NCBI GenBank assembly: GCA_018609195.1
Contig: JAHCSE010000001.1
Location: 9,559-73,558, forward strand
DNA length: 64,000 bases
Source of the DNA: Patescibacteria group bacterium
GTDB lineage: Bacteria > Patescibacteriota > Minisyncoccia > Minisyncoccales > RBG-13-36-15
Direction: 5' to 3'
A model generated the notes under the pieces. It was not told the DNA's origin and ran no database searches. It saw only the letters and a program-made list of their open reading frames with translations. The position numbers and the translations under genes were made by a program. Below, in pieces: positions 1-64,000 of this stretch. Positions within the stretch are counted from its first letter, which is position 1. Every line of letters begins with the position of its first letter.

Positions 1-310
1 CTCTAAAAACTAAAGCCAATTGGCAAGAAAGTAAGACCTCTTCTAAAACTCGCTCTTTCCAGCTGTAAAATTTTCTATTTTGATAAGCAATTTTCTTTAG
101 GAAAAATCTCCCTCCTTCACCCTTTCTTAGAATAACGATAGCTACCGGGAAATTCGGTTCCTTCCCAGAAGAGGAATCGCATCCAACAATGATATCATAA
201 AATTTTTCTGGATGCTGCATCATATAACCAATTAACTCTCCCATAACTTCCTTTACACTCAGTTTTCCCTTCGTGGGATTGTAAAAATAACCTTGTTGAA
301 ATCTTTCCAT
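1..310 (-). CDS. YkuK/DUF458-like RNase H-fold protein (3' end cut by window edge)
   Basis: Own translation from ATG at 310: MERFQQGYFYNPTKGKLSVKEVMGELIGYMMQHPEKFYDIIVGCDSSSGKEPNFPVAIVILRKGEGG..., open to position 1. Family call is from memory of the DUF458 N-terminus. Confidence 0.45.
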   Translation of the reverse strand, partial: MERFQQGYFYNPTKGKLSVKEVMGELIGYMMQHPEKFYDIIVGCDSSSGKEPNFPVAIVILRKGEGGRFFLKKIAYQNRKFYSWKERVLEEVLLSCQLALVFR

Positions 311-343
311 GTTACTAAATAATAGCAAGAAGCTTTAAGGAAG

Positions 344-1105
344 TCAACTTCTACTAACTGCTTTTACTAATATAACAAATTCTCTGGGATCTAATGAGGC
401 TCCCCCAACTAATAAGCCTTGAAAATTTGCCTCAAAAATGTAGGAGGCGGCGTTCTTGCCATTCACGCTTCCTCCGTAGAGAATTTTTATGGTTTTAGCT
501 AATTTTTTGTCATAGATTTTGGAAATAACTTTTTTAATAACATCGAGAGATTTTTTAGCTTCCCTTGGTGAACAAGCTTTTCCTGTTCCTATTGCCCAAA
601 CAGGTTCATAAGCGATTGCTAATTTTGAGTTTTGAATGTTGAATGCTGAAATTTTTGATAGAGCTTTTTTTAATTGATTTTTTAATATTGTTTGTGTTTT
701 GCCCTGTCCTCTCTCTTTTCGAGTTTCACCAATACATAAAATTGGGCTTAATTTTCTCTTGAGAGTCACTTTCAATTTTTTATTTATCATTTCATCAGTT
801 TCCTTTAAATATCTTCTCCGTTCAGAATGACCAATAATAACATATTTACAACCTGAATCTTTTAGCATTTTAGGAGAAATTTCTCCTGTAAAAGCTCCCT
901 TTTCTTCCCAGAATACATCTTGTGCGCCTAAATGGGGTTTGTAGTTTGTAGTTTGCAGTTGGGATAAATAAAGAAATGGTGGACAGATAACCACTTCTAC
1001 ATTTTTAACATTTTTTATCCCTTTCTTAAGTGAATTAAAAAGCTGCTTAGCTTCAGTCAAAGATTGAGGGTTCATTTTCCAATTTGCGACAATGAGTGGT
1101 TTCAT
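344..1105 (-). CDS. tpiA: triosephosphate isomerase
   Basis: 253 aa with VANWKMN, IGHSERR and AYEPVWAIGTG motifs. Confidence 0.92.
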   Translation of the reverse strand: MKPLIVANWKMNPQSLTEAKQLFNSLKKGIKNVKNVEVVICPPFLYLSQLQTTNYKPHLGAQDVFWEEKGAFTGEISPKMLKDSGCKYVIIGHSERRRYLKETDEMINKKLKVTLKRKLSPILCIGETRKERGQGKTQTILKNQLKKALSKISAFNIQNSKLAIAYEPVWAIGTGKACSPREAKKSLDVIKKVISKIYDKKLAKTIKILYGGSVNGKNAASYIFEANFQGLLVGGASLDPREFVILVKAVSRS

Positions 1106-2208
1106 TGTTTCCTTAAATATTCAGCTGCTTTTTCCGGCTCAATAGTCGAAATTTCTATCCCTGTTCCCAGTTCAAAACCGGCCCAGACCCCAGTTTTAGG
1201 TAATACTTCAAAATGCCAGTGATAGTGATCATAATTTTTGCCATCGCAGGGAGCAGTATGTAAGAAAAAATTATAGGCAGGGTCATTTAAACCCTTAAAG
1301 ACTCTTTTGAGAGTCTGTTGAAGAGCTTCCGCCAAAGCCCATTTTTGCTCCTCATTTACTCGTTCAAAATAGGCGTGATGTTTGAGGGGGAAAATTCTGG
1401 TCTCAAAAGCCACTCTGGAAGCAAAAGGACACAATACCACAAAATCTTTATTTTTAAAGATAATCCTTCTGCCGTCTTTGAGATCCCAGTCAATCATTAC
1501 GCAATGGACGCACTTTTTATTTTCTTCAAAAAAGCGTTCAGATCCTTGAAGACTGGATTGAATATCAGGATCGGTTAAGGGCATGGCAATAATTTGAGAA
1601 TGGGGGTGGAAAACTGATGCTCCAGCTTCTGCTCCCTGATTATGGAAAATGGAAACGTAATTAACAAATTTCTCATTCATTAAATTCAAATATCTCTCTT
1701 GATAGGCATCTATTACCTCTTTAATTTGCTCTATTGAAAATTGAGCAATCTGTTTTACATGATCTCGGGTGATAACTACCTCATGAAAACCCATAGCATC
1801 CATTAACTGATAAGGACCTTCGGTTCTTTCATTTAAACTGGTATCTCTGGCAAAAGCTGGAAATTTATTAGGAATAACAATAGTTGTCCAGTTTTTAGGG
1901 ATGTCTAGGGGCCCGTCTTTAGCAGGAGGGCGGAGGGTGGGTTGGAGACCAAAGGGTACTTTTTTGCCTTCAGTGAAAATCAAAGTTGGTTTTTCTTGAG
2001 TTTCCAAATGACAAAAAGGGCAGGTCTTTTTTGGGGCGATAACAACTTTCCTTTTTTCTCTTTTAAAGGTCTCTGGCCGCTTAGCTCTGGCTGTAGCAAT
2101 AGTTATCCAGTCTTTAGAAACAAGGTCAAAACGAAGTTCGGAGGGACAAACTCCTGGGGGGCAAACCTTTAATTCTTTTTCGATCATTTTGATATGTTTT
2201 TTAGCCAT
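1102..2208 (-). CDS. galT: GalT-type hexose-1-phosphate uridylyltransferase (HIT superfamily)
   Basis: 368 aa with CPFC zinc knuckle, IPNKFPAF and FHPHSQ (HxHxQ) active site. Overlaps tpiA by 4 nt. Confidence 0.75.
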   Translation of the reverse strand: MAKKHIKMIEKELKVCPPGVCPSELRFDLVSKDWITIATARAKRPETFKREKRKVVIAPKKTCPFCHLETQEKPTLIFTEGKKVPFGLQPTLRPPAKDGPLDIPKNWTTIVIPNKFPAFARDTSLNERTEGPYQLMDAMGFHEVVITRDHVKQIAQFSIEQIKEVIDAYQERYLNLMNEKFVNYVSIFHNQGAEAGASVFHPHSQIIAMPLTDPDIQSSLQGSERFFEENKKCVHCVMIDWDLKDGRRIIFKNKDFVVLCPFASRVAFETRIFPLKHHAYFERVNEEQKWALAEALQQTLKRVFKGLNDPAYNFFLHTAPCDGKNYDHYHWHFEVLPKTGVWAGFELGTGIEISTIEPEKAAEYLRKQ

Positions 2209-2932
2209 ATTTTTTCGTGATCACATTCCATCTTATTTGGAAAACCTCAAAAAGCATCTTTATCATTCCTTTCAGTTTTACCTTGCTTTCAGGATCATTA
2301 ATCCACTTTACCGGGATCTCTTTTACTTTATAACCTAATGTCTTAGCTATTACTAAAATTTCAACATCAAAAGCCCAGCGATTAATTTTACATTTTGGTA
2401 AAATATCATCTACCGCCTTTTGTGTAAATCCTTTAAAACCACATTGAGTATCCCAAATCCCCCACAAGCCAGAAACTACCTGAACAATTAAATTAAAAAT
2501 ATCCCCCAATCTCCTTCTTATGAAAGATTGAGGAACAGCAATGACAGCTCCCTTGATATCTCTCGACCCAATAACAACTTCAAAACCCTTTTCAAGCTCT
2601 GGCCACATTTTCTCAACTTGATCAATAGAAGTAGCATTATCAGCATCAGTAAACAATCTGTACTCCCCTTTTGCCTCTAACATTCCTTGCCTTACCACAA
2701 AACCTTTCCCATTATTTTCTTTATTATCAATCAATCTCAGATTTTTTATTCGACTTTGTAAATTTTTTACAACTTCGGCAGTCTTATCTTTTGAGCCATC
2801 ATTAACCACAACTATCTCAGAATCATAATTTTGCTTTCTTAAATACTTATCAATCTCAGTCAAAGTTTTTGGCAAACGCCTTTCTTCATTATAAACAGGA
2901 ATGATAACGGATAAATAAGTTCTATTTGGCAT
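2201..2932 (-). CDS. family 2 glycosyltransferase (polyprenyl-phosphate hexosyltransferase-like)
   Basis: 243 aa with SVIIPVYNEE, VVNDGSKD and TDADN (DxD), indicating a GT-A fold. Confidence 0.8.
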   Translation of the reverse strand: MPNRTYLSVIIPVYNEERRLPKTLTEIDKYLRKQNYDSEIVVVNDGSKDKTAEVVKNLQSRIKNLRLIDNKENNGKGFVVRQGMLEAKGEYRLFTDADNATSIDQVEKMWPELEKGFEVVIGSRDIKGAVIAVPQSFIRRRLGDIFNLIVQVVSGLWGIWDTQCGFKGFTQKAVDDILPKCKINRWAFDVEILVIAKTLGYKVKEIPVKWINDPESKVKLKGMIKMLFEVFQIRWNVITKKYG

Positions 2933-2970
2933 TAGATTATTTTAGCACAAAAATTTTTAGAAACAAAAAC

Positions 2971-2995
2971 GGGGCGTTCAGCTAGCTGACACCCC
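2971..2995 (-). terminator. intrinsic terminator of small gene 3019..3246
   Basis: GGGGCGTTCAGC/GCTGACACCCC hairpin followed on the minus strand by GTTTTTGTTT. Confidence 0.6.
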
Positions 2996-3018
2996 TTTTA
3001 AGATAGGTATTTTGTGAA

Positions 3019-3246
3019 TTAGAAGGTGATGAGATAGATCTGATCCCCTCTCGGTGTTTTACAGGATTTCACTTCACGGTACTTATCGGCGAAGAATACT
3101 CGAATCCACTTTATTGCTTGGAGTGCATCATCATCAGGATTGCCTTTATTTGGCTCAGCGCTCATTGAAAGCGTTACATTGCCAGGTCTATCATGCTGGA
3201 CTACTTGAACTCGGAGCTGAACTGTCTTGTCGAACAAAACTGTCAT
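3019..3246 (-). CDS. hypothetical small protein (75 aa), cassette 1
   Basis: ORF with strong SD (AAGGAGGT 8 nt before ATG), its own TTGACA-N17-TATATT promoter and its own terminator. Locally GC-richer than the flanks. No family recognised. Confidence 0.55.
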   Translation of the reverse strand: MTVLFDKTVQLRVQVVQHDRPGNVTLSMSAEPNKGNPDDDALQAIKWIRVFFADKYREVKSCKTPRGDQIYLITF

Positions 3247-3309
3247 TCCCAGAACCTCCTTTTCTCCTCTGCCAAATGATCAGGACTTATGGAATTTTGT
3301 GCTGATTGT

Positions 3310-3338
3310 AATATAATCTATTGTTATAATTCTGTCAA
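3310..3338 (-). promoter_or_regulatory. sigma70-like promoter of cassette 1
   Basis: Minus strand TTGACA-gaattataacaatagat-TATATT. Shares AATAGATTATA and the leader AGCACAAAWTTCCA with the promoter at 3710..3738. Confidence 0.6.
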
Positions 3339-3347
3339 TAAAAAAAT

Positions 3348-3373
3348 GGGGCGCTCAGCCACTCGAGCGCCCC
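3348..3373 (-). terminator. intrinsic terminator of small gene 3422..3655
   Basis: Perfect 9-bp stem GGGGCGCTC/GAGCGCCCC followed by a T-run on the minus strand. Confidence 0.7.
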
Positions 3374-3421
3374 TTTCGGATGTGAACCCATTTTAGGCCT
3401 GGGTGAAGGATGAGAGATTTC

Positions 3422-3655
3422 TTATCTTCTTTTCCCGAACTCTAACTCTTTTGTTATAACAGCTATCGCTTCCTCCCTGTTTTTAGCAAATCTTATCGTC
3501 TGACCGGAGACCCAGGCAGTCCATGGGCGCTGGCGCCAAGAGTAATGCGTTATACCAGTAAAAAATTCCCTCGGGAAGTTTTGCATTTGTTCCTTAGTAG
3601 GGTCTTCAATGATTTTTATCGTCCTCCCAGCCACTATTATCTCTCCTGGCTGCAT
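3422..3655 (-). CDS. hypothetical small protein (77 aa), cassette 2
   Basis: ORF with purine-rich SD (GGAAAGGGAGAG), its own promoter and terminator. GC-richer than the flanks. No family recognised. Confidence 0.55.
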   Translation of the reverse strand: MQPGEIIVAGRTIKIIEDPTKEQMQNFPREFFTGITHYSWRQRPWTAWVSGQTIRFAKNREEAIAVITKELEFGKRR

Positions 3656-3709
3656 TTCTCTCCCTTTCCTATCTATAAAATGCAGGGCGTGGAAATTTGT
3701 GCTAACTTC

Positions 3710-3738
3710 CCTATAATCTATTATTCCAAATTTGTCAA
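3710..3738 (-). promoter_or_regulatory. sigma70-like promoter of cassette 2 (inside the 3' end of map)
   Basis: Minus strand TTGACA-aatttggaataatagat-TATAGG, homologous to the promoter at 3310..3338. Confidence 0.5.
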
Positions 3739-4470
3739 TACTCGGCTGCCATTTTTTGTTACCGCAATTGTTTGTTCAAAATGGGCTGAAAGAGAACCAT
3801 CTTGAGTTTCATAGCCAAACCCATCTTTTGTTTTTTTAAGTTTCCAATCCCCTATTGTTACCATAGGTTCAATGCAAATTACCATACCTTCTTTTAGCTC
3901 AATTCCTTTATGTCTTTTCCCATAGTTTAAAATTTTTGGGTCCTCATGTAATTCTTTGCCAATTCCGTGGCCACAGAGTTCTCTTACTACATTGTATCCT
4001 TGAGATTCCACATATCTTTGAATGGTATTTGAGATATCCCCTATGGTATTTCCTGGCCTTACTTTTTTAATTCCTCTTTTTAAAGCCTTTTTTGTTACTC
4101 TTATTAATCGTAATGTTTCCGGATTAACTTTTCCTACTGGTAAGGTCACCGCCATATCATTGTGAAAACCCTTATATAAAATCCCCAAATCCAAAGTTAA
4201 AACATCTCCTTCTTTCAAAACTCGATTAGAAGGAACAGAATGGACAATCTCTTCGTTGATTGAACTACAGAGACAGGTTGGAAAACCTTCATATCCTTTG
4301 AAAGAACATTTCCCCCCATATTTTAAAATCAGGCTCTCTGCGAGCCTGTTCAGTTCTTTAGTCGTTATTCCCGGTCTTACTTTCCCTATCAATTCTTTCA
4401 TTATCTTGCCAAGAATTTTTCCACCTTCTGTCATGATTTGAATTTCTTCTGAGGATTTAATCGTTATCAT
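3721..4470 (-). CDS. map: methionine aminopeptidase type I
   Basis: 249 aa with pita-bread motifs DLGILYKGFHNDMA, CGHGIG and ICIEPM. Canonical position after adk. Confidence 0.92.
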   Translation of the reverse strand: MITIKSSEEIQIMTEGGKILGKIMKELIGKVRPGITTKELNRLAESLILKYGGKCSFKGYEGFPTCLCSSINEEIVHSVPSNRVLKEGDVLTLDLGILYKGFHNDMAVTLPVGKVNPETLRLIRVTKKALKRGIKKVRPGNTIGDISNTIQRYVESQGYNVVRELCGHGIGKELHEDPKILNYGKRHKGIELKEGMVICIEPMVTIGDWKLKKTKDGFGYETQDGSLSAHFEQTIAVTKNGSRVLTNLE

Positions 4471-5159
4471 TTTAAAGCCTTTAAAATATCTTGAAAAACT
4501 GCCTCCACCGATTGTTCGCCATTAACTTCTTTTATTTGTAATCCGTGTTTTTTGAAATAATCTATCAAAGGAAGTGTTCTTTCTTGATATTCTTTTAATC
4601 TAACTTTAATCACTTCTCTGGTATCATCCTTACGAATTATTAATCTTGAACCATCTAAGGGACATTTTCTCAATTTGGCGGTTTCTTGTGTATACAAAAT
4701 CGGATGGCGCATTAACTTACAGATTCTTCTTCTTGTGCCTCTCCAGATAGATTGTTCTGGGCTTAATGTGATAAGAATTATTTTTATATTTGAGGCCTTA
4801 TATAATTTTTTTAGAAAAGGGGTAACTTCTTTCCCTTCGTATAGAGTCCGAGGAGAGCCGGCTATCGACAGTCCCTTCCCCACCTTTGCTAGTTCTTTAA
4901 TCTTATTTTTTATCCAAAAAACAATTAAAGGAGGACTCATTAGTTTTCCCCTCTCTCGCATTTTTTTTTCTTCAATTAAAAAATATTTCTTTCCTTTAAC
5001 AATAATAAAATCGTCTTTTTTAATATTTTTTAAATTAGCGTCGATAATCCTACTTGTCTCCAAGTAATACAAATTCAATTTCTCAGCTAATAACTCAGCT
5101 TGGGTCCCTTTCCCAGATCCCGGCGGCCCTAATAATATAATCACTTGTTTATTACTCAT
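4467..5159 (-). CDS. adk: adenylate kinase
   Basis: P-loop GPPGSGKGTQ and a LID segment. Canonical secY-adk-map order. Confidence 0.88.
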   Translation of the reverse strand: MSNKQVIILLGPPGSGKGTQAELLAEKLNLYYLETSRIIDANLKNIKKDDFIIVKGKKYFLIEEKKMRERGKLMSPPLIVFWIKNKIKELAKVGKGLSIAGSPRTLYEGKEVTPFLKKLYKASNIKIILITLSPEQSIWRGTRRRICKLMRHPILYTQETAKLRKCPLDGSRLIIRKDDTREVIKVRLKEYQERTLPLIDYFKKHGLQIKEVNGEQSVEAVFQDILKALK

Positions 5160-5178
5160 TACTTTCTTTTTGAGAACA

Positions 5179-6465
5179 TTAAAAAGTTTCGTATTCTCGC
5201 ATTTGAAGTTGGGCTCTGACTTGACGCATAGTCTCTAAAACCACTGAAACCACAATAAGCAAGGCTGTCCCCCCCACCAGAAACTGGAAAAGCACCACCC
5301 CAGTTATACCTTGAACAATAATGGGTAAAACGGCAATTGTCCCTAAAAATAAAGCCCCAATTAATAAGATTCGATTTAAAACATAATATAAAAAGTTGGC
5401 GGTTGAAGGTCCTGGCCTGATGCCTGGGATAAATCCTCCCATTTTTTGCAAATTAGAGGAAATGGCTTTGGGGTCAAAGGTGACAGCTGTATAAAAATAG
5501 GTAAAAAGGCCGACTAAAAGAAAATAGAGAATTCCGTAACTCCAAGGGTTTCTGGCAGGGTCCACAATACTTCCTATGGTTTGAGCTATATTTGAAATCA
5601 TACCTTCCCCACCCGCTAAAAAACTGGCAATCATTCCTGGGAAAAGTAAGATAGATAAGGCAAAAATGATTGGAATAACACCAGCTGGATTGATATTTAA
5701 GGGTAAATAGGTGGAAACACCACCGTACATTCGCATACCCCTGACTCTTTTTGCATAAGAAACCGGAATATTTCTTCTGGCCTCATTTACTAAAACCACT
5801 CCGGCAATAATAGCTAAGGCCCCAGCAAAAAAGAGCAAATAGGCGGGAATCCTTGAAGGATCATAAGTAATAATCAGTTGGCGGATATTATTTGGAAGAG
5901 CAGAAACAATCCCAGCAAAAATTAAAAGGGAAATACCATTGCCAATCCCTTTTTCTGAGATTAACTCCCCGAGCCACATTAAAAAAACAGCTCCAGCAGC
6001 GACAGTCAAAAGAGAAGTTAAAAGAGAGATTGGAGAAAGAGTCCCAATAATATTTTGACGCTGAAGTAAAATGAGAAGCCCGTACCCTTGAAGAGTAGCG
6101 AAAGGAACAGTTAAAAGGCGCCCATATTGATTAAATTTTTGGCGCCCCGTCTCCCCCTCCTCTTTATAAAGCTTCTCTAGCTGAGGAAAAATCATTGTGA
6201 GCAACTGCAAAATAATAACTGAAGTAATATAAGGCCCCAATCCCAGCATGATAATGGAAAGGTTATCAAGGGCACCGCCGGTAAAAATATTTAATAATCC
6301 CAAAAGTTGATTGGCCTCAAAAAATTCCCTCATTCTTGCGAGATCAATTCCTGGAATAGGAATATTAGCCATTATTCGAAAAATGACAAAAATTCCCAAG
6401 ATAAACAAGATTTTGTTGCGGAGATCACGGATCTTAAATATTTGGATGATTTTTTGATACCACAT
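5179..6465 (-). CDS. secY: preprotein translocase subunit SecY
   Basis: 428-aa polytopic membrane ORF directly after rplO, with typical SecY N-terminus and length. Confidence 0.95.
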   Translation of the reverse strand: MWYQKIIQIFKIRDLRNKILFILGIFVIFRIMANIPIPGIDLARMREFFEANQLLGLLNIFTGGALDNLSIIMLGLGPYITSVIILQLLTMIFPQLEKLYKEEGETGRQKFNQYGRLLTVPFATLQGYGLLILLQRQNIIGTLSPISLLTSLLTVAAGAVFLMWLGELISEKGIGNGISLLIFAGIVSALPNNIRQLIITYDPSRIPAYLLFFAGALAIIAGVVLVNEARRNIPVSYAKRVRGMRMYGGVSTYLPLNINPAGVIPIIFALSILLFPGMIASFLAGGEGMISNIAQTIGSIVDPARNPWSYGILYFLLVGLFTYFYTAVTFDPKAISSNLQKMGGFIPGIRPGPSTANFLYYVLNRILLIGALFLGTIAVLPIIVQGITGVVLFQFLVGGTALLIVVSVVLETMRQVRAQLQMREYETF

Positions 6466-6468
6466 GTT

Positions 6469-6900
6469 TTATTTTATTACGCCTCCTGCTTTCTCAATTT
6501 TCTCTTGAGCTTGCTTTGAAACCTGACATTCTTCAATTGATAACTTTTTTGTCAGTTTCCCTTTTCCTAGAATTTTAACCTGGGGCAATCTTCCTTTTAT
6601 TTTACGAAATATTCTTTTCTCATGCAAGACTTTAGGAGTAATTGTATCTCCCTCTTTAAATTTTTTTTCTAAAATTTCAACATTAATTACAGTTGGTTTT
6701 AATTGAAAACTCTTAAATCTATATCCTCTCAATTTTGGATACCTTTTTATCAATTCTCGAATAATGGGCTTTAATCTTCTGCCTGCTCTCGATTTTTGAC
6801 CTTTCATTCCCTTACCAGAATAAGTTCCGCGTTTACCCCCTCGGCCAACGCGCTTTTTTCTCTTTCTTTTATAATTTGGTTTTAGCTGATGAAGTTGCAT
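6469..6900 (-). CDS. rplO: 50S ribosomal protein L15
   Basis: KRVGRGGKRGTYSGKGMKGQKSR motif; position in the spc operon. Confidence 0.93.
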   Translation of the reverse strand: MQLHQLKPNYKRKRKKRVGRGGKRGTYSGKGMKGQKSRAGRRLKPIIRELIKRYPKLRGYRFKSFQLKPTVINVEILEKKFKEGDTITPKVLHEKRIFRKIKGRLPQVKILGKGKLTKKLSIEECQVSKQAQEKIEKAGGVIK

Positions 6901-6975
6901 AAATAATGGCTAAATGGCTCAATGGTTAAATGGTTATTTTTAACATAGCCATGTAGCCATTTAACCATGTAACCA
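6901..6975. repeat. degenerate short tandem/inverted repeat spacer (AATGGYTAAATGG units)
   Basis: aatggctaaatggctcaatggttaaatggtta ... tagccatgtagccatttaaccatgtaaccatt. Occupies the slot where rpmD (L30) normally lies. Confidence 0.7.
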
Positions 6976-7449
6976 TTATCTCGGTGCTTTTAACTGTTTT
7001 AACGCCTCGATGGTCGCTCTCGCATTATTCAACTTATTGCTTGTCCTTCCCAGAATCTTTGATGAAACATTTTTTATTCCAGCTAAAGTACAAATCACTC
7101 TTACTGTTCCTCCTGCTACCAGTCCCCTTCCTCTTCTTTGAGGTTTCAATAAAACTTTAGCTGGCCCAAATTTAGCATAAACTTCATGGGGAATAGTATC
7201 TTCAACAATGGGAATGGTAATTAAATTTTTCTTAGCTAATCTGGTAGCTTTTTCAATGGCTTGAGCAACATTAAGGCCTTTCGCCACTGCCACCCCAATT
7301 TTCCCTTCTTTATTACCAGTCACCACCACTGCCCGAAAGCTAAAACGCCGACCACCGGCTGTCACCCGAGTCACTCGAGCCAAATCTAAAAGCTTTGATT
7401 CAAATTCTTCCTTTTTTTCTTCTGCAATTATTTCTACCATATAGAACAA
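6976..7449 (-). CDS. rpsE: 30S ribosomal protein S5
   Basis: RVTRVTAGGRRFSFRAVVVTGN and GIKNVSSKILG motifs. Confidence 0.93.
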   Translation of the reverse strand: MFYMVEIIAEEKKEEFESKLLDLARVTRVTAGGRRFSFRAVVVTGNKEGKIGVAVAKGLNVAQAIEKATRLAKKNLITIPIVEDTIPHEVYAKFGPAKVLLKPQRRGRGLVAGGTVRVICTLAGIKNVSSKILGRTSNKLNNARATIEALKQLKAPR

Positions 7450-7860
7450 TTAAAATTTTAATCCTCCTTCTCTTGCTCCTTCGGCTAGCGCTTTTACTCT
7501 TCCGTGGTATTTGTAACCTCCTCTATCAAAAACTACTTTTTCAATTTTCTTTTTTAAAGCTTTTTCCGCAATTAATTTCCCGACCTTATAAGCTACGGCA
7601 ACTTTTCTCGTCAATTGCTTTTGGGTCTTTTTTATTTCAGTTTTTTGCCTGCCCCGCATCGAATTTTTGCTGGTGCGAGGTTTTTGAATCTCTTGGTCGC
7701 TGGAAGCTGCAAGAGTCTTGCCATTTTCATCATCGATTAATTGAGCATACATATGCTTTGCTGATCTAAATACACAAAGCCGAGGCCTCTGAGCGATGCC
7801 ATAGATCTTGGCTCGTACTCGTCTGTGGCGTCTAAATTTTTTTTGTTGCTTTTCTCGCAT
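7450..7860 (-). CDS. rplR: 50S ribosomal protein L18
   Basis: [16 protein letters not shown] and [26 protein letters not shown]. Start moved to MREKQQ (ATG ending at 7860) because the upstream 32 codons of the track ORF are encoded by a repeat spacer. Confidence 0.88.
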
Positions 7861-7956
7861 AAGATTTATAGCTGGTATTTTGTAGCTGGTAGTTCGGGAT
7901 ATTCGAATTTTTTCAAAATCTTCCCAAACTACAAACTGCCAACTACTAACTGCCAA

Positions 7957-8544
7957 TTAAGCTTCAGTTGCCGCCTTCTTTCCTGCCTTTCTTCGAATAA
8001 CTTCCCCAAAATATCTAATTCCTTTCCCTTTATATGGTTCAGGGGGCTTAACCTTTCTTATTTTAGCTGCAATCTGCCCCACCAACTCTTTATCAATTCC
8101 TGAAACAGAAATTACATTCTTTTCTACTGAAAATTTTATTCCCTCTGGAGCTTTTATTTTTACAGGATGAGTAAATCCAACTCGCAAAACTAAATCTTCT
8201 CCCTCAATTAAAGCTCGATAGCCCAAACCCTCTATTTCTAATTTTTTTTCGTAACCCGTAGTCAATCCCTCAATGGAGTTAGCTAAAAGACTCCTAGTTA
8301 AGCCCCAAAGAGCTTTAGTTCGCTTGGTTTCTATTCGGGGAGAAACCACTAAAATTTTTCCCGAGGGGCGAGCTTGAGGCGGGAGGGTGATCGAAGGAGT
8401 AGCGTCCTTCAATTCAATTTTAATTTCAGGCGGAAGCTCTTTCGAAAGCTCGCCCTTTGGACCTTTAATCGTCACTTTCTCCCCTTCAATTTTGACTTCA
8501 ACCCCTTGAGGTATTTCAATTGGTTTTTTGCCTACACGACTCAT
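7957..8544 (-). CDS. rplF: 50S ribosomal protein L6
   Basis: SRVGKKPIEIPQGV N-terminus, two-domain L6 length, operon position. Confidence 0.92.
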   Translation of the reverse strand: MSRVGKKPIEIPQGVEVKIEGEKVTIKGPKGELSKELPPEIKIELKDATPSITLPPQARPSGKILVVSPRIETKRTKALWGLTRSLLANSIEGLTTGYEKKLEIEGLGYRALIEGEDLVLRVGFTHPVKIKAPEGIKFSVEKNVISVSGIDKELVGQIAAKIRKVKPPEPYKGKGIRYFGEVIRRKAGKKAATEA

Positions 8545-8548
8545 AAAT

Positions 8549-8938
8549 TTACCAAATTTCGCAAATAACTTCTCCTCCTATTTTCTGCTTCCTTGCTTCT
8601 TTATTAGTCATTAACCCTTTTGAAGTTGAGATAATTGCTATTCCATAACCTCCTCTTACTAGTTTTAACTCTTTTGTACTCTTGTAAATTCTCTGACCAG
8701 GTTTTGAAATCCTTTTGAGACTAGAGATAGAGGGTACCTTTCCTTCATACTTTAAAGTAATTTCAATAATTTTATTTATATTTTTTCCTTTCTTCTCCAC
8801 TTTTTCTAAAAAACCTTGATGTTCTAAAATTTTAGCAATTTCATATTTCAAATTAGAAAAAGGCACATTTACCTTCGGATGCGAAACAGCTTTCGCATTA
8901 CGTATTCGGTTAAGAAGATCAGTTATTGGATCTGTCAT
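8549..8938 (-). CDS. rpsH: 30S ribosomal protein S8
   Basis: MTDPITDLLNRIRNA N-terminus and GGEVICEIW C-terminus. Confidence 0.93.
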   Translation of the reverse strand: MTDPITDLLNRIRNAKAVSHPKVNVPFSNLKYEIAKILEHQGFLEKVEKKGKNINKIIEITLKYEGKVPSISSLKRISKPGQRIYKSTKELKLVRGGYGIAIISTSKGLMTNKEARKQKIGGEVICEIW

Positions 8939-9005
8939 AATTCATATTAACATTTAAACGTTTAAGTATTTTAACATTTTATTTGTTTGTATGTCTAAAT
9001 AAAAG

Positions 9006-9191
9006 CTACCAGCTGCTTTTCTTAACTCCTGGTATCTCTCCTCTATTTGCCATTTCCCGAAAACAAATCCGGCACAAACCGAATTTTCTCATATATCCTC
9101 TTTTTCTCCCACATCTAAAACATCTGCGAACAATTCGAGTCGAAAACTTTGGTTTCTTTAAAGATTTTGCAATCTGTGCTTTAGTAGCCAT
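9006..9191 (-). CDS. rpsN: 30S ribosomal protein S14, zinc-ribbon (type Z)
   Basis: 61 aa with CFRCGR...CRIC (CxxC-CxxC) and KSSW C-terminus. Confidence 0.92.
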
Positions 9192-9199
9192 GTTTTGTT

Positions 9200-9757
9200 C
9201 TATGTTTTAATTGGGAATCCCAGCGACTTTAACAACTCTATTCCCTCCTCTTTGTTTTTAGCTGTCGTAACCACAGTTATTTCCAAACCGAAATTTAATT
9301 TTGTTTTTTCTGGGGATATTTCCGGAAAGGCAATATGTTCTCGAATACCTATAGTTAAATTTCCTTTTTTATCAACAGAATTTGAATTAATCCCCCGGAA
9401 ATCTCGGGATCTAGGTAGGACAATATTAATTAATCTTTCTAAAAAATCATACATTATTTTTCTTCTCAGGGTGGCTTTCGCTCCTATTGGCTGGTCTTTT
9501 CTAATTCTAAAACCAGAGATTGGCTTTTTAGCCTTACTCAAAATAGGCTTTTGTCCGCAAATTAAAGCTAAATCATTCAAAATACTGTCTGCAATTTTCT
9601 TTTGCTCCTCTGATGTTTTACCAGCTATAAATTTACCAAAGCCAGTATTGACTATCACTTTCTTAATGTTAGGAACAGCCATAGGATTTTTGTAGCCAAA
9701 CCTCTCTTTCATAGCCGGTATCACCTCTTTTTGATACTTTTCTTTTAAACTAAGCAT
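9200..9757 (-). CDS. rplE: 50S ribosomal protein L5
   Basis: 185 aa; PRSRDFRG and [11 protein letters not shown] motifs; operon position. Confidence 0.92.
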
Positions 9758-9769
9758 AAAGTAAAATTA

Positions 9770-10075
9770 TTACACTTCTTGACCACATTTTTTACAGATC
9801 CTATACTTTTTACCCTCAGTCACCTTATATCCAACTCGAGTAGCCTTCTCACACTTTGAACAAATTAGTTTAACACTGGAGACATGAATGGAAGCTGGAA
9901 ACTCTATAACTTGGCCTTTTTCTCCAGATTTGCGAGCTCTGCGATGTTTTTTTCTTACATTAATCCCCTCAACCACAATCCTTTCTTCTTTAGGAAGAGC
10001 CTTCAAAATCTTGCCCCGTCTCCCTCGGTCTTTCCCCGAAATTATTAAAGCTATGTAACCTTTTTTTATTTTCAT
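9770..10075 (-). CDS. rplX: 50S ribosomal protein L24
   Basis: KOW motif (KIKKGY..ISGKDRGRRGKI). Also carries a C-terminal CxxC...CxxC knuckle. Confidence 0.9.
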   Translation of the reverse strand: MKIKKGYIALIISGKDRGRRGKILKALPKEERIVVEGINVRKKHRRARKSGEKGQVIEFPASIHVSSVKLICSKCEKATRVGYKVTEGKKYRICKKCGQEV

Positions 10076-10076
10076 A

Positions 10077-10445
10077 TCAAACGAGTTCCTCTGCTAAAGC
10101 TGCTATTTTTTCAAATCCTTTCTCTCTTAATTCATAAGGCACAGGACCGAAAATTCTTCCTCCCTTAGGCTCTTTCTTTGTCTCTAAAATAACTGCTGCA
10201 TTATCATCAAAACGCACATAGGTCCCATCTTTTCTCCGGTAGGGTTTTCTTTGACGAATAATTACTGCTCTGACTATCTCGTGGGTTTTCACTGATCTTC
10301 TCGGTTCTGCCTTTTTAACTGTGGCCACAATCACATTTCCAATTTGAGCATATCTTCTTCTTGTTCCTCCCAACACTCGAAAACACTGAATAACTTTTGC
10401 TCCAGTATTATCGGCTACTTTTAACATTGTTCTTGGCTGAATCAT
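10077..10445 (-). CDS. rplN: 50S ribosomal protein L14
   Basis: MIQPRTMLKVADNTGAK N-terminus; 122 aa. Confidence 0.95.
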   Translation of the reverse strand: MIQPRTMLKVADNTGAKVIQCFRVLGGTRRRYAQIGNVIVATVKKAEPRRSVKTHEIVRAVIIRQRKPYRRKDGTYVRFDDNAAVILETKKEPKGGRIFGPVPYELREKGFEKIAALAEELV

Positions 10446-10541
10446 AAGCGCTTCGCTAAAATAAAATATTAAATATAAAAGGTAAAATATTTTTTTAACT
10501 TTTGATTTGTGTTTTTTATTTTTGCTTTTTTATCTTTTATT

Positions 10542-10775
10542 TTAGGCTTTGCCGATTACTCGCCATCTCTTCTCTTTACTTATTGGCCGACATTCTTCAA
10601 TAACAACTTTATCTCCCATATTATATTCTTCCTTTTCATCGTGGACTTTATATTTTTTATGGACTTTATATCGCTTTTTATATTTTGGATGTTGTATAAT
10701 CTCTTCAATTTCAACCACTATTGTTTTCTGCATTTTATTAGAAATAACTTTTCCAATTAATTGACGCTTAGGCAT
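10542..10775 (-). CDS. rpsQ: 30S ribosomal protein S17
   Basis: 77 aa; GKVISNKMQKTIVV and HDEKEEYNMGDKVVIEECRPISK motifs. Confidence 0.92.
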   Translation of the reverse strand: MPKRQLIGKVISNKMQKTIVVEIEEIIQHPKYKKRYKVHKKYKVHDEKEEYNMGDKVVIEECRPISKEKRWRVIGKA

Positions 10776-10787
10776 AAAAATTGTTGG

Positions 10788-10967
10788 CTAACTTTTTAAC
10801 ACCGTTAATATTCTCGCAATACCTTTTCTTATTTTTCTTAGCTCTCTAACATTTTTTATTTTCTTTGAAGATAGGTCAAATCGAAGTTGACGTAACTTTT
10901 CTCGGTTATTTTGGAGTAACCTTTGAAGTTCAGGTGTTGATTTTCCTTTTAACTCTTTAGCTTTCAT
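10788..10967 (-). CDS. rpmC: 50S ribosomal protein L29
   Basis: Own translation (59 aa, below the ORF-track cutoff): MKAKELKGKSTPELQRLLQNNREKLRQLRFDLSSKKIKNVRELRKIRKGIARILTVLKS. Lies between rplP and rpsQ as expected. Confidence 0.88.
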   Translation of the reverse strand: MKAKELKGKSTPELQRLLQNNREKLRQLRFDLSSKKIKNVRELRKIRKGIARILTVLKS

Positions 10968-10993
10968 ATTTTAAGTACAGCTTTCTTAATTAT

Positions 10994-11410
10994 TTATTTA
11001 CGGAAGACAAATTTTGTTTTGATTGGTAATTTATTCCCCGCTCTCCTCAAGGCTTCCTTCGCCTGTTCCATTTTTATCCCTTCTAACTCAAAAATAATCC
11101 GGCCTGGTTTTATTGGAAAGACATAATGATCAACTGATCCTTTCCCCCCACCCATTGGAACTTCTGTCCCTTTCATAGTCACTGGTTTCTGAGGAAAAAT
11201 TCTAATCCAAAGCTTCCCCCCTTTTTTCAAATATCTAATAATCGCTCTCCTCGCTGCCTCAATTTGCCTGGAACTAATCCATCTACTCTCAAGGCTTTTT
11301 AAACCAAAGCTACCGAGGACAAGCTCCGTTCCTCGGGTCTCAATCCCTTTCGATCTCCCCTTTTGCCATTTCCTATGTTTAACTTTTTTTGGGTAAAGCA
11401 TATTATTCAA
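10994..11410 (-). CDS. rplP: 50S ribosomal protein L16
   Basis: [16 protein letters not shown] and GKGSVDHYV motifs. The true start may be the ATG at 11401 (MLYPKK). Confidence 0.92.
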
Positions 11411-12047
11411 ATTTTTCTCCCTTATAAATCCAGACCTTCACCCCTATTACTCCATACGCACAAAAGGCTTCGGCAGTTGCATAATCAATATCCGCTCTTA
11501 AGGTCTGACGGGGAAGCCTTCCTTTTTTCTGCCATTCCTTTCTCGCAATCTCTCTCCCGCCCAATCTGCCCGAAACCTCTACCCTCGCCCCTTGGACTTG
11601 TTTTGAAGCCATGATTCTATCCAAGGCCTGTCTTAATACTCTTCTATAGAAGATTCTCTTTTCTATCTGCTGAGCCATCCATTGGCTAACCAATTGAGCA
11701 TGGGCCCAGGGGTCTCTAATCTCTCGAATTTCAACTTTAACCTCCCTTTTTTTATCTGCAGTTAAAATCTTTTTCGCTAAATCTTTTCTTAGTTTCTCAA
11801 TTCCTTCTCCCCCTCGACCAATAATTAAACCGGGTCGGGATGTCGTTATGATAATATTTAATTTCCCAGCAGATCTTTCAATTTCAATTTTCTCCAGGCC
11901 CATCTGGCTTAATCTTTTTTTTAAAAATTCTCTAATTCGGAAATCTTCCTCTAAAAATTTAGAGAAATCTTTTTTAGTTAGCCACCTCGAACCCCAATCG
12001 GCTGTCTCTTTTATTCTAAAAATTTTGGGATGAACTTTATGAGCCAT
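11403..12047 (-). CDS. rpsC: 30S ribosomal protein S3
   Basis: [12 protein letters not shown]-terminus, KH domain, [13 protein letters not shown]. Confidence 0.94.
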
Positions 12048-12049
12048 TT

Positions 12050-12541
12050 TTAGAAGGCTTTCCGCCTAAAGACCCGTTTAACCTCCCTTTCTACTTTCGG
12101 TCTGGGTAAGACTATCTCTGGCCTTAATTTAGGTTTCTCTTTTTTGAGAATTTTAATCTTTTCCACTTTTTCTACCTTTTTTGCTTCCTTAACTTTTTTA
12201 GGTTTTTTCGTAACCTCCTCTAATATCAAAGTGATGTGGGAAGTCTTTTTTTGAATTTCTGAAACCTGTCCCCGGGCTCGGGGCATCCATCTTTTTAGTT
12301 TTGGTCCCTCGTCAACTGTGATTTTTGAAATATAAAAATTGTCCTCAGTTAATTGGAGAGTATTTTTAGCATTGGAGATCGCTTGCTTTAAAAGCTTAAG
12401 TAAAGGAAGAGCTGCTCTTTTGGTAGTAAAATTTAAAATAGTTTGGGCTTCTAAAACTGACTTTCCCCTAACTAAATCAGTAACTAATCTCACTTTCCGG
12501 GGAGCAATTCGTAAATATCTTAACTTAGCTGTAACTGGCAT
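12050..12541 (-). CDS. rplV: 50S ribosomal protein L22 (Lys-rich C-terminal extension)
   Basis: AKLRYLRIAPRKVRLV N-terminus and KRWMPRARGQ motif, plus a tail of about 50 aa rich in K/E. Confidence 0.9.
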   Translation of the reverse strand: MPVTAKLRYLRIAPRKVRLVTDLVRGKSVLEAQTILNFTTKRAALPLLKLLKQAISNAKNTLQLTEDNFYISKITVDEGPKLKRWMPRARGQVSEIQKKTSHITLILEEVTKKPKKVKEAKKVEKVEKIKILKKEKPKLRPEIVLPRPKVEREVKRVFRRKAF

Positions 12542-12576
12542 AAAATAATAAACAAGATTGGTTATTCTTTTTCCTT

Positions 12577-12888
12577 TTATTTTAGTTTCTCTGTCTCTTT
12601 TGCTCTAGTTTTTTCCTCTAATTCTCTTTGCATCCTACCACCATGTCTAAAAAACTTCGTGGTTGGGGCAAATTCTCCCAATTTATGACCAACTATCTCT
12701 TCAGTTATAGTAACTGGAATATGTTCTTTGCCATTATGAACGCCGAAAGTAAAGCCGACCATTTCCGGAGTGATGGTACAGCTTCTTGACCAAGTCTTAA
12801 TAATTTCTTTCGTACCAGGTTTTAGATTTTTAATTTTTTTTAATAATTTTTGGTCAACAAAAGGACCTTTCTTTAATGAACGTGCCAT
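12577..12888 (-). CDS. rpsS: 30S ribosomal protein S19
   Basis: [19 protein letters not shown] and [10 protein letters not shown] motifs. Confidence 0.94.
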
Positions 12889-12889
12889 A

Positions 12890-13684
12890 TTATTTCTTTT
12901 TTCTTCTTTGAATTATGTATTTATCTGTCCATCTTTTTTTTCTGGTCCTCACCCCTCGAGCTGGTTTTCCCCAAGGAGTTTTTGGATGTTTCAAGCCAAT
13001 GGGAGCCTTCCCCTCCCCTCCCCCATGGGGATGATCAGGAGGAATCATGGCTGTTCCCCGAACAGTAGGTCTCCTTCCTTTTAATCTTGTTCTTCCTGCT
13101 TTGCTAATTATCTCGTAAATTTTTTCAGGGTGAGAGACCATTCCAATTGAAGCGAAACATCGATTGGAAATTTTTCTAATTTCTCTAGAAGGCATCTCCA
13201 AATGAGTAAATTGATCTTCTTGGGCCAAAACCCGAGCTCCGGTTCCAGCCCCCCTGACCAGTTTTCCTCCCCTGCCTGGCTCAATTTCAATATTATAGAT
13301 CATGGTGCCTAAGGGAATATTTTTTAATTTCATTCGATTTCCAGCAGATATTGGGGCTTTCTCTGAAATCTGAACCTCATCTTTAATTTTTAAGTTTTGG
13401 GGAGCTAAAATATATCTCCTCTCTCCATCCTCATATTCCAGAAGAGCTAAAAACCCAGATCTGTAAGGATCGTATTCAAGAGATATGACTTTAGCTTTCT
13501 TTCCCATTTTTTCCTGGCCAAAATCAACAATTCGATAGAGCCTTTTTACCCCTCCCCCTCGGTGCCGCACCGTAATCCTGCCACTTGATCCTCTGCCGGC
13601 CGCACTCTTTAAGTGCAGGAGTAATCTTTTTTCGGGCTCTTTTTTAGATAATATTTTAATTGATGTTGATTTATCTCTTTTCAT
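12890..13684 (-). CDS. rplB: 50S ribosomal protein L2
   Basis: [11 protein letters not shown] and [14 protein letters not shown] motifs. Confidence 0.95.
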
Positions 13685-13696
13685 AAAAATTAAGTT

Positions 13697-14113
13697 TTAT
13701 CTTGGCAACACTTCAATTTTTTGTCCCTCTTTTATTTTGACTATTGCTTTTTTATATCCTTTTCTCCAGCCAGTTATTCTCCCTAATCTTCTCCTTTTTT
13801 GAGGAATCTTTATAATTTTAACATCTACGACCTTCACTCCATAAAGACCTTCAATTACCCTTTTAATCTCAATCTTATTAGATCTGGAATAAACTTTAAA
13901 AACGTATTGATTTTTTTTAGTCAAATCGGTAGCTTTCTCTGTGATATGGAGGGATTTTAATATTCGATAGGCATGAAGGGGAATTCCCTTTCTCTCAATT
14001 CTTTTTTCTTCTGGAGGAATTTCAGGTTCTCTCACTTCCTTCACCTTCTTTTCTGGAATTTCTCTTTTCTCTTTTTTAATTTTTTTCTTTCGAAAACGGT
14101 CTAAAATTCCCAT
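13697..14113 (-). CDS. rplW: 50S ribosomal protein L23 (N-terminal K/E-rich extension)
   Basis: L23 core (YVFKV...IKRVIEGLYGVKVVDVKII) preceded by about 45 extra residues. Confidence 0.88.
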   Translation of the reverse strand: MGILDRFRKKKIKKEKREIPEKKVKEVREPEIPPEEKRIERKGIPLHAYRILKSLHITEKATDLTKKNQYVFKVYSRSNKIEIKRVIEGLYGVKVVDVKIIKIPQKRRRLGRITGWRKGYKKAIVKIKEGQKIEVLPR

Positions 14114-14132
14114 ATTGTTATTACAGAGCGAA

Positions 14133-14271
14133 GTCGCTCGCCCTCCTCCAGCCTTTGGCTGGCGGTCGCCTTCGGCGACCTTCGGGCTCGCTCTTTAGAA
14201 ACCCTCGGTTTCTAACACTCGCTTCGCTTGCTGTTTTCCTACACGGGAGAACCTATGGTTCTCCCGACCCC
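14133..14271 (-). repeat. module A element, copy A1 (4 hairpins)
   Basis: Sense strand: GGGGTCGGGAGAAC-CATAG-GTTCTCCCGTGTAGGAAAACAG..TTAGAAACC-GAG-GGTTTCTAA..GTCGCC-GAA-GGCGAC..CCAGCC-AAA-GGCTGG..AGGAGGGCGAGCGAC. Confidence 0.85.
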
Positions 14272-14923
14272 TCTCCATTTTGGGCAGCAAATTGGGTTTC
14301 AGGAATGTCTCTTTTATTATATTTATTGATTCTTTAGGTATTAATAAATATTTGAAAGAAAGTAAGTCCAAGGGATTTAAATCTTTAGTCTGGGTAGTTT
14401 CTACTTTAGGAATATTTTTTGAGGCTCTAATGACAGCTTCCTCTTTTGTAGGAAGAGCAATCAAACAAGATGCTTTTTTTATTGGTAGATTATTTAAAAT
14501 CTCAACAATCAATTTTGTCTTTGGTTTATCTAATTTTAAAGAATCCAAAAGAACTATTAAATTTTCTTTAGCTTTCGTTGATAATACCATAAACAAAGCT
14601 TTTCTTCTCATTTTTTTAGGAATTTTTTGCTTAAAAACTCTCGTTTTTCTTGGTCCAAAAGTGATTCCTCCTCCTCGCCAGATTGGAGAACGAATAGAGC
14701 CTGCCCTCGCTCTCCCTGTTCCTTTTTGCCGCCAGGGTTTTCTTCCTCCACCCCGAACCTCAGCTCTAATTTTGGTATGAGCGATAGGAATCCTTCTATT
14801 TGCCATCTGGCTCACCACTACCTGATGTACTAAATCAGGATTGATTTTCACATCAAAAATTTCTTTTGGTAATGAAGTTTTCCCAACTTCTTTTCCTTCT
14901 TGATTGTAAGTCTTAATAAACAT
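14195..14923 (-). CDS. rplD: 50S ribosomal protein L4 (C-terminus reads into repeat A1)
   Basis: L4 motifs (RGGGRKPWRQKGTGRAR). There is no stop before the repeat, so the last ~25 codons (..ERGRENHRFSRVGKQQAKRVLETEGF) are encoded by element A1. Confidence 0.9.
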   Translation of the reverse strand: MFIKTYNQEGKEVGKTSLPKEIFDVKINPDLVHQVVVSQMANRRIPIAHTKIRAEVRGGGRKPWRQKGTGRARAGSIRSPIWRGGGITFGPRKTRVFKQKIPKKMRRKALFMVLSTKAKENLIVLLDSLKLDKPKTKLIVEILNNLPIKKASCLIALPTKEEAVIRASKNIPKVETTQTKDLNPLDLLSFKYLLIPKESINIIKETFLKPNLLPKMERGRENHRFSRVGKQQAKRVLETEGF

Positions 14924-14931
14924 AAGTTAAT

Positions 14932-15080
14932 AGCGAGGGTAAGTTTTTCAAAGAGCATCTCGGAGGCATCGCTGGCATGGTGTCCGAGCGCAACGAGGAA
15001 CAGCGACGCCGAGAGTTGAACAAAATTTTCCTCGCTGGGGAAAATTATTGTGTCTCTTTGAGGAAGCTTTGCCCGAACGC
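14932..15080 (-). repeat. module B element, copy B1 (149 nt)
   Basis: About 91% identical (13 mismatches by eye) to 20288..20436. Fills the whole rplC-rplD spacer. Imperfect terminal inverted repeats GCGTTCGGGCAAAGC / GCTTACCCTCGCT. Confidence 0.85.
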
Positions 15081-15674
15081 TTATCCTCTAATTTCAAGCA
15101 GTGTTCCTTTTGCTCCTGGTACTGCTCCCTTCACTGCTAATAAATTATTTTCTGCATCAACTTTCACAACTTTTAAATTTTTCACTGTAACTCTTTCAAA
15201 GCCCATTCTGCCTGGCATTTTTTTTCCTTTAATCACTCTCTCTGGGAATGAAGAACCAACAGATCCCGGAGTTCTGGCTTCATGCTTTACTCCGTGAGAA
15301 GCTCCTCTTCCAGCAAATCCCCATCTTTTGACTACTCCGGCAAATCCTTTTCCTTTTGAGATACCAGAAATTTTCACTTTTTCTCCTTCCTCAAAAATTG
15401 AAACATCAATCTTTTGCCCTTCTTTAAAATCCTTTGCTTTATTTTTAAATTCTCTTAGAAATCTGAAAGGTTTTTTCCTCAGTGGTTTTTTAATCCGCTT
15501 TTTTTTCTCTATTTTTTTAAAACCGAGTTGAATAGCTTCGTACCTATCTTTTTCTTCGGTCTTCACTTGCGTGACAAAACAGGGGCCAGCCTCGATTACT
15601 GTTACTGACAAGACATTACCTTTTTCATCAAATATCTGGGACATTCCTAATTTTTGACCAAGAATAAACTTCAT
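15081..15674 (-). CDS. rplC: 50S ribosomal protein L3
   Basis: 197 aa; GKGFAGVVKRWGF and FKEGQKIDVS motifs. Confidence 0.93.
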   Translation of the reverse strand: MKFILGQKLGMSQIFDEKGNVLSVTVIEAGPCFVTQVKTEEKDRYEAIQLGFKKIEKKKRIKKPLRKKPFRFLREFKNKAKDFKEGQKIDVSIFEEGEKVKISGISKGKGFAGVVKRWGFAGRGASHGVKHEARTPGSVGSSFPERVIKGKKMPGRMGFERVTVKNLKVVKVDAENNLLAVKGAVPGAKGTLLEIRG

Positions 15675-15873
15675 ACTTTCCTACGAATTACTCTATCGCT
15701 AAGCGACTCCCCGGAGGGTTGATATTTGCGAATATACGAATAATAATTTTCCAACAAAATACCGGGCACTAACCCGGTACTTTATTTTGTAGGTTAGTTA
15801 ATTTTATAATTTTATAAATTTTTGAAATAATTATTTCTTATCATAATGAGATAAAAAATATATTCGTAGGTAT

Positions 15874-15900
15874 CTACATTTTTATTTCGATATCACCTCC
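15874..15900 (-). repeat. orphan duplicate of the last 8 codons + stop of rpsJ
   Basis: ctacatttttatttcgatatcacctcc versus 16010..16036 ctacatttttatttcgatgtcaactcc (25/27 identical). Lies on the far side of element A2. Confidence 0.85.
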
Positions 15901-15990
15901 GTCGCTCCGCTCCTTAGAAACCCGCGGTTTCTAACGCTCGCTTCACTCGCTGTTTTCCTACACGGGGAGACACCCAGTCTCCCCGACCCC
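15901..15990 (-). repeat. module A element, copy A2 (short form, hairpins 1-2)
   Basis: Sense: GGGGTCGGGGAGAC-TGGGT-GTCTCCCCGTGTAGGAAAACAG..TTAGAAACC-GCG-GGTTTCTAA-GGAGCGGAGCGAC. Confidence 0.85.
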
Positions 15991-16009
15991 TTCTGTGCGG
16001 AGTTGCCAT

Positions 16010-16354
16010 CTACATTTTTATTTCGATGTCAACTCCGGCTGGTAAATTTAAATTCATCAGAGAATCGATCACTTTTGAGCTAGGATTTAAAATATCAATG
16101 AGTCTTTTGTGAATTCTCGTTTCAAACTGTTCTCGGGCATCTTTGTGGATAAAAGAAGATCTATTGACGGTGTATTTGTGAATTTCAGTTGGTAAGGGGA
16201 CAGGTCCCGAGACCTCCGCCCCATATCTTAAAACAGTCTCCACAATCTGCCGAGCACTGCTATCTATAACTTTGTGGTCATAGGCTTTAAGCCTTATCCT
16301 AATCCTTGGCTTAACTTCTTCCTCAATTTCTTTTGATTTTTCCTTAACTTTCAT
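16010..16354 (-). CDS. rpsJ: 30S ribosomal protein S10
   Basis: 114 aa; [15 protein letters not shown] and [14 protein letters not shown] motifs. N-terminal K/E extension. Confidence 0.94.
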
Positions 16355-16376
16355 CTTAAAAAGGACAAAAAATTTT

Positions 16377-16447
16377 TAGGTTTTAGCGTTTAGGATCTAG
16401 GTCTATTAAGTGATATTAAATTTAAAAAAACTCGACGCTAAAACCTA
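16377..16447 (-). terminator. long hairpin between tuf and rpsJ (attenuator/terminator candidate)
   Basis: 12-bp stem TAGGTTTTAGCG/CGCTAAAACCTA followed on the minus strand by AAAATTTTTT. Confidence 0.4.
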
Positions 16448-16458
16448 GGCGCTAGACC

Positions 16459-17658
16459 CTATTTCACTATCTTCGTCACCACTCCTGCCCCCACTGTCTT
16501 TCCTCCCTCTCTGATGGCAAATCTTTGTTTTTCTTCCAAGGCGATAGGAAAAATTAATTTGATCTTCAAATTAACCGTATCCCCTGGCATAACCATTTCT
16601 GTACCTTCTAGTAAAGTTACCTCTCCTGTAACATCGGTGGTCCGGAAATAAAATTGGGGTTTATAACCAGAAAAGAAAGGAGTATGCCTTCCCCCTTCTT
16701 CTTTCGTTAGCACATAGACTTCTCCTTCAAAATCAGTATGGGGGGTAATTGAACCCGGTTTAGCTAGAACCTGACCTCTTTCCACTTCTTCTTTTTTTAA
16801 TCCCCTTACTAAGATTCCAACATTATCTCCTGCTCTTCCTTCGTCAAGTATTTTGTTAAACATTTCAATACTCACAACCACAGTTTTAATAGTAGGTCGC
16901 AAACCAACCAGTTCAACTTCTTCATTAGGGTGAACTATTCCCCGTTCGATTCTGCCCGTAGCCACCGTTCCTCTCCCTGCAATAGAGAAAACATCTTCAA
17001 TAGCCATCAAAACGGGTTTATCAATTTCTCTCACTGGTTCTGGAATAAAATCATCTAAGGCTTTAACCAAATCCAAAATTGGTTTAGCTTTTTCATCATC
17101 AGGGGAACTGGCCTCCAAGGCTTTCAAAGCCGATCCTCTAATTATTGGAGTTTTATCTCCTGGGAAACCATATTTTTTCAAAAGCTCCCTGAGTTCTGAC
17201 TCCACTAAGTTAATCATCTCTTGATCTTCTACGAGATCGCATTTATTCAAGAAAATAACAATTGAAGGCAGACCAACCTGTCTTGCTAATAAAATGTGTT
17301 CTCTAGTCTGGGGCATGGGGCCATCAGGAGCAGAAACTACTAGAATTGCTCCATCCATTTGAGCAGCTCCCGTAATCATGTTTTTGATGTAATCTGCATG
17401 GCCTGGACAATCAATATGAGCGTAGTGTCTTTTCTCGGTCTCGTATTCAACGTGAGTAATATTGATAGTCAATCCTCGAGCCCTTTCTTCGGGAGCTGAA
17501 TCAATTTCCTCCACTGTCTTTTTTGAGGTCCGCAATCCTTTTAACCCCAAGATTTTCAAAATAGCGGCAGTCAGCGTAGTCTTTCCATGATCGACATGGC
17601 CAATTGTCCCTACGTTGAGATGGGGTTTTACCCTTTCAAATTTTTCTTTCTCTGCCAT
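16459..17658 (-). CDS. tuf: elongation factor Tu
   Basis: [18 protein letters not shown] and NKCD GTPase motifs; 399 aa. Confidence 0.97.
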
Positions 17659-17748
17659 TTTGTAAGAGCTTCTAGGTTCTCGCTTCTAGGTTTTAGAAAT
17701 TTACTAATTATCTATAAGCTGAAAGCTAAAAGCTGATCTTATATTATT

Positions 17749-17776
17749 ATCTTAGTAAACCCTGAAAAATAGTCAA
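17749..17776 (-). promoter_or_regulatory. candidate sigma70-like promoter for tuf
   Basis: Minus strand TTGACT-N16-TAAGAT about 90 nt upstream of the tuf ATG. Confidence 0.4.
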
Positions 17777-17847
17777 GCTAGTTTACTAACTAATTTCCTT
17801 TGTATCAAAAATTCCTAACGGGGTCAATAGATTGGTTGTGGATTATC

Positions 17848-17925
17848 CTATTTCCTCTTTCCCTCAATGATCTCCTGAGTAATATTCTGAGGTACTTCTC
17901 CGTAATGGTCGAATTCCATCGTAAA
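17848..17925 (-). pseudogene. orphan second copy of the last 25 codons + stop of fusA
   Basis: Encodes [25 protein letters not shown] versus the fusA end [25 protein letters not shown] (22/25 aa identical, 54/78 nt identical). Confidence 0.85.
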
Positions 17926-18089
17926 GTCGCTCCGCTCCTCCAGTCTTCGGCTGGCGCTCCCCGCCAACATCTTCGAAGTTGTGGCGGGTCGCTTCGCTCC
18001 GCTCCCCAGACACCTCTCGGTTTCTGGCGGTCGTCGCTTCGCTCCTCCCTGTTTTCCTACACGGGAAAACACCCAGTTTTCCCGACCCC
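17926..18089 (-). repeat. module A element, copy A3
   Basis: Sense: GGGGTCGGGAAAAC-TGGGT-GTTTTCCCGTGTAGGAAAACAG..CCAGAAACC-GAGA-GGTGTCTGG..two further hairpins..GGAGCGGAGCGAC. Confidence 0.85.
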
Positions 18090-18120
18090 TTTCTGCTTCA
18101 CTATGGAGTTTTATCTAAAA

Positions 18121-20256
18121 TTATCTCCGTTTGCCTTCTATAATTTCTTGTGCGATGTTCCCTGGCACTTCACCGTAGTGATCAAACTCCATAGTAAACG
18201 TTCCTCGGCCTTCGGTCATCGATCGCAAAGCTGTGGCATAACCAAACATCTCAGCCAGAGGAACTTTAGCTGAAATTATTTTCAAATTTAACCTATCTTT
18301 TGTTTCTTCAATCTTCCCCCTCCTCGCTCCTAAATCCCCAATAGTATCTCCAAAAAATTCAGAAGGAATAATTACTTCTAATCTCATTATCGGTTCAAGT
18401 AAAATAGGTTTTGCTCTTTTGGCGGCCGTTTGCAAAGCAGCAGATGCAGCTATCTTGAAAGCAAATTCTGAGGAATCAACCTCATGATAGGAACCATCAT
18501 AAAGAGTCACTTCGATGTCAACCATAGGATAGCCTGCAGTTATCCCTTTTTCCATAGCTTCCTTCACTCCTTTTTTCACAGCGGGGATAAATTCTTTTGG
18601 GATGATTCCTCCTTTAATCTCGTCGATAAATTCAAATCCCTCTCCTCGTGTTTTGGGCCGAATTTTCAAGAAAACATGACCATATTGGCCTCTGCCGCCT
18701 GATTGTCTAATATATTTTCCTTCAGCTGAAGTTTCCTCTTTTATTGTTTCTTTATAGGCAACCTGAGGTCTTCCGGATGAAGCTTCCACCTTAAATTCTC
18801 TTCTCATTCGATCATTAATTATCTCTAAATGGAGCTCCCCCATTCCTGAGATAATAGTTTCTCCCGTTTCTAAATCACTTTTAATTTTAAAAGTGGGGTC
18901 TTCCTCAGCCAATCTTTTCAAAGCTAAACTCATTTTCTCTTGGTCGGCCTTCGTTTTCGGTTCAATTCGAATGGAAATGACAGGTTCTGGAAAGGTAATT
19001 TTTTCTAAGACAATGGGGTTATCAGGGTCACAAAGAGTATGACCAGTACTAGTTTTTTTTAATCCAACCGTAGCCCCAATATCTCCAGCGAAAAACTCTT
19101 GTACTTCCTCACGATCTGCCGCATGCATCCTTAAAATTCTCCCAATTCTCTCTTTCTCGCCCGTAGTTGCATTTAATACATAAGAACCTCTTTTTAAGCT
19201 ACCTGCATAAACTCGGAAATAATTTAAAGTTCCAACATAAGGATCAGCAGCAGATTTAAAAACCAAAGCGGAAAATGATTCTGAATCTAAAACTTTTCTT
19301 TCAATTTCCTGACCATTTCGAGGATCAACTCCTCTCACCGGAGGTAAATCCAAGGGGCTAGGCAAAAAATTCACAATTCCATCTAAGAGAGGCTGAATTC
19401 CTTTATTTCTCAAAGCTGATCCACAAAATACCGGGATGAGTTTGTAGGAAATTGTGGCTTTTCTCAATACTTCTCTCAATTCATTGATTGAAATTTCCTT
19501 TTTGGCTAAGTATTTCTCTAAAAGTTTCTCATCTTCAGCTGCAATTTTCTCCACTAATTTTTCTCGCCACTCTTTAGCGATCTTGCGCAAATTTTCAGGT
19601 ATCTCTTCTTCAACAACATTCTGGCCAAAGTCACCTTCAAATTTTAAGGCTCGCATTGTAAAGAGATCAATCACTCCTTCAAAATTTTCCTCGCTACCAA
19701 TTGGTAATTGAAGAACCACCGCCTGGGGAGATAATTTTTCCCAAATTGATTGCAAGCTCTTTTCAAAAGAAGCTCCTGTCCTATCCATTTTATTGATAAA
19801 GCAAATTCTGGGAACAGAAAATCTATCTGCTTGATGCCATACCGTCTCAGATTGAGGTTCTACTCCTGCTACTCCATCGAAAATCACTACCGCCCCATCC
19901 AAAACTCGCAAAGATCTTTGTACTTCCGCTGTAAAATCAATATGGCCAGGAGTATCAATAATGTTTATTCGATACTCATCTTTTTTGCTTTTTTCTTTGG
20001 ATTGACCGGGGGCGGTGTGTGGGTGATAGGTGGATGGAGTCCAAAAACAAGTAGTGGCTGCAGCTGTAATAGTAATTCCCCTTTCTTTTTCTTGAATCAT
20101 CCAATCCATTATTGCCTCCCCTTCATGAACTTCTCCAATTTTATGAGAAATTCCAGTATAGAAAAGCACCCGCTCAGTAACGGTTGTTTTCCCAGCATCG
20201 ATATGAGCAATAATACCAATATTGCGAGTTCGTTCTATTGGATACAAACGAGGCAT
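18121..20256 (-). CDS. fusA: elongation factor G
   Basis: [17 protein letters not shown] and NKMD motifs; 711 aa. Confidence 0.97.
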
Positions 20257-20287
20257 AATTTGTAGAAGCGGATTTACGCGGATCTAA

Positions 20288-20436
20288 AGCGAGGGTAAGC
20301 TTCTCAAAGAGCATCTCGGAGGCGTCGCTGGCAAGGTGTCCGAGTAAAGCGAGGAACAGCGACGCCGAGAGTTGAACAAAATTTTCCTCGCTGGGAAAAA
20401 TTATTGTGTCTCTTTGAGGGGGCTTTGCCCGAGCGA
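20288..20436 (-). repeat. module B element, copy B2 (149 nt)
   Basis: See B1. Contains a 10-bp stem GGCGTCGCTG/CAGCGACGCC and a long-range stem CTCAAAGAG/CTCTTTGAG. Confidence 0.85.
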
Positions 20437-20452
20437 ATCACCAAGCCAAATG

Positions 20453-20603
20453 GTCGCTCGCCCTCCTCCAGCGCAGAGCGCTGGCGGACGCCTTTGGCGT
20501 CCTTCGGGCTCACTCCCCAGACACCTCTCGGTTTCTGGCGCTCCTTCGCTTTCGCTCAGTCACTGTTTTCCTATACGGGGAAACACCCAGTTTCCCCGAC
20601 CCC
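20453..20603 (-). repeat. module A element, copy A4
   Basis: Sense: GGGGTCGGGGAAAC-TGGGT-GTTTCCCCGTATAGGAAAACAG..CCAGAAACC-GAGA-GGTGTCTGG..GACGCC-AAA-GGCGTC..CCAGCGC-TCT-GCGCTGG..AGGAGGGCGAGCGAC. Confidence 0.85.
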
Positions 20604-20609
20604 TTTCTG

Positions 20610-20635
20610 CCACTTTGCGTTACCACGCAAAGTGG
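20610..20635 (-). promoter_or_regulatory. 10-bp hairpin enclosing the rpsG stop codon
   Basis: CCACTTTGCG-TGGTAA-CGCAAAGTGG on the sense strand. The stop codon is in the loop, and the 3' arm abuts element A4. Confidence 0.7.
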
Positions 20636-21087
20636 GCAAAAGCTCTATTCGCCTCTGCCATCCTGTGAGTATTTTCTTTCTTTTTCACTGCCCAGCCAGT
20701 GTTATTTGCGGCTTCTATCATTTCTTCAGCCAATTTCTCTCTCATTGGTTTTCCTTTTCTTGATTTGGCAGCTTGGATAATCCAACGCATAGCTAAAGTT
20801 AGCCTTCTTTCCCCTTTCACTTCTCTCGGAACCTGATAGGTAGCACCTCCAATTCTTTTCGCTTTAACCTCAAGTAAGGGGGAGGCATTTTTCAGAGCCT
20901 GATCAAAAACTTCCAAGGGGTCTTTTTTCGTTTTTCCTTTAATTATATCAAAGGCCTGATAAACAATTCTTCTCGCCAGCATCTTTTTCCCTCGCCGCAT
21001 TACCTGATTGATAAACTTTGATACAATGATGTTATTGTAAACCGGGTCAGATGTAATTTCCCTTTTTTCTTTTTTCTTCCTCCTCAT
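20620..21087 (-). CDS. rpsG: 30S ribosomal protein S7
   Basis: 155 aa; [14 protein letters not shown] and RAFAHFAW C-terminus. Confidence 0.95.
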
Positions 21088-21090
21088 AAA

Positions 21091-21501
21091 TTATTTTTCT
21101 TTTTTTGTTCCATACCTTGATCTTCTTTGTTTTCTCTCCTCCACTCCTCCCGCATCTAAAACCCCCCTGACCACATAATATCTTACTCCTGGTAAATCCT
21201 TCACTCTTCCTCCCCGAAGTAAAACTATTGAGTGCTCTTGCAAATTATGGCCTTCCCCAGGTATGTAAGCTGTAACCTCCATACCATTGGTCAATCTTAC
21301 TCTCGCTACTTTTCTTAAGGCAGAATTTGGTTTCCTGGGAGTAACGGTAAATACTTTTAGACAAACTCCTCTTTTGAAAGGAGAAGGATAAAATTTTGGT
21401 CTATTTTTTAATACATTAAAGCTAAATTCCAAAGCTGGCCTCTTTCCAGGTTTTTTAATTCTCTTTCTCCCTTTTTTGATTAGTTGATGAATAGTTGGCA
21501 T
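21091..21501 (-). CDS. rpsL: 30S ribosomal protein S12
   Basis: [29 protein letters not shown] and [12 protein letters not shown] motifs. Confidence 0.96.
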
Positions 21502-21618
21502 AAACCCTACGAATTACGAATCAGTACGAATATACGAATAAATTTCCCCGACCCCTTCCGACGTGGGCTGCTATTTCTGTTTCGCAGACAATAGTAACAT
21601 TATCCTCTCAAAAATAAT

Positions 21619-21636
21619 TAAGCGGCTGACCGCTTA
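21619..21636 (-). terminator. terminator after the M50 protease gene
   Basis: TAAGCGG-TCAG-CCGCTTA followed by ATTATTTTT on the minus strand. Confidence 0.55.
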
Positions 21637-21671
21637 CATTTGAGATTATCAAATATTTTAATTTAAGTCAA

Positions 21672-22370
21672 TTAAATTCCAATAATAAACTTGAAAACTG
21701 CAAATATTAATGAAAATAAAGGTATTACGCCAGAGATTACCAGAAAAAGAAAAAATATCAAAATAAACATTCCATATGTTTCTAAATAAAATTTAATATG
21801 TTCTAAACGATAAGGTAAAATACTATAAAGAACTTTTGAACCATCTAAAGGTGGAATGGGAATTAAATTAAAGATAGCTAAAAGAACATTTAAAAAGACA
21901 ATGAAGCTAAAAATAAGAAAAACTGGAGCGAGGGGAGAAGCCTGAAGCAAGGAAGGTAAATCTTCTGTTCTCGCAGAAAAGAAAGCAAAAATTAAACTTG
22001 TTTTCAACTCTTGAGAAAGAGGCAAAATCCGGCTCAAAACCCCAAAAAGCATCGCTAACAAAAGGTTGGCAGCAGGTCCTGCTAGGGCAATTTTAGCTGG
22101 TCCCCATTTCTGATCTCTCAAGTTATAAGGATTGAAAGGAACAGGTTTTGCATAGCCAAAAAGGATTGGGCTTCGAAACAAAATTAAGAGTAAGGGTAAA
22201 AAAATGGAACCGAAAGGATCTAAATGCTTTATTGGATTTAAAGTAAGCCTGCCTGCGTATTTTGCCGTAGGATCACCCAAAAAATAAGCCGCTTGCCCAT
22301 GGGAAACTTCATGAATAACAACTGAAAAAAGTAAAACAATTAAAGAGAAGAGCAATAAGATAATTTCCAT
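21672..22370 (-). CDS. site-2 protease family (M50) zinc metalloprotease
   Basis: 232 aa, polytopic, with HEVSHG (HExxH) in the first TM helix. Confidence 0.8.
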   Translation of the reverse strand: MEIILLLFSLIVLLFSVVIHEVSHGQAAYFLGDPTAKYAGRLTLNPIKHLDPFGSIFLPLLLILFRSPILFGYAKPVPFNPYNLRDQKWGPAKIALAGPAANLLLAMLFGVLSRILPLSQELKTSLIFAFFSARTEDLPSLLQASPLAPVFLIFSFIVFLNVLLAIFNLIPIPPLDGSKVLYSILPYRLEHIKFYLETYGMFILIFFLFLVISGVIPLFSLIFAVFKFIIGI

Positions 22371-22434
22371 ATTATTTCATTTTAGCAAATTAAAAGTTAC
22401 TTGTAAAAACTGGAAACTCTGTTAAGTTTAATAT

Positions 22435-22623
22435 ATGTCTAAAAAATGCTCAATCTGTAGCAAGGGCTCCATGTTGGTTTGGCGAAGAGTTAAACTCCGG
22501 GGAAAATATAATCCAACTATAAAAAGAAGGCAATACCCTAATTTACAATGGGCAAAGTTGCCTTCTGGAAAAAGAGTTTTAGCTTGTACAAAATGTATTA
22601 AGGCGATGGGGAAAAGAAAATAA
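22435..22623 (+). CDS. rpmB: 50S ribosomal protein L28
   Basis: 62 aa; CSICSKG...NPTIKRRQYPNLQ...CTKC. One of few plus-strand genes. Confidence 0.85.
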   Translation: MSKKCSICSKGSMLVWRRVKLRGKYNPTIKRRQYPNLQWAKLPSGKRVLACTKCIKAMGKRK

Positions 22624-22697
22624 AAAATAATTAGCATATAAACACCCTATCTATTTTTTATCTTTTATATTTTATATTTGATTTTGAGCGAAGCGAA

Positions 22698-22770
22698 CGG
22701 GGCATAGTGTAATGGTTAACATTTGCGCATGGGGTGCGTAAGATTCTGGGTTCGAATCCCAGTGCCCCGA
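22698..22770 (+). tRNA. tRNA-Pro (anticodon GGG)
   Basis: Manual cloverleaf: acceptor CGGGGCA/TGCCCCG, D arm GTGT-AATGGTTA-ACAT, anticodon arm TGCGC-ATGGGGT-GCGTA, T arm CTGGG-TTCGAAT-CCCAG, discriminator A. CCA is not encoded. Confidence 0.88.
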
Positions 22771-22845
22771 CTAAAAGCAATTTCTCTCAATCCTAAGGAA
22801 AACATCTCTGAGAGATGAAAAAATTGAGGAACATGGTTTACAAAT

Positions 22846-23895
22846 ATGAGTAATAAATTTATTGTATCCTTAACTTTTATCATCTTTCTGGTTATTGTCG
22901 GAGGCCTTTTGTGGTTAGCCATTCAAAGTGACAATGCCGTTAGTGCCTTGCTTTCTTTTACCGCTGGGCTTTCCATGATATTTTTGCCCTGCACCTTGCC
23001 GTTAGCTTTTGTTATTATTCCTATTGCTGCCAAAGAACAAAAGCAGGGTCGAGCCCTGGGTATTGCGGTAGCTTTCGGTTTGGGGCTTTCGGTGACTCTG
23101 GCGCTTTATGGAATTGTCACAGCTTTCTTAGGTGATTACTTTGGACTTGATCAATTCACAAGAGTAATGTTTGTTGTAGCTGGAGCAATGGCTCTCATTT
23201 TTGCCTTGACCGAACTTAAGCTTTTGCAAATCCCACTTCCGATATTTACGCATCGTATTCCTAATTGGATTACGGGAGGATACGGCAAAACTTTTCTTTT
23301 AGGGATGTTTTTAGGAAATGCAGGAATTGGGTGTCCCAATCCTGCTTTTTATGTACTCTTAACCTACATCGCCTCTACAGGTTCATTGGTAACGGGAGGC
23401 TGGTTGGGCTTGGTTCACGGCCTCGGTCGAGCCACGCCTCTTATATTCCTCGTTCTTTTGACAATACTGGGAATCAAAAGTATCCAGTGGATGGGTAAAG
23501 CATCAGCAAAAATTCATATTTTAACTGGCGTAGGGTTAGTTCTTGCCGGAGCATTTATCCTTACCTATGGTCTTTTTGGTATGCACTGGTGGGAAGATTC
23601 TATATTTCATGCTTCATGGAATAGATCTGTATATAACATAGCTCCGAATCTTGCCGAACAACCCGGCCATCCTGTTGCCGAAGGAGTATGGGAGGCGCCG
23701 TCATGGGTAGGATGGTGGTCGCTAATCATATTCATGCTGATTCCTTTCATTTGGTATAAGCTCAGACACGGGGTGAAAAATAAAGTGTTTTGGATTGTGA
23801 GTGCATTCTTGATTCTTCTGGGGCTTTCTGCATCAGCTGGACTTATAGAGGTTGAGCATGGGCACGGAATTGAAGTTGAACAGGAACAACTTTAA
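22846..23895 (+). CDS. CcdA/DsbD-like thiol-disulfide transporter family membrane protein with Trp-rich C-terminal extension
   Basis: 349 aa, polytopic, with intramembrane Cys motifs LPCTLP and GCPNP. Confidence 0.6.
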   Translation: MSNKFIVSLTFIIFLVIVGGLLWLAIQSDNAVSALLSFTAGLSMIFLPCTLPLAFVIIPIAAKEQKQGRALGIAVAFGLGLSVTLALYGIVTAFLGDYFGLDQFTRVMFVVAGAMALIFALTELKLLQIPLPIFTHRIPNWITGGYGKTFLLGMFLGNAGIGCPNPAFYVLLTYIASTGSLVTGGWLGLVHGLGRATPLIFLVLLTILGIKSIQWMGKASAKIHILTGVGLVLAGAFILTYGLFGMHWWEDSIFHASWNRSVYNIAPNLAEQPGHPVAEGVWEAPSWVGWWSLIIFMLIPFIWYKLRHGVKNKVFWIVSAFLILLGLSASAGLIEVEHGHGIEVEQEQL

Positions 23896-23967
23896 TTATA
23901 GGCGTTACGATACAATAATTTTTTTTCAAAATAAGTTTGTACAAAATTTAGTAAATGCAACAAAAAA

Positions 23968-23990
23968 GCGCCACAATGTGGTGCCTTTTT
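23968..23990 (+). terminator. terminator after 22846..23895
   Basis: gcgccacaatgtggtgc hairpin followed by CTTTTT. Confidence 0.55.
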
Positions 23991-24135
23991 GAAGCCCTGC
24001 CTTCTTTCTAGAGAATCTTCCGGTAAATCATTTCTAGTGGGTGTCCGCACCCTGAGCCCACGGGCTCAAGAAATGTAGGACTCCCGAGAAAGAACTTTTG
24101 TTCCAGAATCTGGCTAGAAAAAACGAACAGGGCTA
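23991..24135. ncRNA. candidate structured small RNA of unknown class
   Basis: GC-rich ~145-nt block between convergent genes. Closing stems AGCCCTG/CAGGGCT and TTTCTAG/CTAGAAA. Inner stem CATTTCT/AGAAATG encloses hairpins GGGTG-TCCG-CACCC and GAGCC-CACG-GGCTC. Strand undetermined. Confidence 0.4.
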
Positions 24136-24251
24136 ATTTTATTGTAGCAGTTTAAGAAACTCAGTCAAGGTTTAAAATTTTACATATTTCTTCAGGATAT
24201 CCACAGTTTATTAACTATTTCCAAAAATTTTATTAGCTTTCTAAAGTATTT

Positions 24252-25325
24252 TCAGAAATGTAAAACATCTACCATTTGTTTAATTAAAGAAAGAACCACT
24301 GCCGGAGGCAATAAACTGTAAGAAGGAACTCCTTTATCATCAGGAAAAACCCAGGGTTTTTCAATTATTTCCACCTTTTTATCTTCCTCTATCCACTTAT
24401 AGTTATATTCGGGAGTAATTTCATAATCATCTACATATTCTTTTACCCTCTCTACAGGAACTGAATTTCTCAGAAGAATCCTGGGAATTCCATAAAGAGC
24501 GAAGGCTTGTTTAATCAACCGTTCATCCATTGTAAAACGCCTCTTTATTGGCTCTATTCCTCGCTCATCTCCTTCTTTTGCGACCATTTTTATTTCCTGA
24601 CAAGTGGGATTATCACAAATAAAGAAAAACTTTTTGCTCAGTTCATCGTATCTAACTTCTTTCGCTGGATGAAGCCTTAAATTTCTGGGGGTTTGACAGT
24701 TAGGACACACTACTCGAAATTTCATTCTCTCGTCAATTACTTTTCCAGGAACATCAATCAAAATAAAGACATCAGGGTCAGATCTGTAACCAATAAGGTC
24801 TCGGAAAAATAAAGAATATGAGATCTGATCCAAATCTCTCGGAAAACCATCTATAAAAAGGGCTTTTCTTTCCATTTTGTCTATCTCTCCTTTCGCTAAG
24901 GCTAAAATAAATTCAGTTGGCAAAAGAGTCTCCGTATTTCTACTCAAGAGTTTTTCAATTGCTTTCTCAATGGGAAGGAAGCCTCGATAATTTGAGGAAA
25001 GCCGGTGTATCAATTCTTCTTTGTTTTTTTGTTCTAAAATTTCTTGGTGCGATTTTCGAACGATATCTCCAATCGAAACGTGACTCACGCGTTCTTTATT
25101 AACAATCTCTGCAAATATCTTTGAGTAAGTTCCTTTGCCAGAATTCTTTTTCCCCAAGAGATAAGCAATGAAAGTATTTTTCTTGAGATACTCTCTTAAT
25201 TTCTTGATTTCCGATCCCGCCTTGAACTCAAAATATTCCTGTATCTCTTTGGGATCAGCTAAATTGAATTTCCGAGTGGGACCTTTAATTTTTGTTTTAA
25301 AAATCGGGAAGTTAATATCCCTCAT
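24252..25325 (-). CDS. long adenylate-kinase-family nucleotide kinase
   Basis: 357 aa; P-loop GKKNSGKGT and a zinc-type LID (CPNC...CDNPTC). Much longer than the canonical adk at 4467. Confidence 0.6.
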   Translation of the reverse strand: MRDINFPIFKTKIKGPTRKFNLADPKEIQEYFEFKAGSEIKKLREYLKKNTFIAYLLGKKNSGKGTYSKIFAEIVNKERVSHVSIGDIVRKSHQEILEQKNKEELIHRLSSNYRGFLPIEKAIEKLLSRNTETLLPTEFILALAKGEIDKMERKALFIDGFPRDLDQISYSLFFRDLIGYRSDPDVFILIDVPGKVIDERMKFRVVCPNCQTPRNLRLHPAKEVRYDELSKKFFFICDNPTCQEIKMVAKEGDERGIEPIKRRFTMDERLIKQAFALYGIPRILLRNSVPVERVKEYVDDYEITPEYNYKWIEEDKKVEIIEKPWVFPDDKGVPSYSLLPPAVVLSLIKQMVDVLHF

Positions 25326-25364
25326 AGTCCTACGAATTACGAATATTTACGAATATACGAACAG

Positions 25365-26219
25365 TTATTTTATTTTTAGATTTGTTCCGTCAGAAATAAT
25401 TTTAATATCTCCGTCTTCATCAGTCCTCAGCACTTTTATACCATGTTTCTTTAAAGTTTCCAAAGTTTCTTGATGGGGATGTCCGTAGCGATTATTCCTG
25501 CCGACCGGGATTACGGCGATCTCAGGAGTAACAGCTTCCAGAAACTCTTCGGCAGTTGAGGTCCTGCTGCCTTGATGAGCTACTTTTAAAATATCAGAAT
25601 CAATGAAAATGTTTTTCTCAACCAATGTTTTCTCCACTGATTTATAGATATCACCAGTCAGCAAAAAAGAATTTTCTCCAAAAACTAATCGAGCGACAAT
25701 TGAAGTATTGTTCGTATTTTTCACCGTTTTTCCTTCTAAATTTTCAGATGGATGTAAAATGTCTAAACGAGCTCTAGATGCCCCTATCCTTTGGCCAGCT
25801 TTGGCAATGAAAATCTGAGCTCCCTCTTTTTGAATTAACTTTTGCCATTCTCGAGCTTCGGACGTATCTTTCACAATTCCCGTCCATAAAATATTTTCCA
25901 CTTTATATCTTTTTAACACCTCCAAAAGCCCAGCAAGATGATCTTTATCAGGATGAGTTAAAATTATAAGATCAATCGTTCTATCGAAAAAAGGTATTTC
26001 CTTTCCCAGTTTTTCCAAAATAGTGGAATCCGGTCCCCCATCAATTAAAATTTGATGCGATTGCGGGGTTTCAATAAAAATAGCATCACCTTGGCCGACA
26101 TCAAAAAAAGTAACCTCAAGGAATCTTGGCTGGCTTAAATCGTAAACAGCAATCCAGGCTAAGATATTAAGGAAAAACAGAATACCTAAAATAATAAAAG
26201 CACTGTTATGCTTTTTCAT
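25365..26219 (-). CDS. membrane-anchored MBL-fold hydrolase (ComEC C-terminal-domain-like)
   Basis: N-terminal TM helix; DVGQGDAIFIE and ILTHPDKDHLAG metallo-beta-lactamase motifs. Confidence 0.75.
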   Translation of the reverse strand: MKKHNSAFIILGILFFLNILAWIAVYDLSQPRFLEVTFFDVGQGDAIFIETPQSHQILIDGGPDSTILEKLGKEIPFFDRTIDLIILTHPDKDHLAGLLEVLKRYKVENILWTGIVKDTSEAREWQKLIQKEGAQIFIAKAGQRIGASRARLDILHPSENLEGKTVKNTNNTSIVARLVFGENSFLLTGDIYKSVEKTLVEKNIFIDSDILKVAHQGSRTSTAEEFLEAVTPEIAVIPVGRNNRYGHPHQETLETLKKHGIKVLRTDEDGDIKIISDGTNLKIK

Positions 26220-26298
26220 TGATTTTATTATAACGAACTATGTTCGATATATCACGCTGCGCGTGCTATAGGTTAGTTTATTGTGATTGAAAACAAAA

Positions 26299-26317
26299 AA
26301 CCGCCTTCTTGGCGATT
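26299..26317 (-). terminator. family terminator AATCGCCAAGAAGGCGGTT(T)n, copy a
   Basis: 7-bp stem AATCGCC/GGCGGTT, loop AAGAA, then a T-run. Downstream of 26339..26704. Confidence 0.6.
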
Positions 26318-26338
26318 AGAATGGTATTTTAGTAACTT

Positions 26339-26704
26339 TTATTTTTTATACCTTCGTTCATTAGTTTTATAACCAGTATCTGATGACCAAATAAGAAACA
26401 GCCTCTTTTTAAACCCTCCCTTAATCTTTGTACCCTCTTTCTGGGCATTTTTTATTTGCTGATTTGTAATTCCCTTAAATCTCTTTATTTCCTGAACAAC
26501 ATCTAAAACATCGGCTAACTCTGAAATCAATTTCTTTTTAGTTTTTGCGGCAAGTAAACCGTCTGCTTCTTCCCCTACTTTTTTTATGAGTTCTTTTTCA
26601 AAATCTTTTGCGTTTAATTTTCTTATTTTAAAATCGCCCCCGCTCTTTTTAATCTTTTCTGGTATTTTGTCACGAATTAGCTTATTGTAGCATATCTTTT
26701 TCAT
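26339..26704 (-). CDS. MazG-like nucleoside triphosphate pyrophosphohydrolase
   Basis: 121 aa; YNKLIRDKIPEKI N-terminus and EEADGL...ELADVLDV helices. Confidence 0.65.
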   Translation of the reverse strand: MKKICYNKLIRDKIPEKIKKSGGDFKIRKLNAKDFEKELIKKVGEEADGLLAAKTKKKLISELADVLDVVQEIKRFKGITNQQIKNAQKEGTKIKGGFKKRLFLIWSSDTGYKTNERRYKK

Positions 26705-26722
26705 TATTTCATTCTATCAAAA

Positions 26723-26741
26723 AACCGCCTTCTTGGCGATT
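26723..26741 (-). terminator. family terminator, copy b
   Basis: Identical 19-mer aaccgccttcttggcgatt. Downstream of 26823..27479. Confidence 0.6.
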
Positions 26742-26822
26742 TTTTTGTGGCTTCATCTATGAAAAGAAAAAGGCGACACGATAACCTCGGGTCGCCACTA
26801 AAAAAGAACAATTATAGTTTTG

Positions 26823-27479
26823 TTATTCAAGCCTATAATCCATAATATCCAAGAACCAATAACCTTCCATTTTAACTGGCCTGCTTTTCAGTATCCTTAT
26901 TTTCTTCTTAAATAGCGGGCCATCTACTACAAGGGTATGGTATTCGCCGTTCTCACCGCAAGGGTCAATATGTTTATATGCTCTCAAGTCTTTAAGAAAT
27001 TCCATATCCAGTCTTCTTCCAATCCACTCTTCACCAAGAAGACTTGCTTGGGTGCTTACTATTATTGCCTCAAATCCCGAATCTATGAATTCTAAAAGAA
27101 TTTCTTCTGGATTGCGACCCCAGAGAGGTTCAACCAACCGAAGACCGAGTTCTCCGCAAATCTTCTCTGCCCACTCTAAACAGTGCTGGAGGTGAATATC
27201 ACCAAAGACCATTCCCGATACTCCTCCTGGAAGCAATCTCCGCACGGCTTCCTTAAATTCTTGTTCGTATCCATCGGGCGTAGTCTCTACTTGCAAAATG
27301 GGAATACCCATTACTTGGGCTTGTGTTTGGATAAGCCCGGCTTCTATGCCGTGGAATCGGACACGCTTGAATTCTCTGGAAATAGTGTTGAAGAGATACG
27401 AAATATCATATCCTTCACGCTTTGCCTTATAGACGGCAAGGCAACTATCTTTGCCGCCGCTCCAAGAGGAAATATACAT
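26823..27479 (-). CDS. Dph6/MJ0570-type PP-loop ATP pyrophosphatase
   Basis: 218 aa with SWSGGKDS PP-loop. Paralog of 34119..34805. Confidence 0.7.
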   Translation of the reverse strand: MYISSWSGGKDSCLAVYKAKREGYDISYLFNTISREFKRVRFHGIEAGLIQTQAQVMGIPILQVETTPDGYEQEFKEAVRRLLPGGVSGMVFGDIHLQHCLEWAEKICGELGLRLVEPLWGRNPEEILLEFIDSGFEAIIVSTQASLLGEEWIGRRLDMEFLKDLRAYKHIDPCGENGEYHTLVVDGPLFKKKIRILKSRPVKMEGYWFLDIMDYRLE

Positions 27480-27728
27480 TTTTCTCTTCCCTCCTTAACT
27501 GCAGATGTATTTTAAGTTAATTTAGATATTTGTAAAGAGTTAGGTTATATAGATTTTCACAAAAACAATCATTCAATAAAGAGTGGCGTTTTATTTTTTT
27601 AGGCTCCCAGACGGCGACTCAAACCCTTAAACCCTCACCTCCAACTCAAATTTAAGCCAATTATTGGACCATTGTCTATGGTCTCTCAGATTACGAACGG
27701 TGGTCTACTAATGGTTATTAAGGATAAA

Positions 27729-27747
27729 AACCGCCTTCTTGGCGATT
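27729..27747 (-). terminator. family terminator, copy c
   Basis: Identical 19-mer. Downstream of 27842..28087. Confidence 0.55.
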
Positions 27748-27841
27748 AAGTTGGCTCCCCAGTCTAAATCTTATTATAATTTTGGAGGATTGGGAATATG
27801 TGCAACATCTAAGAAATCGGGTAAGTGGTCTGACTCCCAAC

Positions 27842-28087
27842 TCATACCTGTAGAAAAACCCCAAAGAACTGAAGGCCAAATCCAATAGTAAAAAGGATAA
27901 AGCCAACTTTTCCCAACTTCCTACCTTTTAGGTGTCTCTTTTGCTTGTAATTACCTTTGTGATCCATATCTACGATAAGATCATCATCGACATTCTCATG
28001 TGCTCGCAAATAAGGATATAGCATCACTAACGATGCCGCTGTATTAAATAAGAGTCCTACCAAAATTAAAATGATAGAAAGGTCCAC
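27842..28087 (-). CDS. small two-TM membrane protein
   Basis: 81 aa; two hydrophobic helices flank a charged loop (ENVDDDLIVDMDHKGNYKQKRHLKGRK). Lies 5 nt after the 28093 gene. Confidence 0.5.
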   Translation of the reverse strand: MDLSIILILVGLLFNTAASLVMLYPYLRAHENVDDDLIVDMDHKGNYKQKRHLKGRKLGKVGFILFTIGFGLQFFGVFLQV

Positions 28088-28092
28088 AAATT

Positions 28093-28917
28093 TTATTCTT
28101 TAACCCGTGGAATTAAATCTTTTAACGACTGCTCATCCATTGGCCCAGCAAACTCAACAAGAATGTTATCTACTTCCTTATAACTCTCCGGGTCTTTTAA
28201 CTCCATGTAAGTCATTTTCAAAGCAATTAAAGTGGTCACCATAGCATTTTTTAGAGCCTCCATATTTCTCAAGGTATAATGTGCACCGCCATACCTATTC
28301 CAATCAAAATCTTCATTGAAAACATCTACACTATCCAAAAGTGCGGCGTAAGAACAATGTGTATACTTAGAAAAACCTCTATATACATCTGTGGCCATGC
28401 TGTAAGGTGACAAACCATGCTCTTCCACAGATTTAATGGATCCCTTCTTAATAAATTCATCTGACAACCGGCGAGCTACTCTATTCGTAATTATTTCACC
28501 CTCAAACCATTTTTTAAGATGCGTCTGTTCTTTGTCTAAATGAAATGTGTGAATTAGATCTAAATTTTCGTTGATTGATCGAGTCAACTCCATTATCTCA
28601 AAGTTATATCCTCTCCTAGCTAAAAGAAAAATTGCCTCCCATGTCTGAAGTACCTTCCCATATATTAAGTAAACAGCGCACAGAGTGGTTTGTTCTGATA
28701 TCTCCGGTATTAGACTTTTTAATTTTCTAACTTTCTCCTCTATCTGAAAGTGAATAGACTCCAATCCTTTTAACTTTTCTTGAATGTCCTGCAAATCTTT
28801 TCCTTGTTGTTGTTGAGGATAAGATGGATTCTGCTCAAAATATTTCCTCCCTCTGTGCGCCCTCATCTTAGCAACACGATCTTGAATAAGCTGCTTTATT
28901 TTTTCATCGAGACTCAT
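28093..28917 (-). CDS. hypothetical protein (274 aa)
   Basis: ORF trimmed to MSLDEKIKQL (ATG ending at 28917), because the track's TTG-start extension runs across the family terminator at 28938. No family recognised. Confidence 0.5.
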   Translation of the reverse strand: MSLDEKIKQLIQDRVAKMRAHRGRKYFEQNPSYPQQQQGKDLQDIQEKLKGLESIHFQIEEKVRKLKSLIPEISEQTTLCAVYLIYGKVLQTWEAIFLLARRGYNFEIMELTRSINENLDLIHTFHLDKEQTHLKKWFEGEIITNRVARRLSDEFIKKGSIKSVEEHGLSPYSMATDVYRGFSKYTHCSYAALLDSVDVFNEDFDWNRYGGAHYTLRNMEALKNAMVTTLIALKMTYMELKDPESYKEVDNILVEFAGPMDEQSLKDLIPRVKE

Positions 28918-28937
28918 ATATATAATTCTAACAAAAA

Positions 28938-28956
28938 AACCGCCTTTTTGGCAATT
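28938..28956 (-). terminator. family terminator, copy d (variant)
   Basis: aaccgcctttttggcaatt. Downstream of the 29072..29224 gene. Confidence 0.5.
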
Positions 28957-29071
28957 TGTGCAGCTGAAAACATCAGACCAAAATTTGATGCCCTTGAGCT
29001 GTTTCAATAAAAATAGAAAACCCAAAACCCTTTTAAGGCCTTGGGCTAAATAGTTTATAGTCTAAGGTTAT

Positions 29072-29224
29072 TTACTTTCCCAAAATTCTATACATTTTGG
29101 TGCCACATTTCGGGCAGGTTCCAGTCAAAGCTCTTCTCGTTGTTCCTCCCTTTCCCTTCATAGATACTTCTTTCTCATCTTGTATTTCTCTTTTGGCTTT
29201 ACATTTTACGCAATAAGCTTCCAT
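29072..29224 (-). CDS. DUF5679-like zinc-ribbon micro-protein (50 aa)
   Basis: Own translation: MEAYCVKCKAKREIQDEKEVSMKGKGGTTRRALTGTCPKCGTKMYRILGK. CxxC...CxxC pattern; below the track cutoff. Confidence 0.65.
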   Translation of the reverse strand: MEAYCVKCKAKREIQDEKEVSMKGKGGTTRRALTGTCPKCGTKMYRILGK

Positions 29225-29391
29225 AATTTTTTTATAGGTTGTAGTTTTAAGTTTTTAGATTTGATCGACCTTTTCCCTTTTTGTTCGTGGATTCCTTTGC
29301 CCCGTATCATCCGCCCAGGGCGGATTGGTGTGGGGTACTTATCCACAGGTTTATTTTAGCTTAATTTAAGCTAAAGATATAGTCAAGCCCC

Positions 29392-30594
29392 TTAAACTAT
29401 CTGAACAGAGGAATTTTTTACTGCCTCTTTAACTAATTTTTCAATATTTAGTTTTTTTTCTGTTTTTAAAATATCCTCTACTCTAGATTTCGTTTCAGGA
29501 TGTTTTGGTAAGAATCGAGAACAGCAATCTTGATGAGGCAAAATGGAAACATCAAAAGTGCCAATTTCTTTGGCTTTTTGTATTATCTCTTCTTTATCTT
29601 GGGAAATTAAAGGCCTGAAAACCGGGAGTTCAATTGTCTCTTCAATTACTTTTATATTCTCCAAAGTCTGGGAAGCAACTTGTCCAATACTTTCTCCGGT
29701 GAAAATTCCCAAAGCCTTTTCTCTTTTTGCTATCTCCTCCGCTATCTTTAACATAAATCTCCGATAGAGAATTACTCTTAATTTTGCTTGAGTTTTCATT
29801 AAAATCTCCTTTTGAATGTCAGCAAAAGGAATTAAATAGAGTTTTGATTTTCCCTGATAATCGCTTAAAATTCTGACTATTTTTATTGCCTTTTCAATAG
29901 AGGCTTTAGAGGCGAAAGGGTAGGCATGGAAATGTAAAAAAATAACTTTTACTCCTCTTTTCATTGCCAAAAAAGAAGCTACTGGTGAATCAATTCCACC
30001 TGAGAGCAGAGAAACTGCCTTTCCACTGGCACTAATTGGTAATCCTCCCTGGCCTCTGATTTTCTCCAAATATAAAAAAGCATAGTTTTCAACGATTTCA
30101 ATAAAGCAAGTTACATCTGGATTTTCCAAATCAACTTTAATTTTCGCTTGCGAGCCTAAGCCTTGGCGAAGGCGGGGTTTTTGAGTCTTTAATTTTTTTA
30201 AAACGTACGCCCCTACCCGCTCGTTGATCTGTGGGGAAGTTAACGAGAATTCTTTTTTTGATCTTTTGGTTGCAATTTTAAAAGTTTTAAATTTTTTATC
30301 CCTTAAAAGCTCAAGGGCCTTCTCTTGTATATTTTTTATTTTTTGAGGACAGCTAACAGCTAAAGCAGAATAGGCGATACCAAAAACCTTCTTGATATTT
30401 TCCTTAATCTCTTTTTCGTTTTCCTTTCCTTTTTTAGTTAATTTCACAATTATTCTCCCAGAAATTCTTTTAACAAATTCAAAAGAAGCGGATCCTAGGC
30501 TCCGCTTAATATTCTCCACTAATTTTTTTTCAAAAAATCTTCTATTCTTTCCTTTCAATCCAATCTCATGATAATGGCAGATAACAAAATCCAT
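29392..30594 (-). CDS. thiI: tRNA 4-thiouridine synthase ThiI
   Basis: SGGIDSPVA PP-loop and THUMP-like N-terminal half. Start set at MDFVICHYHEIGLKGKNR; the track ORF begins at an upstream TTG. Confidence 0.85.
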   Translation of the reverse strand: MDFVICHYHEIGLKGKNRRFFEKKLVENIKRSLGSASFEFVKRISGRIIVKLTKKGKENEKEIKENIKKVFGIAYSALAVSCPQKIKNIQEKALELLRDKKFKTFKIATKRSKKEFSLTSPQINERVGAYVLKKLKTQKPRLRQGLGSQAKIKVDLENPDVTCFIEIVENYAFLYLEKIRGQGGLPISASGKAVSLLSGGIDSPVASFLAMKRGVKVIFLHFHAYPFASKASIEKAIKIVRILSDYQGKSKLYLIPFADIQKEILMKTQAKLRVILYRRFMLKIAEEIAKREKALGIFTGESIGQVASQTLENIKVIEETIELPVFRPLISQDKEEIIQKAKEIGTFDVSILPHQDCCSRFLPKHPETKSRVEDILKTEKKLNIEKLVKEAVKNSSVQIV

Positions 30595-30657
30595 CTTGTT
30601 TAGGATAACAAAAAAAATCTCTTGAGCCAAGAGTTATTTCGTTCTTTTTAATTTAAA

Positions 30658-30679
30658 CTGCCCTTTTATAAAAGGGCAG
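30658..30679 (-). terminator. terminator after cobO
   Basis: CTGCCCTTTTATAAAAGGGCAG palindrome. Confidence 0.55.
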
Positions 30680-30731
30680 TCTTTGTTACATTTATTGGTA
30701 AGCTCTCGATGGTTTTACTTTTTCGTACCAT

Positions 30732-31253
30732 TTAGTATTCAACCCCTATTTTTGCTAAAACCCCTTTTTTAAAAGGGTGTTTTATTTCTTTACATTCAGT
30801 TGCCAAATCAGCAATCTTAATTAACTCTTTGGGGGCACCTCTCCCAGTAAGAATTAAATCTACTTCAGAAGGAGCTTTTTTTAGAATTTCCAAGACTTCT
30901 CTTAATTTAATGAGATTTAAAGAGATGGCAACATTTACTTCATCTAAAATTATCAAGTCAAATTCTCCAGAATGAATCGCATTTTTGGCAATTTTTAAGG
31001 TCTCTCGGGCTGCAAGTTCGTGAACTTCTCGGGGAAGCTTGTCCCCCATTATCCCAACAAAACCTTCTCCGCCTTTTATCAATTGAAATTTTGGTTCTAG
31101 GCTTTGGATGGTCTTTTCCTCGCCAGTTGGCCATTTTTTACTTTTAATGAACTGAATCATCAAAACTCGCTTTCCCTGGCCAACTGCCCGAATTCCCTGG
31201 CCAATGGCAGCTGTCGTTTTCCCTTTTCCATTCCCAGTAAAAACAAAAATCAT
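30732..31253 (-). CDS. cobO: ATP:cob(I)alamin adenosyltransferase (CobA/CobO/BtuR type)
   Basis: 173 aa; P-loop GNGKGKTTAA and ILDE motif. Overlaps nrdJ by 4 nt. Confidence 0.85.
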   Translation of the reverse strand: MIFVFTGNGKGKTTAAIGQGIRAVGQGKRVLMIQFIKSKKWPTGEEKTIQSLEPKFQLIKGGEGFVGIMGDKLPREVHELAARETLKIAKNAIHSGEFDLIILDEVNVAISLNLIKLREVLEILKKAPSEVDLILTGRGAPKELIKIADLATECKEIKHPFKKGVLAKIGVEY

Positions 31254-33553
31254 GTTTGAGGTATTTGAGCAGGTACACTCCCTTCTTCAGAGTCAAACTC
31301 ACACACACCTCCTACACAGGCTAACTCTTTGAAACCTGTGGTTTCATCTTCTTTCTCATAAACGATAATCTGGGCAAAGTCAACTTTTGGTAGTTTCTCT
31401 ACCAGTTCTTGATATTTTTCCTCATCGATTTCCTCGTAGGGAGCAAGTCGATAGACATGTTCTGCGCGTGGAATAAAAGAGAGCCCTCCTAAAATATTCC
31501 AGTTATCATAAAGCCAGTATGTAGCTTGAATCCACTCGTTCTCACCTACAGAAACGGTAACTGAGGGATTATGCTCGGTGAAATTTTCCTTCACCATCTT
31601 CCAGTGTCTAAGTTGATCGAGTGCTGTTAAATCATTTCGGAAAACAGCTCTCTCGGGAGATTTTACTGGAAACTCAAGCACAAAGGTCGTGGCCGAGTCC
31701 TCGAGCTGTCCAACTTCAGGATGATATGGAAATTTTTGTTCTTTCAACATTTGGAAAAGAGGGTCATTTGCCGATATACGAACTCGTCTAATATAAAAGG
31801 GAGAGTGTCGAGGGTGCATACCAGAGGCAGCATCCACAAGTTGAGATAATGTACCTGAAGGTTTGACACAGGTGATGCAGGTTGATTCCGAAATCCCAAA
31901 TTTCTTGGCATATTCACGATTGATTTCGAGCGATCTTTCCCGAAGTTTCCTGAGGGTTTCGGCTGATCTAGCTGCAGGACAATCCCACTGACCGGTTATC
32001 GAAATTCCTAAAAGCCTTTCCTCCTCGCAGTTTTGCTTCCATTCTTTTGAAAGATAAGAAAAATTGGTGAGAGTAGATTGATAGGTACCGAGCAAGGTGG
32101 CGATTTCGATCTTTTTCAGAAGAGATTCTTCAGTATCCTCGGGTCTGGCCACTACCTCGGTTAAATTGCAAAATTGTTTGGATCTTAATATAATTTCTCC
32201 GCATGGATTTGTGCCGGCAGTGGCCCAATATTTTTTAAATGTCTTCCAGCGCCTCTCTGGTAATTGATGTTTTAATCCTCCTCTATTAAAAATGCCTCTC
32301 TCGCCAGTTCCACTTTTAGCGAGCGCTAACCATTCTTCAAGAAACTGGATTGCGCTGGGTTTCTCATTATAAACCGCGGAGTTGTTGGCCATCGATCTCT
32401 GAGGATCAGTAACATAAAACTGGCCAGCTTTAGCTCCCCTCATATCTTCATCGTCGAGATCAGAAAGGGATATTAAAGCAGATCTTCGCACTCCACCCAT
32501 CACTACAATTTCCCCAATTTTGCAGATAATGTCATGAACATCAAGATTGGAGAGGCGTTTTCCTTGACGACTCAAAACTTTAGAGCGAACAAAATCTAAA
32601 AGTGATTTAAGTGCCCCAGGGCCTGAACTTCGACCTCCCATGGTCTTTAACTTTGATCCTGCTGGCCGAATCTTGGAGTAATCAAATATAATATCTTTAC
32701 CATTATACCAGGCTTTAAGTCCGATAGTTAACGCATCTCCCCATCCCTCTTTGCTGTCTAAAATTACATGGGCAGGTAATACTTGACCGGTCTGGCGTTT
32801 CACAATTGGTAGCTGCTGGACCGTTTGACTCTCCACTGAGAAGCCAACTCCTGTACCGCACATTAAAAGATATATAATTTCAGCAAAATCACGAAACTCG
32901 CTTGGTGCAATAAAAGAACAGTTATACACTGAGACATTGGAAGCCCTCGCTGCTTTCCCGGCAGCCCATAAAAGTCTCATCGATGGCATCACTTGATGAT
33001 TTAGGATTGCCTCTTTTATTTCCTGGTATTCGTTATCTCTTAACTTCTTGCCAAGATTCTCTCTCATGAAATCCACATAGCGATTGACCGTCTCAATCCA
33101 GGTTTCTCTCCTTCCCTCCTCTTCAATCCAGCGAGAATAAGTACGATAATAAATAAACTCAGCCAGCTCATTCCTGAAATATTTCCTACTCTTTCGCACA
33201 AGACCCTGCACCCGCTCGGGAATTAACTTCTTTTTTTCCCGAACTTCAGCTCTTGCTTGCCGATAGAGAATGTAAGCTTTTGCTGTCTTTGGAAAATCTC
33301 TCAGAATCAGAGTTTCTTCTACTAAGTCTTGAGTCCCCTCCACTTGAGGAATGTGAGGAGGAGGATAACGCTTCTCGAGTTTTTTCACTACCCTGTCTGA
33401 AATTCGAAGAGGATCTCGCGAAAGATTCCCTTCCCCAGCAGCTTGCATTGCTTTGGAGATTGCATTGGTAATTCGATTTTGGTCAAACGGAACAATATTG
33501 CCTTCTCTTTTTCGAATTTCTTTAATTTTATTTTTCAATTTTGGAAGCTGCAT
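31250..33553 (-). CDS. nrdJ: class II (adenosylcobalamin-dependent) ribonucleotide reductase with N-terminal ATP-cone
   Basis: 767 aa; ATP-cone (VRKREGNIVPFDQNRITNAI), TNPCGEI active-site loop, C-terminal Cys pair. Confidence 0.88.
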   Translation of the reverse strand: MQLPKLKNKIKEIRKREGNIVPFDQNRITNAISKAMQAAGEGNLSRDPLRISDRVVKKLEKRYPPPHIPQVEGTQDLVEETLILRDFPKTAKAYILYRQARAEVREKKKLIPERVQGLVRKSRKYFRNELAEFIYYRTYSRWIEEEGRRETWIETVNRYVDFMRENLGKKLRDNEYQEIKEAILNHQVMPSMRLLWAAGKAARASNVSVYNCSFIAPSEFRDFAEIIYLLMCGTGVGFSVESQTVQQLPIVKRQTGQVLPAHVILDSKEGWGDALTIGLKAWYNGKDIIFDYSKIRPAGSKLKTMGGRSSGPGALKSLLDFVRSKVLSRQGKRLSNLDVHDIICKIGEIVVMGGVRRSALISLSDLDDEDMRGAKAGQFYVTDPQRSMANNSAVYNEKPSAIQFLEEWLALAKSGTGERGIFNRGGLKHQLPERRWKTFKKYWATAGTNPCGEIILRSKQFCNLTEVVARPEDTEESLLKKIEIATLLGTYQSTLTNFSYLSKEWKQNCEEERLLGISITGQWDCPAARSAETLRKLRERSLEINREYAKKFGISESTCITCVKPSGTLSQLVDAASGMHPRHSPFYIRRVRISANDPLFQMLKEQKFPYHPEVGQLEDSATTFVLEFPVKSPERAVFRNDLTALDQLRHWKMVKENFTEHNPSVTVSVGENEWIQATYWLYDNWNILGGLSFIPRAEHVYRLAPYEEIDEEKYQELVEKLPKVDFAQIIVYEKEDETTGFKELACVGGVCEFDSEEGSVPAQIPQT

Positions 33554-34122
33554 TATTTTATTGTACCAAATTTTGTTTTGGGCAACAAAATGGCTCTCTT
33601 TAATAGATAGTATATGAGTCTTTTATTCAAAACGAACTCGTAAACTCCGAAAAACAAGGTGACATAGAAAAGATTTCCTAAAATTGTATTTTTAAAAAAT
33701 AGTAAAGCCATGTAATAAGAAAGAAGCAATCCAGAAAGATCCTCTGGATACCAAGGGGTAAAAGCCCAGACAGCAAAATTAGTGATGAGATAAAACAATA
33801 GCGCTGCAAATAAAGAACTACTCAATATCATTCCCGGGCCTTTGTGTTTCCTCAACCAAAGGCCTATTAGACCGATTATACCAAAGCTCCCATATACTGC
33901 AATCATTAATTTTAAGCTATAAAACCCGATAAAATAATCACTTATCAACATGGCGAGAAGAGGCGCAACCAAGAAATACTTTTTTCTAAGATAAACACCG
34001 CCAAACAAAGAAATAGCTGCAATGGGAGCAAAATTAGGGGGGTGGGGCAAAAGCCTTAGACTCACTCCGATGATAATTAAGACCAATACACCTAAAATTT
34101 CTAAAATTTTTTCTTTTTTCAT
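33553..34122 (-). CDS. ECF-S-component-like membrane protein (DUF6580-type); putative corrinoid transporter by context
   Basis: 189 aa, about 6 TM helices, LLPHPPNFAPI motif. Translationally coupled to nrdJ. The function is an inference. Confidence 0.5.
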   Translation of the reverse strand: MKKEKILEILGVLVLIIIGVSLRLLPHPPNFAPIAAISLFGGVYLRKKYFLVAPLLAMLISDYFIGFYSLKLMIAVYGSFGIIGLIGLWLRKHKGPGMILSSSLFAALLFYLITNFAVWAFTPWYPEDLSGLLLSYYMALLFFKNTILGNLFYVTLFFGVYEFVLNKRLIYYLLKRAILLPKTKFGTIK

Positions 34123-34805
34123 TTATTTTTTAGGGATACTTTTTGTATATTCATATACATTAGCGAATCTTTTGCATGCTTCGAATAAACATTTATATGA
34201 ATGCTTTTCTTAAATGGTGGCCCATCTACAACCATGGTATGATACTCCCCTTGTTCCCCACAAATATCAAGCCCCGTTTCGGCATTTATTGCCCGCAACC
34301 GCTCTAAAGAATCCTTCTTAAGTTCCATTCCAAGCAAATTATCATCCGTAAACCAAGGTTTCTTTATACAAGTAAAAATTAATTTAAATCTGTATGAAAG
34401 AAGTCGATTAAGAAGTTCTAATCTATCACGTCCCCACAGTGGAGTTAGGACACCAATACCTGAATATTTACTGCATTCTCTTACCCAATTAGGGTGGCCA
34501 TCAACTTCTGCAATATCGCCAGTTATTAATGTAGCTATTCCGTGTTTTTCTTTTAAAGAATGAATAGCTTTTTCATAGCTTTCTTTGAATGGCTCATTAA
34601 CCTCCAATGCATAATGTGGAATACCCAAAGCTTCTGCTTGATATTTCATAAAACTAAGAGGATGAGCAAGAAATTCTGGTTCACTGGGAATGAACGTAAC
34701 TAGACTTATAACTCTATATCCCAACAACTTTGCTTCATAAAGAGCCAAAGAAGAATCTTTCCCACCAGTCCACGATACGGCTGCGTTCCTCATCACTTTA
34801 TTCAT
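34119..34805 (-). CDS. Dph6/MJ0570-type PP-loop ATP pyrophosphatase
   Basis: 228 aa with SWTGGKDS PP-loop. Paralog of 26823..27479. Confidence 0.7.
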   Translation of the reverse strand: MNKVMRNAAVSWTGGKDSSLALYEAKLLGYRVISLVTFIPSEPEFLAHPLSFMKYQAEALGIPHYALEVNEPFKESYEKAIHSLKEKHGIATLITGDIAEVDGHPNWVRECSKYSGIGVLTPLWGRDRLELLNRLLSYRFKLIFTCIKKPWFTDDNLLGMELKKDSLERLRAINAETGLDICGEQGEYHTMVVDGPPFKKSIHINVYSKHAKDSLMYMNIQKVSLKNK

Positions 34806-34829
34806 AATTTAATAATTCCCAATTTTATA

Positions 34830-35297
34830 TCATTCAAATTGAGATTGAAAAAATTTCCATTCTACGATATCTCCATCTTCTAACTGAAACTGGCTTGCTC
34901 CAACTTGCGCGTATTCATTGTTGACCCAATACTGCCAGTATTTATTATCTTTACCATTTTCTTTATCACCAATTTGTTTAATAAAGGAGCCAAATTCTGG
35001 GTGCAAATCATAATCTAACGCAAAAGGATTTTCTGTATCACTTGAGCAAATCTCTAATAAATCAAGTACAGTTCTTTTTTCTTTTAGTTTCTGATTATTG
35101 CAAGTGATAATTTTCCCATCTGAAAAATCAAGCATCAAAGAAACACTAATTTCTTCTTTTGGTTGAACAGATTTCTCAAAATCTTGAACTGGAGGAGGCG
35201 CAATCTCTCCTTGAAAAATAAAAGAGCCTGCTGTTAAACCTAAAGCAAAACCAGCTCCGAAAATGATGATAGTTTTCATTCCATTAAACATCTTCAT
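34830..35297 (-). CDS. membrane-anchored DUF4430 (transcobalamin-beta-domain-like) protein, putative B12-binding
   Basis: 155 aa; N-terminal TM helix; YWQYWVNNEYAQVGASQFQLEDGDIVEWKF C-terminus typical of DUF4430. Confidence 0.65.
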   Translation of the reverse strand: MKMFNGMKTIIIFGAGFALGLTAGSFIFQGEIAPPPVQDFEKSVQPKEEISVSLMLDFSDGKIITCNNQKLKEKRTVLDLLEICSSDTENPFALDYDLHPEFGSFIKQIGDKENGKDNKYWQYWVNNEYAQVGASQFQLEDGDIVEWKFFQSQFE

Positions 35298-35308
35298 AGA
35301 AATAAAAA

Positions 35309-35605
35309 TTAAAATCGAGGAATTAAACTCATAATTCCTTTCGAACCAACTAAAACGGCAGCAATCAGGAAAAGGAAGTTAGGAAGAACTACCCAAAAAC
35401 TTAAGAGAAGCAATCCTCCTCCCGTAATATCCATCAGGCCTCCGATATCTAAGGGAAAAAGAAAACCTTTTATCAATAAATAGCCCCCGAAAATAATTAA
35501 AATGAGTAGAGAAACATCCACTTGAAAGGCTCTTGATAATAATAAGCCTGCACTCGCGATGTCCATTAATCCCAAGGAGAACATAAAAGAAATTAAAAAT
35601 CCCAC
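35309..35605 (-). CDS. small polytopic membrane protein (98 aa)
   Basis: First ORF after the cobalamin riboswitch. GTG start (an alternative ATG lies 7 codons in). About 3 TM helices. Confidence 0.5.
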   Translation of the reverse strand: MGFLISFMFSLGLMDIASAGLLLSRAFQVDVSLLILIIFGGYLLIKGFLFPLDIGGLMDITGGGLLLLSFWVVLPNFLFLIAAVLVGSKGIMSLIPRF

Positions 35606-35679
35606 CTCGAGTGGGATGGAAACTCCCCAAGCTTAGTCGCTTGGGTTGGCCTTTCCCTTTGCTCGAAGGTAGAGGTTAA

Positions 35680-35826
35680 AAAAATGTGTCCTCCTCCGTT
35701 AAAACTTTGGAGGACATGGATGGCATTCTGACTTTCACAGTTACGGCATAGTCCCGGATTTCCTGCCCGCATCGCTATACGAAGTATTGCAGGCGGGTCA
35801 CCGGAGTTCCCCATCCGTTTTCAAAG
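35680..35826 (-). promoter_or_regulatory. cobalamin riboswitch with terminator expression platform
   Basis: Sense strand: GGATGGGGAACTCCGGTGA...GGAAATCCGGGACTATGCCGTAACTGTGAAAGTCAGAATGCCATCC (B12-box-like AGTCAGAATGCC; P1 stem GGATGG/CCATCC). This is followed by the hairpin TGTCCTCC...GGAGGACA and T7. Confidence 0.78.
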
Positions 35827-35837
35827 TCCGTTAATAA

Positions 35838-35867
35838 ATAATATCAGCTTGCACGAAGTAGTGTCAA
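35838..35867 (-). promoter_or_regulatory. sigma70-like promoter of the riboswitch operon
   Basis: Minus strand TTGACA-N18-TATTAT just upstream of the aptamer. Confidence 0.6.
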
Positions 35868-35915
35868 GAGAAAATCTGGGGATAACTGATTTAATTTGGA
35901 GAGATTTCTTAAAAT

Positions 35916-36494
35916 CTAAATTTTACCTACTAATTTTAATCCGGGTTTTAAGGTTCTCTTTCCAGGTTCCCAACTGGCTGGGCAAACCAATCCTTTGTGT
36001 TCTCTGACAAATTTAGCTGCCTGCAATTTTCGTAAGATTTCTTTGACCGATCTGCCAATGCTATTGTTGTGCATTTCAAAAGCTTTAAGCTGACCATCAG
36101 GATCAATAATGAAAGTTCCTCGTAAAGAAAGACCTTCTTTTTCAATGTAGGTACCAAATTCTTGGCAAAGCTTTCCCGTTGGATCAGCTACCATCGGGAA
36201 TTTAATCTTTTTAATCGAAGGAGAATTATCATGCCAGGCCTTATGTACAAAAGCCGTATCGGTGCTCACACTTAAGATCTCTGCTCCCAATTTCTTAAAT
36301 TCAGAATAATATTTCGCAGCTTCTTCTAATTCTGTTGGGCAAACAAACGTAAAATCAGCAGGATAAAATAGCAATATAATCCATTTTCCCTTGTAATCAG
36401 AAAGTTTAATTTTTTTTATTTTTCCACTATGAAAAGCTTCCAACTCAACATCAGGTACTTTTTGATCAATTTTAACCATAGTTTTGTTAAACAA
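35916..36494 (-). CDS. 2-Cys peroxiredoxin (AhpC/Prx1 type)
   Basis: 192 aa; FTFVCPTEL peroxidatic Cys motif and a resolving Cys (GLVCPASW). Confidence 0.9.
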   Translation of the reverse strand: MFNKTMVKIDQKVPDVELEAFHSGKIKKIKLSDYKGKWIILLFYPADFTFVCPTELEEAAKYYSEFKKLGAEILSVSTDTAFVHKAWHDNSPSIKKIKFPMVADPTGKLCQEFGTYIEKEGLSLRGTFIIDPDGQLKAFEMHNNSIGRSVKEILRKLQAAKFVREHKGLVCPASWEPGKRTLKPGLKLVGKI

Positions 36495-36588
36495 TTTTAA
36501 TTTTTATTGCGACCTTTTACCCCGTTAGAAATTTGTTCTTTCTACACTTTCTCCATTGTATTTGGTATTTCTAACGGGGTTTACTTTA

Positions 36589-36957
36589 TTAAATAAATAT
36601 TATTTTCCCTAAAACTAAATTTTTATTCACTTGACCAAAATTTTTACTCGATTCTGACCAGGAAACAGTGCCTTCTACAAAATAAAAATTATTTTTTATT
36701 TCTTTCACTTTTTTCACAAATATTTCTTTTCGGTTTTTTGGGTTTTGAAAAACAATAAAATCAGAAACTTTGGGTTTCAACAAATTAGTGGCCAAATACC
36801 TTTTCTCCGGAACTAAATTTGGCCAAGCTGATTCCCCTTCAACTTTTACCAGAAAAATCAATCCCAAAATTTTAGTAAAGTTTATCAGTGATTTCTTTAT
36901 AGGATTTAAATCTCTCTGGGACATTTTTAACCTCATAGAAGATTTTCGCAATTTCAT
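36589..36957 (-). CDS. sodX: S26-family peptidase, Ni-SOD maturation protease SodX-like
   Basis: GESAWP (catalytic Ser) and FVKKVKEI (Lys) motifs. Immediately downstream of sodN. Start uncertain because the ORF overlaps the sodN 3' end. Confidence 0.6.
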   Translation of the reverse strand: MKLRKSSMRLKMSQRDLNPIKKSLINFTKILGLIFLVKVEGESAWPNLVPEKRYLATNLLKPKVSDFIVFQNPKNRKEIFVKKVKEIKNNFYFVEGTVSWSESSKNFGQVNKNLVLGKIIFI

Positions 36958-37345
36958 CTACTGCATCTAATAATTTCTTGGCAGCTGTTTCATTTACTTC
37001 CTGTTTATTTTGAGAGCAAAGTTTTACTGCCTTCCAGAAAAGTTCATGAAGATTAGGAAACTTCTCGAGATGTTCTTCTTTGAAGAAATCAGACCACAAA
37101 ATCTCAAGTTCCTTTTTGCAAAGCTCTGCATGGTCTTCCTTATTTTTGATTCTTCTTGCCACGCTATTGAAATACTGCAAAAGAGAGTCTTTGTCCATAA
37201 TATCTCTTGGTAATTCCAATTCCTTCAATTGTTGAATCATCCTGGCAACGGTTTTCGCAGCAATTTTGGCAGGAGTAGGTTCATAAATTGCACAAGGAAT
37301 ATCACAATGCGCTTGAGCTATAATTTTTGGAAAAAAATTCATCAT
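36872..37345 (-). CDS. sodN: nickel superoxide dismutase precursor
   Basis: MMNFFPKIIAQA pro-peptide followed by the HCDIPCAIYEP Ni-hook. Start trimmed from the track ORF, whose extension crosses an upstream hairpin. Confidence 0.82.
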   Translation of the reverse strand: MMNFFPKIIAQAHCDIPCAIYEPTPAKIAAKTVARMIQQLKELELPRDIMDKDSLLQYFNSVARRIKNKEDHAELCKKELEILWSDFFKEEHLEKFPNLHELFWKAVKLCSQNKQEVNETAAKKLLDAVDEIAKIFYEVKNVPERFKSYKEITDKLY

Positions 37346-37498
37346 AATCTTCGATCTATTTAAAGGAAAACTGACCTCGACCTTTCCCCCCACCACTTCT
37401 GCACTCGCTTTATGATACTTGTGCCAAAGGCACAAGTAGAAAAGTGGTGGGGGGTTTATCTAAGATTTTTATCATTTTGAATAAAAAAATCAAGTTTT

Positions 37499-38530
37499 TC
37501 AAAAAATCTCTGCGAAAAGTTTATTTGAAAAATAAATAACTTGCCAGAAATCTTTAGAAAATAAATCTTTTAAAGATGGTCTTTCTGGAGAAACGTGGCC
37601 GTACTTTTCAGATATTACTACCGTCTTTTTGCCAGAGTAAATTTCAGAAAGAAAAAGAGAATGAGGAAAAGGAATTAATTGATCCTTTTTTCCATGGAGA
37701 ATAAAGAGAGAGGCTTTAACTTCTGGAACCACGGTTTTTGGCGAGAGCGATTCGAGAATTTCATTGGTATAAGGTGGCAAGTCTCGAAAAAGTTTTTCTA
37801 ACTCTTCTCTCTGTTTGCTTTCCATAATTTTTTCAATAATTATTTTTCCTTCCAGAGTTTTTTCTTCTTCAAAAAATCTTTGAAGATTTTTTTCCACTAC
37901 CTCTTTAATTCTCAATGAAGGATCCCAAGAATTTACCTTTTCTTGATAAACAAAACTTTCAGAAAGCACCTCTTGAATAAGTTGCTTTGCATCAAAGTAT
38001 CCACCACTCCATAAAATGTATTTAACTTTCTCTTGAATCTCAGGATCTGCAGCTGCCAAGAAAGCAAGAGAGGAACCTACGGAAAGACCAAAAAAACCAA
38101 TTGTGCTAGAATCAATATAAGGTTTCTTTTCAAGGAATTGAAAGGCCTCTACAAGATTTTTTATTTCTTTTTTATCAATCAAGGAATCTTTTAAAGCTGA
38201 CGAGTCAACAGTGATAACCACTACTCCATTTTGTACCAATCCTTGAAAAAGTTTTTGTAAATTTTTCTCCTCAGCTCCTTGAGGATGAATACCAAGAGAA
38301 ATAACAACCCCCGGGTGCCTATTGTCATCAGCTGGACGGAAAATATAAAAGGTGGAGTCTTTATCTTTGGGGTAAATTTCTTGAATTACATCTTCTGAAA
38401 GTTCGGTTGCCTCTATTGGTAAAATAGAGAAGAGGAAGCTCAATGTTTTGAATGTCATTCCCAAGGGAGTAGCAACGAAAAGAAAGGTAATTACTGCCAA
38501 AAAAATAAATATTACAATAAAGAGCCTCAT
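37499..38530 (-). CDS. alpha/beta hydrolase (membrane-anchored)
   Basis: 343 aa; GLSVGSS nucleophile elbow; C-terminal GHV; N-terminal TM helix. Confidence 0.6.
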   Translation of the reverse strand: MRLFIVIFIFLAVITFLFVATPLGMTFKTLSFLFSILPIEATELSEDVIQEIYPKDKDSTFYIFRPADDNRHPGVVISLGIHPQGAEEKNLQKLFQGLVQNGVVVITVDSSALKDSLIDKKEIKNLVEAFQFLEKKPYIDSSTIGFFGLSVGSSLAFLAAADPEIQEKVKYILWSGGYFDAKQLIQEVLSESFVYQEKVNSWDPSLRIKEVVEKNLQRFFEEEKTLEGKIIIEKIMESKQREELEKLFRDLPPYTNEILESLSPKTVVPEVKASLFILHGKKDQLIPFPHSLFLSEIYSGKKTVVISEKYGHVSPERPSLKDLFSKDFWQVIYFSNKLFAEIF

Positions 38531-38555
38531 TGATTATTCTTAAGTAAATACAAAT

Positions 38556-39476
38556 ATGCCTTGGCTTATTTTTGCAATTTTAGCTTATTTCTTTTTTGCT
38601 ATCAGCGTTTTTATTGATCGATTTTTAATGAAAGGTCCCCTGAAAAGTCCTTTCGCCTACGCCTTTTACGCAGGAGTGTTGACGAGTAGCGCAGTCTTTT
38701 TGCTTTTTTTGGATCTCGTATTTGATTTTTTTGAACCAGTATCTGTCACAACAATCACTCTTGGGCTTCTGGCTGGTTTTTTCGCAGTATGGACCTTATT
38801 GGTCTGGTTTACTTTGGTGTTAAAAGAAGAGGTATCGAGAGCAAGCCCAACGGTAGGGGCAATTCAGCCTATTTTTATAGTTGGAATTTCTTTATTATTC
38901 TTTCTCAAACAGGCCCTCCCTTCTCTTAATGAACTTTCTGCCTTTGTATTATTTTTGATAGGAAGTGTGATAATAATGCAAAAACCTGGAGAATTTCCTT
39001 TATTAAAAAATCACACAGCTCTTTTTATCTTGAGTGCTTTTTATTTTGCCTTTAGCTGGGTGATGCTAAAAACTATTTTTTTGTTAACTAATTTTTGGAC
39101 TGCTCTCTTTCTTTTGGGCGCGGGGGCTGTAATTGGAACAGCAGCCTTGCTTGTATTTCCAGAAACTCGCTCAGATTTAGCTAAAAAAGGTTTGCCAATT
39201 CAAAAAAGGGTTTTTCTCCCTTTTCTGATTGGTAGGGTCACCGGGGCATTGGGAGCAATTTTCCAATTGGTTGCTATCCGTTTTGCAACAATCACCCAGC
39301 TCCCTCTCATTGGAGCATTAACAGGAATTCAGTTTCTCTTTCTTTATGTAATTCTTTTCTTTTTTATCGGTCGATTCCCTCAAATGGAAGAACAAATGAC
39401 AGGTAAAGCCTTTTTCCAAAAACTCGGAGGAGTGGCAATTATTGGCCTTGGATTCTTAGCTTTAACTTTTGGATAA
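38556..39476 (+). CDS. DMT/EamA-like 10-TM transporter
   Basis: 306 aa with two-fold repeated hydrophobic architecture. Plus strand. Confidence 0.5.
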   Translation: MPWLIFAILAYFFFAISVFIDRFLMKGPLKSPFAYAFYAGVLTSSAVFLLFLDLVFDFFEPVSVTTITLGLLAGFFAVWTLLVWFTLVLKEEVSRASPTVGAIQPIFIVGISLLFFLKQALPSLNELSAFVLFLIGSVIIMQKPGEFPLLKNHTALFILSAFYFAFSWVMLKTIFLLTNFWTALFLLGAGAVIGTAALLVFPETRSDLAKKGLPIQKRVFLPFLIGRVTGALGAIFQLVAIRFATITQLPLIGALTGIQFLFLYVILFFFIGRFPQMEEQMTGKAFFQKLGGVAIIGLGFLALTFG

Positions 39477-39499
39477 TTATTTATGGTGAGCTTGTCGAA

Positions 39500-40279
39500 C
39501 TACTGAACGGTTAATTCTCCTTTCATGCCGTTTGCCCGGTGGCCAGGAACTGAGCAGAAAAAGGTATAAGTTCCGGAGGCTGAAGCAGTAAATTCAATCG
39601 TATCTGTCTTGCCAGAACCAATAGTTTTTGTTCCTACTCCTAATTCAGTAATTTTAAAATTGTGGATAATACTGCCATCGTTCCTGAAAGTTATTTTCAG
39701 TTGATCCCCAGCTGAAACAGTGATGGAAGCTGGGCTAAGACTAAATTCAGTACCACTGACGGTAATCTCTCTCACTATCGATGCTGGAGCAATACTCTTT
39801 GTAACCGTCATTGACTTTACCACAATCTTATCATCAACTTTCACTGGTACATCATCTCCTGGAAACTCATAGATGTCATCTCCATCATCAATATGGATCA
39901 TGGCAAAAAGGAAATTCTCTCCTTCTTGAAGCTCACTTACCACAACAGAAATGTTATTGTAGGTTCCAGATTCAACGAAATCAGAATTCCCAAGAACTTT
40001 CCCTGGTTTTCCATCTTCTGAAAGGTGAATCACAACATAGCCTGGGTCTTTAAAGCTTACCTCTTGGATAGTCACTTGATCTTCTGTAACCTGCTGATCC
40101 TGAACAGTAATCGCAGCCTGGGTTACTGGTGGTAGGAGTACTGTAGGTAGTGCTTCTGGTGGCTGATATCCTCCTTTCAATAGAAAATAGCCACCAATAA
40201 TAACCACCAAAATAATCACTATCACCCCTATCCACTTACACCCGCACATCTTCTCTGATTTACAAATTAGACATTTCAT
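39500..40279 (-). CDS. membrane-anchored type-1 copper (cupredoxin/plastocyanin-like) protein
   Basis: C-terminal domain with Cu ligands H (IHNF), C-x2-PGH-x4-M (FFCSVPGHRANGM). Cys-rich N-terminus plus a TM helix. Confidence 0.75.
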   Translation of the reverse strand: MKCLICKSEKMCGCKWIGVIVIILVVIIGGYFLLKGGYQPPEALPTVLLPPVTQAAITVQDQQVTEDQVTIQEVSFKDPGYVVIHLSEDGKPGKVLGNSDFVESGTYNNISVVVSELQEGENFLFAMIHIDDGDDIYEFPGDDVPVKVDDKIVVKSMTVTKSIAPASIVREITVSGTEFSLSPASITVSAGDQLKITFRNDGSIIHNFKITELGVGTKTIGSGKTDTIEFTASASGTYTFFCSVPGHRANGMKGELTVQ

Positions 40280-40377
40280 AATTTTTTATCTTTAATTTTT
40301 TATTTTAAAGCTCGACCTTTTACATCCTAATTATATTCTAACAAAAATTAAATAATTTCAAATATCCCTGGCCTTTT

Positions 40378-40842
40378 TTATTTTTCCTCAATTCTTTTTA
40401 TTTTTTTAATTCGCCTTTTATGGCGAGGTAATTGGCTAAATTTTGTTTTTAAAAATTTCTTCACAATCTCTCTTGCTTTTTTCTCTCTGATTTCCCAACC
40501 ATCAAGGCATAAAATATTAATGTCATCTTCCTCTCTTAGTTTTTTTGCCTGTAAAGGGGTAAAAGCTTGAGCTGCCCTAATACCTTTGATTTTGTTTGCT
40601 ACAATACATACTCCAGCTCCAGAACCACAAATTAAAATTCCTTTATCTTTTGTTTTAGCCACTTTTTTGGCAACGGGAATTGCAAAGTCTGGGTAGTCAT
40701 CTTTTGGATCAAATTTTGTGTTTCCCAAATCTCTATAATCAATACCTAATTTTTTGAGGTATTTTTTTATTACCTTTTTTAGCTTAAAACCATTATGGTC
40801 AGCTCCCAGAAGAATTTTCATCTCGTTAAAAATTTCTTTCAT
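40378..40842 (-). CDS. rpiB: ribose-5-phosphate isomerase B
   Basis: LGADHNGFKLK and ILICGSGAGVCIVANK motifs. Confidence 0.88.
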   Translation of the reverse strand: MKEIFNEMKILLGADHNGFKLKKVIKKYLKKLGIDYRDLGNTKFDPKDDYPDFAIPVAKKVAKTKDKGILICGSGAGVCIVANKIKGIRAAQAFTPLQAKKLREEDDINILCLDGWEIREKKAREIVKKFLKTKFSQLPRHKRRIKKIKRIEEK

Positions 40843-40858
40843 GTTTTTATTGAACCAA

Positions 40859-41692
40859 TTAACCTATGCACAGCTCTCTCGCTTCCTTCTGAAGTTTTTT
40901 GACAGCCCTTGGCTGAAGGCCAATTATTTGAACTAAATCGTATAATGAATATTTTAATATATCTTTAGCTAACATCAGTTTCTTTTCAGCTAATCTCTGT
41001 CTGGCGTATTTCGTAAGCGAAGGTAAAATCGTAATCGGGTAAAGTCCCTTCTTCTCAATTAAATACTCCAAGCTTTCATCTCTCGGATAGTGCCAACCAA
41101 TGATTTTCAAACCGACACAGCGAGCATAGCCAATTGCCTCACTCGTGCATCTGGTATTCGTTACCAACCAAGCTTGATGAAAATGCTGCCCTTTTTCTCT
41201 GATTTTTTCCCAAGCCTTTTTTATATCTAAAAATCTGGCAAAAGTATACAAAGCTACTTTTATATCAGAACGGCTCCCCCGGCTATTGTGATATTTGCAC
41301 TCAACCATAAAATGCTTTTTTCCTTTCTGGGCAATGACATCAATTTCATGACGAACACAATATCCCCTCACTATTCTTCCTATTTTTGTATTATAACCAT
41401 ATCCTCTTAAAATTTCTGAAACGTATTTTTCAAAAAGAAAACCAGCTGGCCCCAATTTCATAATCGCTCTTTTTAGATTATATCGAGCAGCTAATATGGG
41501 ATTTTCTCTTCTCAGGCATTGCGTAACTTGACTCAAAATCTTTCCCGAACTATCGCCGGGGACAATAGTTCTGGCCACCTCCTGACAAACTTCTTGAGCC
41601 AGTTTTGGCTGAACGCCAACCCGTTTGAGGGAGCTATAGATTTTCTCTTTGCTGAATTTTTCTTTCTCACCTGAAGCTTTGATTATATCCAT
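40859..41692 (-). CDS. ATP-cone domain fused to Mrr/PD-(D/E)xK restriction-endonuclease-like domain
   Basis: N-terminal ATP-cone (IIKASGEKEKFSKEKIYSSLKRVGV), core HEIDVIA...FMVECKYH, and a C-terminal HhH-like tail. Confidence 0.65.
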   Translation of the reverse strand: MDIIKASGEKEKFSKEKIYSSLKRVGVQPKLAQEVCQEVARTIVPGDSSGKILSQVTQCLRRENPILAARYNLKRAIMKLGPAGFLFEKYVSEILRGYGYNTKIGRIVRGYCVRHEIDVIAQKGKKHFMVECKYHNSRGSRSDIKVALYTFARFLDIKKAWEKIREKGQHFHQAWLVTNTRCTSEAIGYARCVGLKIIGWHYPRDESLEYLIEKKGLYPITILPSLTKYARQRLAEKKLMLAKDILKYSLYDLVQIIGLQPRAVKKLQKEARELCIG

Positions 41693-42405
41693 TATTTATT
41701 TCGGATAGGTGTCTTTTTAATAATAGCAAAAGCCTCTTCTGCTGAATCAACAAGATGAAAAATTTGCAGATCCTTTCTCCTCACTGCTTTTTGTTTTTTG
41801 AAAACCTCGTTTTCAATCCAATGAAATAATGGCTGCCAATACTCTTTGCCAACAGCAACAACAGAAACTTGCTGAGGTAATTTTCTCGTTTGGATTAAAG
41901 TCACCATTTCAAAAAATTCATCCAAAGTACCAAAACCACCAGGAAAAAAGACATAGCCGCAACAAGCAGAAGAAAGCATTACTTTCCGAGTAAAAAAATA
42001 GTGAAAACCAATTGGGCTTTTGACATATTCGTTCATGCTCTGGCCTTCGGGAAGTTGGATGTTAATGCCAACCGATTCTCCCCCGACTTCAAAGGCTCCC
42101 CGATTGGCAGCTTCCATGATTCCGGGCCCCCCGCCAGTCATTACCGCATAACCTGCTTTAGCCAATAATTGAGCTAATTTTCTGGCTTCTTGATAATAAG
42201 GATTTTTGGGAGAAAAGCGAGTTGAGCCAAAAATAGCTACTGATTTTTTAAAATCTGCGATAAACTGAAAACCCTCCACAAATTCAGCCATTATTCTAAA
42301 AATTCTCCACTGGAAGGTCTTTCTAAAATCCTCTTTTACTGGAGGGAGTTCACTTTCTGGCAGACAAATTATTTTTTTTAATTTTGGAACTTTTGATTTT
42401 TTCAT
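41692..42405 (-). CDS. LOG family (TIGR00730) nucleotide phosphoribohydrolase
   Basis: GGGPGIMEAANRGA and PGGFGTLDE motifs. Confidence 0.85.
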   Translation of the reverse strand: MKKSKVPKLKKIICLPESELPPVKEDFRKTFQWRIFRIMAEFVEGFQFIADFKKSVAIFGSTRFSPKNPYYQEARKLAQLLAKAGYAVMTGGGPGIMEAANRGAFEVGGESVGINIQLPEGQSMNEYVKSPIGFHYFFTRKVMLSSACCGYVFFPGGFGTLDEFFEMVTLIQTRKLPQQVSVVAVGKEYWQPLFHWIENEVFKKQKAVRRKDLQIFHLVDSAEEAFAIIKKTPIRNK

Positions 42406-42416
42406 TATTCGTAGGA

Positions 42417-43328
42417 TTATCTCTTCACTTTATGGTGGCCGAATTGTTCTCTGAGAGCGGAAAGGATTTTTCCAGTATAGTTTGGTTTCTTCTGGCTTGA
42501 GACGCGGAATTGAAAAGAATCTTCAATCACTTTCACTTTAATTTTCCATTTTTTAGCTACTTTCACCGTCCACTCCCCTTCCCCGGTATGAGAAACCTTA
42601 CCTGAAACATCTTGAAGATTCTCACCATGTTTTTCAAAGGCTTTTTTTAACCAATCCATTAAGCGAGATTGAATGACGCTGCCGTAATTATAAACATCAG
42701 CCACTCTTTTTAAATCAAGTTTAAAAGGAGCGCTTCGTATCAAATTAAAACCTTCTGCAATTGATTGCATCATTCCATACTCAATCCCGTTGTGAACCAT
42801 TTTCACAAAGTGGCCAGCTCCCACTCCCTCAAAAAATTGAAAACCATTTTTCGTTGCCAAATCTCTAAAAAGGGGTTTTAACTTTTCAAAGTTTCTTTTC
42901 TTCCCTCCAATCATTAAGCAAGCGCCTTTCCGAGCTCCCTCTGGACCTCCTGATACCCCCACATCGAAAAACTCAATTCCTTTCTTAGCAAGTTTTTTTG
43001 ATCTTTTTATTGAATCTAAATAAAAAGAATTGCCTCCATCAATCACTATATCTCCTTTTTTTAAAAAATATATTAAGCCGCCCTTCCTAAATAAAACCTC
43101 ATCTACTGGTTTTCCAGCGGGTATCATTAACCAAATCAATCTTGGAGGAGAAAGTCTTTTTATTAAATCTTCTGGAGAATCAACAGAAATTGCTCTTTTC
43201 TTTGACAATTCTTTTTTCGGTCTAGGATTTTTATCGTAAACAATAACTTTCCAATTTCTTCCCAGTAATCTCAAAGCCATATTTTTCCCCATTTTCCCTA
43301 AACCGATAAGACCTATTTCTTTTTTCAT
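42417..43328 (-). CDS. gnd: 6-phosphogluconate dehydrogenase, short (decarboxylating) type
   Basis: IGLIGLGKMGKNMA Rossmann motif and GAGHFVKMVHNGIEYG. Confidence 0.82.
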   Translation of the reverse strand: MKKEIGLIGLGKMGKNMALRLLGRNWKVIVYDKNPRPKKELSKKRAISVDSPEDLIKRLSPPRLIWLMIPAGKPVDEVLFRKGGLIYFLKKGDIVIDGGNSFYLDSIKRSKKLAKKGIEFFDVGVSGGPEGARKGACLMIGGKKRNFEKLKPLFRDLATKNGFQFFEGVGAGHFVKMVHNGIEYGMMQSIAEGFNLIRSAPFKLDLKRVADVYNYGSVIQSRLMDWLKKAFEKHGENLQDVSGKVSHTGEGEWTVKVAKKWKIKVKVIEDSFQFRVSSQKKPNYTGKILSALREQFGHHKVKR

Positions 43329-43348
43329 ATTTTTTTAATTCTCAAATT

Positions 43349-44602
43349 TTATTTTCGTAAAATTTTCCTGGTCTCTTTTTTATACAATTCAACTCCTGGT
43401 TGGTCAAAGGCATTCACGCGCATCAACTTTGCCAAAAAGATAATTTCTATCATTTTCATTTGAAAGAGCGCTCCCAGACTTCTTTCATCCAATTCTGGCA
43501 AAATTGTCTCGGTAAAAGGGAGTTTTTTCTTGATATAGGCCTTTTTCACTCCCTCAAAAATTGCCAAAGTGAGTTCCCAGATTTTCTTTCCTTCGCTCCC
43601 CGGAAAAAGGAAATCAAGATCTCTATTTGGAGGAATCTGAAAGTCATGATTTAAATTTTTAACAAAAACAAAATTGATTAATTTATCCCTTGGCCCATCA
43701 AAATAAAGTTGAGCTAAAGAGTGAAAGTCAGTAGTGCCAACCGTAACAGTTGGAGTAATACCCTTTTTATCTTTGCCTAAACTTTCTGCCATTAATTGAC
43801 AATACCATCTCCCAAAGAATTCCAAATCCGGGGGAAAGACAAAATTACTATAAATGTTTTTCCCTTCCTTGTAGTGATAAAAAATGATTAAAGCTGAAGC
43901 TAAGGCTGGGTTTTTTAAAGGATTTGCTATCAAACAAATTTTATTTACCTCCTTAGCTCCCGCAAGCAACTCTTTTGGGTCAACCCCTGCCAAGGCTAAG
44001 GGAAAAATGCCAACATTACTCAAAACAGAATATCTCCCAGAAACCTCTTTCGGAATGGAAAGTATGGAGTAATTTCTTTTTTTCGCAAAATCCCAAAGAA
44101 TTGATCCTTCATTAGTGATGACAAAGATTTTAGGTTGATATCTTTTCAGAACTCTCAAAAGAACAAAAAAATTGGCAATGGTCTCAAAAGTCTTGCCTGT
44201 TTTACTCACCAGACAAACTGCAATCTCATCTCTTTTAAGAGGAGCTAATTTCAATTTTGAAATAAGTTCAGAAAAAGAAAGAGGGTTAAGAGTGTCAAGG
44301 AAAAAAATTTCAACTAAATCTGCTTTCTTTCTTTTCAGTGCTTTATAGACTGCCTCCGTCCCCAAACTCGATCCTCCAATTCCTACTACAATAATCAACT
44401 TGAGATTTTTTGGAATTTTTTTTAAAAAAATTGGCTTTTCAGTAGGTAACAATAAAAAACTTTCTGGAAATTTATAATTCTTTTCTTTTAAAATATTTTT
44501 AATCTTTTTCAGATAATTACTAATTTCTCCTTTTTTGTGAAAAAAAGTCAAAGGTACTTGGCTAATTTTTTGGAAGTTAAATTGGAACATGGGTCTCATC
44601 AT
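43349..44602 (-). CDS. pgi: glucose-6-phosphate isomerase
   Basis: 417 aa; VGIGGSSLG and SKTGKTFET motifs. Confidence 0.85.
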   Translation of the reverse strand: MMRPMFQFNFQKISQVPLTFFHKKGEISNYLKKIKNILKEKNYKFPESFLLLPTEKPIFLKKIPKNLKLIIVVGIGGSSLGTEAVYKALKRKKADLVEIFFLDTLNPLSFSELISKLKLAPLKRDEIAVCLVSKTGKTFETIANFFVLLRVLKRYQPKIFVITNEGSILWDFAKKRNYSILSIPKEVSGRYSVLSNVGIFPLALAGVDPKELLAGAKEVNKICLIANPLKNPALASALIIFYHYKEGKNIYSNFVFPPDLEFFGRWYCQLMAESLGKDKKGITPTVTVGTTDFHSLAQLYFDGPRDKLINFVFVKNLNHDFQIPPNRDLDFLFPGSEGKKIWELTLAIFEGVKKAYIKKKLPFTETILPELDERSLGALFQMKMIEIIFLAKLMRVNAFDQPGVELYKKETRKILRK

Positions 44603-46030
44603 TTAAAATTTGCTTTTCGGCCCCTCAGATCCTGGTTTATACATTTTCAAAGGGGAAAGATTTTTTTGCCAACCTTTTAAAATTTGATCAATAAATCGCC
44701 AGCTATTCAGAGTCTCTCCGGTACTGACAAACAAAGTCTGATCACCCAAAAAAGAATCAATTAAAAGTTTTTCATAGGCTTCTAAAAGTTTTGCTTTGGG
44801 ATAGGCTTCTTGATAAATAAAGTGGAAAGTTTTTTTCTCAATTTCCATTTTTGGTCCTGGCTTTTTGACATTAAAACAATAGGATATGCCTTCTTTAGGT
44901 TGAATTTGAAAACATAAAGTATTTTTATAATGTTCTAACTCAGCTGGTGGACAAAAAAGACAAGGAGTGGTTTGTCTAAAAGTGATTAAAATCTCAGCTA
45001 CGTCCTGGTTTAATTTTTTACCACTTTCTAAATAAATAGGGACTCCCTCCCACCTTGGATGATGTAAAAAAGTCTTGATTTTAAAATAAGTCTCTCTCCG
45101 GGAATGGGGTTTAACTCCTGGGATTTCCAAATAGCCCTGGTATTGCCCTCTTACCGTATTCATTTTAATATCTTTTTTCGTCATTTTGGGGAGATATTTC
45201 AAAATCTCCGCTTTTTTTTCTCTAATCTCTTGGGGAGCTAAGTTAGGAGGAGCATCCATTGTGATTAAAGCCAGCATTTGTAAAAGGTGGTTTTGGCCAA
45301 CATCTCGTAAAGCCCCGAGGGGATCATAGAATAATCCTCTCTTTTCCACACCTTCTTTCTCCAAAAGCCTTATTTCAATTTTTTCAATAAAATCTTTGTT
45401 CCAGAGATTCTCAAAAACTGAGTTGGCAAAACGGAAAACTAATAAATTGGAAATCGTCTCTTTGGCTAAATAATGGTCAATTCGGAAAACCTGAATTTCT
45501 TTAAATAATTTGCCTAAAAGTTGATCCAACTTCTGAGCTCTCTCTAAATCTTGGCCAAAAGGCTTTTCCACCAAAACTCGAGTCCACCCTTCCTCAGGAC
45601 TACAAGGTTGCGTCAAACCGGATTTAGCTAAATTTTTAAAAATTATTTCATAATAATTTGGCGGGACAGCCAAATAAAATAATTTATTGGCACAAGTTCG
45701 AAATTTTCCATCAATGTGGCCTAATTTTTTACCTAGTGCAAAATAGCTTTCCATATTTTCAAAAAGCCCTGGTTGGTAGGAGAATTTTTTCAAAAGATCC
45801 TCAACCTTTGGGCTTTTTTTTAATAAATTTTTTCTTAACCAACCTTGATATTCTTTTTCTGTAAAATTTTCTTTTGCAAAACCAATAACTTGAAACATCT
45901 TTGGCAGAAAACCAGTTTGAGACAAATGCAAAATGCTTGGGAGTAATTTCCTTTCCATCAAATCTCCAGTGGCTCCAAAAATTATTAAAATCGTTGGGAA
46001 ATTTTCTAATTTCCTTTCAAGATTTTTCAT
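44603..46030 (-). CDS. zwf: glucose-6-phosphate 1-dehydrogenase
   Basis: FGATGDLMERKL, RIDHYLAKE and EKPFG motifs. Confidence 0.92.
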   Translation of the reverse strand: MKNLERKLENFPTILIIFGATGDLMERKLLPSILHLSQTGFLPKMFQVIGFAKENFTEKEYQGWLRKNLLKKSPKVEDLLKKFSYQPGLFENMESYFALGKKLGHIDGKFRTCANKLFYLAVPPNYYEIIFKNLAKSGLTQPCSPEEGWTRVLVEKPFGQDLERAQKLDQLLGKLFKEIQVFRIDHYLAKETISNLLVFRFANSVFENLWNKDFIEKIEIRLLEKEGVEKRGLFYDPLGALRDVGQNHLLQMLALITMDAPPNLAPQEIREKKAEILKYLPKMTKKDIKMNTVRGQYQGYLEIPGVKPHSRRETYFKIKTFLHHPRWEGVPIYLESGKKLNQDVAEILITFRQTTPCLFCPPAELEHYKNTLCFQIQPKEGISYCFNVKKPGPKMEIEKKTFHFIYQEAYPKAKLLEAYEKLLIDSFLGDQTLFVSTGETLNSWRFIDQILKGWQKNLSPLKMYKPGSEGPKSKF

Positions 46031-46287
46031 AGATACTTAAGTTCTTTTACGTATGTGAGCCAGGGTTTTATCTCCACTGTCACCTGCTTTCCAGCGAATT
46101 CGTTTCGCTTCATATCTTCTAAAATCTCAGTATTTATCTCGCATTCTTTGCATTCACTCTTTATTGTAATGCCGAATTTACTTCCTGCCCAGCACCAGAG
46201 CGAAGCTCGGTGCTGGGCTAGTCCCGCACCGAAACAAAGTTTCTGGTGCGGGGCCCAGAGATACATTGTAATTTTTACTGATTTCAT
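46027..46287 (-). CDS. small protein (86 aa) carrying an in-frame palindromic GC-rich insertion
   Basis: ATGA overlap with zwf. Residues ~13-35 (APHQKLCFGAGLAQHRASLWCWAG) are encoded by two GC hairpins. Confidence 0.45.
   Translation of the reverse strand: MKSVKITMYLWAPHQKLCFGAGLAQHRASLWCWAGSKFGITIKSECKECEINTEILEDMKRNEFAGKQVTVEIKPWLTYVKELKYL
46186..46258. repeat. double-hairpin GC-rich palindromic element inside a CDS
   Basis: CCCAGCACC-AGAGCGAAGCTC-GGTGCTGGG and CCCGCACC-GAAACAAAGTTTCT-GGTGCGGG. Shares the GCGAAGC motif with module A. Confidence 0.75.
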
Positions 46288-46304
46288 ATTCTAATCCGGA
46301 GTTT

Positions 46305-47420
46305 TTACCCAAAAGTAAATGTAAAGACCTGAAGTCCTGGTGAGTGAATTATTATTTCTAACGTGTGCCATCCGTACTCCTTCCCCGTATCTACAAGATT
46401 ATAGAGTTTTGATTCTTTGACCTTCGCGAATGACTTCCCCTCTTTAAAAAACGAGTCAGCCCCTTTGTTTTGCTCGGTAAGATATTCTCCATCGAGCTTT
46501 ACTTCAAGCGTAATCTCTGAATTTTCTCGATTTTCGAGCACTACATTTACCTTATTGGCCTTGTAGCGAAGGATGAGTTTTCCTTTCTCATCCACAAATT
46601 CTGCAAATTCAGGGTTAATACTCCAAGTGCCCACAAAATAAAAGCGGTTTCGCGCGATGCGCTCAGGTTCTACAAATGTATGTGGTTCATTCGGGCGAAC
46701 ATTTTTATCTTTATTACCAAGATTATTTATGCGCAAATACCCGAGATATATTTCCGGAGTCCCAATTTTTCGGAACTCAACACCAAGAGGTGCTTCTTTG
46801 ATTTCTGAAATTTTGTCAATCGAGAGAAATCCAGCTTCCAAAAGAAGCTGTTGAATTGCTCGTTCGGTTTCTGCATAACGGCCCTCTCCGAAATGATGGT
46901 AACGAATATTTCCATTAACGTCTATCAAATATTCAGCCGGCCAGTATTGGTTTTGAAAGGCATTCCAGGTTTTGTGATCGTTGTCCAAGGCAACGGGATA
47001 TTCCAGATTATATTTGCGAACTTCTTGTAAAACATTTTCCTTCTTTTTTTCAAAATCAAATTCCGGAGAATGAACGCTTAAAAGAACAAAGCCGCTATCT
47101 TTATATTTTCGATGCCACTCCGAAAGATGCGGAAAGGTACGGATGCAGTTAATGCAGGTGTAGGTCCAAAAATCGACCAAAACTACTTTGCCTCTTAGTT
47201 CCTCGAGGGTCAATGGCTCGGAATTAATCCAATCTTCAATACCTACCAACTCAGGTGCCTTTCTTTCAATGGGCAATTTTTGTAATTGCGGAATGGGCAT
47301 GATTCCTTTGAAAGTAATAAGACCTTTTTTATTTAGATATGAAATAGTACCCGCGATCAAAAGAAGCGCTAAAAGAAATAAAAAAATATACCTCATTGAA
47401 GTAATTTGCTTTGCAAACAA
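46305..47420 (-). CDS. membrane-anchored thioredoxin-fold protein with C-terminal beta-sandwich (DipZ C-terminal-like)
   Basis: VVLVDFWTYTCINCIRTFPHL (CxxC) redoxin domain plus about 170 aa of C-terminal domain. Confidence 0.7.
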   Translation of the reverse strand: MFAKQITSMRYIFLFLLALLLIAGTISYLNKKGLITFKGIMPIPQLQKLPIERKAPELVGIEDWINSEPLTLEELRGKVVLVDFWTYTCINCIRTFPHLSEWHRKYKDSGFVLLSVHSPEFDFEKKKENVLQEVRKYNLEYPVALDNDHKTWNAFQNQYWPAEYLIDVNGNIRYHHFGEGRYAETERAIQQLLLEAGFLSIDKISEIKEAPLGVEFRKIGTPEIYLGYLRINNLGNKDKNVRPNEPHTFVEPERIARNRFYFVGTWSINPEFAEFVDEKGKLILRYKANKVNVVLENRENSEITLEVKLDGEYLTEQNKGADSFFKEGKSFAKVKESKLYNLVDTGKEYGWHTLEIIIHSPGLQVFTFTFG

Positions 47421-47429
47421 ATGTGCTTT

Positions 47430-48185
47430 TTAGTTTTCTTGAACCCAATTAAGTTTTGCTATATGCGGAATCCACCCCTCTTTATCGACAGGCATATAGA
47501 TAGCTTCATACGTTTGCCCTGGCTTCAATCTCGGTTTTGGCTTAGGTTCATGATAATAGTAGGGCACCTCCACATCTATATCCGGAAAGCGCCACTTCTG
47601 TAAAAGTGAATAAATACCAGTTACCATTTTCTTGCCATCATTAATCAATAAAAATGATATCCAATAGGGATGCCCCTGCTCTTTTGGCCACGAAAATTCT
47701 GGTTCTTTTTGTTTTGAAATTGAGAGAACATCATTCTTTTGAATTGACGGTAGGGTATCAATTTTACCAAGAACAGTATTAGAGGCGATAATTTTCCTCC
47801 CTTTTCGAGCTCTTATTATGTAATGTGCACGGTCCTTATAATTATCGGTTACAAAGGCATAAAGGGAACCCTCAAACATTGGGAGTAATTTCGCATTAAT
47901 CTTCTTAAACGAATTGTAATTCTTGCAATCTTGATCCTTGCTTAACCTGCATTCCCATAACTCAAAATCTCTCGCTTTCACTGCTGGCCGAAATAGAATA
48001 GTGGTTGGTTCTGATTCACCCTTTTTTAACAAATCTACCTTCCCGCCGTATACACAGGCAAGAATAAATTTTGAACCAAAAAGAATCTTCGCCCGATGCG
48101 CCAAAACAGATTTATACGAAATCCATGCCGCTAACTTAATAAAAGTGCGACCTAAGATATTTTTTGTATCAAAAAGGAAAAACAT
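47430..48185 (-). CDS. hypothetical protein (251 aa)
   Basis: Intact ORF packed between the Trx-fold gene and ccdA. No family recognised. Confidence 0.5.
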   Translation of the reverse strand: MFFLFDTKNILGRTFIKLAAWISYKSVLAHRAKILFGSKFILACVYGGKVDLLKKGESEPTTILFRPAVKARDFELWECRLSKDQDCKNYNSFKKINAKLLPMFEGSLYAFVTDNYKDRAHYIIRARKGRKIIASNTVLGKIDTLPSIQKNDVLSISKQKEPEFSWPKEQGHPYWISFLLINDGKKMVTGIYSLLQKWRFPDIDVEVPYYYHEPKPKPRLKPGQTYEAIYMPVDKEGWIPHIAKLNWVQEN

Positions 48186-48202
48186 TAATACGGATCCTTC
48201 TA

Positions 48203-48979
48203 TTACAAATAATCAAGTATCCGCTCGTAGTCTATAAATTGCAAAGCTCTAAACCCCCAGGAAATTAAGAGCACCATCTTATTAGTAAGAAGCAGGATAC
48301 CAAGGAGGATAAGGAATGCGCCTCCGATAATTTCTACCCAGTGTAAATATCGAGTTATTTTTGTAATCGCAGAGGATACTGCTCCAATACCAGCGGCAAT
48401 AAGTAAAAAAGGGATAGCTAACCCCATAGAGAAAACGAAAAGGAGAAAGCCGCCCTGAAAGGCGGTAGAAGAAGTCGAAGCAAGAAAGAGAATTGCACCA
48501 AGAATTGGTCCCACACATGGTGTCCAGCCAGTGGCAAAAGCTGAACCAAGTAGAGCTGAACTCAATGGATTTCCGCGTCTGACTTGAAAAGGGAGTCTTA
48601 CCTTTCGTTCTTTGCTGAGGAATGAGGTAAGAAAAGGAATCCTGAAAATTCCTAACATAGAGAGACCGAAAAGTATGACAAATACGCCGGCAATACGCGT
48701 GAGCCAAATGCGATAAGCGCCAAAGGCTTGCCCTGCAAGACCTGCTAACGTTCCGAAGAGAACAAAAATAACCGTGACTCCCGCCATAAAAAATAGGCCG
48801 TTCAAAAAAATCTTCCTGCGGGCACTTCTTGCTTTTGTAGGATCTCTGAGTTCTTCAGCAGAGGTTCCACTGATAAAACCTAAATAAGCCGGTATAAGAG
48901 GAAGAGTGCAAGGGGCTAAGAACGTAATAATGCCGGCAATAAAAGCCGGGATAATGAGGGCAATTACTTCAGGGGTCAT
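48203..48979 (-). CDS. ccdA: cytochrome c-type biogenesis/thiol-disulfide transporter CcdA
   Basis: Canonical motifs LAPCTLPLIPAYLGF and WTPCVGPILGA; 258 aa. Confidence 0.85.
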   Translation of the reverse strand: MTPEVIALIIPAFIAGIITFLAPCTLPLIPAYLGFISGTSAEELRDPTKARSARRKIFLNGLFFMAGVTVIFVLFGTLAGLAGQAFGAYRIWLTRIAGVFVILFGLSMLGIFRIPFLTSFLSKERKVRLPFQVRRGNPLSSALLGSAFATGWTPCVGPILGAILFLASTSSTAFQGGFLLFVFSMGLAIPFLLIAAGIGAVSSAITKITRYLHWVEIIGGAFLILLGILLLTNKMVLLISWGFRALQFIDYERILDYL

Positions 48980-49506
48980 AATGCAAAAAGTTGTTGTACC
49001 TTAGATTTCATCTCATCAAAGGTCATGGGGCCCCGCTTATGGAAGAGGATATTTCCTTCTCCATCAACAAAAATTGTCTCTGGCATAGAAAATCCTCCGA
49101 TTGAGCGATAAAAAGAATCTTTGGGATCGAGGAGGAAAATAAGGGTATCTGTCACACCGAGATCATCTGTATAGCTCTTGGTTAGCTCAAGAGATTCAGC
49201 TCGGTCAATTGGAATAATGGTGATTTTATCTCCAAATTCCTGTTGGAGTTTTGCAAAATCCCCCAGTTCCTTAACGCAGAATGGACACCACACTGCCCAG
49301 GAATTTACAATAATGGATTTGCCTTGGAAATCGGAAAGAGCCACTGTGTTGCCACTATAGTCTTTCAAACTGAAATTGGGCGCTGGCTCAGGTTTTGGGG
49401 GCGTAAGAGTTTGAGTATCCTGTTTCTGACCCCCGCCCGAAACTATAAAAAAGATGATAATGGAGGCAAGAATAATAATTCCCACCACTACAAAGATTTT
49501 ATTCAT
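48976..49506 (-). CDS. TlpA/ResA-like membrane-anchored thioredoxin
   Basis: VNSWAVWCPFCVKE CxxC motif and N-terminal TM helix. Overlaps ccdA by 4 nt. Confidence 0.82.
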   Translation of the reverse strand: MNKIFVVVGIIILASIIIFFIVSGGGQKQDTQTLTPPKPEPAPNFSLKDYSGNTVALSDFQGKSIIVNSWAVWCPFCVKELGDFAKLQQEFGDKITIIPIDRAESLELTKSYTDDLGVTDTLIFLLDPKDSFYRSIGGFSMPETIFVDGEGNILFHKRGPMTFDEMKSKVQQLFAL

Positions 49507-49562
49507 AATAAATGCTAAAGCGAACCCACGGATGTATCACATTGCCGTGGGTTTGCTAAGAA

Positions 49563-49721
49563 TTATGCACATCCACCGCAGCCCCCTTTTTCTTTATGAG
49601 TATGTCCGCACTTCGAACATTTTTCCTGACGCTCCGCTCCACAGCAGGTCCCAGGGCTTTCAGTAGACTCTGAACCACAGCCGGGACAAATATGTGTTTT
49701 TTCGGTTGTTTCTTCTGCCAT
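49563..49721 (-). CDS. 8-Cys micro-protein 1 (52 aa), unannotated
   Basis: Own translation: MAEETTEKTHICPGCGSESTESPGTCCGAERQEKCSKCGHTHKEKGGCGGCA. Paralog of 51189..51338. Confidence 0.6.
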   Translation of the reverse strand: MAEETTEKTHICPGCGSESTESPGTCCGAERQEKCSKCGHTHKEKGGCGGCA

Positions 49722-49778
49722 ATTTTATATTTTTTGAAAATTTAATTTTACAATTTTTTCGACCTTTTCTTGGTTGTA

Positions 49779-50834
49779 TTATTTATACAATTCGGTATCT
49801 GGATAAGCTGCCACCCACGAAAACCAAAAAGCAGAAAAGGGATTGATGCGCTCCTCGCTGCCATCTGGCAATATCTTAAACATCCTGATCACATCAAGTT
49901 CTTTATCAGGCCGCAAGATAATAGTGGTATCTTGAAAAACATCCTCTACAGTGCCTTTTTCTTTTACTGCATCAATGTGGTATGCCTTAGCTTCTCCATT
50001 GATAACAATCCCGAATACAAAAGCATCATTAGGAAGTCGGGTATCAGTAGGTTTGGCAAGGGATAATGCCAAGTTTGTAGTTGAAAAATAATCGCCATAA
50101 GGCTTTGAGCCATAAAAGCGAAGAGCTCCCGTATCTTTGGAAAGAATTTCGCCATCAGGATGTAATTTTTTCCAGTTGCCGTAGCGCATCTGGTCTGAGG
50201 GCAATACTTTGAGTTTTGTTCCTGTCATTTCTCCTACAGCGGCTTCTCCCAAAATTTGCGGCCACAGGCTATCTGTCTTCCTATCATACATCACCAAGTT
50301 TGCCTTCCAGAGTTTTCCTGAGGTTCCAAACTCAACTCTCTCCCCTTTTACCAGAGGATCAAATATATACCCAGTGAGACAGAGAGGACAATAAGTAACA
50401 AGAACGCGTTCTCCCTCCACAATATCATTGACGATTTCATGCCAGACAGTAATCTGATAGGGATAAAAACGGTGAGTGTTTCCTCTCGAAAAAGCAATAC
50501 CTGGCTCTTCATCACTTAACCACTGATTTGCCTCTGTAATAGAAATAAACTTTGGATTATCAATAGAGGGAATGCCGTCTTTGGGCGGACCTCCACTAAT
50601 AATTTCTTCCAAAGGTATACTATGTTTAACTCCATCCGTCACCATAATTTCTTTTTCGGTTACCACAATTTCTTTTTCTCCTTCTTTGGTGATAATTTCC
50701 TCTTCTATGAGAACTTTTTCCTCTCGTGTTTCTCCTTTCGGCAGTTCAAACCTTTCTTTTCCAAATCTTTGGAAAATTAAAAAACCTACTCCTAAAAGAA
50801 TTAAAACTAAAATAGCAATATTAATAATCTTCAT
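49779..50834 (-). CDS. DUF3179 domain protein (membrane-anchored)
   Basis: GGPPKDGIPSIDNPKF motif, WHE...VTYCPLC, and an N-terminal TM helix. Confidence 0.7.
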   Translation of the reverse strand: MKIINIAILVLILLGVGFLIFQRFGKERFELPKGETREEKVLIEEEIITKEGEKEIVVTEKEIMVTDGVKHSIPLEEIISGGPPKDGIPSIDNPKFISITEANQWLSDEEPGIAFSRGNTHRFYPYQITVWHEIVNDIVEGERVLVTYCPLCLTGYIFDPLVKGERVEFGTSGKLWKANLVMYDRKTDSLWPQILGEAAVGEMTGTKLKVLPSDQMRYGNWKKLHPDGEILSKDTGALRFYGSKPYGDYFSTTNLALSLAKPTDTRLPNDAFVFGIVINGEAKAYHIDAVKEKGTVEDVFQDTTIILRPDKELDVIRMFKILPDGSEERINPFSAFWFSWVAAYPDTELYK

Positions 50835-50844
50835 TGGAATCTTT

Positions 50845-51099
50845 TTACTTTTTAGCCCACTGTTTTACCCTTTCGTAATCAACTTCGCCACAAATGAAAT
50901 CTTCGTTTGCAGTGTTGAAGAAAAATGGTACTCCCATACACCTCCCCTCCGCATATTCTCTCATTTTTTGAGCACTGTCTTTATTATGCCACACTTCGTA
51001 TTTTTCAACTTTTACCCCTTCTTCTTTCTCTAATCTCTCTATCAAAGGGTGCATATTCATACAATGAGGGCATTCTTCCCCGTAAAATTCCAAAAGCAT
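50845..51099 (-). CDS. small thioredoxin/glutaredoxin-like protein
   Basis: 84 aa; FYGEECPHC CxxC; GVPFF cis-Pro region. Confidence 0.75.
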   Translation of the reverse strand: MLLEFYGEECPHCMNMHPLIERLEKEEGVKVEKYEVWHNKDSAQKMREYAEGRCMGVPFFFNTANEDFICGEVDYERVKQWAKK

Positions 51100-51188
51100 G
51101 AGGTTAAAAAATCTGAAAGGCGCCTTAAAAACGAACCAGTCGCTCAGCTCCTTGTAATGCTTCGTATTAAAAGGCGTCTCAGGCTATT

Positions 51189-51338
51189 TTAAGCTGCGCA
51201 ACACTCTTTGGCGTACTTACCCGAACCACATCCACAAACCTTTTCTCTTGATGCACCACAACACGTTCCTCCTTCTTCACCCTCGGGAGGTGTACTGCCA
51301 CAGCTTTGGCATTTGTACTGGTCTTTTTCTTCAGCCAT
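51189..51338 (-). CDS. 8-Cys micro-protein 2 (49 aa), unannotated
   Basis: Own translation: MAEEKDQYKCQSCGSTPPEGEEGGTCCGASREKVCGCGSGKYAKECCAA. Confidence 0.6.
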   Translation of the reverse strand: MAEEKDQYKCQSCGSTPPEGEEGGTCCGASREKVCGCGSGKYAKECCAA

Positions 51339-51465
51339 AAATTGCTAAAAATTTAACGGTATTTTTGTTTTTTCGACCTTTCCCCGTAGAGAAATTTTGA
51401 CATCCGCCTTTGGCGGAAATAGTGTTTTGTTTAACAAAACACCAGTCAAAATTCTTCTACGGGGT

Positions 51466-51780
51466 TTATTTTAATAATCCTTTAATTTTTTCAGCAAGGG
51501 AGTAGCAAGCCATTCTCCCAATCTTCACCCTTCTTACCAAACCTGCTCTCTCAAGTAAACTCAATTGATGGGAAACAGCGCTTATACTAATATGTAAAAT
51601 TTGTGAAAAGTCAGTAGGACACAATTTTTTATAGTGTTTGAGCAAAAAAATAATTTTAAGGCGGGTGGGGTCAGAACAAAGATAATAAAAACTGCTTTTT
51701 TCTTTAATTTTTTGAGAAAGTTTTGCTAATTCTCTCTGGGAATTTTTGATTTCTCTTCCCTTAAGAAGCATTAATTGCAT
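51466..51780 (-). CDS. ArsR/SmtB-family transcriptional regulator
   Basis: 104 aa; winged HTH (DPTRLKIIFLL...ISISAVSHQLSLLERAGLV). Confidence 0.8.
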   Translation of the reverse strand: MQLMLLKGREIKNSQRELAKLSQKIKEKSSFYYLCSDPTRLKIIFLLKHYKKLCPTDFSQILHISISAVSHQLSLLERAGLVRRVKIGRMACYSLAEKIKGLLK

Positions 51781-51798
51781 ATTTGCTCAACTATTTAA

Positions 51799-51826
51799 AT
51801 ATTATCTGGATAAAAAAACTTGTCAA
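51799..51826 (-). promoter_or_regulatory. promoter of ArsR-1 with TTATC-N2-GATAA inverted repeat in the spacer
   Basis: Minus strand TTGACA-agtttttttatccaga-TAATAT. Confidence 0.5.
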
Positions 51827-51941
51827 GTGGTAGGTTGTGGAAAACTCAACCTTAAGAAATAAAAAGCCACTTTAAAACTTGGGGGTTTAAACTTTTGAAT
51901 CAACATGTTTTTGTCTTATTACTCTTTTTCCTTAAGATTAA

Positions 51942-52799
51942 CTACGGCAGAATTTGAAGTAGCCGTTCGCTTAACGTGATTACAATATTAAAGGCACCCA
52001 TAAGGATGAGGAAAAAGCCTCCTAATAACCTGATAGGTTTCATTTGCCTAACCAATGTTTGTGTCAAGGATTCTCTCGCAAATCCAGCTATAACTGAAAG
52101 TGATATCATGAGCAAAGCCATAACAGTACTTGCAAGTATAAAGACAGTTAAAGCAGAGGATAACCCGCCGCCACTCAAGGCAAAAAGAGAAAGTCCACCA
52201 ACTAAGGGAGCTACACAACCTATCCCAGCTAAAGTATATCCAAATCCAAACATAAAAAATTTACCAAACATTCCGCGGCCTCTTTTCGATATTTCAGTGC
52301 CAAGATGTTCCACTTTTCCTAAACTGACGAATACTTTATTGGTTACCAATGCCAACCCAAGTCCTATCAACAAAACACCAATGATTCGTCTAAACCATAG
52401 CAGTGCCGTTGTTCCTGGTTTAATAAAATTAATAAATGTTTCTCCCAAAAGTCCGATGACAATTCCGAAAAGAATCATAAACGCTAAAAGACCTAATGCA
52501 GCATAGAATCCATTACGAATCAGTTTTCCTCGAGAAAGTACTCGCCCTCCCCCACTCACCACCTCTGTTTGATAAACCAAATAAGATGGGAGGATCGGTA
52601 AAACACACGGATTAAAGAAAGCCGCTATCCCGACACCTAAGCCAGCGACAATAAGCGTAACCAAGGATATATCCGATGGTTTCATAAAACTTTTTGTAGC
52701 CGAAAAGAGGTAAAATCCGATAACTGCTATAACAATAAAAAACACTGCTAAGCCGATGTAAAGTAGAACAGGATGAGTTTTTGTCTGAGTATTATTCAT
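51942..52799 (-). CDS. CcdA/DsbD-like thiol-disulfide transporter paralog
   Basis: 285 aa; FFNPCVLPILPSYLVY and GIGCVAPLVGG motifs. Confidence 0.72.
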   Translation of the reverse strand: MNNTQTKTHPVLLYIGLAVFFIVIAVIGFYLFSATKSFMKPSDISLVTLIVAGLGVGIAAFFNPCVLPILPSYLVYQTEVVSGGGRVLSRGKLIRNGFYAALGLLAFMILFGIVIGLLGETFINFIKPGTTALLWFRRIIGVLLIGLGLALVTNKVFVSLGKVEHLGTEISKRGRGMFGKFFMFGFGYTLAGIGCVAPLVGGLSLFALSGGGLSSALTVFILASTVMALLMISLSVIAGFARESLTQTLVRQMKPIRLLGGFFLILMGAFNIVITLSERLLQILP

Positions 52800-52896
52800 A
52801 GGTACTATTTGAAGTTATAAGCTATTAGTTAATCATTTTAGAACTCGACCTTTGATTTCTTTTTCTTTAACTAATGCCCTCGTGGTTATAATAGGT

Positions 52897-53064
52897 TTAT
52901 TGATGCCTGTCCTGTAGGACGTGCTTATTAATTTCGAGATTGCAGCTTTTGTGTTCTCTGCACCAAGCCTCACATTTCTCTGCCCACTCTTCATCTTCAT
53001 ACTTATATCCACATTCCTCGCATTGATATAATTCTTTGTTTTCTTGTTCTATTTTCTTAACCAT
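52897..53064 (-). CDS. Cys-rich zinc-ribbon protein (55 aa), unannotated paralog of 57515..57700
   Basis: Own translation: MVKKIEQENKELYQCEECGYKYEDEEWAEKCEAWCREHKSCNLEINKHVLQDRHQ. Overlaps the upstream gene by 8 nt. Confidence 0.65.
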   Translation of the reverse strand: MVKKIEQENKELYQCEECGYKYEDEEWAEKCEAWCREHKSCNLEINKHVLQDRHQ

Positions 53065-53332
53065 TTTGGGGAGATAATTCTTTTAATTTTTCTACTAACT
53101 TATTTTTATCAAGCCCTCCAACTGCAAAAAGCTCTCCATTAACGACAATACCAGGCGAAACCATAATACCGTATTCCTGAACCATTTTCTGGCCTTGTTC
53201 AGAAAACATATCAATGTATTCAATTTCCGCATCTGGAAATTGGGGTTTAATTTCTTCTTCTAAAGTTTTCTTTGCCGTGGCACAGTGACTACACCCTGGT
53301 GTTGAAAGTTCTTGAATTTTTATCTTATTCAT
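53057..53332 (-). CDS. small thioredoxin-fold protein (redox-active disulfide protein 2-like)
   Basis: 91 aa; TPGCSHCATAKK CxxC; SPGIVVNGE. Confidence 0.75.
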   Translation of the reverse strand: MNKIKIQELSTPGCSHCATAKKTLEEEIKPQFPDAEIEYIDMFSEQGQKMVQEYGIMVSPGIVVNGELFAVGGLDKNKLVEKLKELSPQNG

Positions 53333-53882
53333 ATTCTCTTAAGGCTTGGAAAGAATTATCTAATATATTATTGACCTTATCCCAATATCCTTGACTGATA
53401 GCATCATTCAACTCCTCTTCAATAAATACTTCGAGAGAGACTCCTCGTTCTGCAAGTCCTTGAGCGAGTATGCTTAATTTGAATTCAATTTCTTGAGGAA
53501 TTTCTGTTACTTGCCCCCGAGAAGTAGTGCCGGTATATGCCTGGTCAGCAAGGATACGAGCAGAATATGCTTGAAAAATTGAAGCATCTATAATTTGTTC
53601 TTTCGTAATGCTCGTAGAATCATATATTACCCAACCAGAATCAGTTCTCGGGTCAGCATCTGCTTGCACAACTCCTGGTATGCCCAATAAGGAATTTACC
53701 ACACTTGAACGACATCCCAGACAAAACATATTGTTAATCTCCAAATCCACCTTCCGAAGGTTTGCTTGGACAACATCTCCTCCAAGAGAAGTATCCTTAC
53801 TGCTGCCACCGAATAGAAACACTCCTCCGATAATTGCCCCCACAATAATTATTGACAATGGTATGAGAAGACTCTTATTCAT
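53325..53882 (-). CDS. membrane-anchored heavy-metal-associated (HMA) domain protein
   Basis: N-terminal TM helix; NNMFCLGCRSSVVNSLLGIPGVVQADAD is an MxCxxC ferredoxin-like metal-binding domain. Confidence 0.65.
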   Translation of the reverse strand: MNKSLLIPLSIIIVGAIIGGVFLFGGSSKDTSLGGDVVQANLRKVDLEINNMFCLGCRSSVVNSLLGIPGVVQADADPRTDSGWVIYDSTSITKEQIIDASIFQAYSARILADQAYTGTTSRGQVTEIPQEIEFKLSILAQGLAERGVSLEVFIEEELNDAISQGYWDKVNNILDNSFQALREYE

Positions 53883-53905
53883 AGAGGTTTAATAATAGTG
53901 TAAGT

Positions 53906-54075
53906 CTACTACATCCCCCAAATAAAAAATATAGTAAACATCCACATGCTTGTTAAAACTAATATTCCGCCTGCAACCTTTTTCATTGTTTCTGTTTTTC
54001 CAATCATTGTTTTGAAAAAAGTGTGCTTACCCTGTCCGATAAATACGGTAACTGCAATAAGAAATAGGGCTTGAA
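53906..54075 (-). pseudogene. orphan 3'-terminal fragment of a CcdA-like gene
   Basis: About 93% identical (about 12 mismatches in ~170 nt by eye) to 55384..55553, the 3' end of 55387..56214. No upstream coding part remains. Confidence 0.8.
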
Positions 54076-54077
54076 AT

Positions 54078-54200
54078 TTAAAAACCCGCAGCTCGTTCCA
54101 TGACTTCAGCCACTTGTTCTTTTGTAATGTTTTTTGCTATTTTGATTACACTTTCGCAGCAGGTGCAATCTTTTATATGGATTATAGTTAGCGTTGTCAT
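54078..54200 (-). CDS. 40-aa ORF resembling a truncated HMA domain
   Basis: Own translation: MTTLTIIHIKDCTCCESVIKIAKNITKEQVAEVMERAAGF. May be a gene fragment. Confidence 0.3.
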   Translation of the reverse strand: MTTLTIIHIKDCTCCESVIKIAKNITKEQVAEVMERAAGF

Positions 54201-54235
54201 AATATGTGTTTAATTAGTTATTATTTTTCTATACA

Positions 54236-55357
54236 TTACCTTACTGAAGTATATTCTCCGAGCAGACCTTTTTTCGATAATACTATCTGCCATTGCTGGG
54301 CTTTTCGAGCCCGGAAGGATCCTGCAGCCGAGAGAAGATAGTATTTCCACATTCGATAAAATCTATCCCCATATTTAGTGCGCAATTCATTCCAGTGCGA
54401 ATTAAAGTTGTCCCACCAGTGCATAAGAGTCGTATCGTAGTGAGTACCAAAGCTATGCCAGTCCTCAAGAACAAACAGCCCTTCCGCTGCCTTTGCGATC
54501 TGTTTGTATGACGGAAGCATTGTATTCGGAAAAATATATTTCAAATACCACGGATCCAATCCAATTGAGGACGTACTAACACCTCCTGCGTCTAAGAGAA
54601 AAAGTCCATCATCGCTAAGCATGGAGTGAACCTTTTCCATGTAGAGTCGGTAATTTTTGTATCCGACATGCTCAAACATCCCTAACGAAACAATATGGTC
54701 AAACGTTCCATCAATATCACGATAATCCTGTAGACGAGTTTCTGTCGGCAAATCACCGCGCTGTGCGTTCGCATAGTCCGCCTGCTCTTTCGACACCGTA
54801 ATCCCTACACATTGAGCCCCGTAGCGCTCAGCAGCAAAGTTGATAAAGCTGCCCCACCCTGAGCCAATATCGAGAATTCGATCGCCTTTTTGTATTCCAA
54901 GTTTCCTGCACGTAAGGTCGAGTTTTAATTCCTGTGCCTCGTCAAGTGTTTGCGCATTCTTCCAGTACCCACATGTGTAGGTCAGTCGTTTGTCGAGCAT
55001 TGCCTTAAATAAGTCATTGCCAATGTCATAGTGATCTTCTCCAACCTGAAACGCGCGCAAACGCGGCATGTTGATGAGCTTTGCCTTGAGATAATTCCAT
55101 ACCAATACTGGATTTATGCGTGCCTGTTTTTCAAGTCTCGAGCGAAGAACTTTGTTAAAAAATTCATCAAGCTCTTTCACGTCCCACCAGCCGTCCATAT
55201 ACGACTCACCAAGCCCGAGAGAGCCCTGGCTTAGGACACGACCGTAGAATTTCTCGTTGTGCACTTGAATATCCCATGGTCGATCGCCATTGATTGTAAT
55301 ACCTGCCTCCGAAGCTAATTGTTCAATAACTACTTTAGGTGTAAACGGCATATTCAA
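54236..55357 (-). CDS. cfa: cyclopropane-fatty-acyl-phospholipid synthase
   Basis: 373 aa, colinear with classic Cfa (GSLGLGESYMDGWWD, VLDIGSGWG, GMFEHVG, YDTTLMHW). Visibly GC-richer than its neighbours. Confidence 0.88.
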   Translation of the reverse strand: MNMPFTPKVVIEQLASEAGITINGDRPWDIQVHNEKFYGRVLSQGSLGLGESYMDGWWDVKELDEFFNKVLRSRLEKQARINPVLVWNYLKAKLINMPRLRAFQVGEDHYDIGNDLFKAMLDKRLTYTCGYWKNAQTLDEAQELKLDLTCRKLGIQKGDRILDIGSGWGSFINFAAERYGAQCVGITVSKEQADYANAQRGDLPTETRLQDYRDIDGTFDHIVSLGMFEHVGYKNYRLYMEKVHSMLSDDGLFLLDAGGVSTSSIGLDPWYLKYIFPNTMLPSYKQIAKAAEGLFVLEDWHSFGTHYDTTLMHWWDNFNSHWNELRTKYGDRFYRMWKYYLLSAAGSFRARKAQQWQIVLSKKGLLGEYTSVR

Positions 55358-55386
55358 TTATTTTTCTACAAACGTTAGAAAGATTA

Positions 55387-56214
55387 CTACATTCCCCATA
55401 TAAAGAATATAGCAAACATCCACATACTTGTTAAGACTAATATTCCGCCTGCGACCTTTTTCATTGTTTCTGTTTTTCCAATCATTGTTTTGAAAAACGT
55501 GTGCTTTCCCTGCCCGATAAATACGGTAACTGCAATAAGAAATAATGCTTGAGCAAGACTAAAAATCAGAAAGCTTGAAATACTGACTAAAAATTCTCCA
55601 CCCACAAGAGGGAAGAATACCAATGGTAAAAAGATGGGCAAGAAACACATCAATCCTCCAGCCCCATATACAATGCCAAAGCCAAAAAGATTAACGCTTT
55701 GTGAACGCCCACGACTCATTTTATTAACTTTATCTCTGAAGGAAGAAAGAAAATTAATATTGATAGATTTGCCACGCAAAAAAGCAATGCCGATAAACAA
55801 AATGAGAATTGCAACGGCAAATTTCAATTGGCTAGCATAGGAAGCCAGAAATGTCCCGATAGTCGCAAAAAGTAAACCAAGGACAATAAAGAAGCTGAAT
55901 ACACCGAGTGAGGCAATAATGCCAAGCTTGATACTTCTTTTAATTGGCGAGTGTTTTTCTTCTCCCTCGTCCATTCCAAGATAAAAAGACATATAAGCCG
56001 GAAGCACTCCTAAGGAACAGGGTCCAAAATTCACAATAAGCCCGGCAATGAAAGCAAAGCCCAAAATACCAAGCGTGCTAAAGGCAGCAAGATTGCTTGT
56101 CTGGGGAATAATAATCCCATACAGAACTTTCCAGCCAAAGATACTGGCAACCACAAAAATAGTAAGTGCTGCCAATATCCAAATGCTATAAGTTACTATT
56201 TTTGACTTAATCAT
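55387..56214 (-). CDS. CcdA/DsbD-like thiol-disulfide transporter paralog
   Basis: NFGPCSLGVLPAYMSFY motif. Start set at MIKSKIV (4 nt after the stop of the upstream gene) rather than the track's 56286. Confidence 0.68.
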   Translation of the reverse strand: MIKSKIVTYSIWILAALTIFVVASIFGWKVLYGIIIPQTSNLAAFSTLGILGFAFIAGLIVNFGPCSLGVLPAYMSFYLGMDEGEEKHSPIKRSIKLGIIASLGVFSFFIVLGLLFATIGTFLASYASQLKFAVAILILFIGIAFLRGKSININFLSSFRDKVNKMSRGRSQSVNLFGFGIVYGAGGLMCFLPIFLPLVFFPLVGGEFLVSISSFLIFSLAQALFLIAVTVFIGQGKHTFFKTMIGKTETMKKVAGGILVLTSMWMFAIFFIWGM

Positions 56215-56218
56215 AAAA

Positions 56219-57076
56219 TTAAGGAAAAAGAATTTTTGTAAATGGAGTGATGAAAACAGAAGAAAGAATAAGGAAAATTCCGACAATAAGAAGTAGAACG
56301 CCGCTTACTCTTTTGATAGCAACGGTTGATTGGCGAAGACTTTGGAGTAAAGTTTCTTTGGAAAAAGCAATGAGCAGTGATACAACAATCATCAGAAGTG
56401 CCATTACTAATGAATAAACCACAAAAGCCAGAAACGCATCTGAGAAGCCACCTTGAGATAGTGCAAATACAATGAGCCCACCCATGATTGGGCCTCCACA
56501 ACCGATACCAAGTAGTGGATAGCCAAAACCATAGCCATAGAGTTTTCCAAATCCCGCTTGTTTTTCTTCCGGCAATGATTTCGGATGCCATAAATGCCCT
56601 AATCTCCCAAAAGGATTCCCTCTCCCTGTGGCGTGGCTAAAACCAAGATACAGAAGAAACACTCCTACAATGCCACGCAGCCATCTTACTGGTATGCTTG
56701 GGTTTTCTCCTGCAAGCCCTAATGATTTCCCAAAACCAGCTCCTAAAATACCAATGCCAATACCGAGTAAAAGATTAAAGGTGATAAGACCTAATGCTGC
56801 TGCTAATCCAGAGAGGAGTAGTTTCGTTGCTGACTTTTTACTTTCACCTTCTTTTGTTGTGTAGTATTGAGCAAAGTAGGCAGGAAGCAATGGAAAAGCA
56901 CAAGGGTTAAAGAAACTTGCCACTCCTGCAACTACCGCAACAAATAGTAACCCAAAAGCAGCACCTCCCTTCATTATGTTGATAACAAACCAGATAAATA
57001 ACCCATACCCGCCTGCTACCAAAACAAAAATAATAAAAAAAAGAAAAATGAGCTTGCTCCAATCTTTTAACGACAT
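56219..57076 (-). CDS. CcdA/DsbD-like thiol-disulfide transporter paralog
   Basis: 285 aa; FFNPCAFPLLPAYFAQY and GIGCGGPIMGG. Overlaps ArsR-2. Confidence 0.72.
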   Translation of the reverse strand: MSLKDWSKLIFLFFIIFVLVAGGYGLFIWFVINIMKGGAAFGLLFVAVVAGVASFFNPCAFPLLPAYFAQYYTTKEGESKKSATKLLLSGLAAALGLITFNLLLGIGIGILGAGFGKSLGLAGENPSIPVRWLRGIVGVFLLYLGFSHATGRGNPFGRLGHLWHPKSLPEEKQAGFGKLYGYGFGYPLLGIGCGGPIMGGLIVFALSQGGFSDAFLAFVVYSLVMALLMIVVSLLIAFSKETLLQSLRQSTVAIKRVSGVLLLIVGIFLILSSVFITPFTKILFP

Positions 57077-57369
57077 AGCTTTTTGCAGAATTTGTTAATA
57101 TGCTTATCCATTAACCCAAGAAGCGGCTTTGTTGTTTCTTTGTTTAGAGTATAAATGCGTTCTTTTCCATTTCTTTCCATGCTTACAAAACCACATTTTT
57201 GAAGCCGTCCTAAGTGATGCGAGACAAGACTTTGCTCATAGCCAAGTTTCTTGGCAATAGCAGTTACATTTAGCTTTCCTTTTCGAAGCAAATGGATAAT
57301 ATCCCACCTTGTTTTATTCCCCAGGGTTTCAAAAAAGATTTTATATGGTTCGCGAATAATTCTCTTCAT
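57067..57369 (-). CDS. ArsR/SmtB-family transcriptional regulator
   Basis: 100 aa; LGNKTRWDIIHLL...QSLVSHHLGRLQKCGFV winged HTH. Confidence 0.82.
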   Translation of the reverse strand: MKRIIREPYKIFFETLGNKTRWDIIHLLRKGKLNVTAIAKKLGYEQSLVSHHLGRLQKCGFVSMERNGKERIYTLNKETTKPLLGLMDKHINKFCKKLCR

Positions 57370-57376
57370 AGTATGA

Positions 57377-57404
57377 ATTATATTTCATATGAAACTTATG
57401 TCAA
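57377..57404 (-). promoter_or_regulatory. consensus promoter of ArsR-2 with palindromic operator; transcript probably leaderless
   Basis: Minus strand TTGACA-taagTTTCATATGAAA-TATAAT. The 12-bp perfect palindrome fills the spacer, and the -10 box ends only 7 nt before the ATG. Confidence 0.65.
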
Positions 57405-57457
57405 GTGTATTTTTCCACAAGAGTTCTCATTGTTTTGTTTTGTATAGAGATATAAAA

Positions 57458-57476
57458 AACCGCCTTCTCGACGATT
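57458..57476 (-). terminator. family terminator, copy e (variant)
   Basis: aaccgccttctcgacgatt. Downstream of 57515..57700. Confidence 0.5.
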
Positions 57477-57514
57477 GATTAAGATTTCAGCCTACCCTGT
57501 TGCTCCCTATTTCT

Positions 57515-57700
57515 TTAGCTCTCTGACTTCTCAAGGAAAGCAGGTTCTTTCACAGCGTGCTCGGTAATCTCAAGGTTACAGCTTTTGTGTTCCAAGCACC
57601 AAGCCTCGCATTTCTCTGCCCACTCTTTTTCTCTATAAGTAAAACCGCACTCTCTGCACTGGTAATACGTTTTATTGTTTTGAGTAATAACTTTTGGCAT
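57515..57700 (-). CDS. Cys-rich zinc-ribbon protein (61 aa)
   Basis: YYQCRECGFTYREKEWAEKCEAWCLEHKSCNLEI. Paralog of 52897..53064. Confidence 0.65.
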   Translation of the reverse strand: MPKVITQNNKTYYQCRECGFTYREKEWAEKCEAWCLEHKSCNLEITEHAVKEPAFLEKSES

Positions 57701-57729
57701 AAATCACTTATATAAAAAGCAAAAGTAAA

Positions 57730-58107
57730 TTATTCATTACTTCTTCTCCAAAATCTAAAATTTTCTGGCCAGGCACTAATCGCTAAAGCCAAGGCTGCAG
57801 TAAATAATCCAATATCGCGAACTGTAATTGTATTAATACCAGAGACTGTAAGAACGGTGACTAAGTGCAAAGCTCCAAGAAGTGCTGCTAACCAAGTGAA
57901 GTAATCTATTAAAAGCAAAGCACCAATAATAATATCAAAAAGGGCTGTTCCAATCATTACTCCTTTTAAGGAGATTGGTAAAAGATTAGCTGCCCAGGGT
58001 TGCACGTAGCCTCCCCACCCTACTGGGTCCCGTAAAATGAGAATGCCAATCCACAAGAAAGTAATGGCCATTCCCACTCGTAATATGTGAAATGCACTTG
58101 ATTTCAT
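57730..58107 (-). CDS. DoxX-like 4-TM membrane protein
   Basis: 125 aa; ILRVGMAITFLWIGILIL N-terminus and four hydrophobic helices. Confidence 0.5.
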   Translation of the reverse strand: MKSSAFHILRVGMAITFLWIGILILRDPVGWGGYVQPWAANLLPISLKGVMIGTALFDIIIGALLLIDYFTWLAALLGALHLVTVLTVSGINTITVRDIGLFTAALALAISAWPENFRFWRRSNE

Positions 58108-58175
58108 AAATAATACTAGATTTTAAAGAATATGAACTTTATCTTCGATAAAGACCGTATAATTTTCGTTTCGCT

Positions 58176-58589
58176 TCAAATTATAAGCTCGCTAATTAAT
58201 ACAATAAGTCCCATAGCAAAAACGGTAAAGGCAGACAGTACACACCAAAAACACCAAGCTTTGATAACCCGCCATTGAAGATAGGTCAAAATGATTGATA
58301 TAACTACTCCAGCTCCAATAAGAATCTTTACCAACATATCCCAAAAGATCAGTGGTTCAACCCCAATTATCAAAAAAGCAGTGAAAAGGGAAATTAAAAC
58401 ATAAAATGTAAATCCCAAAACTTCATTATGAATACCAATAATTTTATTGTACTTACTTCCCAAGACTTCATAGCACTCCTCGCCGAAAATACAGACAGGT
58501 TCCTCTTTTGCTATTCTTTTACGAATTAAATAAACTGTCTCTGAAATACCTATGGCGGCGAGTGTGAAAAGAAGGGCATGTGGAGTCAT
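58176..58589 (-). CDS. vitamin K epoxide reductase (VKOR) family protein
   Basis: 137 aa; loop Cys pair (PVCIFGEEC) and a TM CxxC (AWCFWCV). Confidence 0.68.
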   Translation of the reverse strand: MTPHALLFTLAAIGISETVYLIRKRIAKEEPVCIFGEECYEVLGSKYNKIIGIHNEVLGFTFYVLISLFTAFLIIGVEPLIFWDMLVKILIGAGVVISIILTYLQWRVIKAWCFWCVLSAFTVFAMGLIVLISELII

Positions 58590-58594
58590 GGTTG

Positions 58595-58810
58595 TTATTT
58601 TCGCTCTTGATCACGGTGGATGAGCGTCCCTACACCAAAGGCAATGGAAACAAGTAATAATGTTATTGCGTCATTGTAAAAATCTCCTTGAGACAATCCA
58701 AGAAAAGTGCCATACGTTCTCACAATCCAAGCGCCAAAGAGCGATAATATGCCTAAAATTCCAGAAATCATGGCAACGTGGTGTAAAATTGGTGACCATT
58801 TCATATTCAT
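58595..58810 (-). CDS. small two-TM membrane protein (71 aa)
   Basis: ORF between the SPFH and VKOR genes with two hydrophobic helices. Confidence 0.45.
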   Translation of the reverse strand: MNMKWSPILHHVAMISGILGILSLFGAWIVRTYGTFLGLSQGDFYNDAITLLLVSIAFGVGTLIHRDQERK

Positions 58811-58837
58811 AGAATGTATCTAATAAATTTACGTTTA

Positions 58838-58895
58838 GGCCTGCCTGCCCCGTAGGGAAGCGAAGCTTCTCCTTCGGGGCTTAATCTTACAGGCC
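58838..58895 (-). terminator. nested GC hairpin after the SPFH gene
   Basis: GGCCTG..CCCCG..GGAAGC-GAA-GCTTCTCC..CGGGG..CAGGCC. Contains the GCGAAGC mini-hairpin motif. Confidence 0.5.
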
Positions 58896-58917
58896 ATTTA
58901 TTGTTCAATAGGGTCTC

Positions 58918-59703
58918 CTATTTTTCATTTCCCTCGTTCTTGTTCTCTTCTGGTAATTTTTTGCCAAATCTTTCAAAGGCTCTAAGAATTTCCAAAGGCA
59001 CAGCAAAAATAATCGTATTTGATTTATCAGAGCTTATATCATTGATTGATTGAAGAGTTCTTAAATGAAGGGCTCCCTTAGCCTCAGATAGAGTCCGGGC
59101 AGCTTTTGCCAGATTACCGGAGGCAATTACTTCTCCTGCGGCCTTAATAATTATTGCTCTTTTTTCCCTTTCTGCTTCAGCTTGCTTTCCAATTACCCTC
59201 TTCATTCCTTCTGGTAAAGTTATATCTTTTAATTCCACATTGAGAACTTTAATTCCCCAAGGATCGGTAGCCTTATCTATAATGCTTCTTATGTTTTCTG
59301 AAACCCTGTCTCTTTGAGAAAGGAGGCCATCTAAATCTACTTGACCTACGGCATTTCGCATTGTTGTTTGGGCTAACTGAGAAATGGCAAAGAAAAAATC
59401 CTCTACTTCCAAAACTGCCTTATCAGCTTCTTGGACTTTATAATAGATAACAGCATTAACCCTAACTGAGATATTATCCTTGGTAATTGCCTCCTGATCT
59501 GGTACATCTACCGCCTTTACTCTTAAATCTATTTTTCGATAAAACTGAACAATAGGCAAAACTATTCTCCAGCCAGGTTCCATCAAACCGATATACTTAC
59601 CCAGCATAAACTTAACTCCCTTTTGATACTGATTAATCTGCTTAATGGAGGTTAAAATAATCAAGACAATTATTGCTAAAATTACCCAACCTATATTTGG
59701 CAT
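58918..59703 (-). CDS. SPFH/band-7 (stomatin/slipin-like) protein
   Basis: 261 aa; N-terminal TM helix, KDNISVRVNAVIYYKV, and an EAEREKRAII coiled region. Confidence 0.85.
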   Translation of the reverse strand: MPNIGWVILAIIVLIILTSIKQINQYQKGVKFMLGKYIGLMEPGWRIVLPIVQFYRKIDLRVKAVDVPDQEAITKDNISVRVNAVIYYKVQEADKAVLEVEDFFFAISQLAQTTMRNAVGQVDLDGLLSQRDRVSENIRSIIDKATDPWGIKVLNVELKDITLPEGMKRVIGKQAEAEREKRAIIIKAAGEVIASGNLAKAARTLSEAKGALHLRTLQSINDISSDKSNTIIFAVPLEILRAFERFGKKLPEENKNEGNEK

Positions 59704-59723
59704 ATTTTTTTGAAGTTAATTAA

Positions 59724-60359
59724 TTATTCGACCTTTAAGGAACCCAGCATTCCATTGGCGCGGTGACCAGGGATAGCACAATAATACTCAAAGGTACCTA
59801 GCTTATCGGGTATGAAAGAGACAGTTTTCGATCCAGTACCATAGTAACCACCAGATAGTGAGTAGTTAACTCCTAGTTCATCGATAGTAAAAGTATGGGT
59901 GCCAGAGATGGAAAAGTTAATCTTAAGTTCTTGTCCTTTTTGAACCGTTGCTGAATTTGGAATAAACGCAAAGTTGCGTGCCGTCATTGAAATCTCTTTA
60001 GTTGGAAGTGGCTCAGGAGTAGGTTCAGGTTCAGGGGTTGGCTCAGGCTCTGGAGTAGGTTCTTGCATAGGTTCAGGTTCAGACTCTGGTTCTGGGGTTG
60101 GTTCGGGTGTAATCATCTGTTCTTCTGTCAGTGCTGGAGCGATTGCCTCTTCTTCATCTGGGAGAGACACCTCCTCGGGTGGACTAGGAATTTGTTCTCC
60201 TGGGGCGACTTTTTCTGGTGCTAGAGGCCCGGTTGGAGTTGGAGTTGGGGCTTGATAACCTCCTTTTAAAATAAAATATCCACCCACAATGACTGCAAAC
60301 GCCACCGCTGCAATAATAATACCCCACGTTACTTTATCCATATATTCCCTACCTTTCAA
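59724..60359 (-). CDS. membrane-anchored cupredoxin with Pro/Glu/Thr-rich linker
   Basis: C-terminal domain with GTHTF...YYCAIPGHRANGM type-1 Cu ligands. The true start may be MDKVTW (ATG ending at 60341). Confidence 0.75.
   Translation of the reverse strand: MKGREYMDKVTWGIIIAAVAFAVIVGGYFILKGGYQAPTPTPTGPLAPEKVAPGEQIPSPPEEVSLPDEEEAIAPALTEEQMITPEPTPEPESEPEPMQEPTPEPEPTPEPEPTPEPLPTKEISMTARNFAFIPNSATVQKGQELKINFSISGTHTFTIDELGVNYSLSGGYYGTGSKTVSFIPDKLGTFEYYCAIPGHRANGMLGSLKVE
60007..60108 (-). repeat. coding tandem repeat (PEPTPEPEP linker)
   Basis: ggttcaggt/ggctcaggc-type 6- to 9-nt periodicity encoding (T/E)PEP repeats. Confidence 0.7.
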
Positions 60360-60891
60360 TAAATTCTTTTATTTTATCTTCATCAAAACCATCTAAAATT
60401 TCTCTTTTGTTAAGCTTGGTTAAGATAATTTTCCCATCATAATTATTGGGAGCTAAATAAACATTGTCTGGGTATTGTTTTACTAAAGCTGTGATCTTTT
60501 CTATTAAACCTAATTTACACTTAAACTTATCACAGTTGTATTGAATGATAACTCCTGGTTTGCCTCTGCCATCGGCATGCTCTAACATGTGTTTTTGGAT
60601 GACTTCTGGTATAGGTTGCGAAAGAATGTGAGCTGGGGGTATTGCTTCTGAATGATTAAGGAGTGTCGTTGGAGGTAAATCAGGACTGCTGGTTAAAAAC
60701 CATCCTAAACCAAAAATTCCTCCTCCTATCACCAAGACAATTAAGCTTAAATTTAGTGTCTTTTTAAATCGCAGTCTCCGTCTTCCCCCCTCTTGTTCTT
60801 TTTGTCTAAGTTTTCTTTTGAGAAGTCGACGCTCTTTTTTTGTCAGTTGTTGATCCTCAACGAGAACCTTGTTTTTCTCTAATTCCTCCAT
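60349..60891 (-). CDS. membrane-anchored DUF3105-like protein
   Basis: 180 aa; basic N-terminus plus a TM helix; HMLEHADGRGKPGVIIQYNCDKFKC core. Family assignment is tentative. Confidence 0.4.
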   Translation of the reverse strand: MEELEKNKVLVEDQQLTKKERRLLKRKLRQKEQEGGRRRLRFKKTLNLSLIVLVIGGGIFGLGWFLTSSPDLPPTTLLNHSEAIPPAHILSQPIPEVIQKHMLEHADGRGKPGVIIQYNCDKFKCKLGLIEKITALVKQYPDNVYLAPNNYDGKIILTKLNKREILDGFDEDKIKEFIER

Positions 60892-60917
60892 TTTCCTTTA
60901 AGTAAAACCGGATCCTT

Positions 60918-61613
60918 TTATTTCAGATCAGCCAATGCCTGATCTACTGCGGCCTTGAAGGTTGAGTAAGGAACTGCTCCAGGAATGGATCGCCCATTTA
61001 CAAAACTTCCCGGAGTCCCTCTTACTCCTGTCTTTATCCCCTCTTGATAATCAGCGGCTACCTTATCTTTGTATTTTCTGGAAGAAAAACAACTATTAAA
61101 CTGATCTATATTAAGCCCGAGATTTCCTGCTAATTCTTGATAAAGTGCTTTTCCCAATCTGGATTGATTTTCAAATGCGCCATCTACAAACTGCCAAAAT
61201 CCATCATTTCCCGTTTGTTCCCAGACGCACTCGGATGCTTCAGCTGCAGGGGTTGCCTGAGGATGAATTTGGTCTAAAGGAAAGTGCTTGTACACCCAAC
61301 GGACTTGACCGGAATACTCTGCCAAAATCTGCTTCAGAGTGGGATGAAGTCTATCGCAAAATGGACACTCAAGATCAGAATATTCAACAATAGTTACGGG
61401 GGCCTCAAAATCTCCTCGGATATGATCTTTCTCGGAAATAGTAAGCGTTCCTCCTGGACTTCCTTTTTGAGACTCTGTTTGAGAAATATCAGCCTGCGAT
61501 TTTTGAGTTAATCCAGTGGATTGTTGAGGGCTTTTTGTATAAATCAAAGCTCCAACAATCAGTAAAGCACCTACAATTATTGAGACTGGTAAATATAATT
61601 TTTCTCCTCTCAT
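60918..61613 (-). CDS. DsbA-family thiol:disulfide oxidoreductase
   Basis: YSDLECPFCDRLHP CxxC, GTPGSFVNG cis-Pro loop, N-terminal TM helix. Confidence 0.82.
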   Translation of the reverse strand: MRGEKLYLPVSIIVGALLIVGALIYTKSPQQSTGLTQKSQADISQTESQKGSPGGTLTISEKDHIRGDFEAPVTIVEYSDLECPFCDRLHPTLKQILAEYSGQVRWVYKHFPLDQIHPQATPAAEASECVWEQTGNDGFWQFVDGAFENQSRLGKALYQELAGNLGLNIDQFNSCFSSRKYKDKVAADYQEGIKTGVRGTPGSFVNGRSIPGAVPYSTFKAAVDQALADLK

Positions 61614-61730
61614 AGATTTATTTGAATAAAGTATAATCCGACCTTTTCCCCCACCACTTTTTGATTCGCTTCGCGAATGAGTCCATGAATATATCCAAAA
61701 GTGGTGGGGGATTTTTATCTCATATCAACT

Positions 61731-62225
61731 TTACCAAGTATTTTTAATCTTGGCAAGCCCGCCTAAGTTTTTTTTCAAAAAATTTGGGTGGGCAAGGATT
61801 TTTGAAATAGCCTCCCTTGGTCTAATTTTATCTGTATTTATAGAAAGATCAGGTTTTAAAGGTTTTTCCATTTCTCGGTTTAAAATGTGAATAACTTTAT
61901 CTGGAAGGCTTGGCTTCCTTTCTTTATTTCTTTTGAGACAAGTTTCTAAAGAGCAATAAAGATAAATAGTTAAAGCTTTCTTTGAATTTACTAATTTGTA
62001 CACCATATTTTGCCACTTTCTTTTATAAAAAGTGGCATCAATTAAAAGAAAATCTACCTTGTTTTTATTCTCCTTAACAATTTTCCCAATTTTTTCGTAG
62101 ATTCTGCCTGAAATTTTATCAGAGGAGAAAAGCTTTACAGTCCCGAGCTTTTGGAGTTTTCTGGCCAAAAGCCGAGCAATAGTCGATTTTCCCACGCCGG
62201 GAATTCCAGAAAAAATTATAATCAT
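61731..62225 (-). CDS. P-loop kinase-like ATPase
   Basis: 164 aa; IIIFSGIPGVGKST Walker A motif. Confidence 0.5.
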   Translation of the reverse strand: MIIIFSGIPGVGKSTIARLLARKLQKLGTVKLFSSDKISGRIYEKIGKIVKENKNKVDFLLIDATFYKRKWQNMVYKLVNSKKALTIYLYCSLETCLKRNKERKPSLPDKVIHILNREMEKPLKPDLSINTDKIRPREAISKILAHPNFLKKNLGGLAKIKNTW

Positions 62226-62337
62226 AATATTTTAAATCTGCCAAAATCATTCATATCTTAGGGCATCGGCTGGTTTAAATCTGGCTGCTCGGATTTATTT
62301 ATACAAAGTCTGCTCCTCTACGATGCGAAACTAGAGG

Positions 62338-62664
62338 CTATTTTAATTCTCCTTTTATCCAATTGATATAATCTTTGTTCATGCCTTTAATTTCAATAAA
62401 CCCAATAAAGGGAAGCTTGTCTGAATGAAGTCTTTTTACTTCCTTTGCCACCAAATTATATTTCTCTTTGAAGGTTTCAATAATTAAAGTGGCCCCTTTC
62501 GCTTTCTCAATCTTTCCACTTTTTGGGGGCCAATAGTAAACAGCCAAGTGCCGGGGAATGATATCAAAACAAACTGAGGACCTCTTTTTTAATATTTTCT
62601 CCCCTATGAATTTTGCTTCTTTTATACTATTGCAATTGACTAAAATCCAAATTACTTGAGTCAT
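62338..62664 (-). CDS. cutA: CutA-like divalent-cation tolerance protein
   Basis: Core VIWILVNCNS...VCFDIIP...YYWPPKSGKIEKAKGATLIIET. Start trimmed to MTQVIW, since the track ORF overlaps nth by more than 100 nt. Confidence 0.55.
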   Translation of the reverse strand: MTQVIWILVNCNSIKEAKFIGEKILKKRSSVCFDIIPRHLAVYYWPPKSGKIEKAKGATLIIETFKEKYNLVAKEVKRLHSDKLPFIGFIEIKGMNKDYINWIKGELK

Positions 62665-62668
62665 AAAA

Positions 62669-63346
62669 TTAACGTGATGTAAACCAACGATTGGCAGCAG
62701 GAGGATAGATTTTTGTGAGAGGGTGAGATTTACAATCGTGCGATCTCGCAGGACAAATTTTTCTTCCATAGTCAATCATCCGATAGGTAAAATCGGACCA
62801 TTCTTTTTTTGGTAAAATTCTCATGAGATCTTTTTCGATCTTATCTGGATTTTTTGAGTCGGTTAAATCAAATTTTAAGGAAAGGCGCCTTACATGTGTA
62901 TCAACAGCTATCCCCTCTACTATTCCGTAAACATTACCTAAGACAATGTTTGCAGTCTTTCTGCCAATTCCAGGAAGCTGAGTTAATTCCTCCATACTTT
63001 TTGGAATCTTTCCTTTGTACTTTTCTTTAATAATTTTGGCAGTTGAAAGTATATTTTTTGCTTTCGTTTTATAAAGTCCTATTTCTCTGATATCTGCTTC
63101 AAATTCTTTCAAATTAGCTTTTGCATAATTATCAAGAGTTTTGTATTTTTGAAAAAGACTTTTCGTAACCTCATTAACTTTTTTATCAGTCGTTTGGGCA
63201 GACAAAACTACAGTTACCAGCAGCGCCCAATTGTTTTTATAATGTAAAGCAATTTTTGTTTTAGGAAATAATCTTTTTAACTCTTTCACAATTTTTAAAA
63301 TTCTTTCTTTTCTCTCTTGAAATTTTTTATCCTCTTTAGCGTTCAT
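62669..63346 (-). CDS. nth: endonuclease III
   Basis: HhH-GPD (LTQLPGIGRKTANIVL), catalytic K/D region, C-terminal Cys cluster. Confidence 0.85.
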   Translation of the reverse strand: MNAKEDKKFQERKERILKIVKELKRLFPKTKIALHYKNNWALLVTVVLSAQTTDKKVNEVTKSLFQKYKTLDNYAKANLKEFEADIREIGLYKTKAKNILSTAKIIKEKYKGKIPKSMEELTQLPGIGRKTANIVLGNVYGIVEGIAVDTHVRRLSLKFDLTDSKNPDKIEKDLMRILPKKEWSDFTYRMIDYGRKICPARSHDCKSHPLTKIYPPAANRWFTSR

Positions 63347-63390
63347 TCTCTTTTATTGTATTGGAATTTTAATTCCGATACAACACAGGA

Positions 63391-63512
63391 GGGGTCGGGA
63401 GGATTGGGTATCCTCCCGTATAGGAAAACAGGCTTTCAGGTGAGCGAAGCGAAGACTGAAAACGTTAGAAACCGTGGGTGTCTAAAGAACATGGTGCCGA
63501 GCGTTAGCGAGG
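63391..63512 (+). repeat. module A element, copy A6 (opposite orientation)
   Basis: Plus strand: GGGGTCGGGAGGAT-TGGGT-ATCCTCCCGTATAGGAAAACAG..GAGCGAAGCGAAG..TTAGAAACC-GTG-GGTGTCTAA.. Confidence 0.8.
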
Positions 63513-63550
63513 TCTATGTTCTTATACCGCATTTTATTCACAAACAAAAA

Positions 63551-63567
63551 AGACCCGAAACGGGTCT
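63551..63567 (-). terminator. terminator after thyX
   Basis: GACCCGTTTCGGGTC followed by TTTTTT on the minus strand. Confidence 0.65.
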
Positions 63568-63583
63568 TTGAAATACTGGCCAA

Positions 63584-64000
63584 TTACTTGTAGAGAGAAT
63601 CAATTGCATCACTTTCCCCTGTCCAATACTCTTTATACCAAGTTTGGAATAAAATTGGGAATTGCTCGGCAAAAATTTCGGCGATTTTCATAGCATACCG
63701 GCGGTGTTCCTCTTGGGCATGCCAATCACAGCGCAGGTTGAGAAAGTTAAAGAGCTCTATTCCATCGCTGTTGCGCAAAACTTGAACATAAAAACAGTAA
63801 GGAAGGAATCGTTCAGCGTACTTTGGAGGTATCCCCTTTAGTAAAAATTCTCCATAGCGGTTTCTCCGCTCTTCCACATATTCGTTAAAAGCTTGGGTTA
63901 ACGCGGTGTTCTCTCTCTGATTAAATTGTTCGAAGACATATCTCGATCCTTTGGTCTGTGCTCTCCATTGTTGGGGAATATAAAAGTGGTCAGTAATTTC
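63584..64000 (-). CDS. thyX: FAD-dependent thymidylate synthase ThyX (5' end outside window)
   Basis: The frame is open to the window edge upstream of the track's GTG start. C-terminal FLNLRCDWHAQEEHRRYA matches the ThyX NLR..LR....AQ.EIR.YA signature. Confidence 0.6.
   Translation of the reverse strand, partial: EITDHFYIPQQWRAQTKGSRYVFEQFNQRENTALTQAFNEYVEERRNRYGEFLLKGIPPKYAERFLPYCFYVQVLRNSDGIELFNFLNLRCDWHAQEEHRRYAMKIAEIFAEQFPILFQTWYKEYWTGESDAIDSLYK

Follow-up and report, generated by a model that had tools for sequence, protein, structure and literature searches.

Among described systems, one of the closest to the locus reported here is the integration of prophage e14 (and phage 21) at the E. 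coli gene icd, with its pseudogene icdC. There, the inserted DNA brings a substitute 3′ end that keeps the target gene intact, and the original 3′ end is left as an orphan at the far side. The element e14 is a 15-kb prophage that carries its own integrase and undergoes SOS-induced excision, and the swap of ends on excision is visible as synonymous changes, according to PMC13626634, which cites Hill et al. 1989. Comparable scars occur in T6SS effector/immunity, Rhs and CDI loci, which combine a conserved upstream anchor, an illegitimate far end and a resident 3′ part kept downstream (PMC5361080). Homology-facilitated illegitimate recombination (HFIR) has been put forward to explain the orphaned 3′ regions of T6SS and Rhs loci (PMC5361080, where the papers cited on HFIR include de Vries & Wackernagel 2002, Prudhomme 2002 and Meier & Wackernagel 2003).

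Here we describe a cyclopropane-fatty-acyl-phospholipid synthase gene (cfa) inserted at the 3′ end of a CcdA-like gene (ccdA#2) in a small, AT-rich (37.7% GC) Patescibacteria genome, analysed within a 64,000-nucleotide stretch of DNA that we call the window. As at icd, the inserted DNA appears to bring a substitute 3′ end, the target gene is intact and the original end would be the orphan at the far side. The synonymous changes of the e14 swap also have a counterpart, in that the two copies of the gene end here themselves differ mostly at synonymous sites. However, the insert spans 1.3 kb, carries one metabolic gene and no recombinase, and gives no evidence of excision. T6SS, Rhs and CDI loci exchange variable toxin/immunity ends of the same gene; in contrast, this locus pairs a conserved end with an unrelated cargo gene.

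The cfa block sits inside an ArsR-headed thiol/metal-redox stress operon (Table 1). A perfect promoter match before the ArsR gene is likely to be the operon promoter, and no terminator-like site was found between ccdA#2, cfa and the HMA gene. The first CcdA-like gene is homologous and syntenic in three related contigs (L010, L011 and L015). The reading frame of ccdA#2 is open up to 56286, and its product shares 92% amino acid identity with P0121 of L010, the closest sampled CcdA#2. Its DsbD_TM match in Pfam (25.4 bits, residues 74–291) lies below the cut-off of 27.1; its homologues carry a precomputed PF02683 assignment, and in one source they bear the name CcdA. The HMA gene directly follows ccdA#2 in L006, L007, L010, L014 and L015, and the thioredoxin/glutaredoxin-like gene is syntenic in L006, L007, L014 and L015. 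The only known RNA families in the window are a tRNA-Pro and an AdoCbl-II riboswitch, both outside this locus.

Table 1 Features of the cfa locus, in window coordinates.
Feature	Coordinates	Strand	Remarks
Promoter match TTGACA-16-TATAAT, perfect sigma-70-type	57377..57404	-	Before the ArsR gene; consensus match only
ArsR/HTH_5 regulator, first operon gene	57067..57369	-	PF01022, E=1.8e-12
CcdA-like membrane protein #1, 285 aa	56219..57076	-	Weak DsbD_TM match
CcdA-like membrane protein #2, 275 aa in public assemblies	55387..56214	-	Intact; ends in copy A
Repeat copy A	55380..55552	-	Last 165 nt of ccdA#2 plus ~7 nt past the stop; end completing the gene
Inserted block, 1,305 nt, cfa and 40-aa ORF only	54075..55379	-	Directly after the ccdA#2 stop; missing from relatives
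cfa, two-domain E. coli-type cyclopropane-fatty-acyl-phospholipid synthase, 371 aa	54236..55351	-	Intact
Codons for Cfa D254-A255-G256	54584..54592	-	H-T-I in 116-117 of 120 homologues
Chimeric 40-aa ORF	54078..54200	-	3′ half (~54078-54137): end of gene X (its 3′ end); 5′ half contains CTCC
Repeat copy B	53902..54074	-	Orphan ccdA#2 3′ end; contiguous with native downstream genes
HMA-domain protein, 185 aa	53325..53882	-	Native downstream neighbour of ccdA#2
Thioredoxin_3/glutaredoxin-like protein, 91 aa	53057..53332	-	Next native gene

A repeat search showed that cfa is bracketed by a 173-nt direct repeat with 92% identity, its copies 1478 nt apart. This agrees with the ~170-nt, ~93% repeat of the original prediction, save that the coordinates given there were about 4 nt off. 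The homologous stretch in the ccdA frame covers 165 nt, of which 153 are identical, followed by the few nucleotides past the stop. The true 3′ end of the DsbD_TM/CcdA-like gene (275/299 aa) is copy A. Copy B is the orphan, lacking coding sequence upstream as predicted; its frame stays open only from 54136 onward and has no canonical start before an ATG at 54007.

Seven related contigs, representing six relatives (L006, L007, L010, L011/L012/L013, L014 and L015), have an empty site in which ccdA#2 is followed by the HMA and thioredoxin genes with neither cfa nor a second ccdA#2 copy. A single stretch of each relative aligns to both copies of the ccdA#2 end in the window. These empty sites argue for an insertion with a duplicated gene end rather than a decayed third module. 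The original prediction had offered both possibilities, and integration of cfa at the gene's 3′ end with a replaced or duplicated end proved the better one; deletion of most of a third module copy on arrival of cfa is disfavoured by the single ccdA#2 in each of the seven contigs. The insertion is present in all contigs that encode an identical HMA or CcdA#2 protein, and in no other genome.

The arrangement was reproduced in three independent assemblies. A 71-kb JGI contig (L016/L017, sample 3300010931) is 99.99–100% identical over the entire locus, and Logan contigs L001 and L018 (SRR5189788) and L019 (SRR12068623) cover both junctions with the copy-specific variants present. Taken alone, L001 is compatible with a free 1.48-kb circle, but L016/L017 cross the integrated form and L018/L019 join copy B to the HMA gene, ruling out both a free circle and an assembly artefact.

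We found that cfa has the highest GC3 of the 74 ORFs in the window (0.457 versus a mean of 0.310, s.d. 0.047, z=3.2), with an overall GC content of 0.449 versus 0.371. It is thus visibly GC-richer than its neighbours and, lying between two CcdA-like 3′ ends, compositionally foreign, as had been claimed. The ORF runs from a TTG (54236-55357), and the database version begins at the ATG at 55351. Its product matches CMAS (PF02353) in Pfam over residues 102–358 with 270.2 bits, where the cut-off is 27, and phmmer aligned residues 9–360 with 21–373 of E. coli Cfa (6bqc_A, E=1.7e-114). Common to both enzymes are the full-length two-domain architecture of an N-terminal lipid-binding and a catalytic domain, the SAM-binding motif LDIGxGWG (here ILDIGSGWG, in columns that are invariant or nearly so) and the equivalents of C139, E239 and Y317.

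The earlier label 'proteobacterial-type' therefore stands for the architecture of Cfa but not for its origin. The nearest relatives (68–79% amino acid identity) and the surrounding clade are Patescibacteria, which rejects a proteobacterial import. The tree places the window Cfa as the sister of P0002 and P0003, and in the loci of both a further gene, X, lies upstream of cfa. In L002, L004, L008 and L009, the GC content of cfa (0.43–0.46) is near that of the rest of its own locus (0.40–0.45). Nesting within Patescibacteria homologues together with the higher GC retained suggests a GC-richer Patescibacterium as the probable donor. The original prediction had set nesting among CPR homologues of similar GC content against a foreign origin; cfa does nest there, but its GC content is unlike that of the host genome.

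The second reading frame in the insert, the 40-aa ORF, exists as annotated, but its description as HMA-like does not hold. By tblastn, it matches HMA genes at chance level (E=5.9) versus 1e-5 for X, a Parcubacteria shikimate-dehydrogenase-like gene that precedes cfa in the nearest cfa relatives. Of the last 19 residues of the ORF, 16 agree with the conserved C-terminus found in the X family, and the underlying DNA is 84% identical over 63 nt to the 3′ end of X in L002 and 94% over 33 nt to that in L009. Family members carry the labels Vogel-, Yanofsky- and Parcubacteria. No match was found for the 5′ half of the ORF, the window holds no full X gene, and none of the top 120 hits was an X homologue from the 750-kb contig. 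In the window this scrap of X lies downstream of cfa, but in L002 and L009 X precedes cfa; the position on opposite sides implies at least one extra step.

The two copies of the ccdA#2 end have diverged as coding sequences do, with 11 of their 12 differences synonymous. Copy A, copy B and the L010 orthologue are about equidistant (153, 154 and 148 of 165 positions identical in pairwise comparison), and A and B have in common a unique I-to-V change. We read the repeats as two diverged, formerly functional alleles of one gene end, not as a fresh in-situ duplication.

The locus appears to be best explained by recombination anchored by homology at one end and joined illegitimately at the other, at a CAAGC microhomology, and we hold this reading with somewhat better than even confidence. 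On this account, cfa would ultimately stem from a GC-richer, Parcubacteria-type lineage with X upstream, and the X scrap would have travelled along. The incoming DNA would have come from a close relative in which a ccdA#2 end of its own was linked to cfa and the X scrap. That end would have paired by homology with the resident ccdA#2 on one side, with the other side joined illegitimately at CAAGC, 165 nt before the stop codon of the resident gene. At this junction, the sequence is TAAATTTCCAAGCAC in the X flank of L009, ...GCTCAAGCAT in ccdA and TAAATTTCAAGCCC in the window; we infer the microhomology from the L009 flank, L009 not being the actual donor. Such a process would be HFIR, and the product would be no different had a circularised fragment entered by a single, Campbell-type crossover. 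The outcome would leave ccdA#2 intact, ending in copy A, and push the old resident end, copy B, downstream. The displacement of X could have involved either an additional template switch or an intermediate that was circular or in tandem.

There was an opportunity for transfer, since related Patescibacteria are found together both in sample 3300010931 (L011 and L016) and in SRR5189788 (L013 and L001). Among the fetched loci, a ccdA#2-then-cfa donor arrangement was absent outside the window's own genome, and L010, with the closest sampled CcdA#2, has an empty site. Sliding identity against L010 gave no clear recombination breakpoint in ccdA#2. We know of no demonstration of HFIR in Patescibacteria.

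The main rival is a decayed site-specific integrative element, of the kind of e14 or phage 21 at icd or a CIME-type ICE. It would target the 3′ end of ccdA#2 and carry its own copy, the repeats would be attL and attR, and the recombinase would be lost or supplied in trans. The geometry is that of icd/e14/icdC, with an intact gene completed by an element-borne end and the displaced native end on the far side; direct repeats of the 3′ end flank the insert, ccdA#2 is reconstituted, and a second displaced 3′ end at fusA, beside a member of a GC-rich repeat family, hints at a recurrent process that an element may drive. However, no recombinase is encoded inside the 1,305-nt insert or among the 20 window proteins scanned in Pfam (ten from the cfa operon, eight flanking and two elsewhere). 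X and cfa in L002 lie among ordinary chromosomal redox genes and outside any mobile element, the cfa neighbourhood differs in every relative with no recognisable element ends, and no relative of cfa occurs on IMG/VR viral contigs. We regard such an element as rather improbable. Three related candidates were rejected. A + strand ORF beside the tRNA-Pro, considered as an integrase, is another DsbD_TM protein. A phage vector is discounted by IMG/VR viral contigs, which hold neither a cfa relative nor the X 3′-end pattern. A transposon or insertion sequence fails for want of terminal inverted repeats and a transposase, and in place of a short target duplication there is one of 173 nt. Among inverted matches in the insert, the best 'terminal' one (16 nt, 81%) lies away from the ends.

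A lost tandem paralogue, which corresponds to the first alternative of the original prediction and in which a cfa/X fragment replaced the 5′ three-quarters of the second of two diverging functional ccdA#2 genes, would account for the synonymous divergence of the orphan without a second donor. The region is rich in paralogous ArsR/CcdA/DUF7128 modules, and the I-to-V change unique to copies A and B is in keeping with such a pair. Yet a second ccdA#2 precedes the HMA and thioredoxin genes in none of the seven related contigs, and no full-length protein of B type appears among 45 CcdA#2 homologues from a search of 5.8 billion proteins. The duplication would have to be about as old as the split from L010 and then be truncated very recently, and we consider this history unlikely. 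Far less probable still is duplication in situ as the block was inserted, whether through a staggered break, the joining of sister chromatids or a template switch in replication, with the orphan then decaying neutrally. Each junction does show a short microhomology (ATCTT at one, CAAGC at the other), and the insert is a patchwork of cfa, an unmatched piece and the X 3′ scrap; both features resemble microhomology-mediated template switching. But when this scenario was simulated, the observed synonymous bias was reached in at most 1 in 10,000 runs (P<=1e-4, for 12 substitutions only). The nine changes specific to copy B include seven at third codon positions and split into eight synonymous versus one non-synonymous, and the orphan is as distant from copy A as the L010 orthologue is.

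In its new setting, cfa would be co-transcribed with the stress operon, and its product would cyclopropanate unsaturated acyl chains of membrane phospholipids using SAM. The original prediction considered this unexpected in an organism presumed to scavenge lipids, which does not follow. The acyl chains that CFA synthase methylenates are those of phospholipids already in the membrane (PMC11387697), and because it modifies existing phospholipids, Cfa fits a lipid-scavenging lifestyle; it is also annotated in many Patescibacteria MAGs. Our search for literature specifically on Cfa in CPR/Patescibacteria returned nothing.

The catalytic site of the window Cfa is unusual. In E. coli, the bicarbonate site comprises C139, E239, H266, I268 and Y317, which are strictly conserved in non-plant enzymes (PMC3132707). 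The window protein keeps the cysteine, glutamate and tyrosine but has lost two of the five residues, with E. coli H266, T267 and I268 replaced by aspartate, alanine and glycine. Across 120 homologues, the H266 column holds H in 116, Q in 3 and D in 1, the I268 column holds I in 117, L in 2 and G in 1, and the D-A-G combination is unique to the window Cfa. The codons reflect point substitutions with no frameshift. General decay of the enzyme is rejected, as there are no deviations at 81 strictly conserved columns; looser thresholds yield four, namely the HTI triplet and L353Q. With two of five conserved bicarbonate-site residues lost, the activity of Cfa is uncertain. Judged from these substitutions, with a carboxylate (Asp) for the bicarbonate-binding His and Gly for Ile, the enzyme could be a bicarbonate-independent cyclopropane synthase, or its product could be another one, for example a methyl-branched or methylene lipid.

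The same theme of 3′-end duplication recurs, as had been noted, at fusA, where an orphan 3′ end (17848-17928) adjoins a member of a GC-rich repeat family. With ccdA#2 and fusA both within 64 kb, uptake of DNA that brings a recoded gene end and strands the resident one may be a recurring event in this lineage. Behind the two displaced ends could be a small mobile element not yet described, or an outcome characteristic of transformation in ultra-small bacteria. The active-site variant and the displaced fusA end are leads, not results, and we think it quite doubtful that recurrent end-replacing DNA uptake and a Cfa with altered chemistry together make this more than an ordinary insertion.

The cfa locus is a clear but fairly ordinary gene acquisition. 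Its value lies in being a clean, well-controlled case of gene gain in an ultra-small, host-dependent bacterium, with seven empty-site contigs, an identifiable donor-type locus and readable junctions. The gene has a source within Patescibacteria and landed in a stress operon, the target gene was kept intact and a dated scar was left. In-situ remodelling of scavenged phospholipids is a function that a lipid scavenger could use, which corrects the view of Cfa as misplaced in such an organism.

The cfa gene lies between two direct copies of the 3' end of ccdA#2, the second CcdA-like membrane protein gene of an ArsR-headed operon. A repeat search aligned these copies without gaps over 173 nt at 92% identity and a spacing of 1478 nt: copy A (55380-55552) completes ccdA#2, and copy B (53902-54074) is an orphan with no usable start codon over most of its length. 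The repeat is the longest in the whole window, and the duplicated unit begins at a CAAGC motif, 165 nt ahead of the last base of the ccdA#2 stop codon, and ends ~7 nt past that stop. This structure is independent of any single assembly: a 71-kb JGI contig (L016/L017) matches the entire cfa locus at 99.99-100% identity, and both junctions are also covered by three Logan contigs (two sequencing runs), which carry variants that tell copies A and B apart. The repeat search and the other assemblies thus agree with the original prediction of cfa between direct repeats of a CcdA-like 3' end. Among 74 long ORFs of the window, cfa has the highest GC3 (0.457; mean 0.310, s.d. 0.047); whole-window GC is 37.7%.

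Features of the cfa locus in window coordinates
Feature	Position	Strand	Remark
ArsR	57369-57067	minus	first in gene order of the locus
CcdA-like #1	57076-56219	minus	
CcdA-like #2	56214/56286-55387	minus	called start 56214; frame open to 56286
cfa	55351/55357-54236	minus	two start positions
40-aa ORF	54200-54078	minus	
Orphan copy of ccdA#2 3' end	54074-53902	minus	
HMA-domain protein	53882-53325	minus	
Thioredoxin-fold protein	53332-53057	minus	

We compared this layout with that of CcdA#2 relatives from genome and metagenome collections (L006, from Patescibacteria group bacterium AH-259-L07; L007; L010, whose CcdA#2 shares 92% aa identity with the window protein; L011/L012/L013; L014; and L015), counted as seven contigs and six relatives with L011 and L012 taken together. 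On all seven contigs, HMA and thioredoxin genes directly follow ccdA#2, in either order, and neither cfa nor a second ccdA#2 is present. A single ccdA#2 3'-end stretch aligns to both window copies in L006, L007, L010, L011 and L013. These empty sites show that the window carries a 1,305-nt insertion (54075-55379) and a duplicated gene end. They support one of two histories offered by the original prediction, in which cfa integrated at the end of the gene together with a substitute for that end; the other, a third module mostly deleted as cfa arrived, is unlikely given that none of the seven contigs has a second ccdA#2. The operons of L010 and L015 also include a 467-aa Pyr_redox_2 (MerA/TrxR-like) gene that is absent from the window.

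Cfa is a full-length E. coli-type enzyme with best matches at 68-79% identity. Labelled matches at 60-67% bear Parcubacteria, Patescibacteria and Kaiserbacteria names, alongside one Xanthomonadales and one Chloroflexota MAG entry at similar identity. In a quick distance tree (neighbour joining, 120 homologues, E. coli as root, no support values), the window Cfa is sister to its two nearest homologues, P0002 and P0003, within a clade holding a Patescibacteria-labelled sequence. By identity and tree the relatives are Patescibacterial, and the origin outside CPR that was originally implied is wrong. The four closest homologues come from loci whose remaining GC (0.40-0.45) is similar to that of cfa itself (0.43-0.46), whereas the window cfa is out of line with its surroundings; the cfa neighbourhood differs in each of the four. 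In a more distant locus, L004 (10001-14840; Cfa 74% aa), cfa is directly upstream of a DUF3179-DUF3105-Redoxin-DsbD_TM block, the window counterpart of which (48203-50834) lies 3.4 kb downstream of cfa. In this group cfa therefore tends to adjoin thiol-redox genes, though exact neighbours vary. Within the window, paralogous ArsR/CcdA-like/DUF7128 zinc-ribbon modules (51466-53064 and 56219-57700; 52920-53046 versus 57556-57682, 73%; 52442-52512 versus 56740-56810, 70%) sit in an island of VKOR, DoxX, thioredoxins, DUF3179, Redoxin and DsbD_TM.

The 40-aa ORF settles the type of the putative cfa donor locus: one with X, a Parcubacteria shikimate-dehydrogenase-like gene, upstream of cfa. Over its last 63 nt the ORF shares 84% identity with the 3' end of the 492-aa X in L002, which ends 35 nt upstream of cfa, and over 33 nt it shares 94% identity with the end of X in L009. 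The C-terminus of the X family (labelled Vogelbacteria, Yanofskybacteria, Falkowbacteria and Parcubacteria) is strongly conserved (AKNITKEQVAEVMKRAASS), and the ORF agrees at 16 of 19 positions. Loci with X upstream of cfa are exactly those of P0002 and P0003. The 5' half of the ORF has no match among the fetched sequences. The ORF had been described as an HMA-like fragment; its similarity to HMA is only at chance level, and that assignment falls.

How the gene end came to be doubled is constrained by the copies themselves, which differ at 12 sites in 165 coding nt, 11 of them synonymous. We simulated an in-place duplication in which selection continues on the intact copy and the orphan evolves without constraint, and this pattern was reached in ≤1 of 10,000 runs with any transition bias tried. 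In-situ duplication of the ccdA#2 end at insertion is hence clearly disfavoured, the sole rival so graded. With L010 as a close outgroup, nine of the 12 differences are orphan-specific (eight synonymous, seven at third codon positions), and copy B looks like part of a gene that functioned until recently. Identities over 165 nt are almost equidistant (A-B 153, A-L010 154, B-L010 148; 130-141 for the remaining relatives). Mostly synonymous divergence and this near-equidistance point to two versions of a single gene end that diverged as alleles or paralogues: one completes ccdA#2 and the other is displaced. A lost tandem ccdA#2 paralogue and a decayed site-specific element at the ccdA#2 3' end stand as rivals; the 1,305-nt insert has neither inverted termini nor a recombinase.

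Homology-anchored acquisition is the favoured explanation. The right-hand joint lies 4 nt past the X stop codon, where comparison of the L009 X flank (ATTTCCAAGCAC, the beginning of the X terminator stem), ccdA at the repeat start (GCTCAAGCAT) and the window (TAAATTTCAAGCCC) suggests a CAAGC microhomology; CAAGCCC is a natural ccdA variant that occurs in L007. The left-hand joint follows TAGTAATCTT, and the remaining 28 nt ahead of the cfa start resemble the L009 cfa leader. The donor would be a close relative already carrying cfa and the X scrap (the X 3' end) behind its own ccdA#2 end. Incoming DNA would recombine homologously within ccdA#2 while its far side joined illegitimately at CAAGC, and the resident ccdA#2 end would be retained because this joint would lie upstream of it. 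One crossover in the shared 173 nt, integrating a circularised fragment, would yield the same product. No fetched locus of another genome has the donor arrangement that this explanation predicts. The X scrap is downstream of cfa in the window and X is upstream of cfa in relatives, and the history must therefore include, at some stage, an intermediate that was circular, tandem or formed by multiple switches. The same acquisition logic has been proposed for orphaned 3' regions, found in strings, at T6SS and Rhs loci (PMC5361080), and e14 at icd/icdC has the anatomy that homology-anchored acquisition would yield here (PMC13626634).

Other displaced or repeated segments occur in the window. A second gene end is displaced at fusA, whose last ~27 codons (18121-18201) have an orphan copy at 17848-17928 (minus; 67% nt identity), with 20 of 27 differences at third positions and 19 synonymous versus 4 non-synonymous codons; the interval (17848-18201) holds a 192-nt, 58% GC insert that includes one copy from a hairpin repeat family. 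This GC-rich, 51-59-nt family (14189-14278, 15908-15997, 18046-18096 and 20560-20610, with a translated match near 63388-63480) sits just past, or across, stop codons of str/S10 ribosomal-operon genes, and the rplD reading frame appears to extend into one copy; it has no Rfam match at the gathering threshold. A 148-nt intergenic repeat (14932-15079, rplC/rplD; 20288-20435, rpsG/fusA) is 92% identical, equalling the ccdA repeat, and does not represent the 3' end of a gene. A ~40-nt intergenic motif, AAAAAAATCGCCAAGAAGGCGGTTTTTTGATAGAAT (a hairpin and a T-run followed by TAGAAT; 26702-26752), is 95% conserved at three L010 intergenic sites (859-894, 1464-1500 and 3043-3085) and may be a shared terminator/promoter unit. 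An AdoCbl-II (cobalamin) riboswitch aptamer lies at 35713-35827 (minus; 39.1 bits, gathering score 36.5).

The acquired enzyme is well preserved overall, with 0 deviations at 81 near-invariant columns across 120 homologues. Residues 254-256 (54584-54592, minus) read D-A-G in place of a near-invariant H-T-I (H 116, Q 3, D 1; T 116, A 2, S 2; I 117, L 2, G 1), also present in E. coli Cfa. D-A-G arises by point substitutions without a frameshift and recurs in an independent Logan contig. The site for bicarbonate, the presumed catalytic base of CFA synthase, comprises five residues, among them E. coli H266 and I268 (PMC3132707, PMC11387697). Possible consequences are an inactive enzyme, a carboxylate in the role of bicarbonate, or a changed product.

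Immediately ahead of ArsR is a sequence that fits the sigma-70 consensus at 12/12 positions, and no terminator-like site was found between ccdA#2, cfa and HMA; from these signals, cfa is probably transcribed with the thiol/metal stress operon. Each repeat copy also holds a promoter-like TTAACA-17-TATATT (consensus match only), just upstream of cfa (55406-55434, minus) and HMA (53928-53956, minus). An internal promoter may have been duplicated with the repeat, and, more speculatively, the duplication may have kept HMA behind its former upstream sequence and placed cfa behind an equivalent one. The substrates of CFA synthase are unsaturated acyl chains on existing membrane phospholipids (PMC11387697), and the enzyme requires SAM but not fatty-acid synthesis; it is therefore usable by a lipid scavenger, in keeping with its occurrence in many Patescibacteria MAGs. 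The view that cfa is unexpected in such an organism accordingly fails. The cfa insertion adds a further example to a type of event already known, and its main value is that it shows gene gain in Patescibacteria at good resolution.

Follow-up and report, generated by a model that had tools for sequence, protein, structure and literature searches.

The gene string at positions 57515-61613 of the window, by which we mean the whole 64-kb stretch of DNA that was analysed, is a composite, and its conserved core is a three-gene cassette, present across CPR bacteria, of VKOR, a DoxX-type protein and a membrane-anchored cupredoxin. We tentatively read the string as three adjoining modules within a larger envelope thiol-redox/copper island, in which this core might act as an electron relay for disulfide formation, a reading that we consider plausible if somewhat short of probable.

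Organization of the gene string

The string comprises eight ORFs on the minus strand, and an independent gene call on an identical contig likewise counts eight genes. A preliminary description of this DNA had listed nine co-directional genes from 60918 to 57515; its coordinates and strand stand, but the count has to be corrected. The genes and the features that follow them downstream are:

60918-61613, minus strand: DsbA (MdbA-like thiol-disulfide oxidoreductase, membrane-anchored); Pfam Thioredoxin_4 4.6e-30 and DSBA 8.6e-20, CPFC active site
60349-60891, minus strand: DUF3105-like protein, 180 aa, N-terminal TM anchor; DUF3105 E=0.017, 15.6 bits
59724-60359, minus strand: type-1 ('CupA') cupredoxin, membrane-anchored; Cupredoxin_1 28.8 bits and Copper-bind 23.7 bits, both over cut-off
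58918-59703, minus strand: SPFH/Band-7 (stomatin-like) protein; Band_7 8e-35
58595-58810, minus strand: 2-TM protein, 71 aa; no family match
58176-58589, minus strand: VKOR, 4-TM; PF07884 1.9e-21
57730-58107, minus strand: DoxX-family 4-TM protein, 125 aa; DoxX 22.2 bits
57515-57700, minus strand: Cys4 zinc-ribbon protein, 61 aa; Cys4 motif, paralogue at 52897-53064
57458-57476, minus strand: terminator-like hairpin 3' of the Zn-ribbon gene; pattern scan, weak
57377-57404, minus strand: sigma-70-type promoter TTGACA-16-TATAAT before ArsR; pattern scan, 12/12 consensus
57067-57369, minus strand: ArsR/SmtB-family regulator; HTH_5 1.8e-12, NF033788 3.3e-21
55387-57076, minus strand: two tandem CcdA/DsbD_TM-like membrane proteins (56219-57076 and 55387-56286); DsbD_TM weak, 1.4e-3 and 1e-5

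Intergenic gaps within the string range from 5 to 107 nt, with one overlap. As nearly every gene of the window lies on the minus strand, the shared direction of the string carries no information. Terminator-like sites occur in the region in the number expected from shuffling, and the hairpin at 57476-57458 is weak evidence; the promoter at 57404-57377 is the sole perfect consensus match that the pattern scan returned in 9.5 kb. Together, the hairpin after the Zn-ribbon gene and the promoter before ArsR make the previously suggested downstream boundary a reasonable one for a transcription unit. The labels given earlier to DsbA, VKOR, SPFH and cupredoxin hold, whereas those of DoxX and DUF3105 are good at family level only.

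A conserved VKOR, DoxX-like and cupredoxin cassette

Gene order was compared across about 110 related loci. Among the 22 genome loci, which were found via VKOR, a DoxX-like gene lies 3' of VKOR in 18, and VKOR, DoxX-like and cupredoxin are the only clusters that recur in at least 14, the next commonest neighbour cluster being present in 4. A canonical DoxX gene is located 5' of VKOR in four of these loci (L010, L015, L018 and L019), two of which have no DoxX-like gene downstream of VKOR. A further 80 metagenome loci (61 distinct at 95% identity) were found independently via the DoxX-like protein; here VKOR lies directly 5' of the DoxX-like gene in 44/52 evaluable loci, a membrane-anchored cupredoxin adjoins in 33/39, and all three genes occur together in 22/33. 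Six of the eight loci without an adjacent VKOR carry the cupredoxin variant CupB (see below), and in L104 VKOR and the DoxX-like gene are present and the cupredoxin is absent. The distance from the VKOR stop to the DoxX-like start has a median of 2 nt and is at most 20 nt in 64 of 75 loci, with a 4-nt overlap in 11 of the 75, and the median gap between the DoxX-like and cupredoxin genes is 24 nt. In the window the first of these gaps is, at 68 nt, looser than usual, and the cupredoxin gene is 1.1 kb away from VKOR with two genes in between. The genes flanking the cassette otherwise vary among loci, and further contigs with precomputed Pfam labels also have VKOR followed by DoxX between unrelated flanks. 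VKOR::DoxX and DoxX::cupredoxin fusions were absent from the best 150 representatives.

Conserved and tightly coupled synteny in many CPR lineages strongly supports the proposal of a functional tie between VKOR and DoxX, the cupredoxin or both. Conservation does not extend to the eight genes as one unit, and the genes for DsbA, the DUF3105-like protein and the 2-TM protein, previously counted as members, are found with VKOR only in L002 and L003, which are the closest relatives. We found no paper that names VKOR and DoxX together; the linkage of DsbA and VKOR in CPR has already been published (Méheust et al. 2019; PMC6744442).

VKOR and DsbA

The window VKOR, which aligns to Synechococcus VKOR 4nv6 over residues 22-149 and has no fused thioredoxin domain, possesses the loop cysteines C33 and C39, S45 and the CXXC motif C113-F-W-C116. 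The four cysteines and the serine are invariant in an alignment of 65 cassette VKORs. The cassette VKOR, a distinct subfamily, is catalytically complete as judged by these residues, and the view that DsbA and VKOR form a bona fide oxidative-folding pair is upheld. One of the closest known systems is the DsbA/MdbA-VKOR pathway by which Actinobacteria and Cyanobacteria form disulfides (M. tuberculosis Rv2969c/Rv2968c, Actinomyces oris MdbA/VKOR, Synechococcus VKOR-Trx), with which the window shares the loop Cys pair, the conserved Ser and the membrane CXXC of VKOR, a membrane-anchored DsbA-like oxidase with CPFC and, presumably, the thiol-to-quinone chemistry. In contrast to this pathway, the cassette VKOR subfamily nearly always precedes a DoxX-family gene and lies beside a cupredoxin, usually has no adjacent DsbA, and belongs to a phylum generally without a respiratory chain to re-oxidise quinol. 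DsbA is the generic oxidase, and its place beside the cassette is lineage-specific: a homologue occurs nearby in only 2 of about 100 loci (L002 and L003).

The DoxX-like protein

DoxX is matched by 22/24 orthologues, some of them over the Pfam cut-off (31.9 bits). The invariant residues are R10, W31, P37-W38, H81 and R97-D98 (alignment A1), and the most conserved motifs fall in two predicted outside loops. The protein has neither cysteines nor an obvious cofactor motif, so that a redox role is conjecture. Relatives are fused to redox modules, namely cytochrome b5 (2x) and DsbD_TM (P0496). Other membrane subunits of the DoxX family are MhqP and the DoxX of the M. tuberculosis DoxX-SseA-SodA complex. 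The family also takes in DoxD, a quinone-reducing subunit of TQO (PMC5413113). In the thiosulfate:quinone oxidoreductase DoxDA of Acidianus, too, a small membrane protein of the DoxX family has a redox partner outside the cytoplasm, and the association of the family with quinones is shared. The cassette differs in that it lacks DoxA, has a cupredoxin as the partner and VKOR as the upstream gene, and would work in the direction of quinol oxidation rather than quinone reduction; the window protein falls 1.4 bits short of the Pfam cut-off for DoxX. The bc1/b6f complexes and Alternative Complex III perform the overall job that is proposed for the cassette, the transfer of membrane quinol electrons to a soluble or anchored copper carrier, but the resemblance is one of function only, as the cassette has no haem, Rieske or FeS motifs and its DoxX-like protein is Cys-free and 125 aa long.

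Two types of cupredoxin

The copper ligands of the window cupredoxin are H155, C194, H199 and M204, all in invariant columns (alignment A4), and its linker is rich in Pro, Glu and Thr; the gene call gives 205 aa, and the true start is likely M7, at 60341. The cupredoxin slot of the cassette is filled either by such a type-1 site (H/C/H/M) or, most commonly, by CupB. Type-1 proteins, with a single ligand cysteine only, occupy it in the window, L003, L011, L013, L101 and L108. By fold CupB is a cupredoxin (matching amicyanin/plastocyanin in Foldseek at E 1e-8); it has both His ligands, no Cys ligand, further invariant histidines that bring the number to five, and an invariant Cys pair, C131/C142, in an inserted loop. 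Fold, retained His ligands and missing Cys ligand are shared with engineered Cys-to-Asp azurins, which have type-2/'type-zero' copper, with natural non-blue cupredoxins and with the EfeO Cup domain; compared to these, the CupB loop is 4 residues shorter, and H116, H130, H164 and the Cys pair are invariant additions. With no Cys ligand of the electron-transfer type, CupB is no less compatible with type-2 catalysis or copper binding than with electron transfer. For some Patescibacteria, the link from quinol to a single-domain cupredoxin has been noted as unidentified (PMC12931201).

Neighbouring modules

The window DUF3105-like protein scores below the DUF3105 cut-off of 25 bits, and DUF3105 is matched by 29/32 family members (best 1.7e-5). 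Its extracytoplasmic domain adopts a thioredoxin fold in which C120-x4-C125 takes the CXXC position; this Cys pair is invariant, as are H80, H88, H101 and H105, and several relatives are fused to a blue-copper cupredoxin. We propose that it may resemble Sco in its role and assist the blue-copper cupredoxin in assembly or redox exchange. Sco1/SenC, the copper chaperones that serve the CuA cupredoxin domain in cytochrome oxidase, are likewise membrane-anchored, with an extracytoplasmic thioredoxin fold whose CXXC position holds a Cys pair, with conserved His and with a cupredoxin domain as the genetic partner. However, the motif is C-x4-C and not CxxxC in the DUF3105-like protein, its conserved His are upstream and not downstream, its sequence family is a different one (DUF3105-like), and it is partnered with, and sometimes fused to, a blue-copper protein of type 1.

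The closest relative, L002, has DsbA, DUF3105-like::cupredoxin, 2-TM and VKOR in the order of the window, and L109 has NfeD-SPFH-DUF3105-like-cupredoxin-2TM without VKOR. The 2-TM protein, for which profile searches returned no family match, has homologues after the cupredoxin in both loci and is associated with the DUF3105-like/cupredoxin module; the L002 homologue occurs without SPFH, and the protein, earlier described as a partner of SPFH, is not one of the NfeD type. SPFH travels with the same module in L109 and is not conserved with VKOR, being absent from the VKOR loci except L017, where it is 2 kb away on the opposite strand; it drops out as a member of the unit. The same applies to the Zn-ribbon gene, which most likely belongs with the ArsR/CcdA-like module. 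This module occurs twice in the window together with a Zn-ribbon gene, the paralogue at 52897-53064 having a Thioredoxin_3 gene on one side and a CcdA-like gene plus ArsR on the other, and Zn-ribbon homologues take variable positions near cassettes (L016, L035/L037, L039, L053, L111). ArsR heads the downstream unit with the two CcdA-like proteins, and ArsR genes recur beside cassettes in L002, L035/L037, L043 and L089.

Many thiol-redox and metal genes are clustered at 46-63 kb of the window, among them those for CutA1, a protein with an HMA domain, two type-1 cupredoxins, of which the second weakly matches CopI, three CcdA-like proteins (the third at 51942-52799) besides a canonical CcdA, two redoxins of the TlpA/ResA kind and a pair of ArsR/SmtB regulators. 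Genes for Ni-SOD and a peroxiredoxin are present in the window as well, which agrees with O2 exposure.

A possible electron relay and its alternatives

It might be hypothesized that VKOR, the DoxX-family protein and the anchored cupredoxin associate physically as an extracytoplasmic electron relay which sustains disulfide-bond formation without a respiratory chain. The loop cysteines and CXXC of VKOR would re-oxidise DsbA or another thioredoxin-fold oxidase, and VKOR would reduce a bound, probably scavenged quinone; the quinol, bound or presented by the DoxX-like protein, would be oxidised by the copper centre of the cupredoxin, from which electrons might pass to an external acceptor such as O2. 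As suggested earlier, the cupredoxin or DoxX might instead take the place of quinone and not re-oxidise a scavenged quinol. The DUF3105-like protein, type-1 cupredoxin and 2-TM protein, sometimes with SPFH, would form a second module, a cupredoxin with its Sco-like partner, which in the lineage of the window may supply the copper protein of the relay. Zn-ribbon, ArsR and CcdA-like genes would make up a separately promoted thiol-export and regulatory unit. No quinone genes were found among the scanned ORFs of the window, which is less than 1/10 of the 750-kb contig.

The chief competing reading is an island for copper stress or for the maturation of copper proteins, in which VKOR passes no electrons to the cupredoxin. 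Copper binding or sequestration, or the oxidation of Cu(I), would fall to the cupredoxin-fold proteins, DUF3105-like, HMA and CutA proteins would handle copper, DsbA/VKOR and CcdA/TlpA would, like Scs or CutA-DsbD systems, restore thiols damaged by copper, and the DoxX-like protein would have the still-unknown role of DoxX in the copper/gold-induced GIG operon, where DoxX has no relation to VKOR (PMC5413113). The dense gene content at 46-63 kb, the five histidines of CupB without a Cys ligand and the DUF3105-like, HMA and P-type ATPase genes side by side in L111 agree with such an island; we nevertheless consider it rather unlikely, since it leaves the 2-nt-median coupling of a dedicated VKOR paralogue to the DoxX-like gene across CPR unexplained, other copper and thiol genes are absent near most cassettes, and full H/C/H/M type-1 cupredoxins are electron carriers and not sequestering proteins.

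We regard it as improbable that the copper proteins, whose own function would then lie elsewhere, are dedicated substrates of the cassette VKOR, with the DoxX-like protein as an accessory membrane subunit. The invariant Cys pairs of CupB (C131/C142) and the DUF3105-like protein (C120/C125), the small thioredoxin gene directly 5' of VKOR in L013 and L108 and the second, generic VKOR paralogue, separate from that of the cassette, in L050 and L084 would suit such clients, but type-1 cupredoxins in the same slot have no disulfide to form, it would be unusual for one small client to have an oxidase of its own, and no role would remain for the DoxX-like protein, which is highly conserved and Cys-free. 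Less probable still is the earlier notion of one operon, from DsbA to the Zn-ribbon gene, acting entirely in oxidative protein folding. Co-direction with short gaps, a terminator-like site followed by a strong promoter and the order retained in L002 speak for it; against this, direction is uninformative here, the set breaks up beyond L002 and L003, SPFH is absent or elsewhere in relatives, L109 groups the 2-TM, SPFH and DUF3105-like genes in the absence of VKOR, a second copy of the Zn-ribbon gene sits with another module, and DsbA rarely adjoins the cassette.

Respiratory chains and O2 reductases are absent in most Patescibacteria (PMC7507113; PMC11665869). The cassette may show where the electrons of disulfide formation go in cells that have no respiratory chain and, if the electron relay proposed here is true, would give organisms without respiration a dedicated outlet for electrons.

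Gene content of the string

Described in a preliminary description as a nine-gene oxidative-folding unit, the string from DsbA to the Zn-ribbon gene consists of eight minus-strand ORFs, and genes called independently on a 7.9-kb contig of identical sequence likewise number eight.

Genes of the string (window positions, strand, product and basis)
60918-61613, minus, DsbA-like (Thioredoxin_4 and DSBA profiles)
60349-60891, minus, DUF3105-like protein, 180 aa (DUF3105, PF11303, E=0.017)
59724-60359, minus, cupredoxin (Cupredoxin_1 and Copper-bind above cut-off)
58918-59703, minus, SPFH protein (Pfam/NCBIfam above curated cut-off)
58595-58810, minus, 2-TM protein, 71 aa (no NfeD match)
58176-58589, minus, VKOR (PF07884)
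57730-58107, minus, DoxX-like 4-TM protein, 125 aa (DoxX, PF07681)
57515-57700, minus, Cys4 Zn-ribbon protein, 61 aa (ORF in this interval)

Pfam and NCBIfam scores above the curated cut-offs bear out the DsbA, cupredoxin, SPFH and VKOR labels given earlier. Those of DoxX and DUF3105 hold family-wide, but the window proteins themselves score below the cut-offs (22.2 vs 23.6 bits and 15.6 vs 25 bits, respectively): 22/24 members of the DoxX-like family match the DoxX profile at E ≤0.01, with 31.9 bits for the orthologue at L010 (L numbers designate related loci from other genomes or metagenomes), and 29/32 homologues of the DUF3105-like protein match PF11303 at E ≤0.1 (best 1.7e-5), one of them carrying a precomputed label for this family. 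Going by these family-wide Pfam matches, the DUF3105-like protein appears to be a divergent branch of DUF3105. The co-directionality of the string has little meaning because the minus strand carries almost all genes of the window; the few plus-strand genes include one for a 349-aa DsbD_TM-family membrane protein (22846-23895). Pattern scans placed a terminator-like hairpin 3' of the Zn-ribbon gene and a 12/12 match to the sigma-70 consensus, the sole perfect match in 9.5 kb, upstream of the next gene, which encodes an ArsR regulator. Since promoter and terminator counts overall equal the shuffle expectation, only this single promoter is noteworthy.

A conserved VKOR-DoxX-like-cupredoxin core

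Comparison with related loci separated the string into parts: the order VKOR-DoxX-like-cupredoxin is kept, but the remaining members, included in the unit as first described, do not belong to the conserved core. Relatives of the VKOR in one-genome-per-species contigs come essentially all from Patescibacteria/CPR MAGs, including Magasanik-, Peregrini-, Jorgensen-, Nealson- and Parcubacteria, with a few auto-binned under other labels. In 22 genome loci anchored on VKOR (tblastn and neighbour clustering), the only recurrent families are VKOR (18 loci), the directly downstream DoxX-like protein (18) and a cupredoxin-fold protein (14 for the cupredoxin-containing cluster), the next cluster being present in 4. 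The same arrangement emerged when the DoxX-like protein served as anchor, which gave 80 metagenome loci, 61 of them distinct at 95% identity: of 52 evaluable loci, 44 have a same-strand VKOR immediately upstream; 33 of 39 have an adjacent cupredoxin, and 22 of 33 contain all three. The genes are tightly packed, with a median of 2 nt from the VKOR stop to the DoxX-like start (≤20 nt in 64/75 loci, and ATGA-type 4-nt overlaps in 11) and a median of 24 nt between the DoxX-like and cupredoxin genes. Further long contigs carry VKOR followed by DoxX according to precomputed Pfam labels, flanked by unrelated genes (DnaB, EF-P, pilus genes, tRNA synthetases). Four loci have a canonical DoxX gene upstream of VKOR, and two of these (L015, L018) have no downstream DoxX-like gene. 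L002, the closest relative, retains after VKOR only a stretch encoding 30 residues (10421-10510) with 73% identity to DoxX-like residues 2-31, so that its DoxX-like gene looks to have been lost or pseudogenised. Other genes beside the cassette include one for an XRE-type HTH protein of 65-75 aa ending 9 nt upstream of VKOR (nine loci within L057-L091, some near-identical), ArsR genes flanking it in other loci, and MsrB directly before VKOR in L032 and L063.

The VKOR scores above the curated profile cut-off (77 bits vs a cut-off of 27.5, E 1.9e-21). The loop Cys pair C33 and C39, the conserved S45 and the CXXC of the last core helix, C113-x-x-C116, align to the Cys pairs of Synechococcus VKOR (4nv6) and are invariant in 65 cassette sequences; we propose the protein as a candidate quinone reductase that would oxidise a thioredoxin-fold partner. 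Some genomes encode a second, different VKOR paralogue near the cassette, and thus the cassette VKOR forms a subfamily of its own. Such divergent copies lie within a few kb of the cassette at L050 (4246-4704) and L084 (4020-5117), the latter encoding 365 aa with a long multi-TM C-terminal extension.

The DoxX-like protein is unusually conserved across CPR (about 60-85% identity), contains no cysteine and has invariant residues R10, W31, P37-W38, H81 and R97-D98. Hydropathy and the positive-inside rule predict the two most conserved motifs to lie in outside loops, which would place them on the same side of the membrane as the VKOR active site and the cupredoxin domain. A PDB sequence search returned nothing meaningful. 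An HMMER profile search of 1.84 billion representatives identified 759 relatives, 19 of them below 1e-30; VKOR::DoxX or DoxX::cupredoxin fusions, sought as 'Rosetta stone' evidence, were absent among the best 150 representatives. Long matches are instead fusions with a CBS pair, NUDIX, DsbD_TM or cytochrome b5. Fused representatives include P0407, P0413, P0419, P0496 and P0510, with an N-terminal CBS pair in three clusters; one fusion of 880 aa combines a DsbD_TM module with a large His-rich extracellular region, and another of 554 aa has two cytochrome b5 domains. In the DoxDA type of TQO, DoxA adjoins or is fused to DoxD; the cassette protein is instead partnered by VKOR and a cupredoxin, and neither DoxA nor DoxD was matched in the string or its neighbours.

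Two forms of cupredoxin

The window cupredoxin scores above the cut-offs of Cupredoxin_1 (28.8 vs 27 bits) and Copper-bind (23.7 vs 21.2 bits). Its ligands H155, C194 and H199 are invariant among aligned homologues and M204 is present, so that profile and ligand set (His, Cys, His, Met) are those of type-1 blue copper proteins such as plastocyanin and amicyanin. This form, CupA, with the full type-1 ligand set, occurs in the window and at L002, L003, L011, L013, L017, L101 and L108. In most related loci the slot is occupied by a second form, CupB, whose AlphaFold model resembles amicyanin and plastocyanin (Foldseek E 1e-8) and which aligns to CupA with 98% probability (hhalign profile alignment). 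CupB retains the cupredoxin fold and both His ligands but differs from a type-1 blue copper protein in that the C-terminal-loop Cys ligand is absent, a four-residue loop stretch containing it being deleted; Met is replaced by Phe. His 116, 130 and 164 and a Cys pair are further invariant residues of CupB. The linker of the window cupredoxin (59974-60255) is a Pro/Glu/Thr-rich low-complexity stretch with EPTPEPEP repeats; read on the other strand, this stretch yields a spurious Gly/Ser-rich ORF of 93 aa. The window encodes another membrane-anchored type-1 cupredoxin at 39500-40279, which starts with a DUF7282 domain and weakly matches CopI, and L002 has a similar second one at about 19275-20138.

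Remaining members of the string

The DsbA-like protein (Thioredoxin_4 105 bits, DSBA 72 bits) has a CPFC motif, a 'GTP' loop and an N-terminal hydrophobic segment, and thus shares with DsbA/MdbA-type oxidases the thioredoxin domain, CXXC, cis-Pro loop and export or anchor signal. Among the related loci, L002 and L003 alone have it beside the cassette. At least five protein clusters contain the DUF3105-like protein as a fusion with a type-1 cupredoxin, and L109 has the order NfeD-SPFH-DUF3105-like-cupredoxin-2TM with VKOR absent; DUF3105-like protein, CupA, 2-TM protein and SPFH protein thus constitute a separate module. A PDB search with the DUF3105-like profile found nothing. The protein shares a thioredoxin fold and an N-terminal membrane anchor with Sco1/SenC. 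However, its C120-x4-C125 and invariant His 80, 88, 101 and 105, located upstream, differ from the CxxxC and downstream copper-ligand His of that family; the protein does not belong to Sco, and the likeness is functional only. By analogy, we suggest that the DUF3105-like protein may assemble the cupredoxin or exchange electrons with it. A rhodanese-domain gene is located immediately 5' of the DUF3105-like gene at L110 (4510-5001) and L111 (4519-4968); L111 also carries CFA-synthase, Zn-ribbon, HMA and P-type ATPase genes, an echo of the island in the window.

The preliminary pairing of the 2-TM protein with SPFH fails for a partner of the NfeD type: the adjoining 71-aa protein has no NfeD match, and a true NfeD precedes SPFH in L109. 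The 2-TM gene overlaps the VKOR start in L002; as a VKOR partner the protein was likewise rejected, since in L109 it follows the cupredoxin with VKOR absent.

The surrounding thiol and metal island

A Zn-ribbon paralogue at 52897-53064 is embedded among HMA, Thioredoxin_3, CcdA-like and ArsR genes, which argues that the Zn-ribbon gene of the string goes with the downstream ArsR/CcdA-like unit.

Second Zn-ribbon/ArsR/CcdA-like copy (51466-53882, minus strand)
53325-53882, minus, HMA-domain protein
53057-53332, minus, Thioredoxin_3 with CSHC
51942-52799, minus, CcdA-like
51466-51780, minus, ArsR

The region at 46-63 kb also encodes a canonical CcdA, two TlpA/ResA-like redoxins, DUF3179 and CutA, and at 46305-50834 a reductive envelope thiol pathway adjoins the oxidative one.

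Reductive thiol block
46305-47420, ResA/Thioredoxin_10 protein
within 46305-50834, 251-aa protein with no assigned function
48203-48979, canonical CcdA
48976-49506, TlpA-like redoxin
49779-50834, DUF3179

At least five CcdA/DsbD_TM-like genes are present in the 64 kb. Elsewhere in the window, a Ni-superoxide dismutase (36872-37435) and a peroxiredoxin (35916-36494) suggest exposure of the organism to O2. Genes for DUF4430, a B12-type ribonucleotide reductase (31250-33553) and a corrinoid adenosyltransferase belong to a block preceded by an AdoCbl-II riboswitch (35713-35827).

Discussion

Disulfide-bond formation requires an electron sink, which in known bacteria is, to our knowledge, the respiratory quinone pool. 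DsbA-like proteins and VKOR abound in CPR bacteria, where their presumed role is in host-attachment pili and surface proteins. Yet Patescibacteria largely lack respiratory chains and O2 reductases (PMC7507113; PMC11665869). Enrichment of DsbA-like proteins and DsbA-VKOR adjacency (88/750 genomes) in CPR were published in 2019 (PMC6744442). The VKOR disulfide pathway is known; we regard its conserved DoxX-like and cupredoxin partners as new. A literature search of incomplete coverage found no paper containing both VKOR and DoxX, no published description of the cassette in CPR and a single, unrelated mention of DUF3105; VKOR, DoxX and disulfides are all absent from a paper on Saccharibacteria genetics.

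We propose that the cassette might provide VKOR with a dedicated electron outlet, in which electrons would pass from thiols via VKOR to a quinone, and further via the DoxX-like protein to copper and an acceptor. Such an outlet fits because a dedicated VKOR is tightly coupled to a DoxX-family protein, because this family is linked to DoxD, a quinone-reducing subunit (PMC5413113), and because the adjacent copper protein is predicted to be on the same membrane face. A 2025 study described an unidentified link from quinol to single-domain cupredoxins in some Patescibacteria (PMC12931201). No quinone-pathway family was matched among roughly 50 scanned ORFs of the window, which covers 64 kb of a contig of about 750 kb. 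Alternatively, cassette and island may serve copper homeostasis, with which the non-blue site of CupB, the occurrence of DoxX in copper-induced operons and the abundance of copper and thiol genes in the window are consistent. That the cupredoxin and the DUF3105-like protein are disulfide clients of VKOR is a weaker explanation, because where a type-1 cupredoxin occupies this slot it lacks a disulfide that VKOR could make.

Taking the electron outlet further, it is conceivable, if rather unlikely, that a self-contained disulfide-generating oxidase is built from three components, VKOR, DoxX-like protein and cupredoxin, passing electrons from protein thiols via copper to O2 or a host-derived acceptor with one captive quinone or none. 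If so, this oxidase would be the missing last step of oxidative folding in respiration-free CPR, and the DoxX-like protein would couple quinol to cupredoxin as a minimal subunit lacking cofactors, which may be the 'unidentified' quinol/plastocyanin-like link of denitrifying Patescibacteria.

A dedicated VKOR paralogue kept together with a DoxX-family and a copper protein across many CPR classes offers a specific candidate for the sink that lends itself readily to testing. A defined set of partners would follow for the large and functionally obscure DoxX family, and the loci further suggest that a non-blue cupredoxin variant exists in nature and that DUF3105 has a thioredoxin-fold role.
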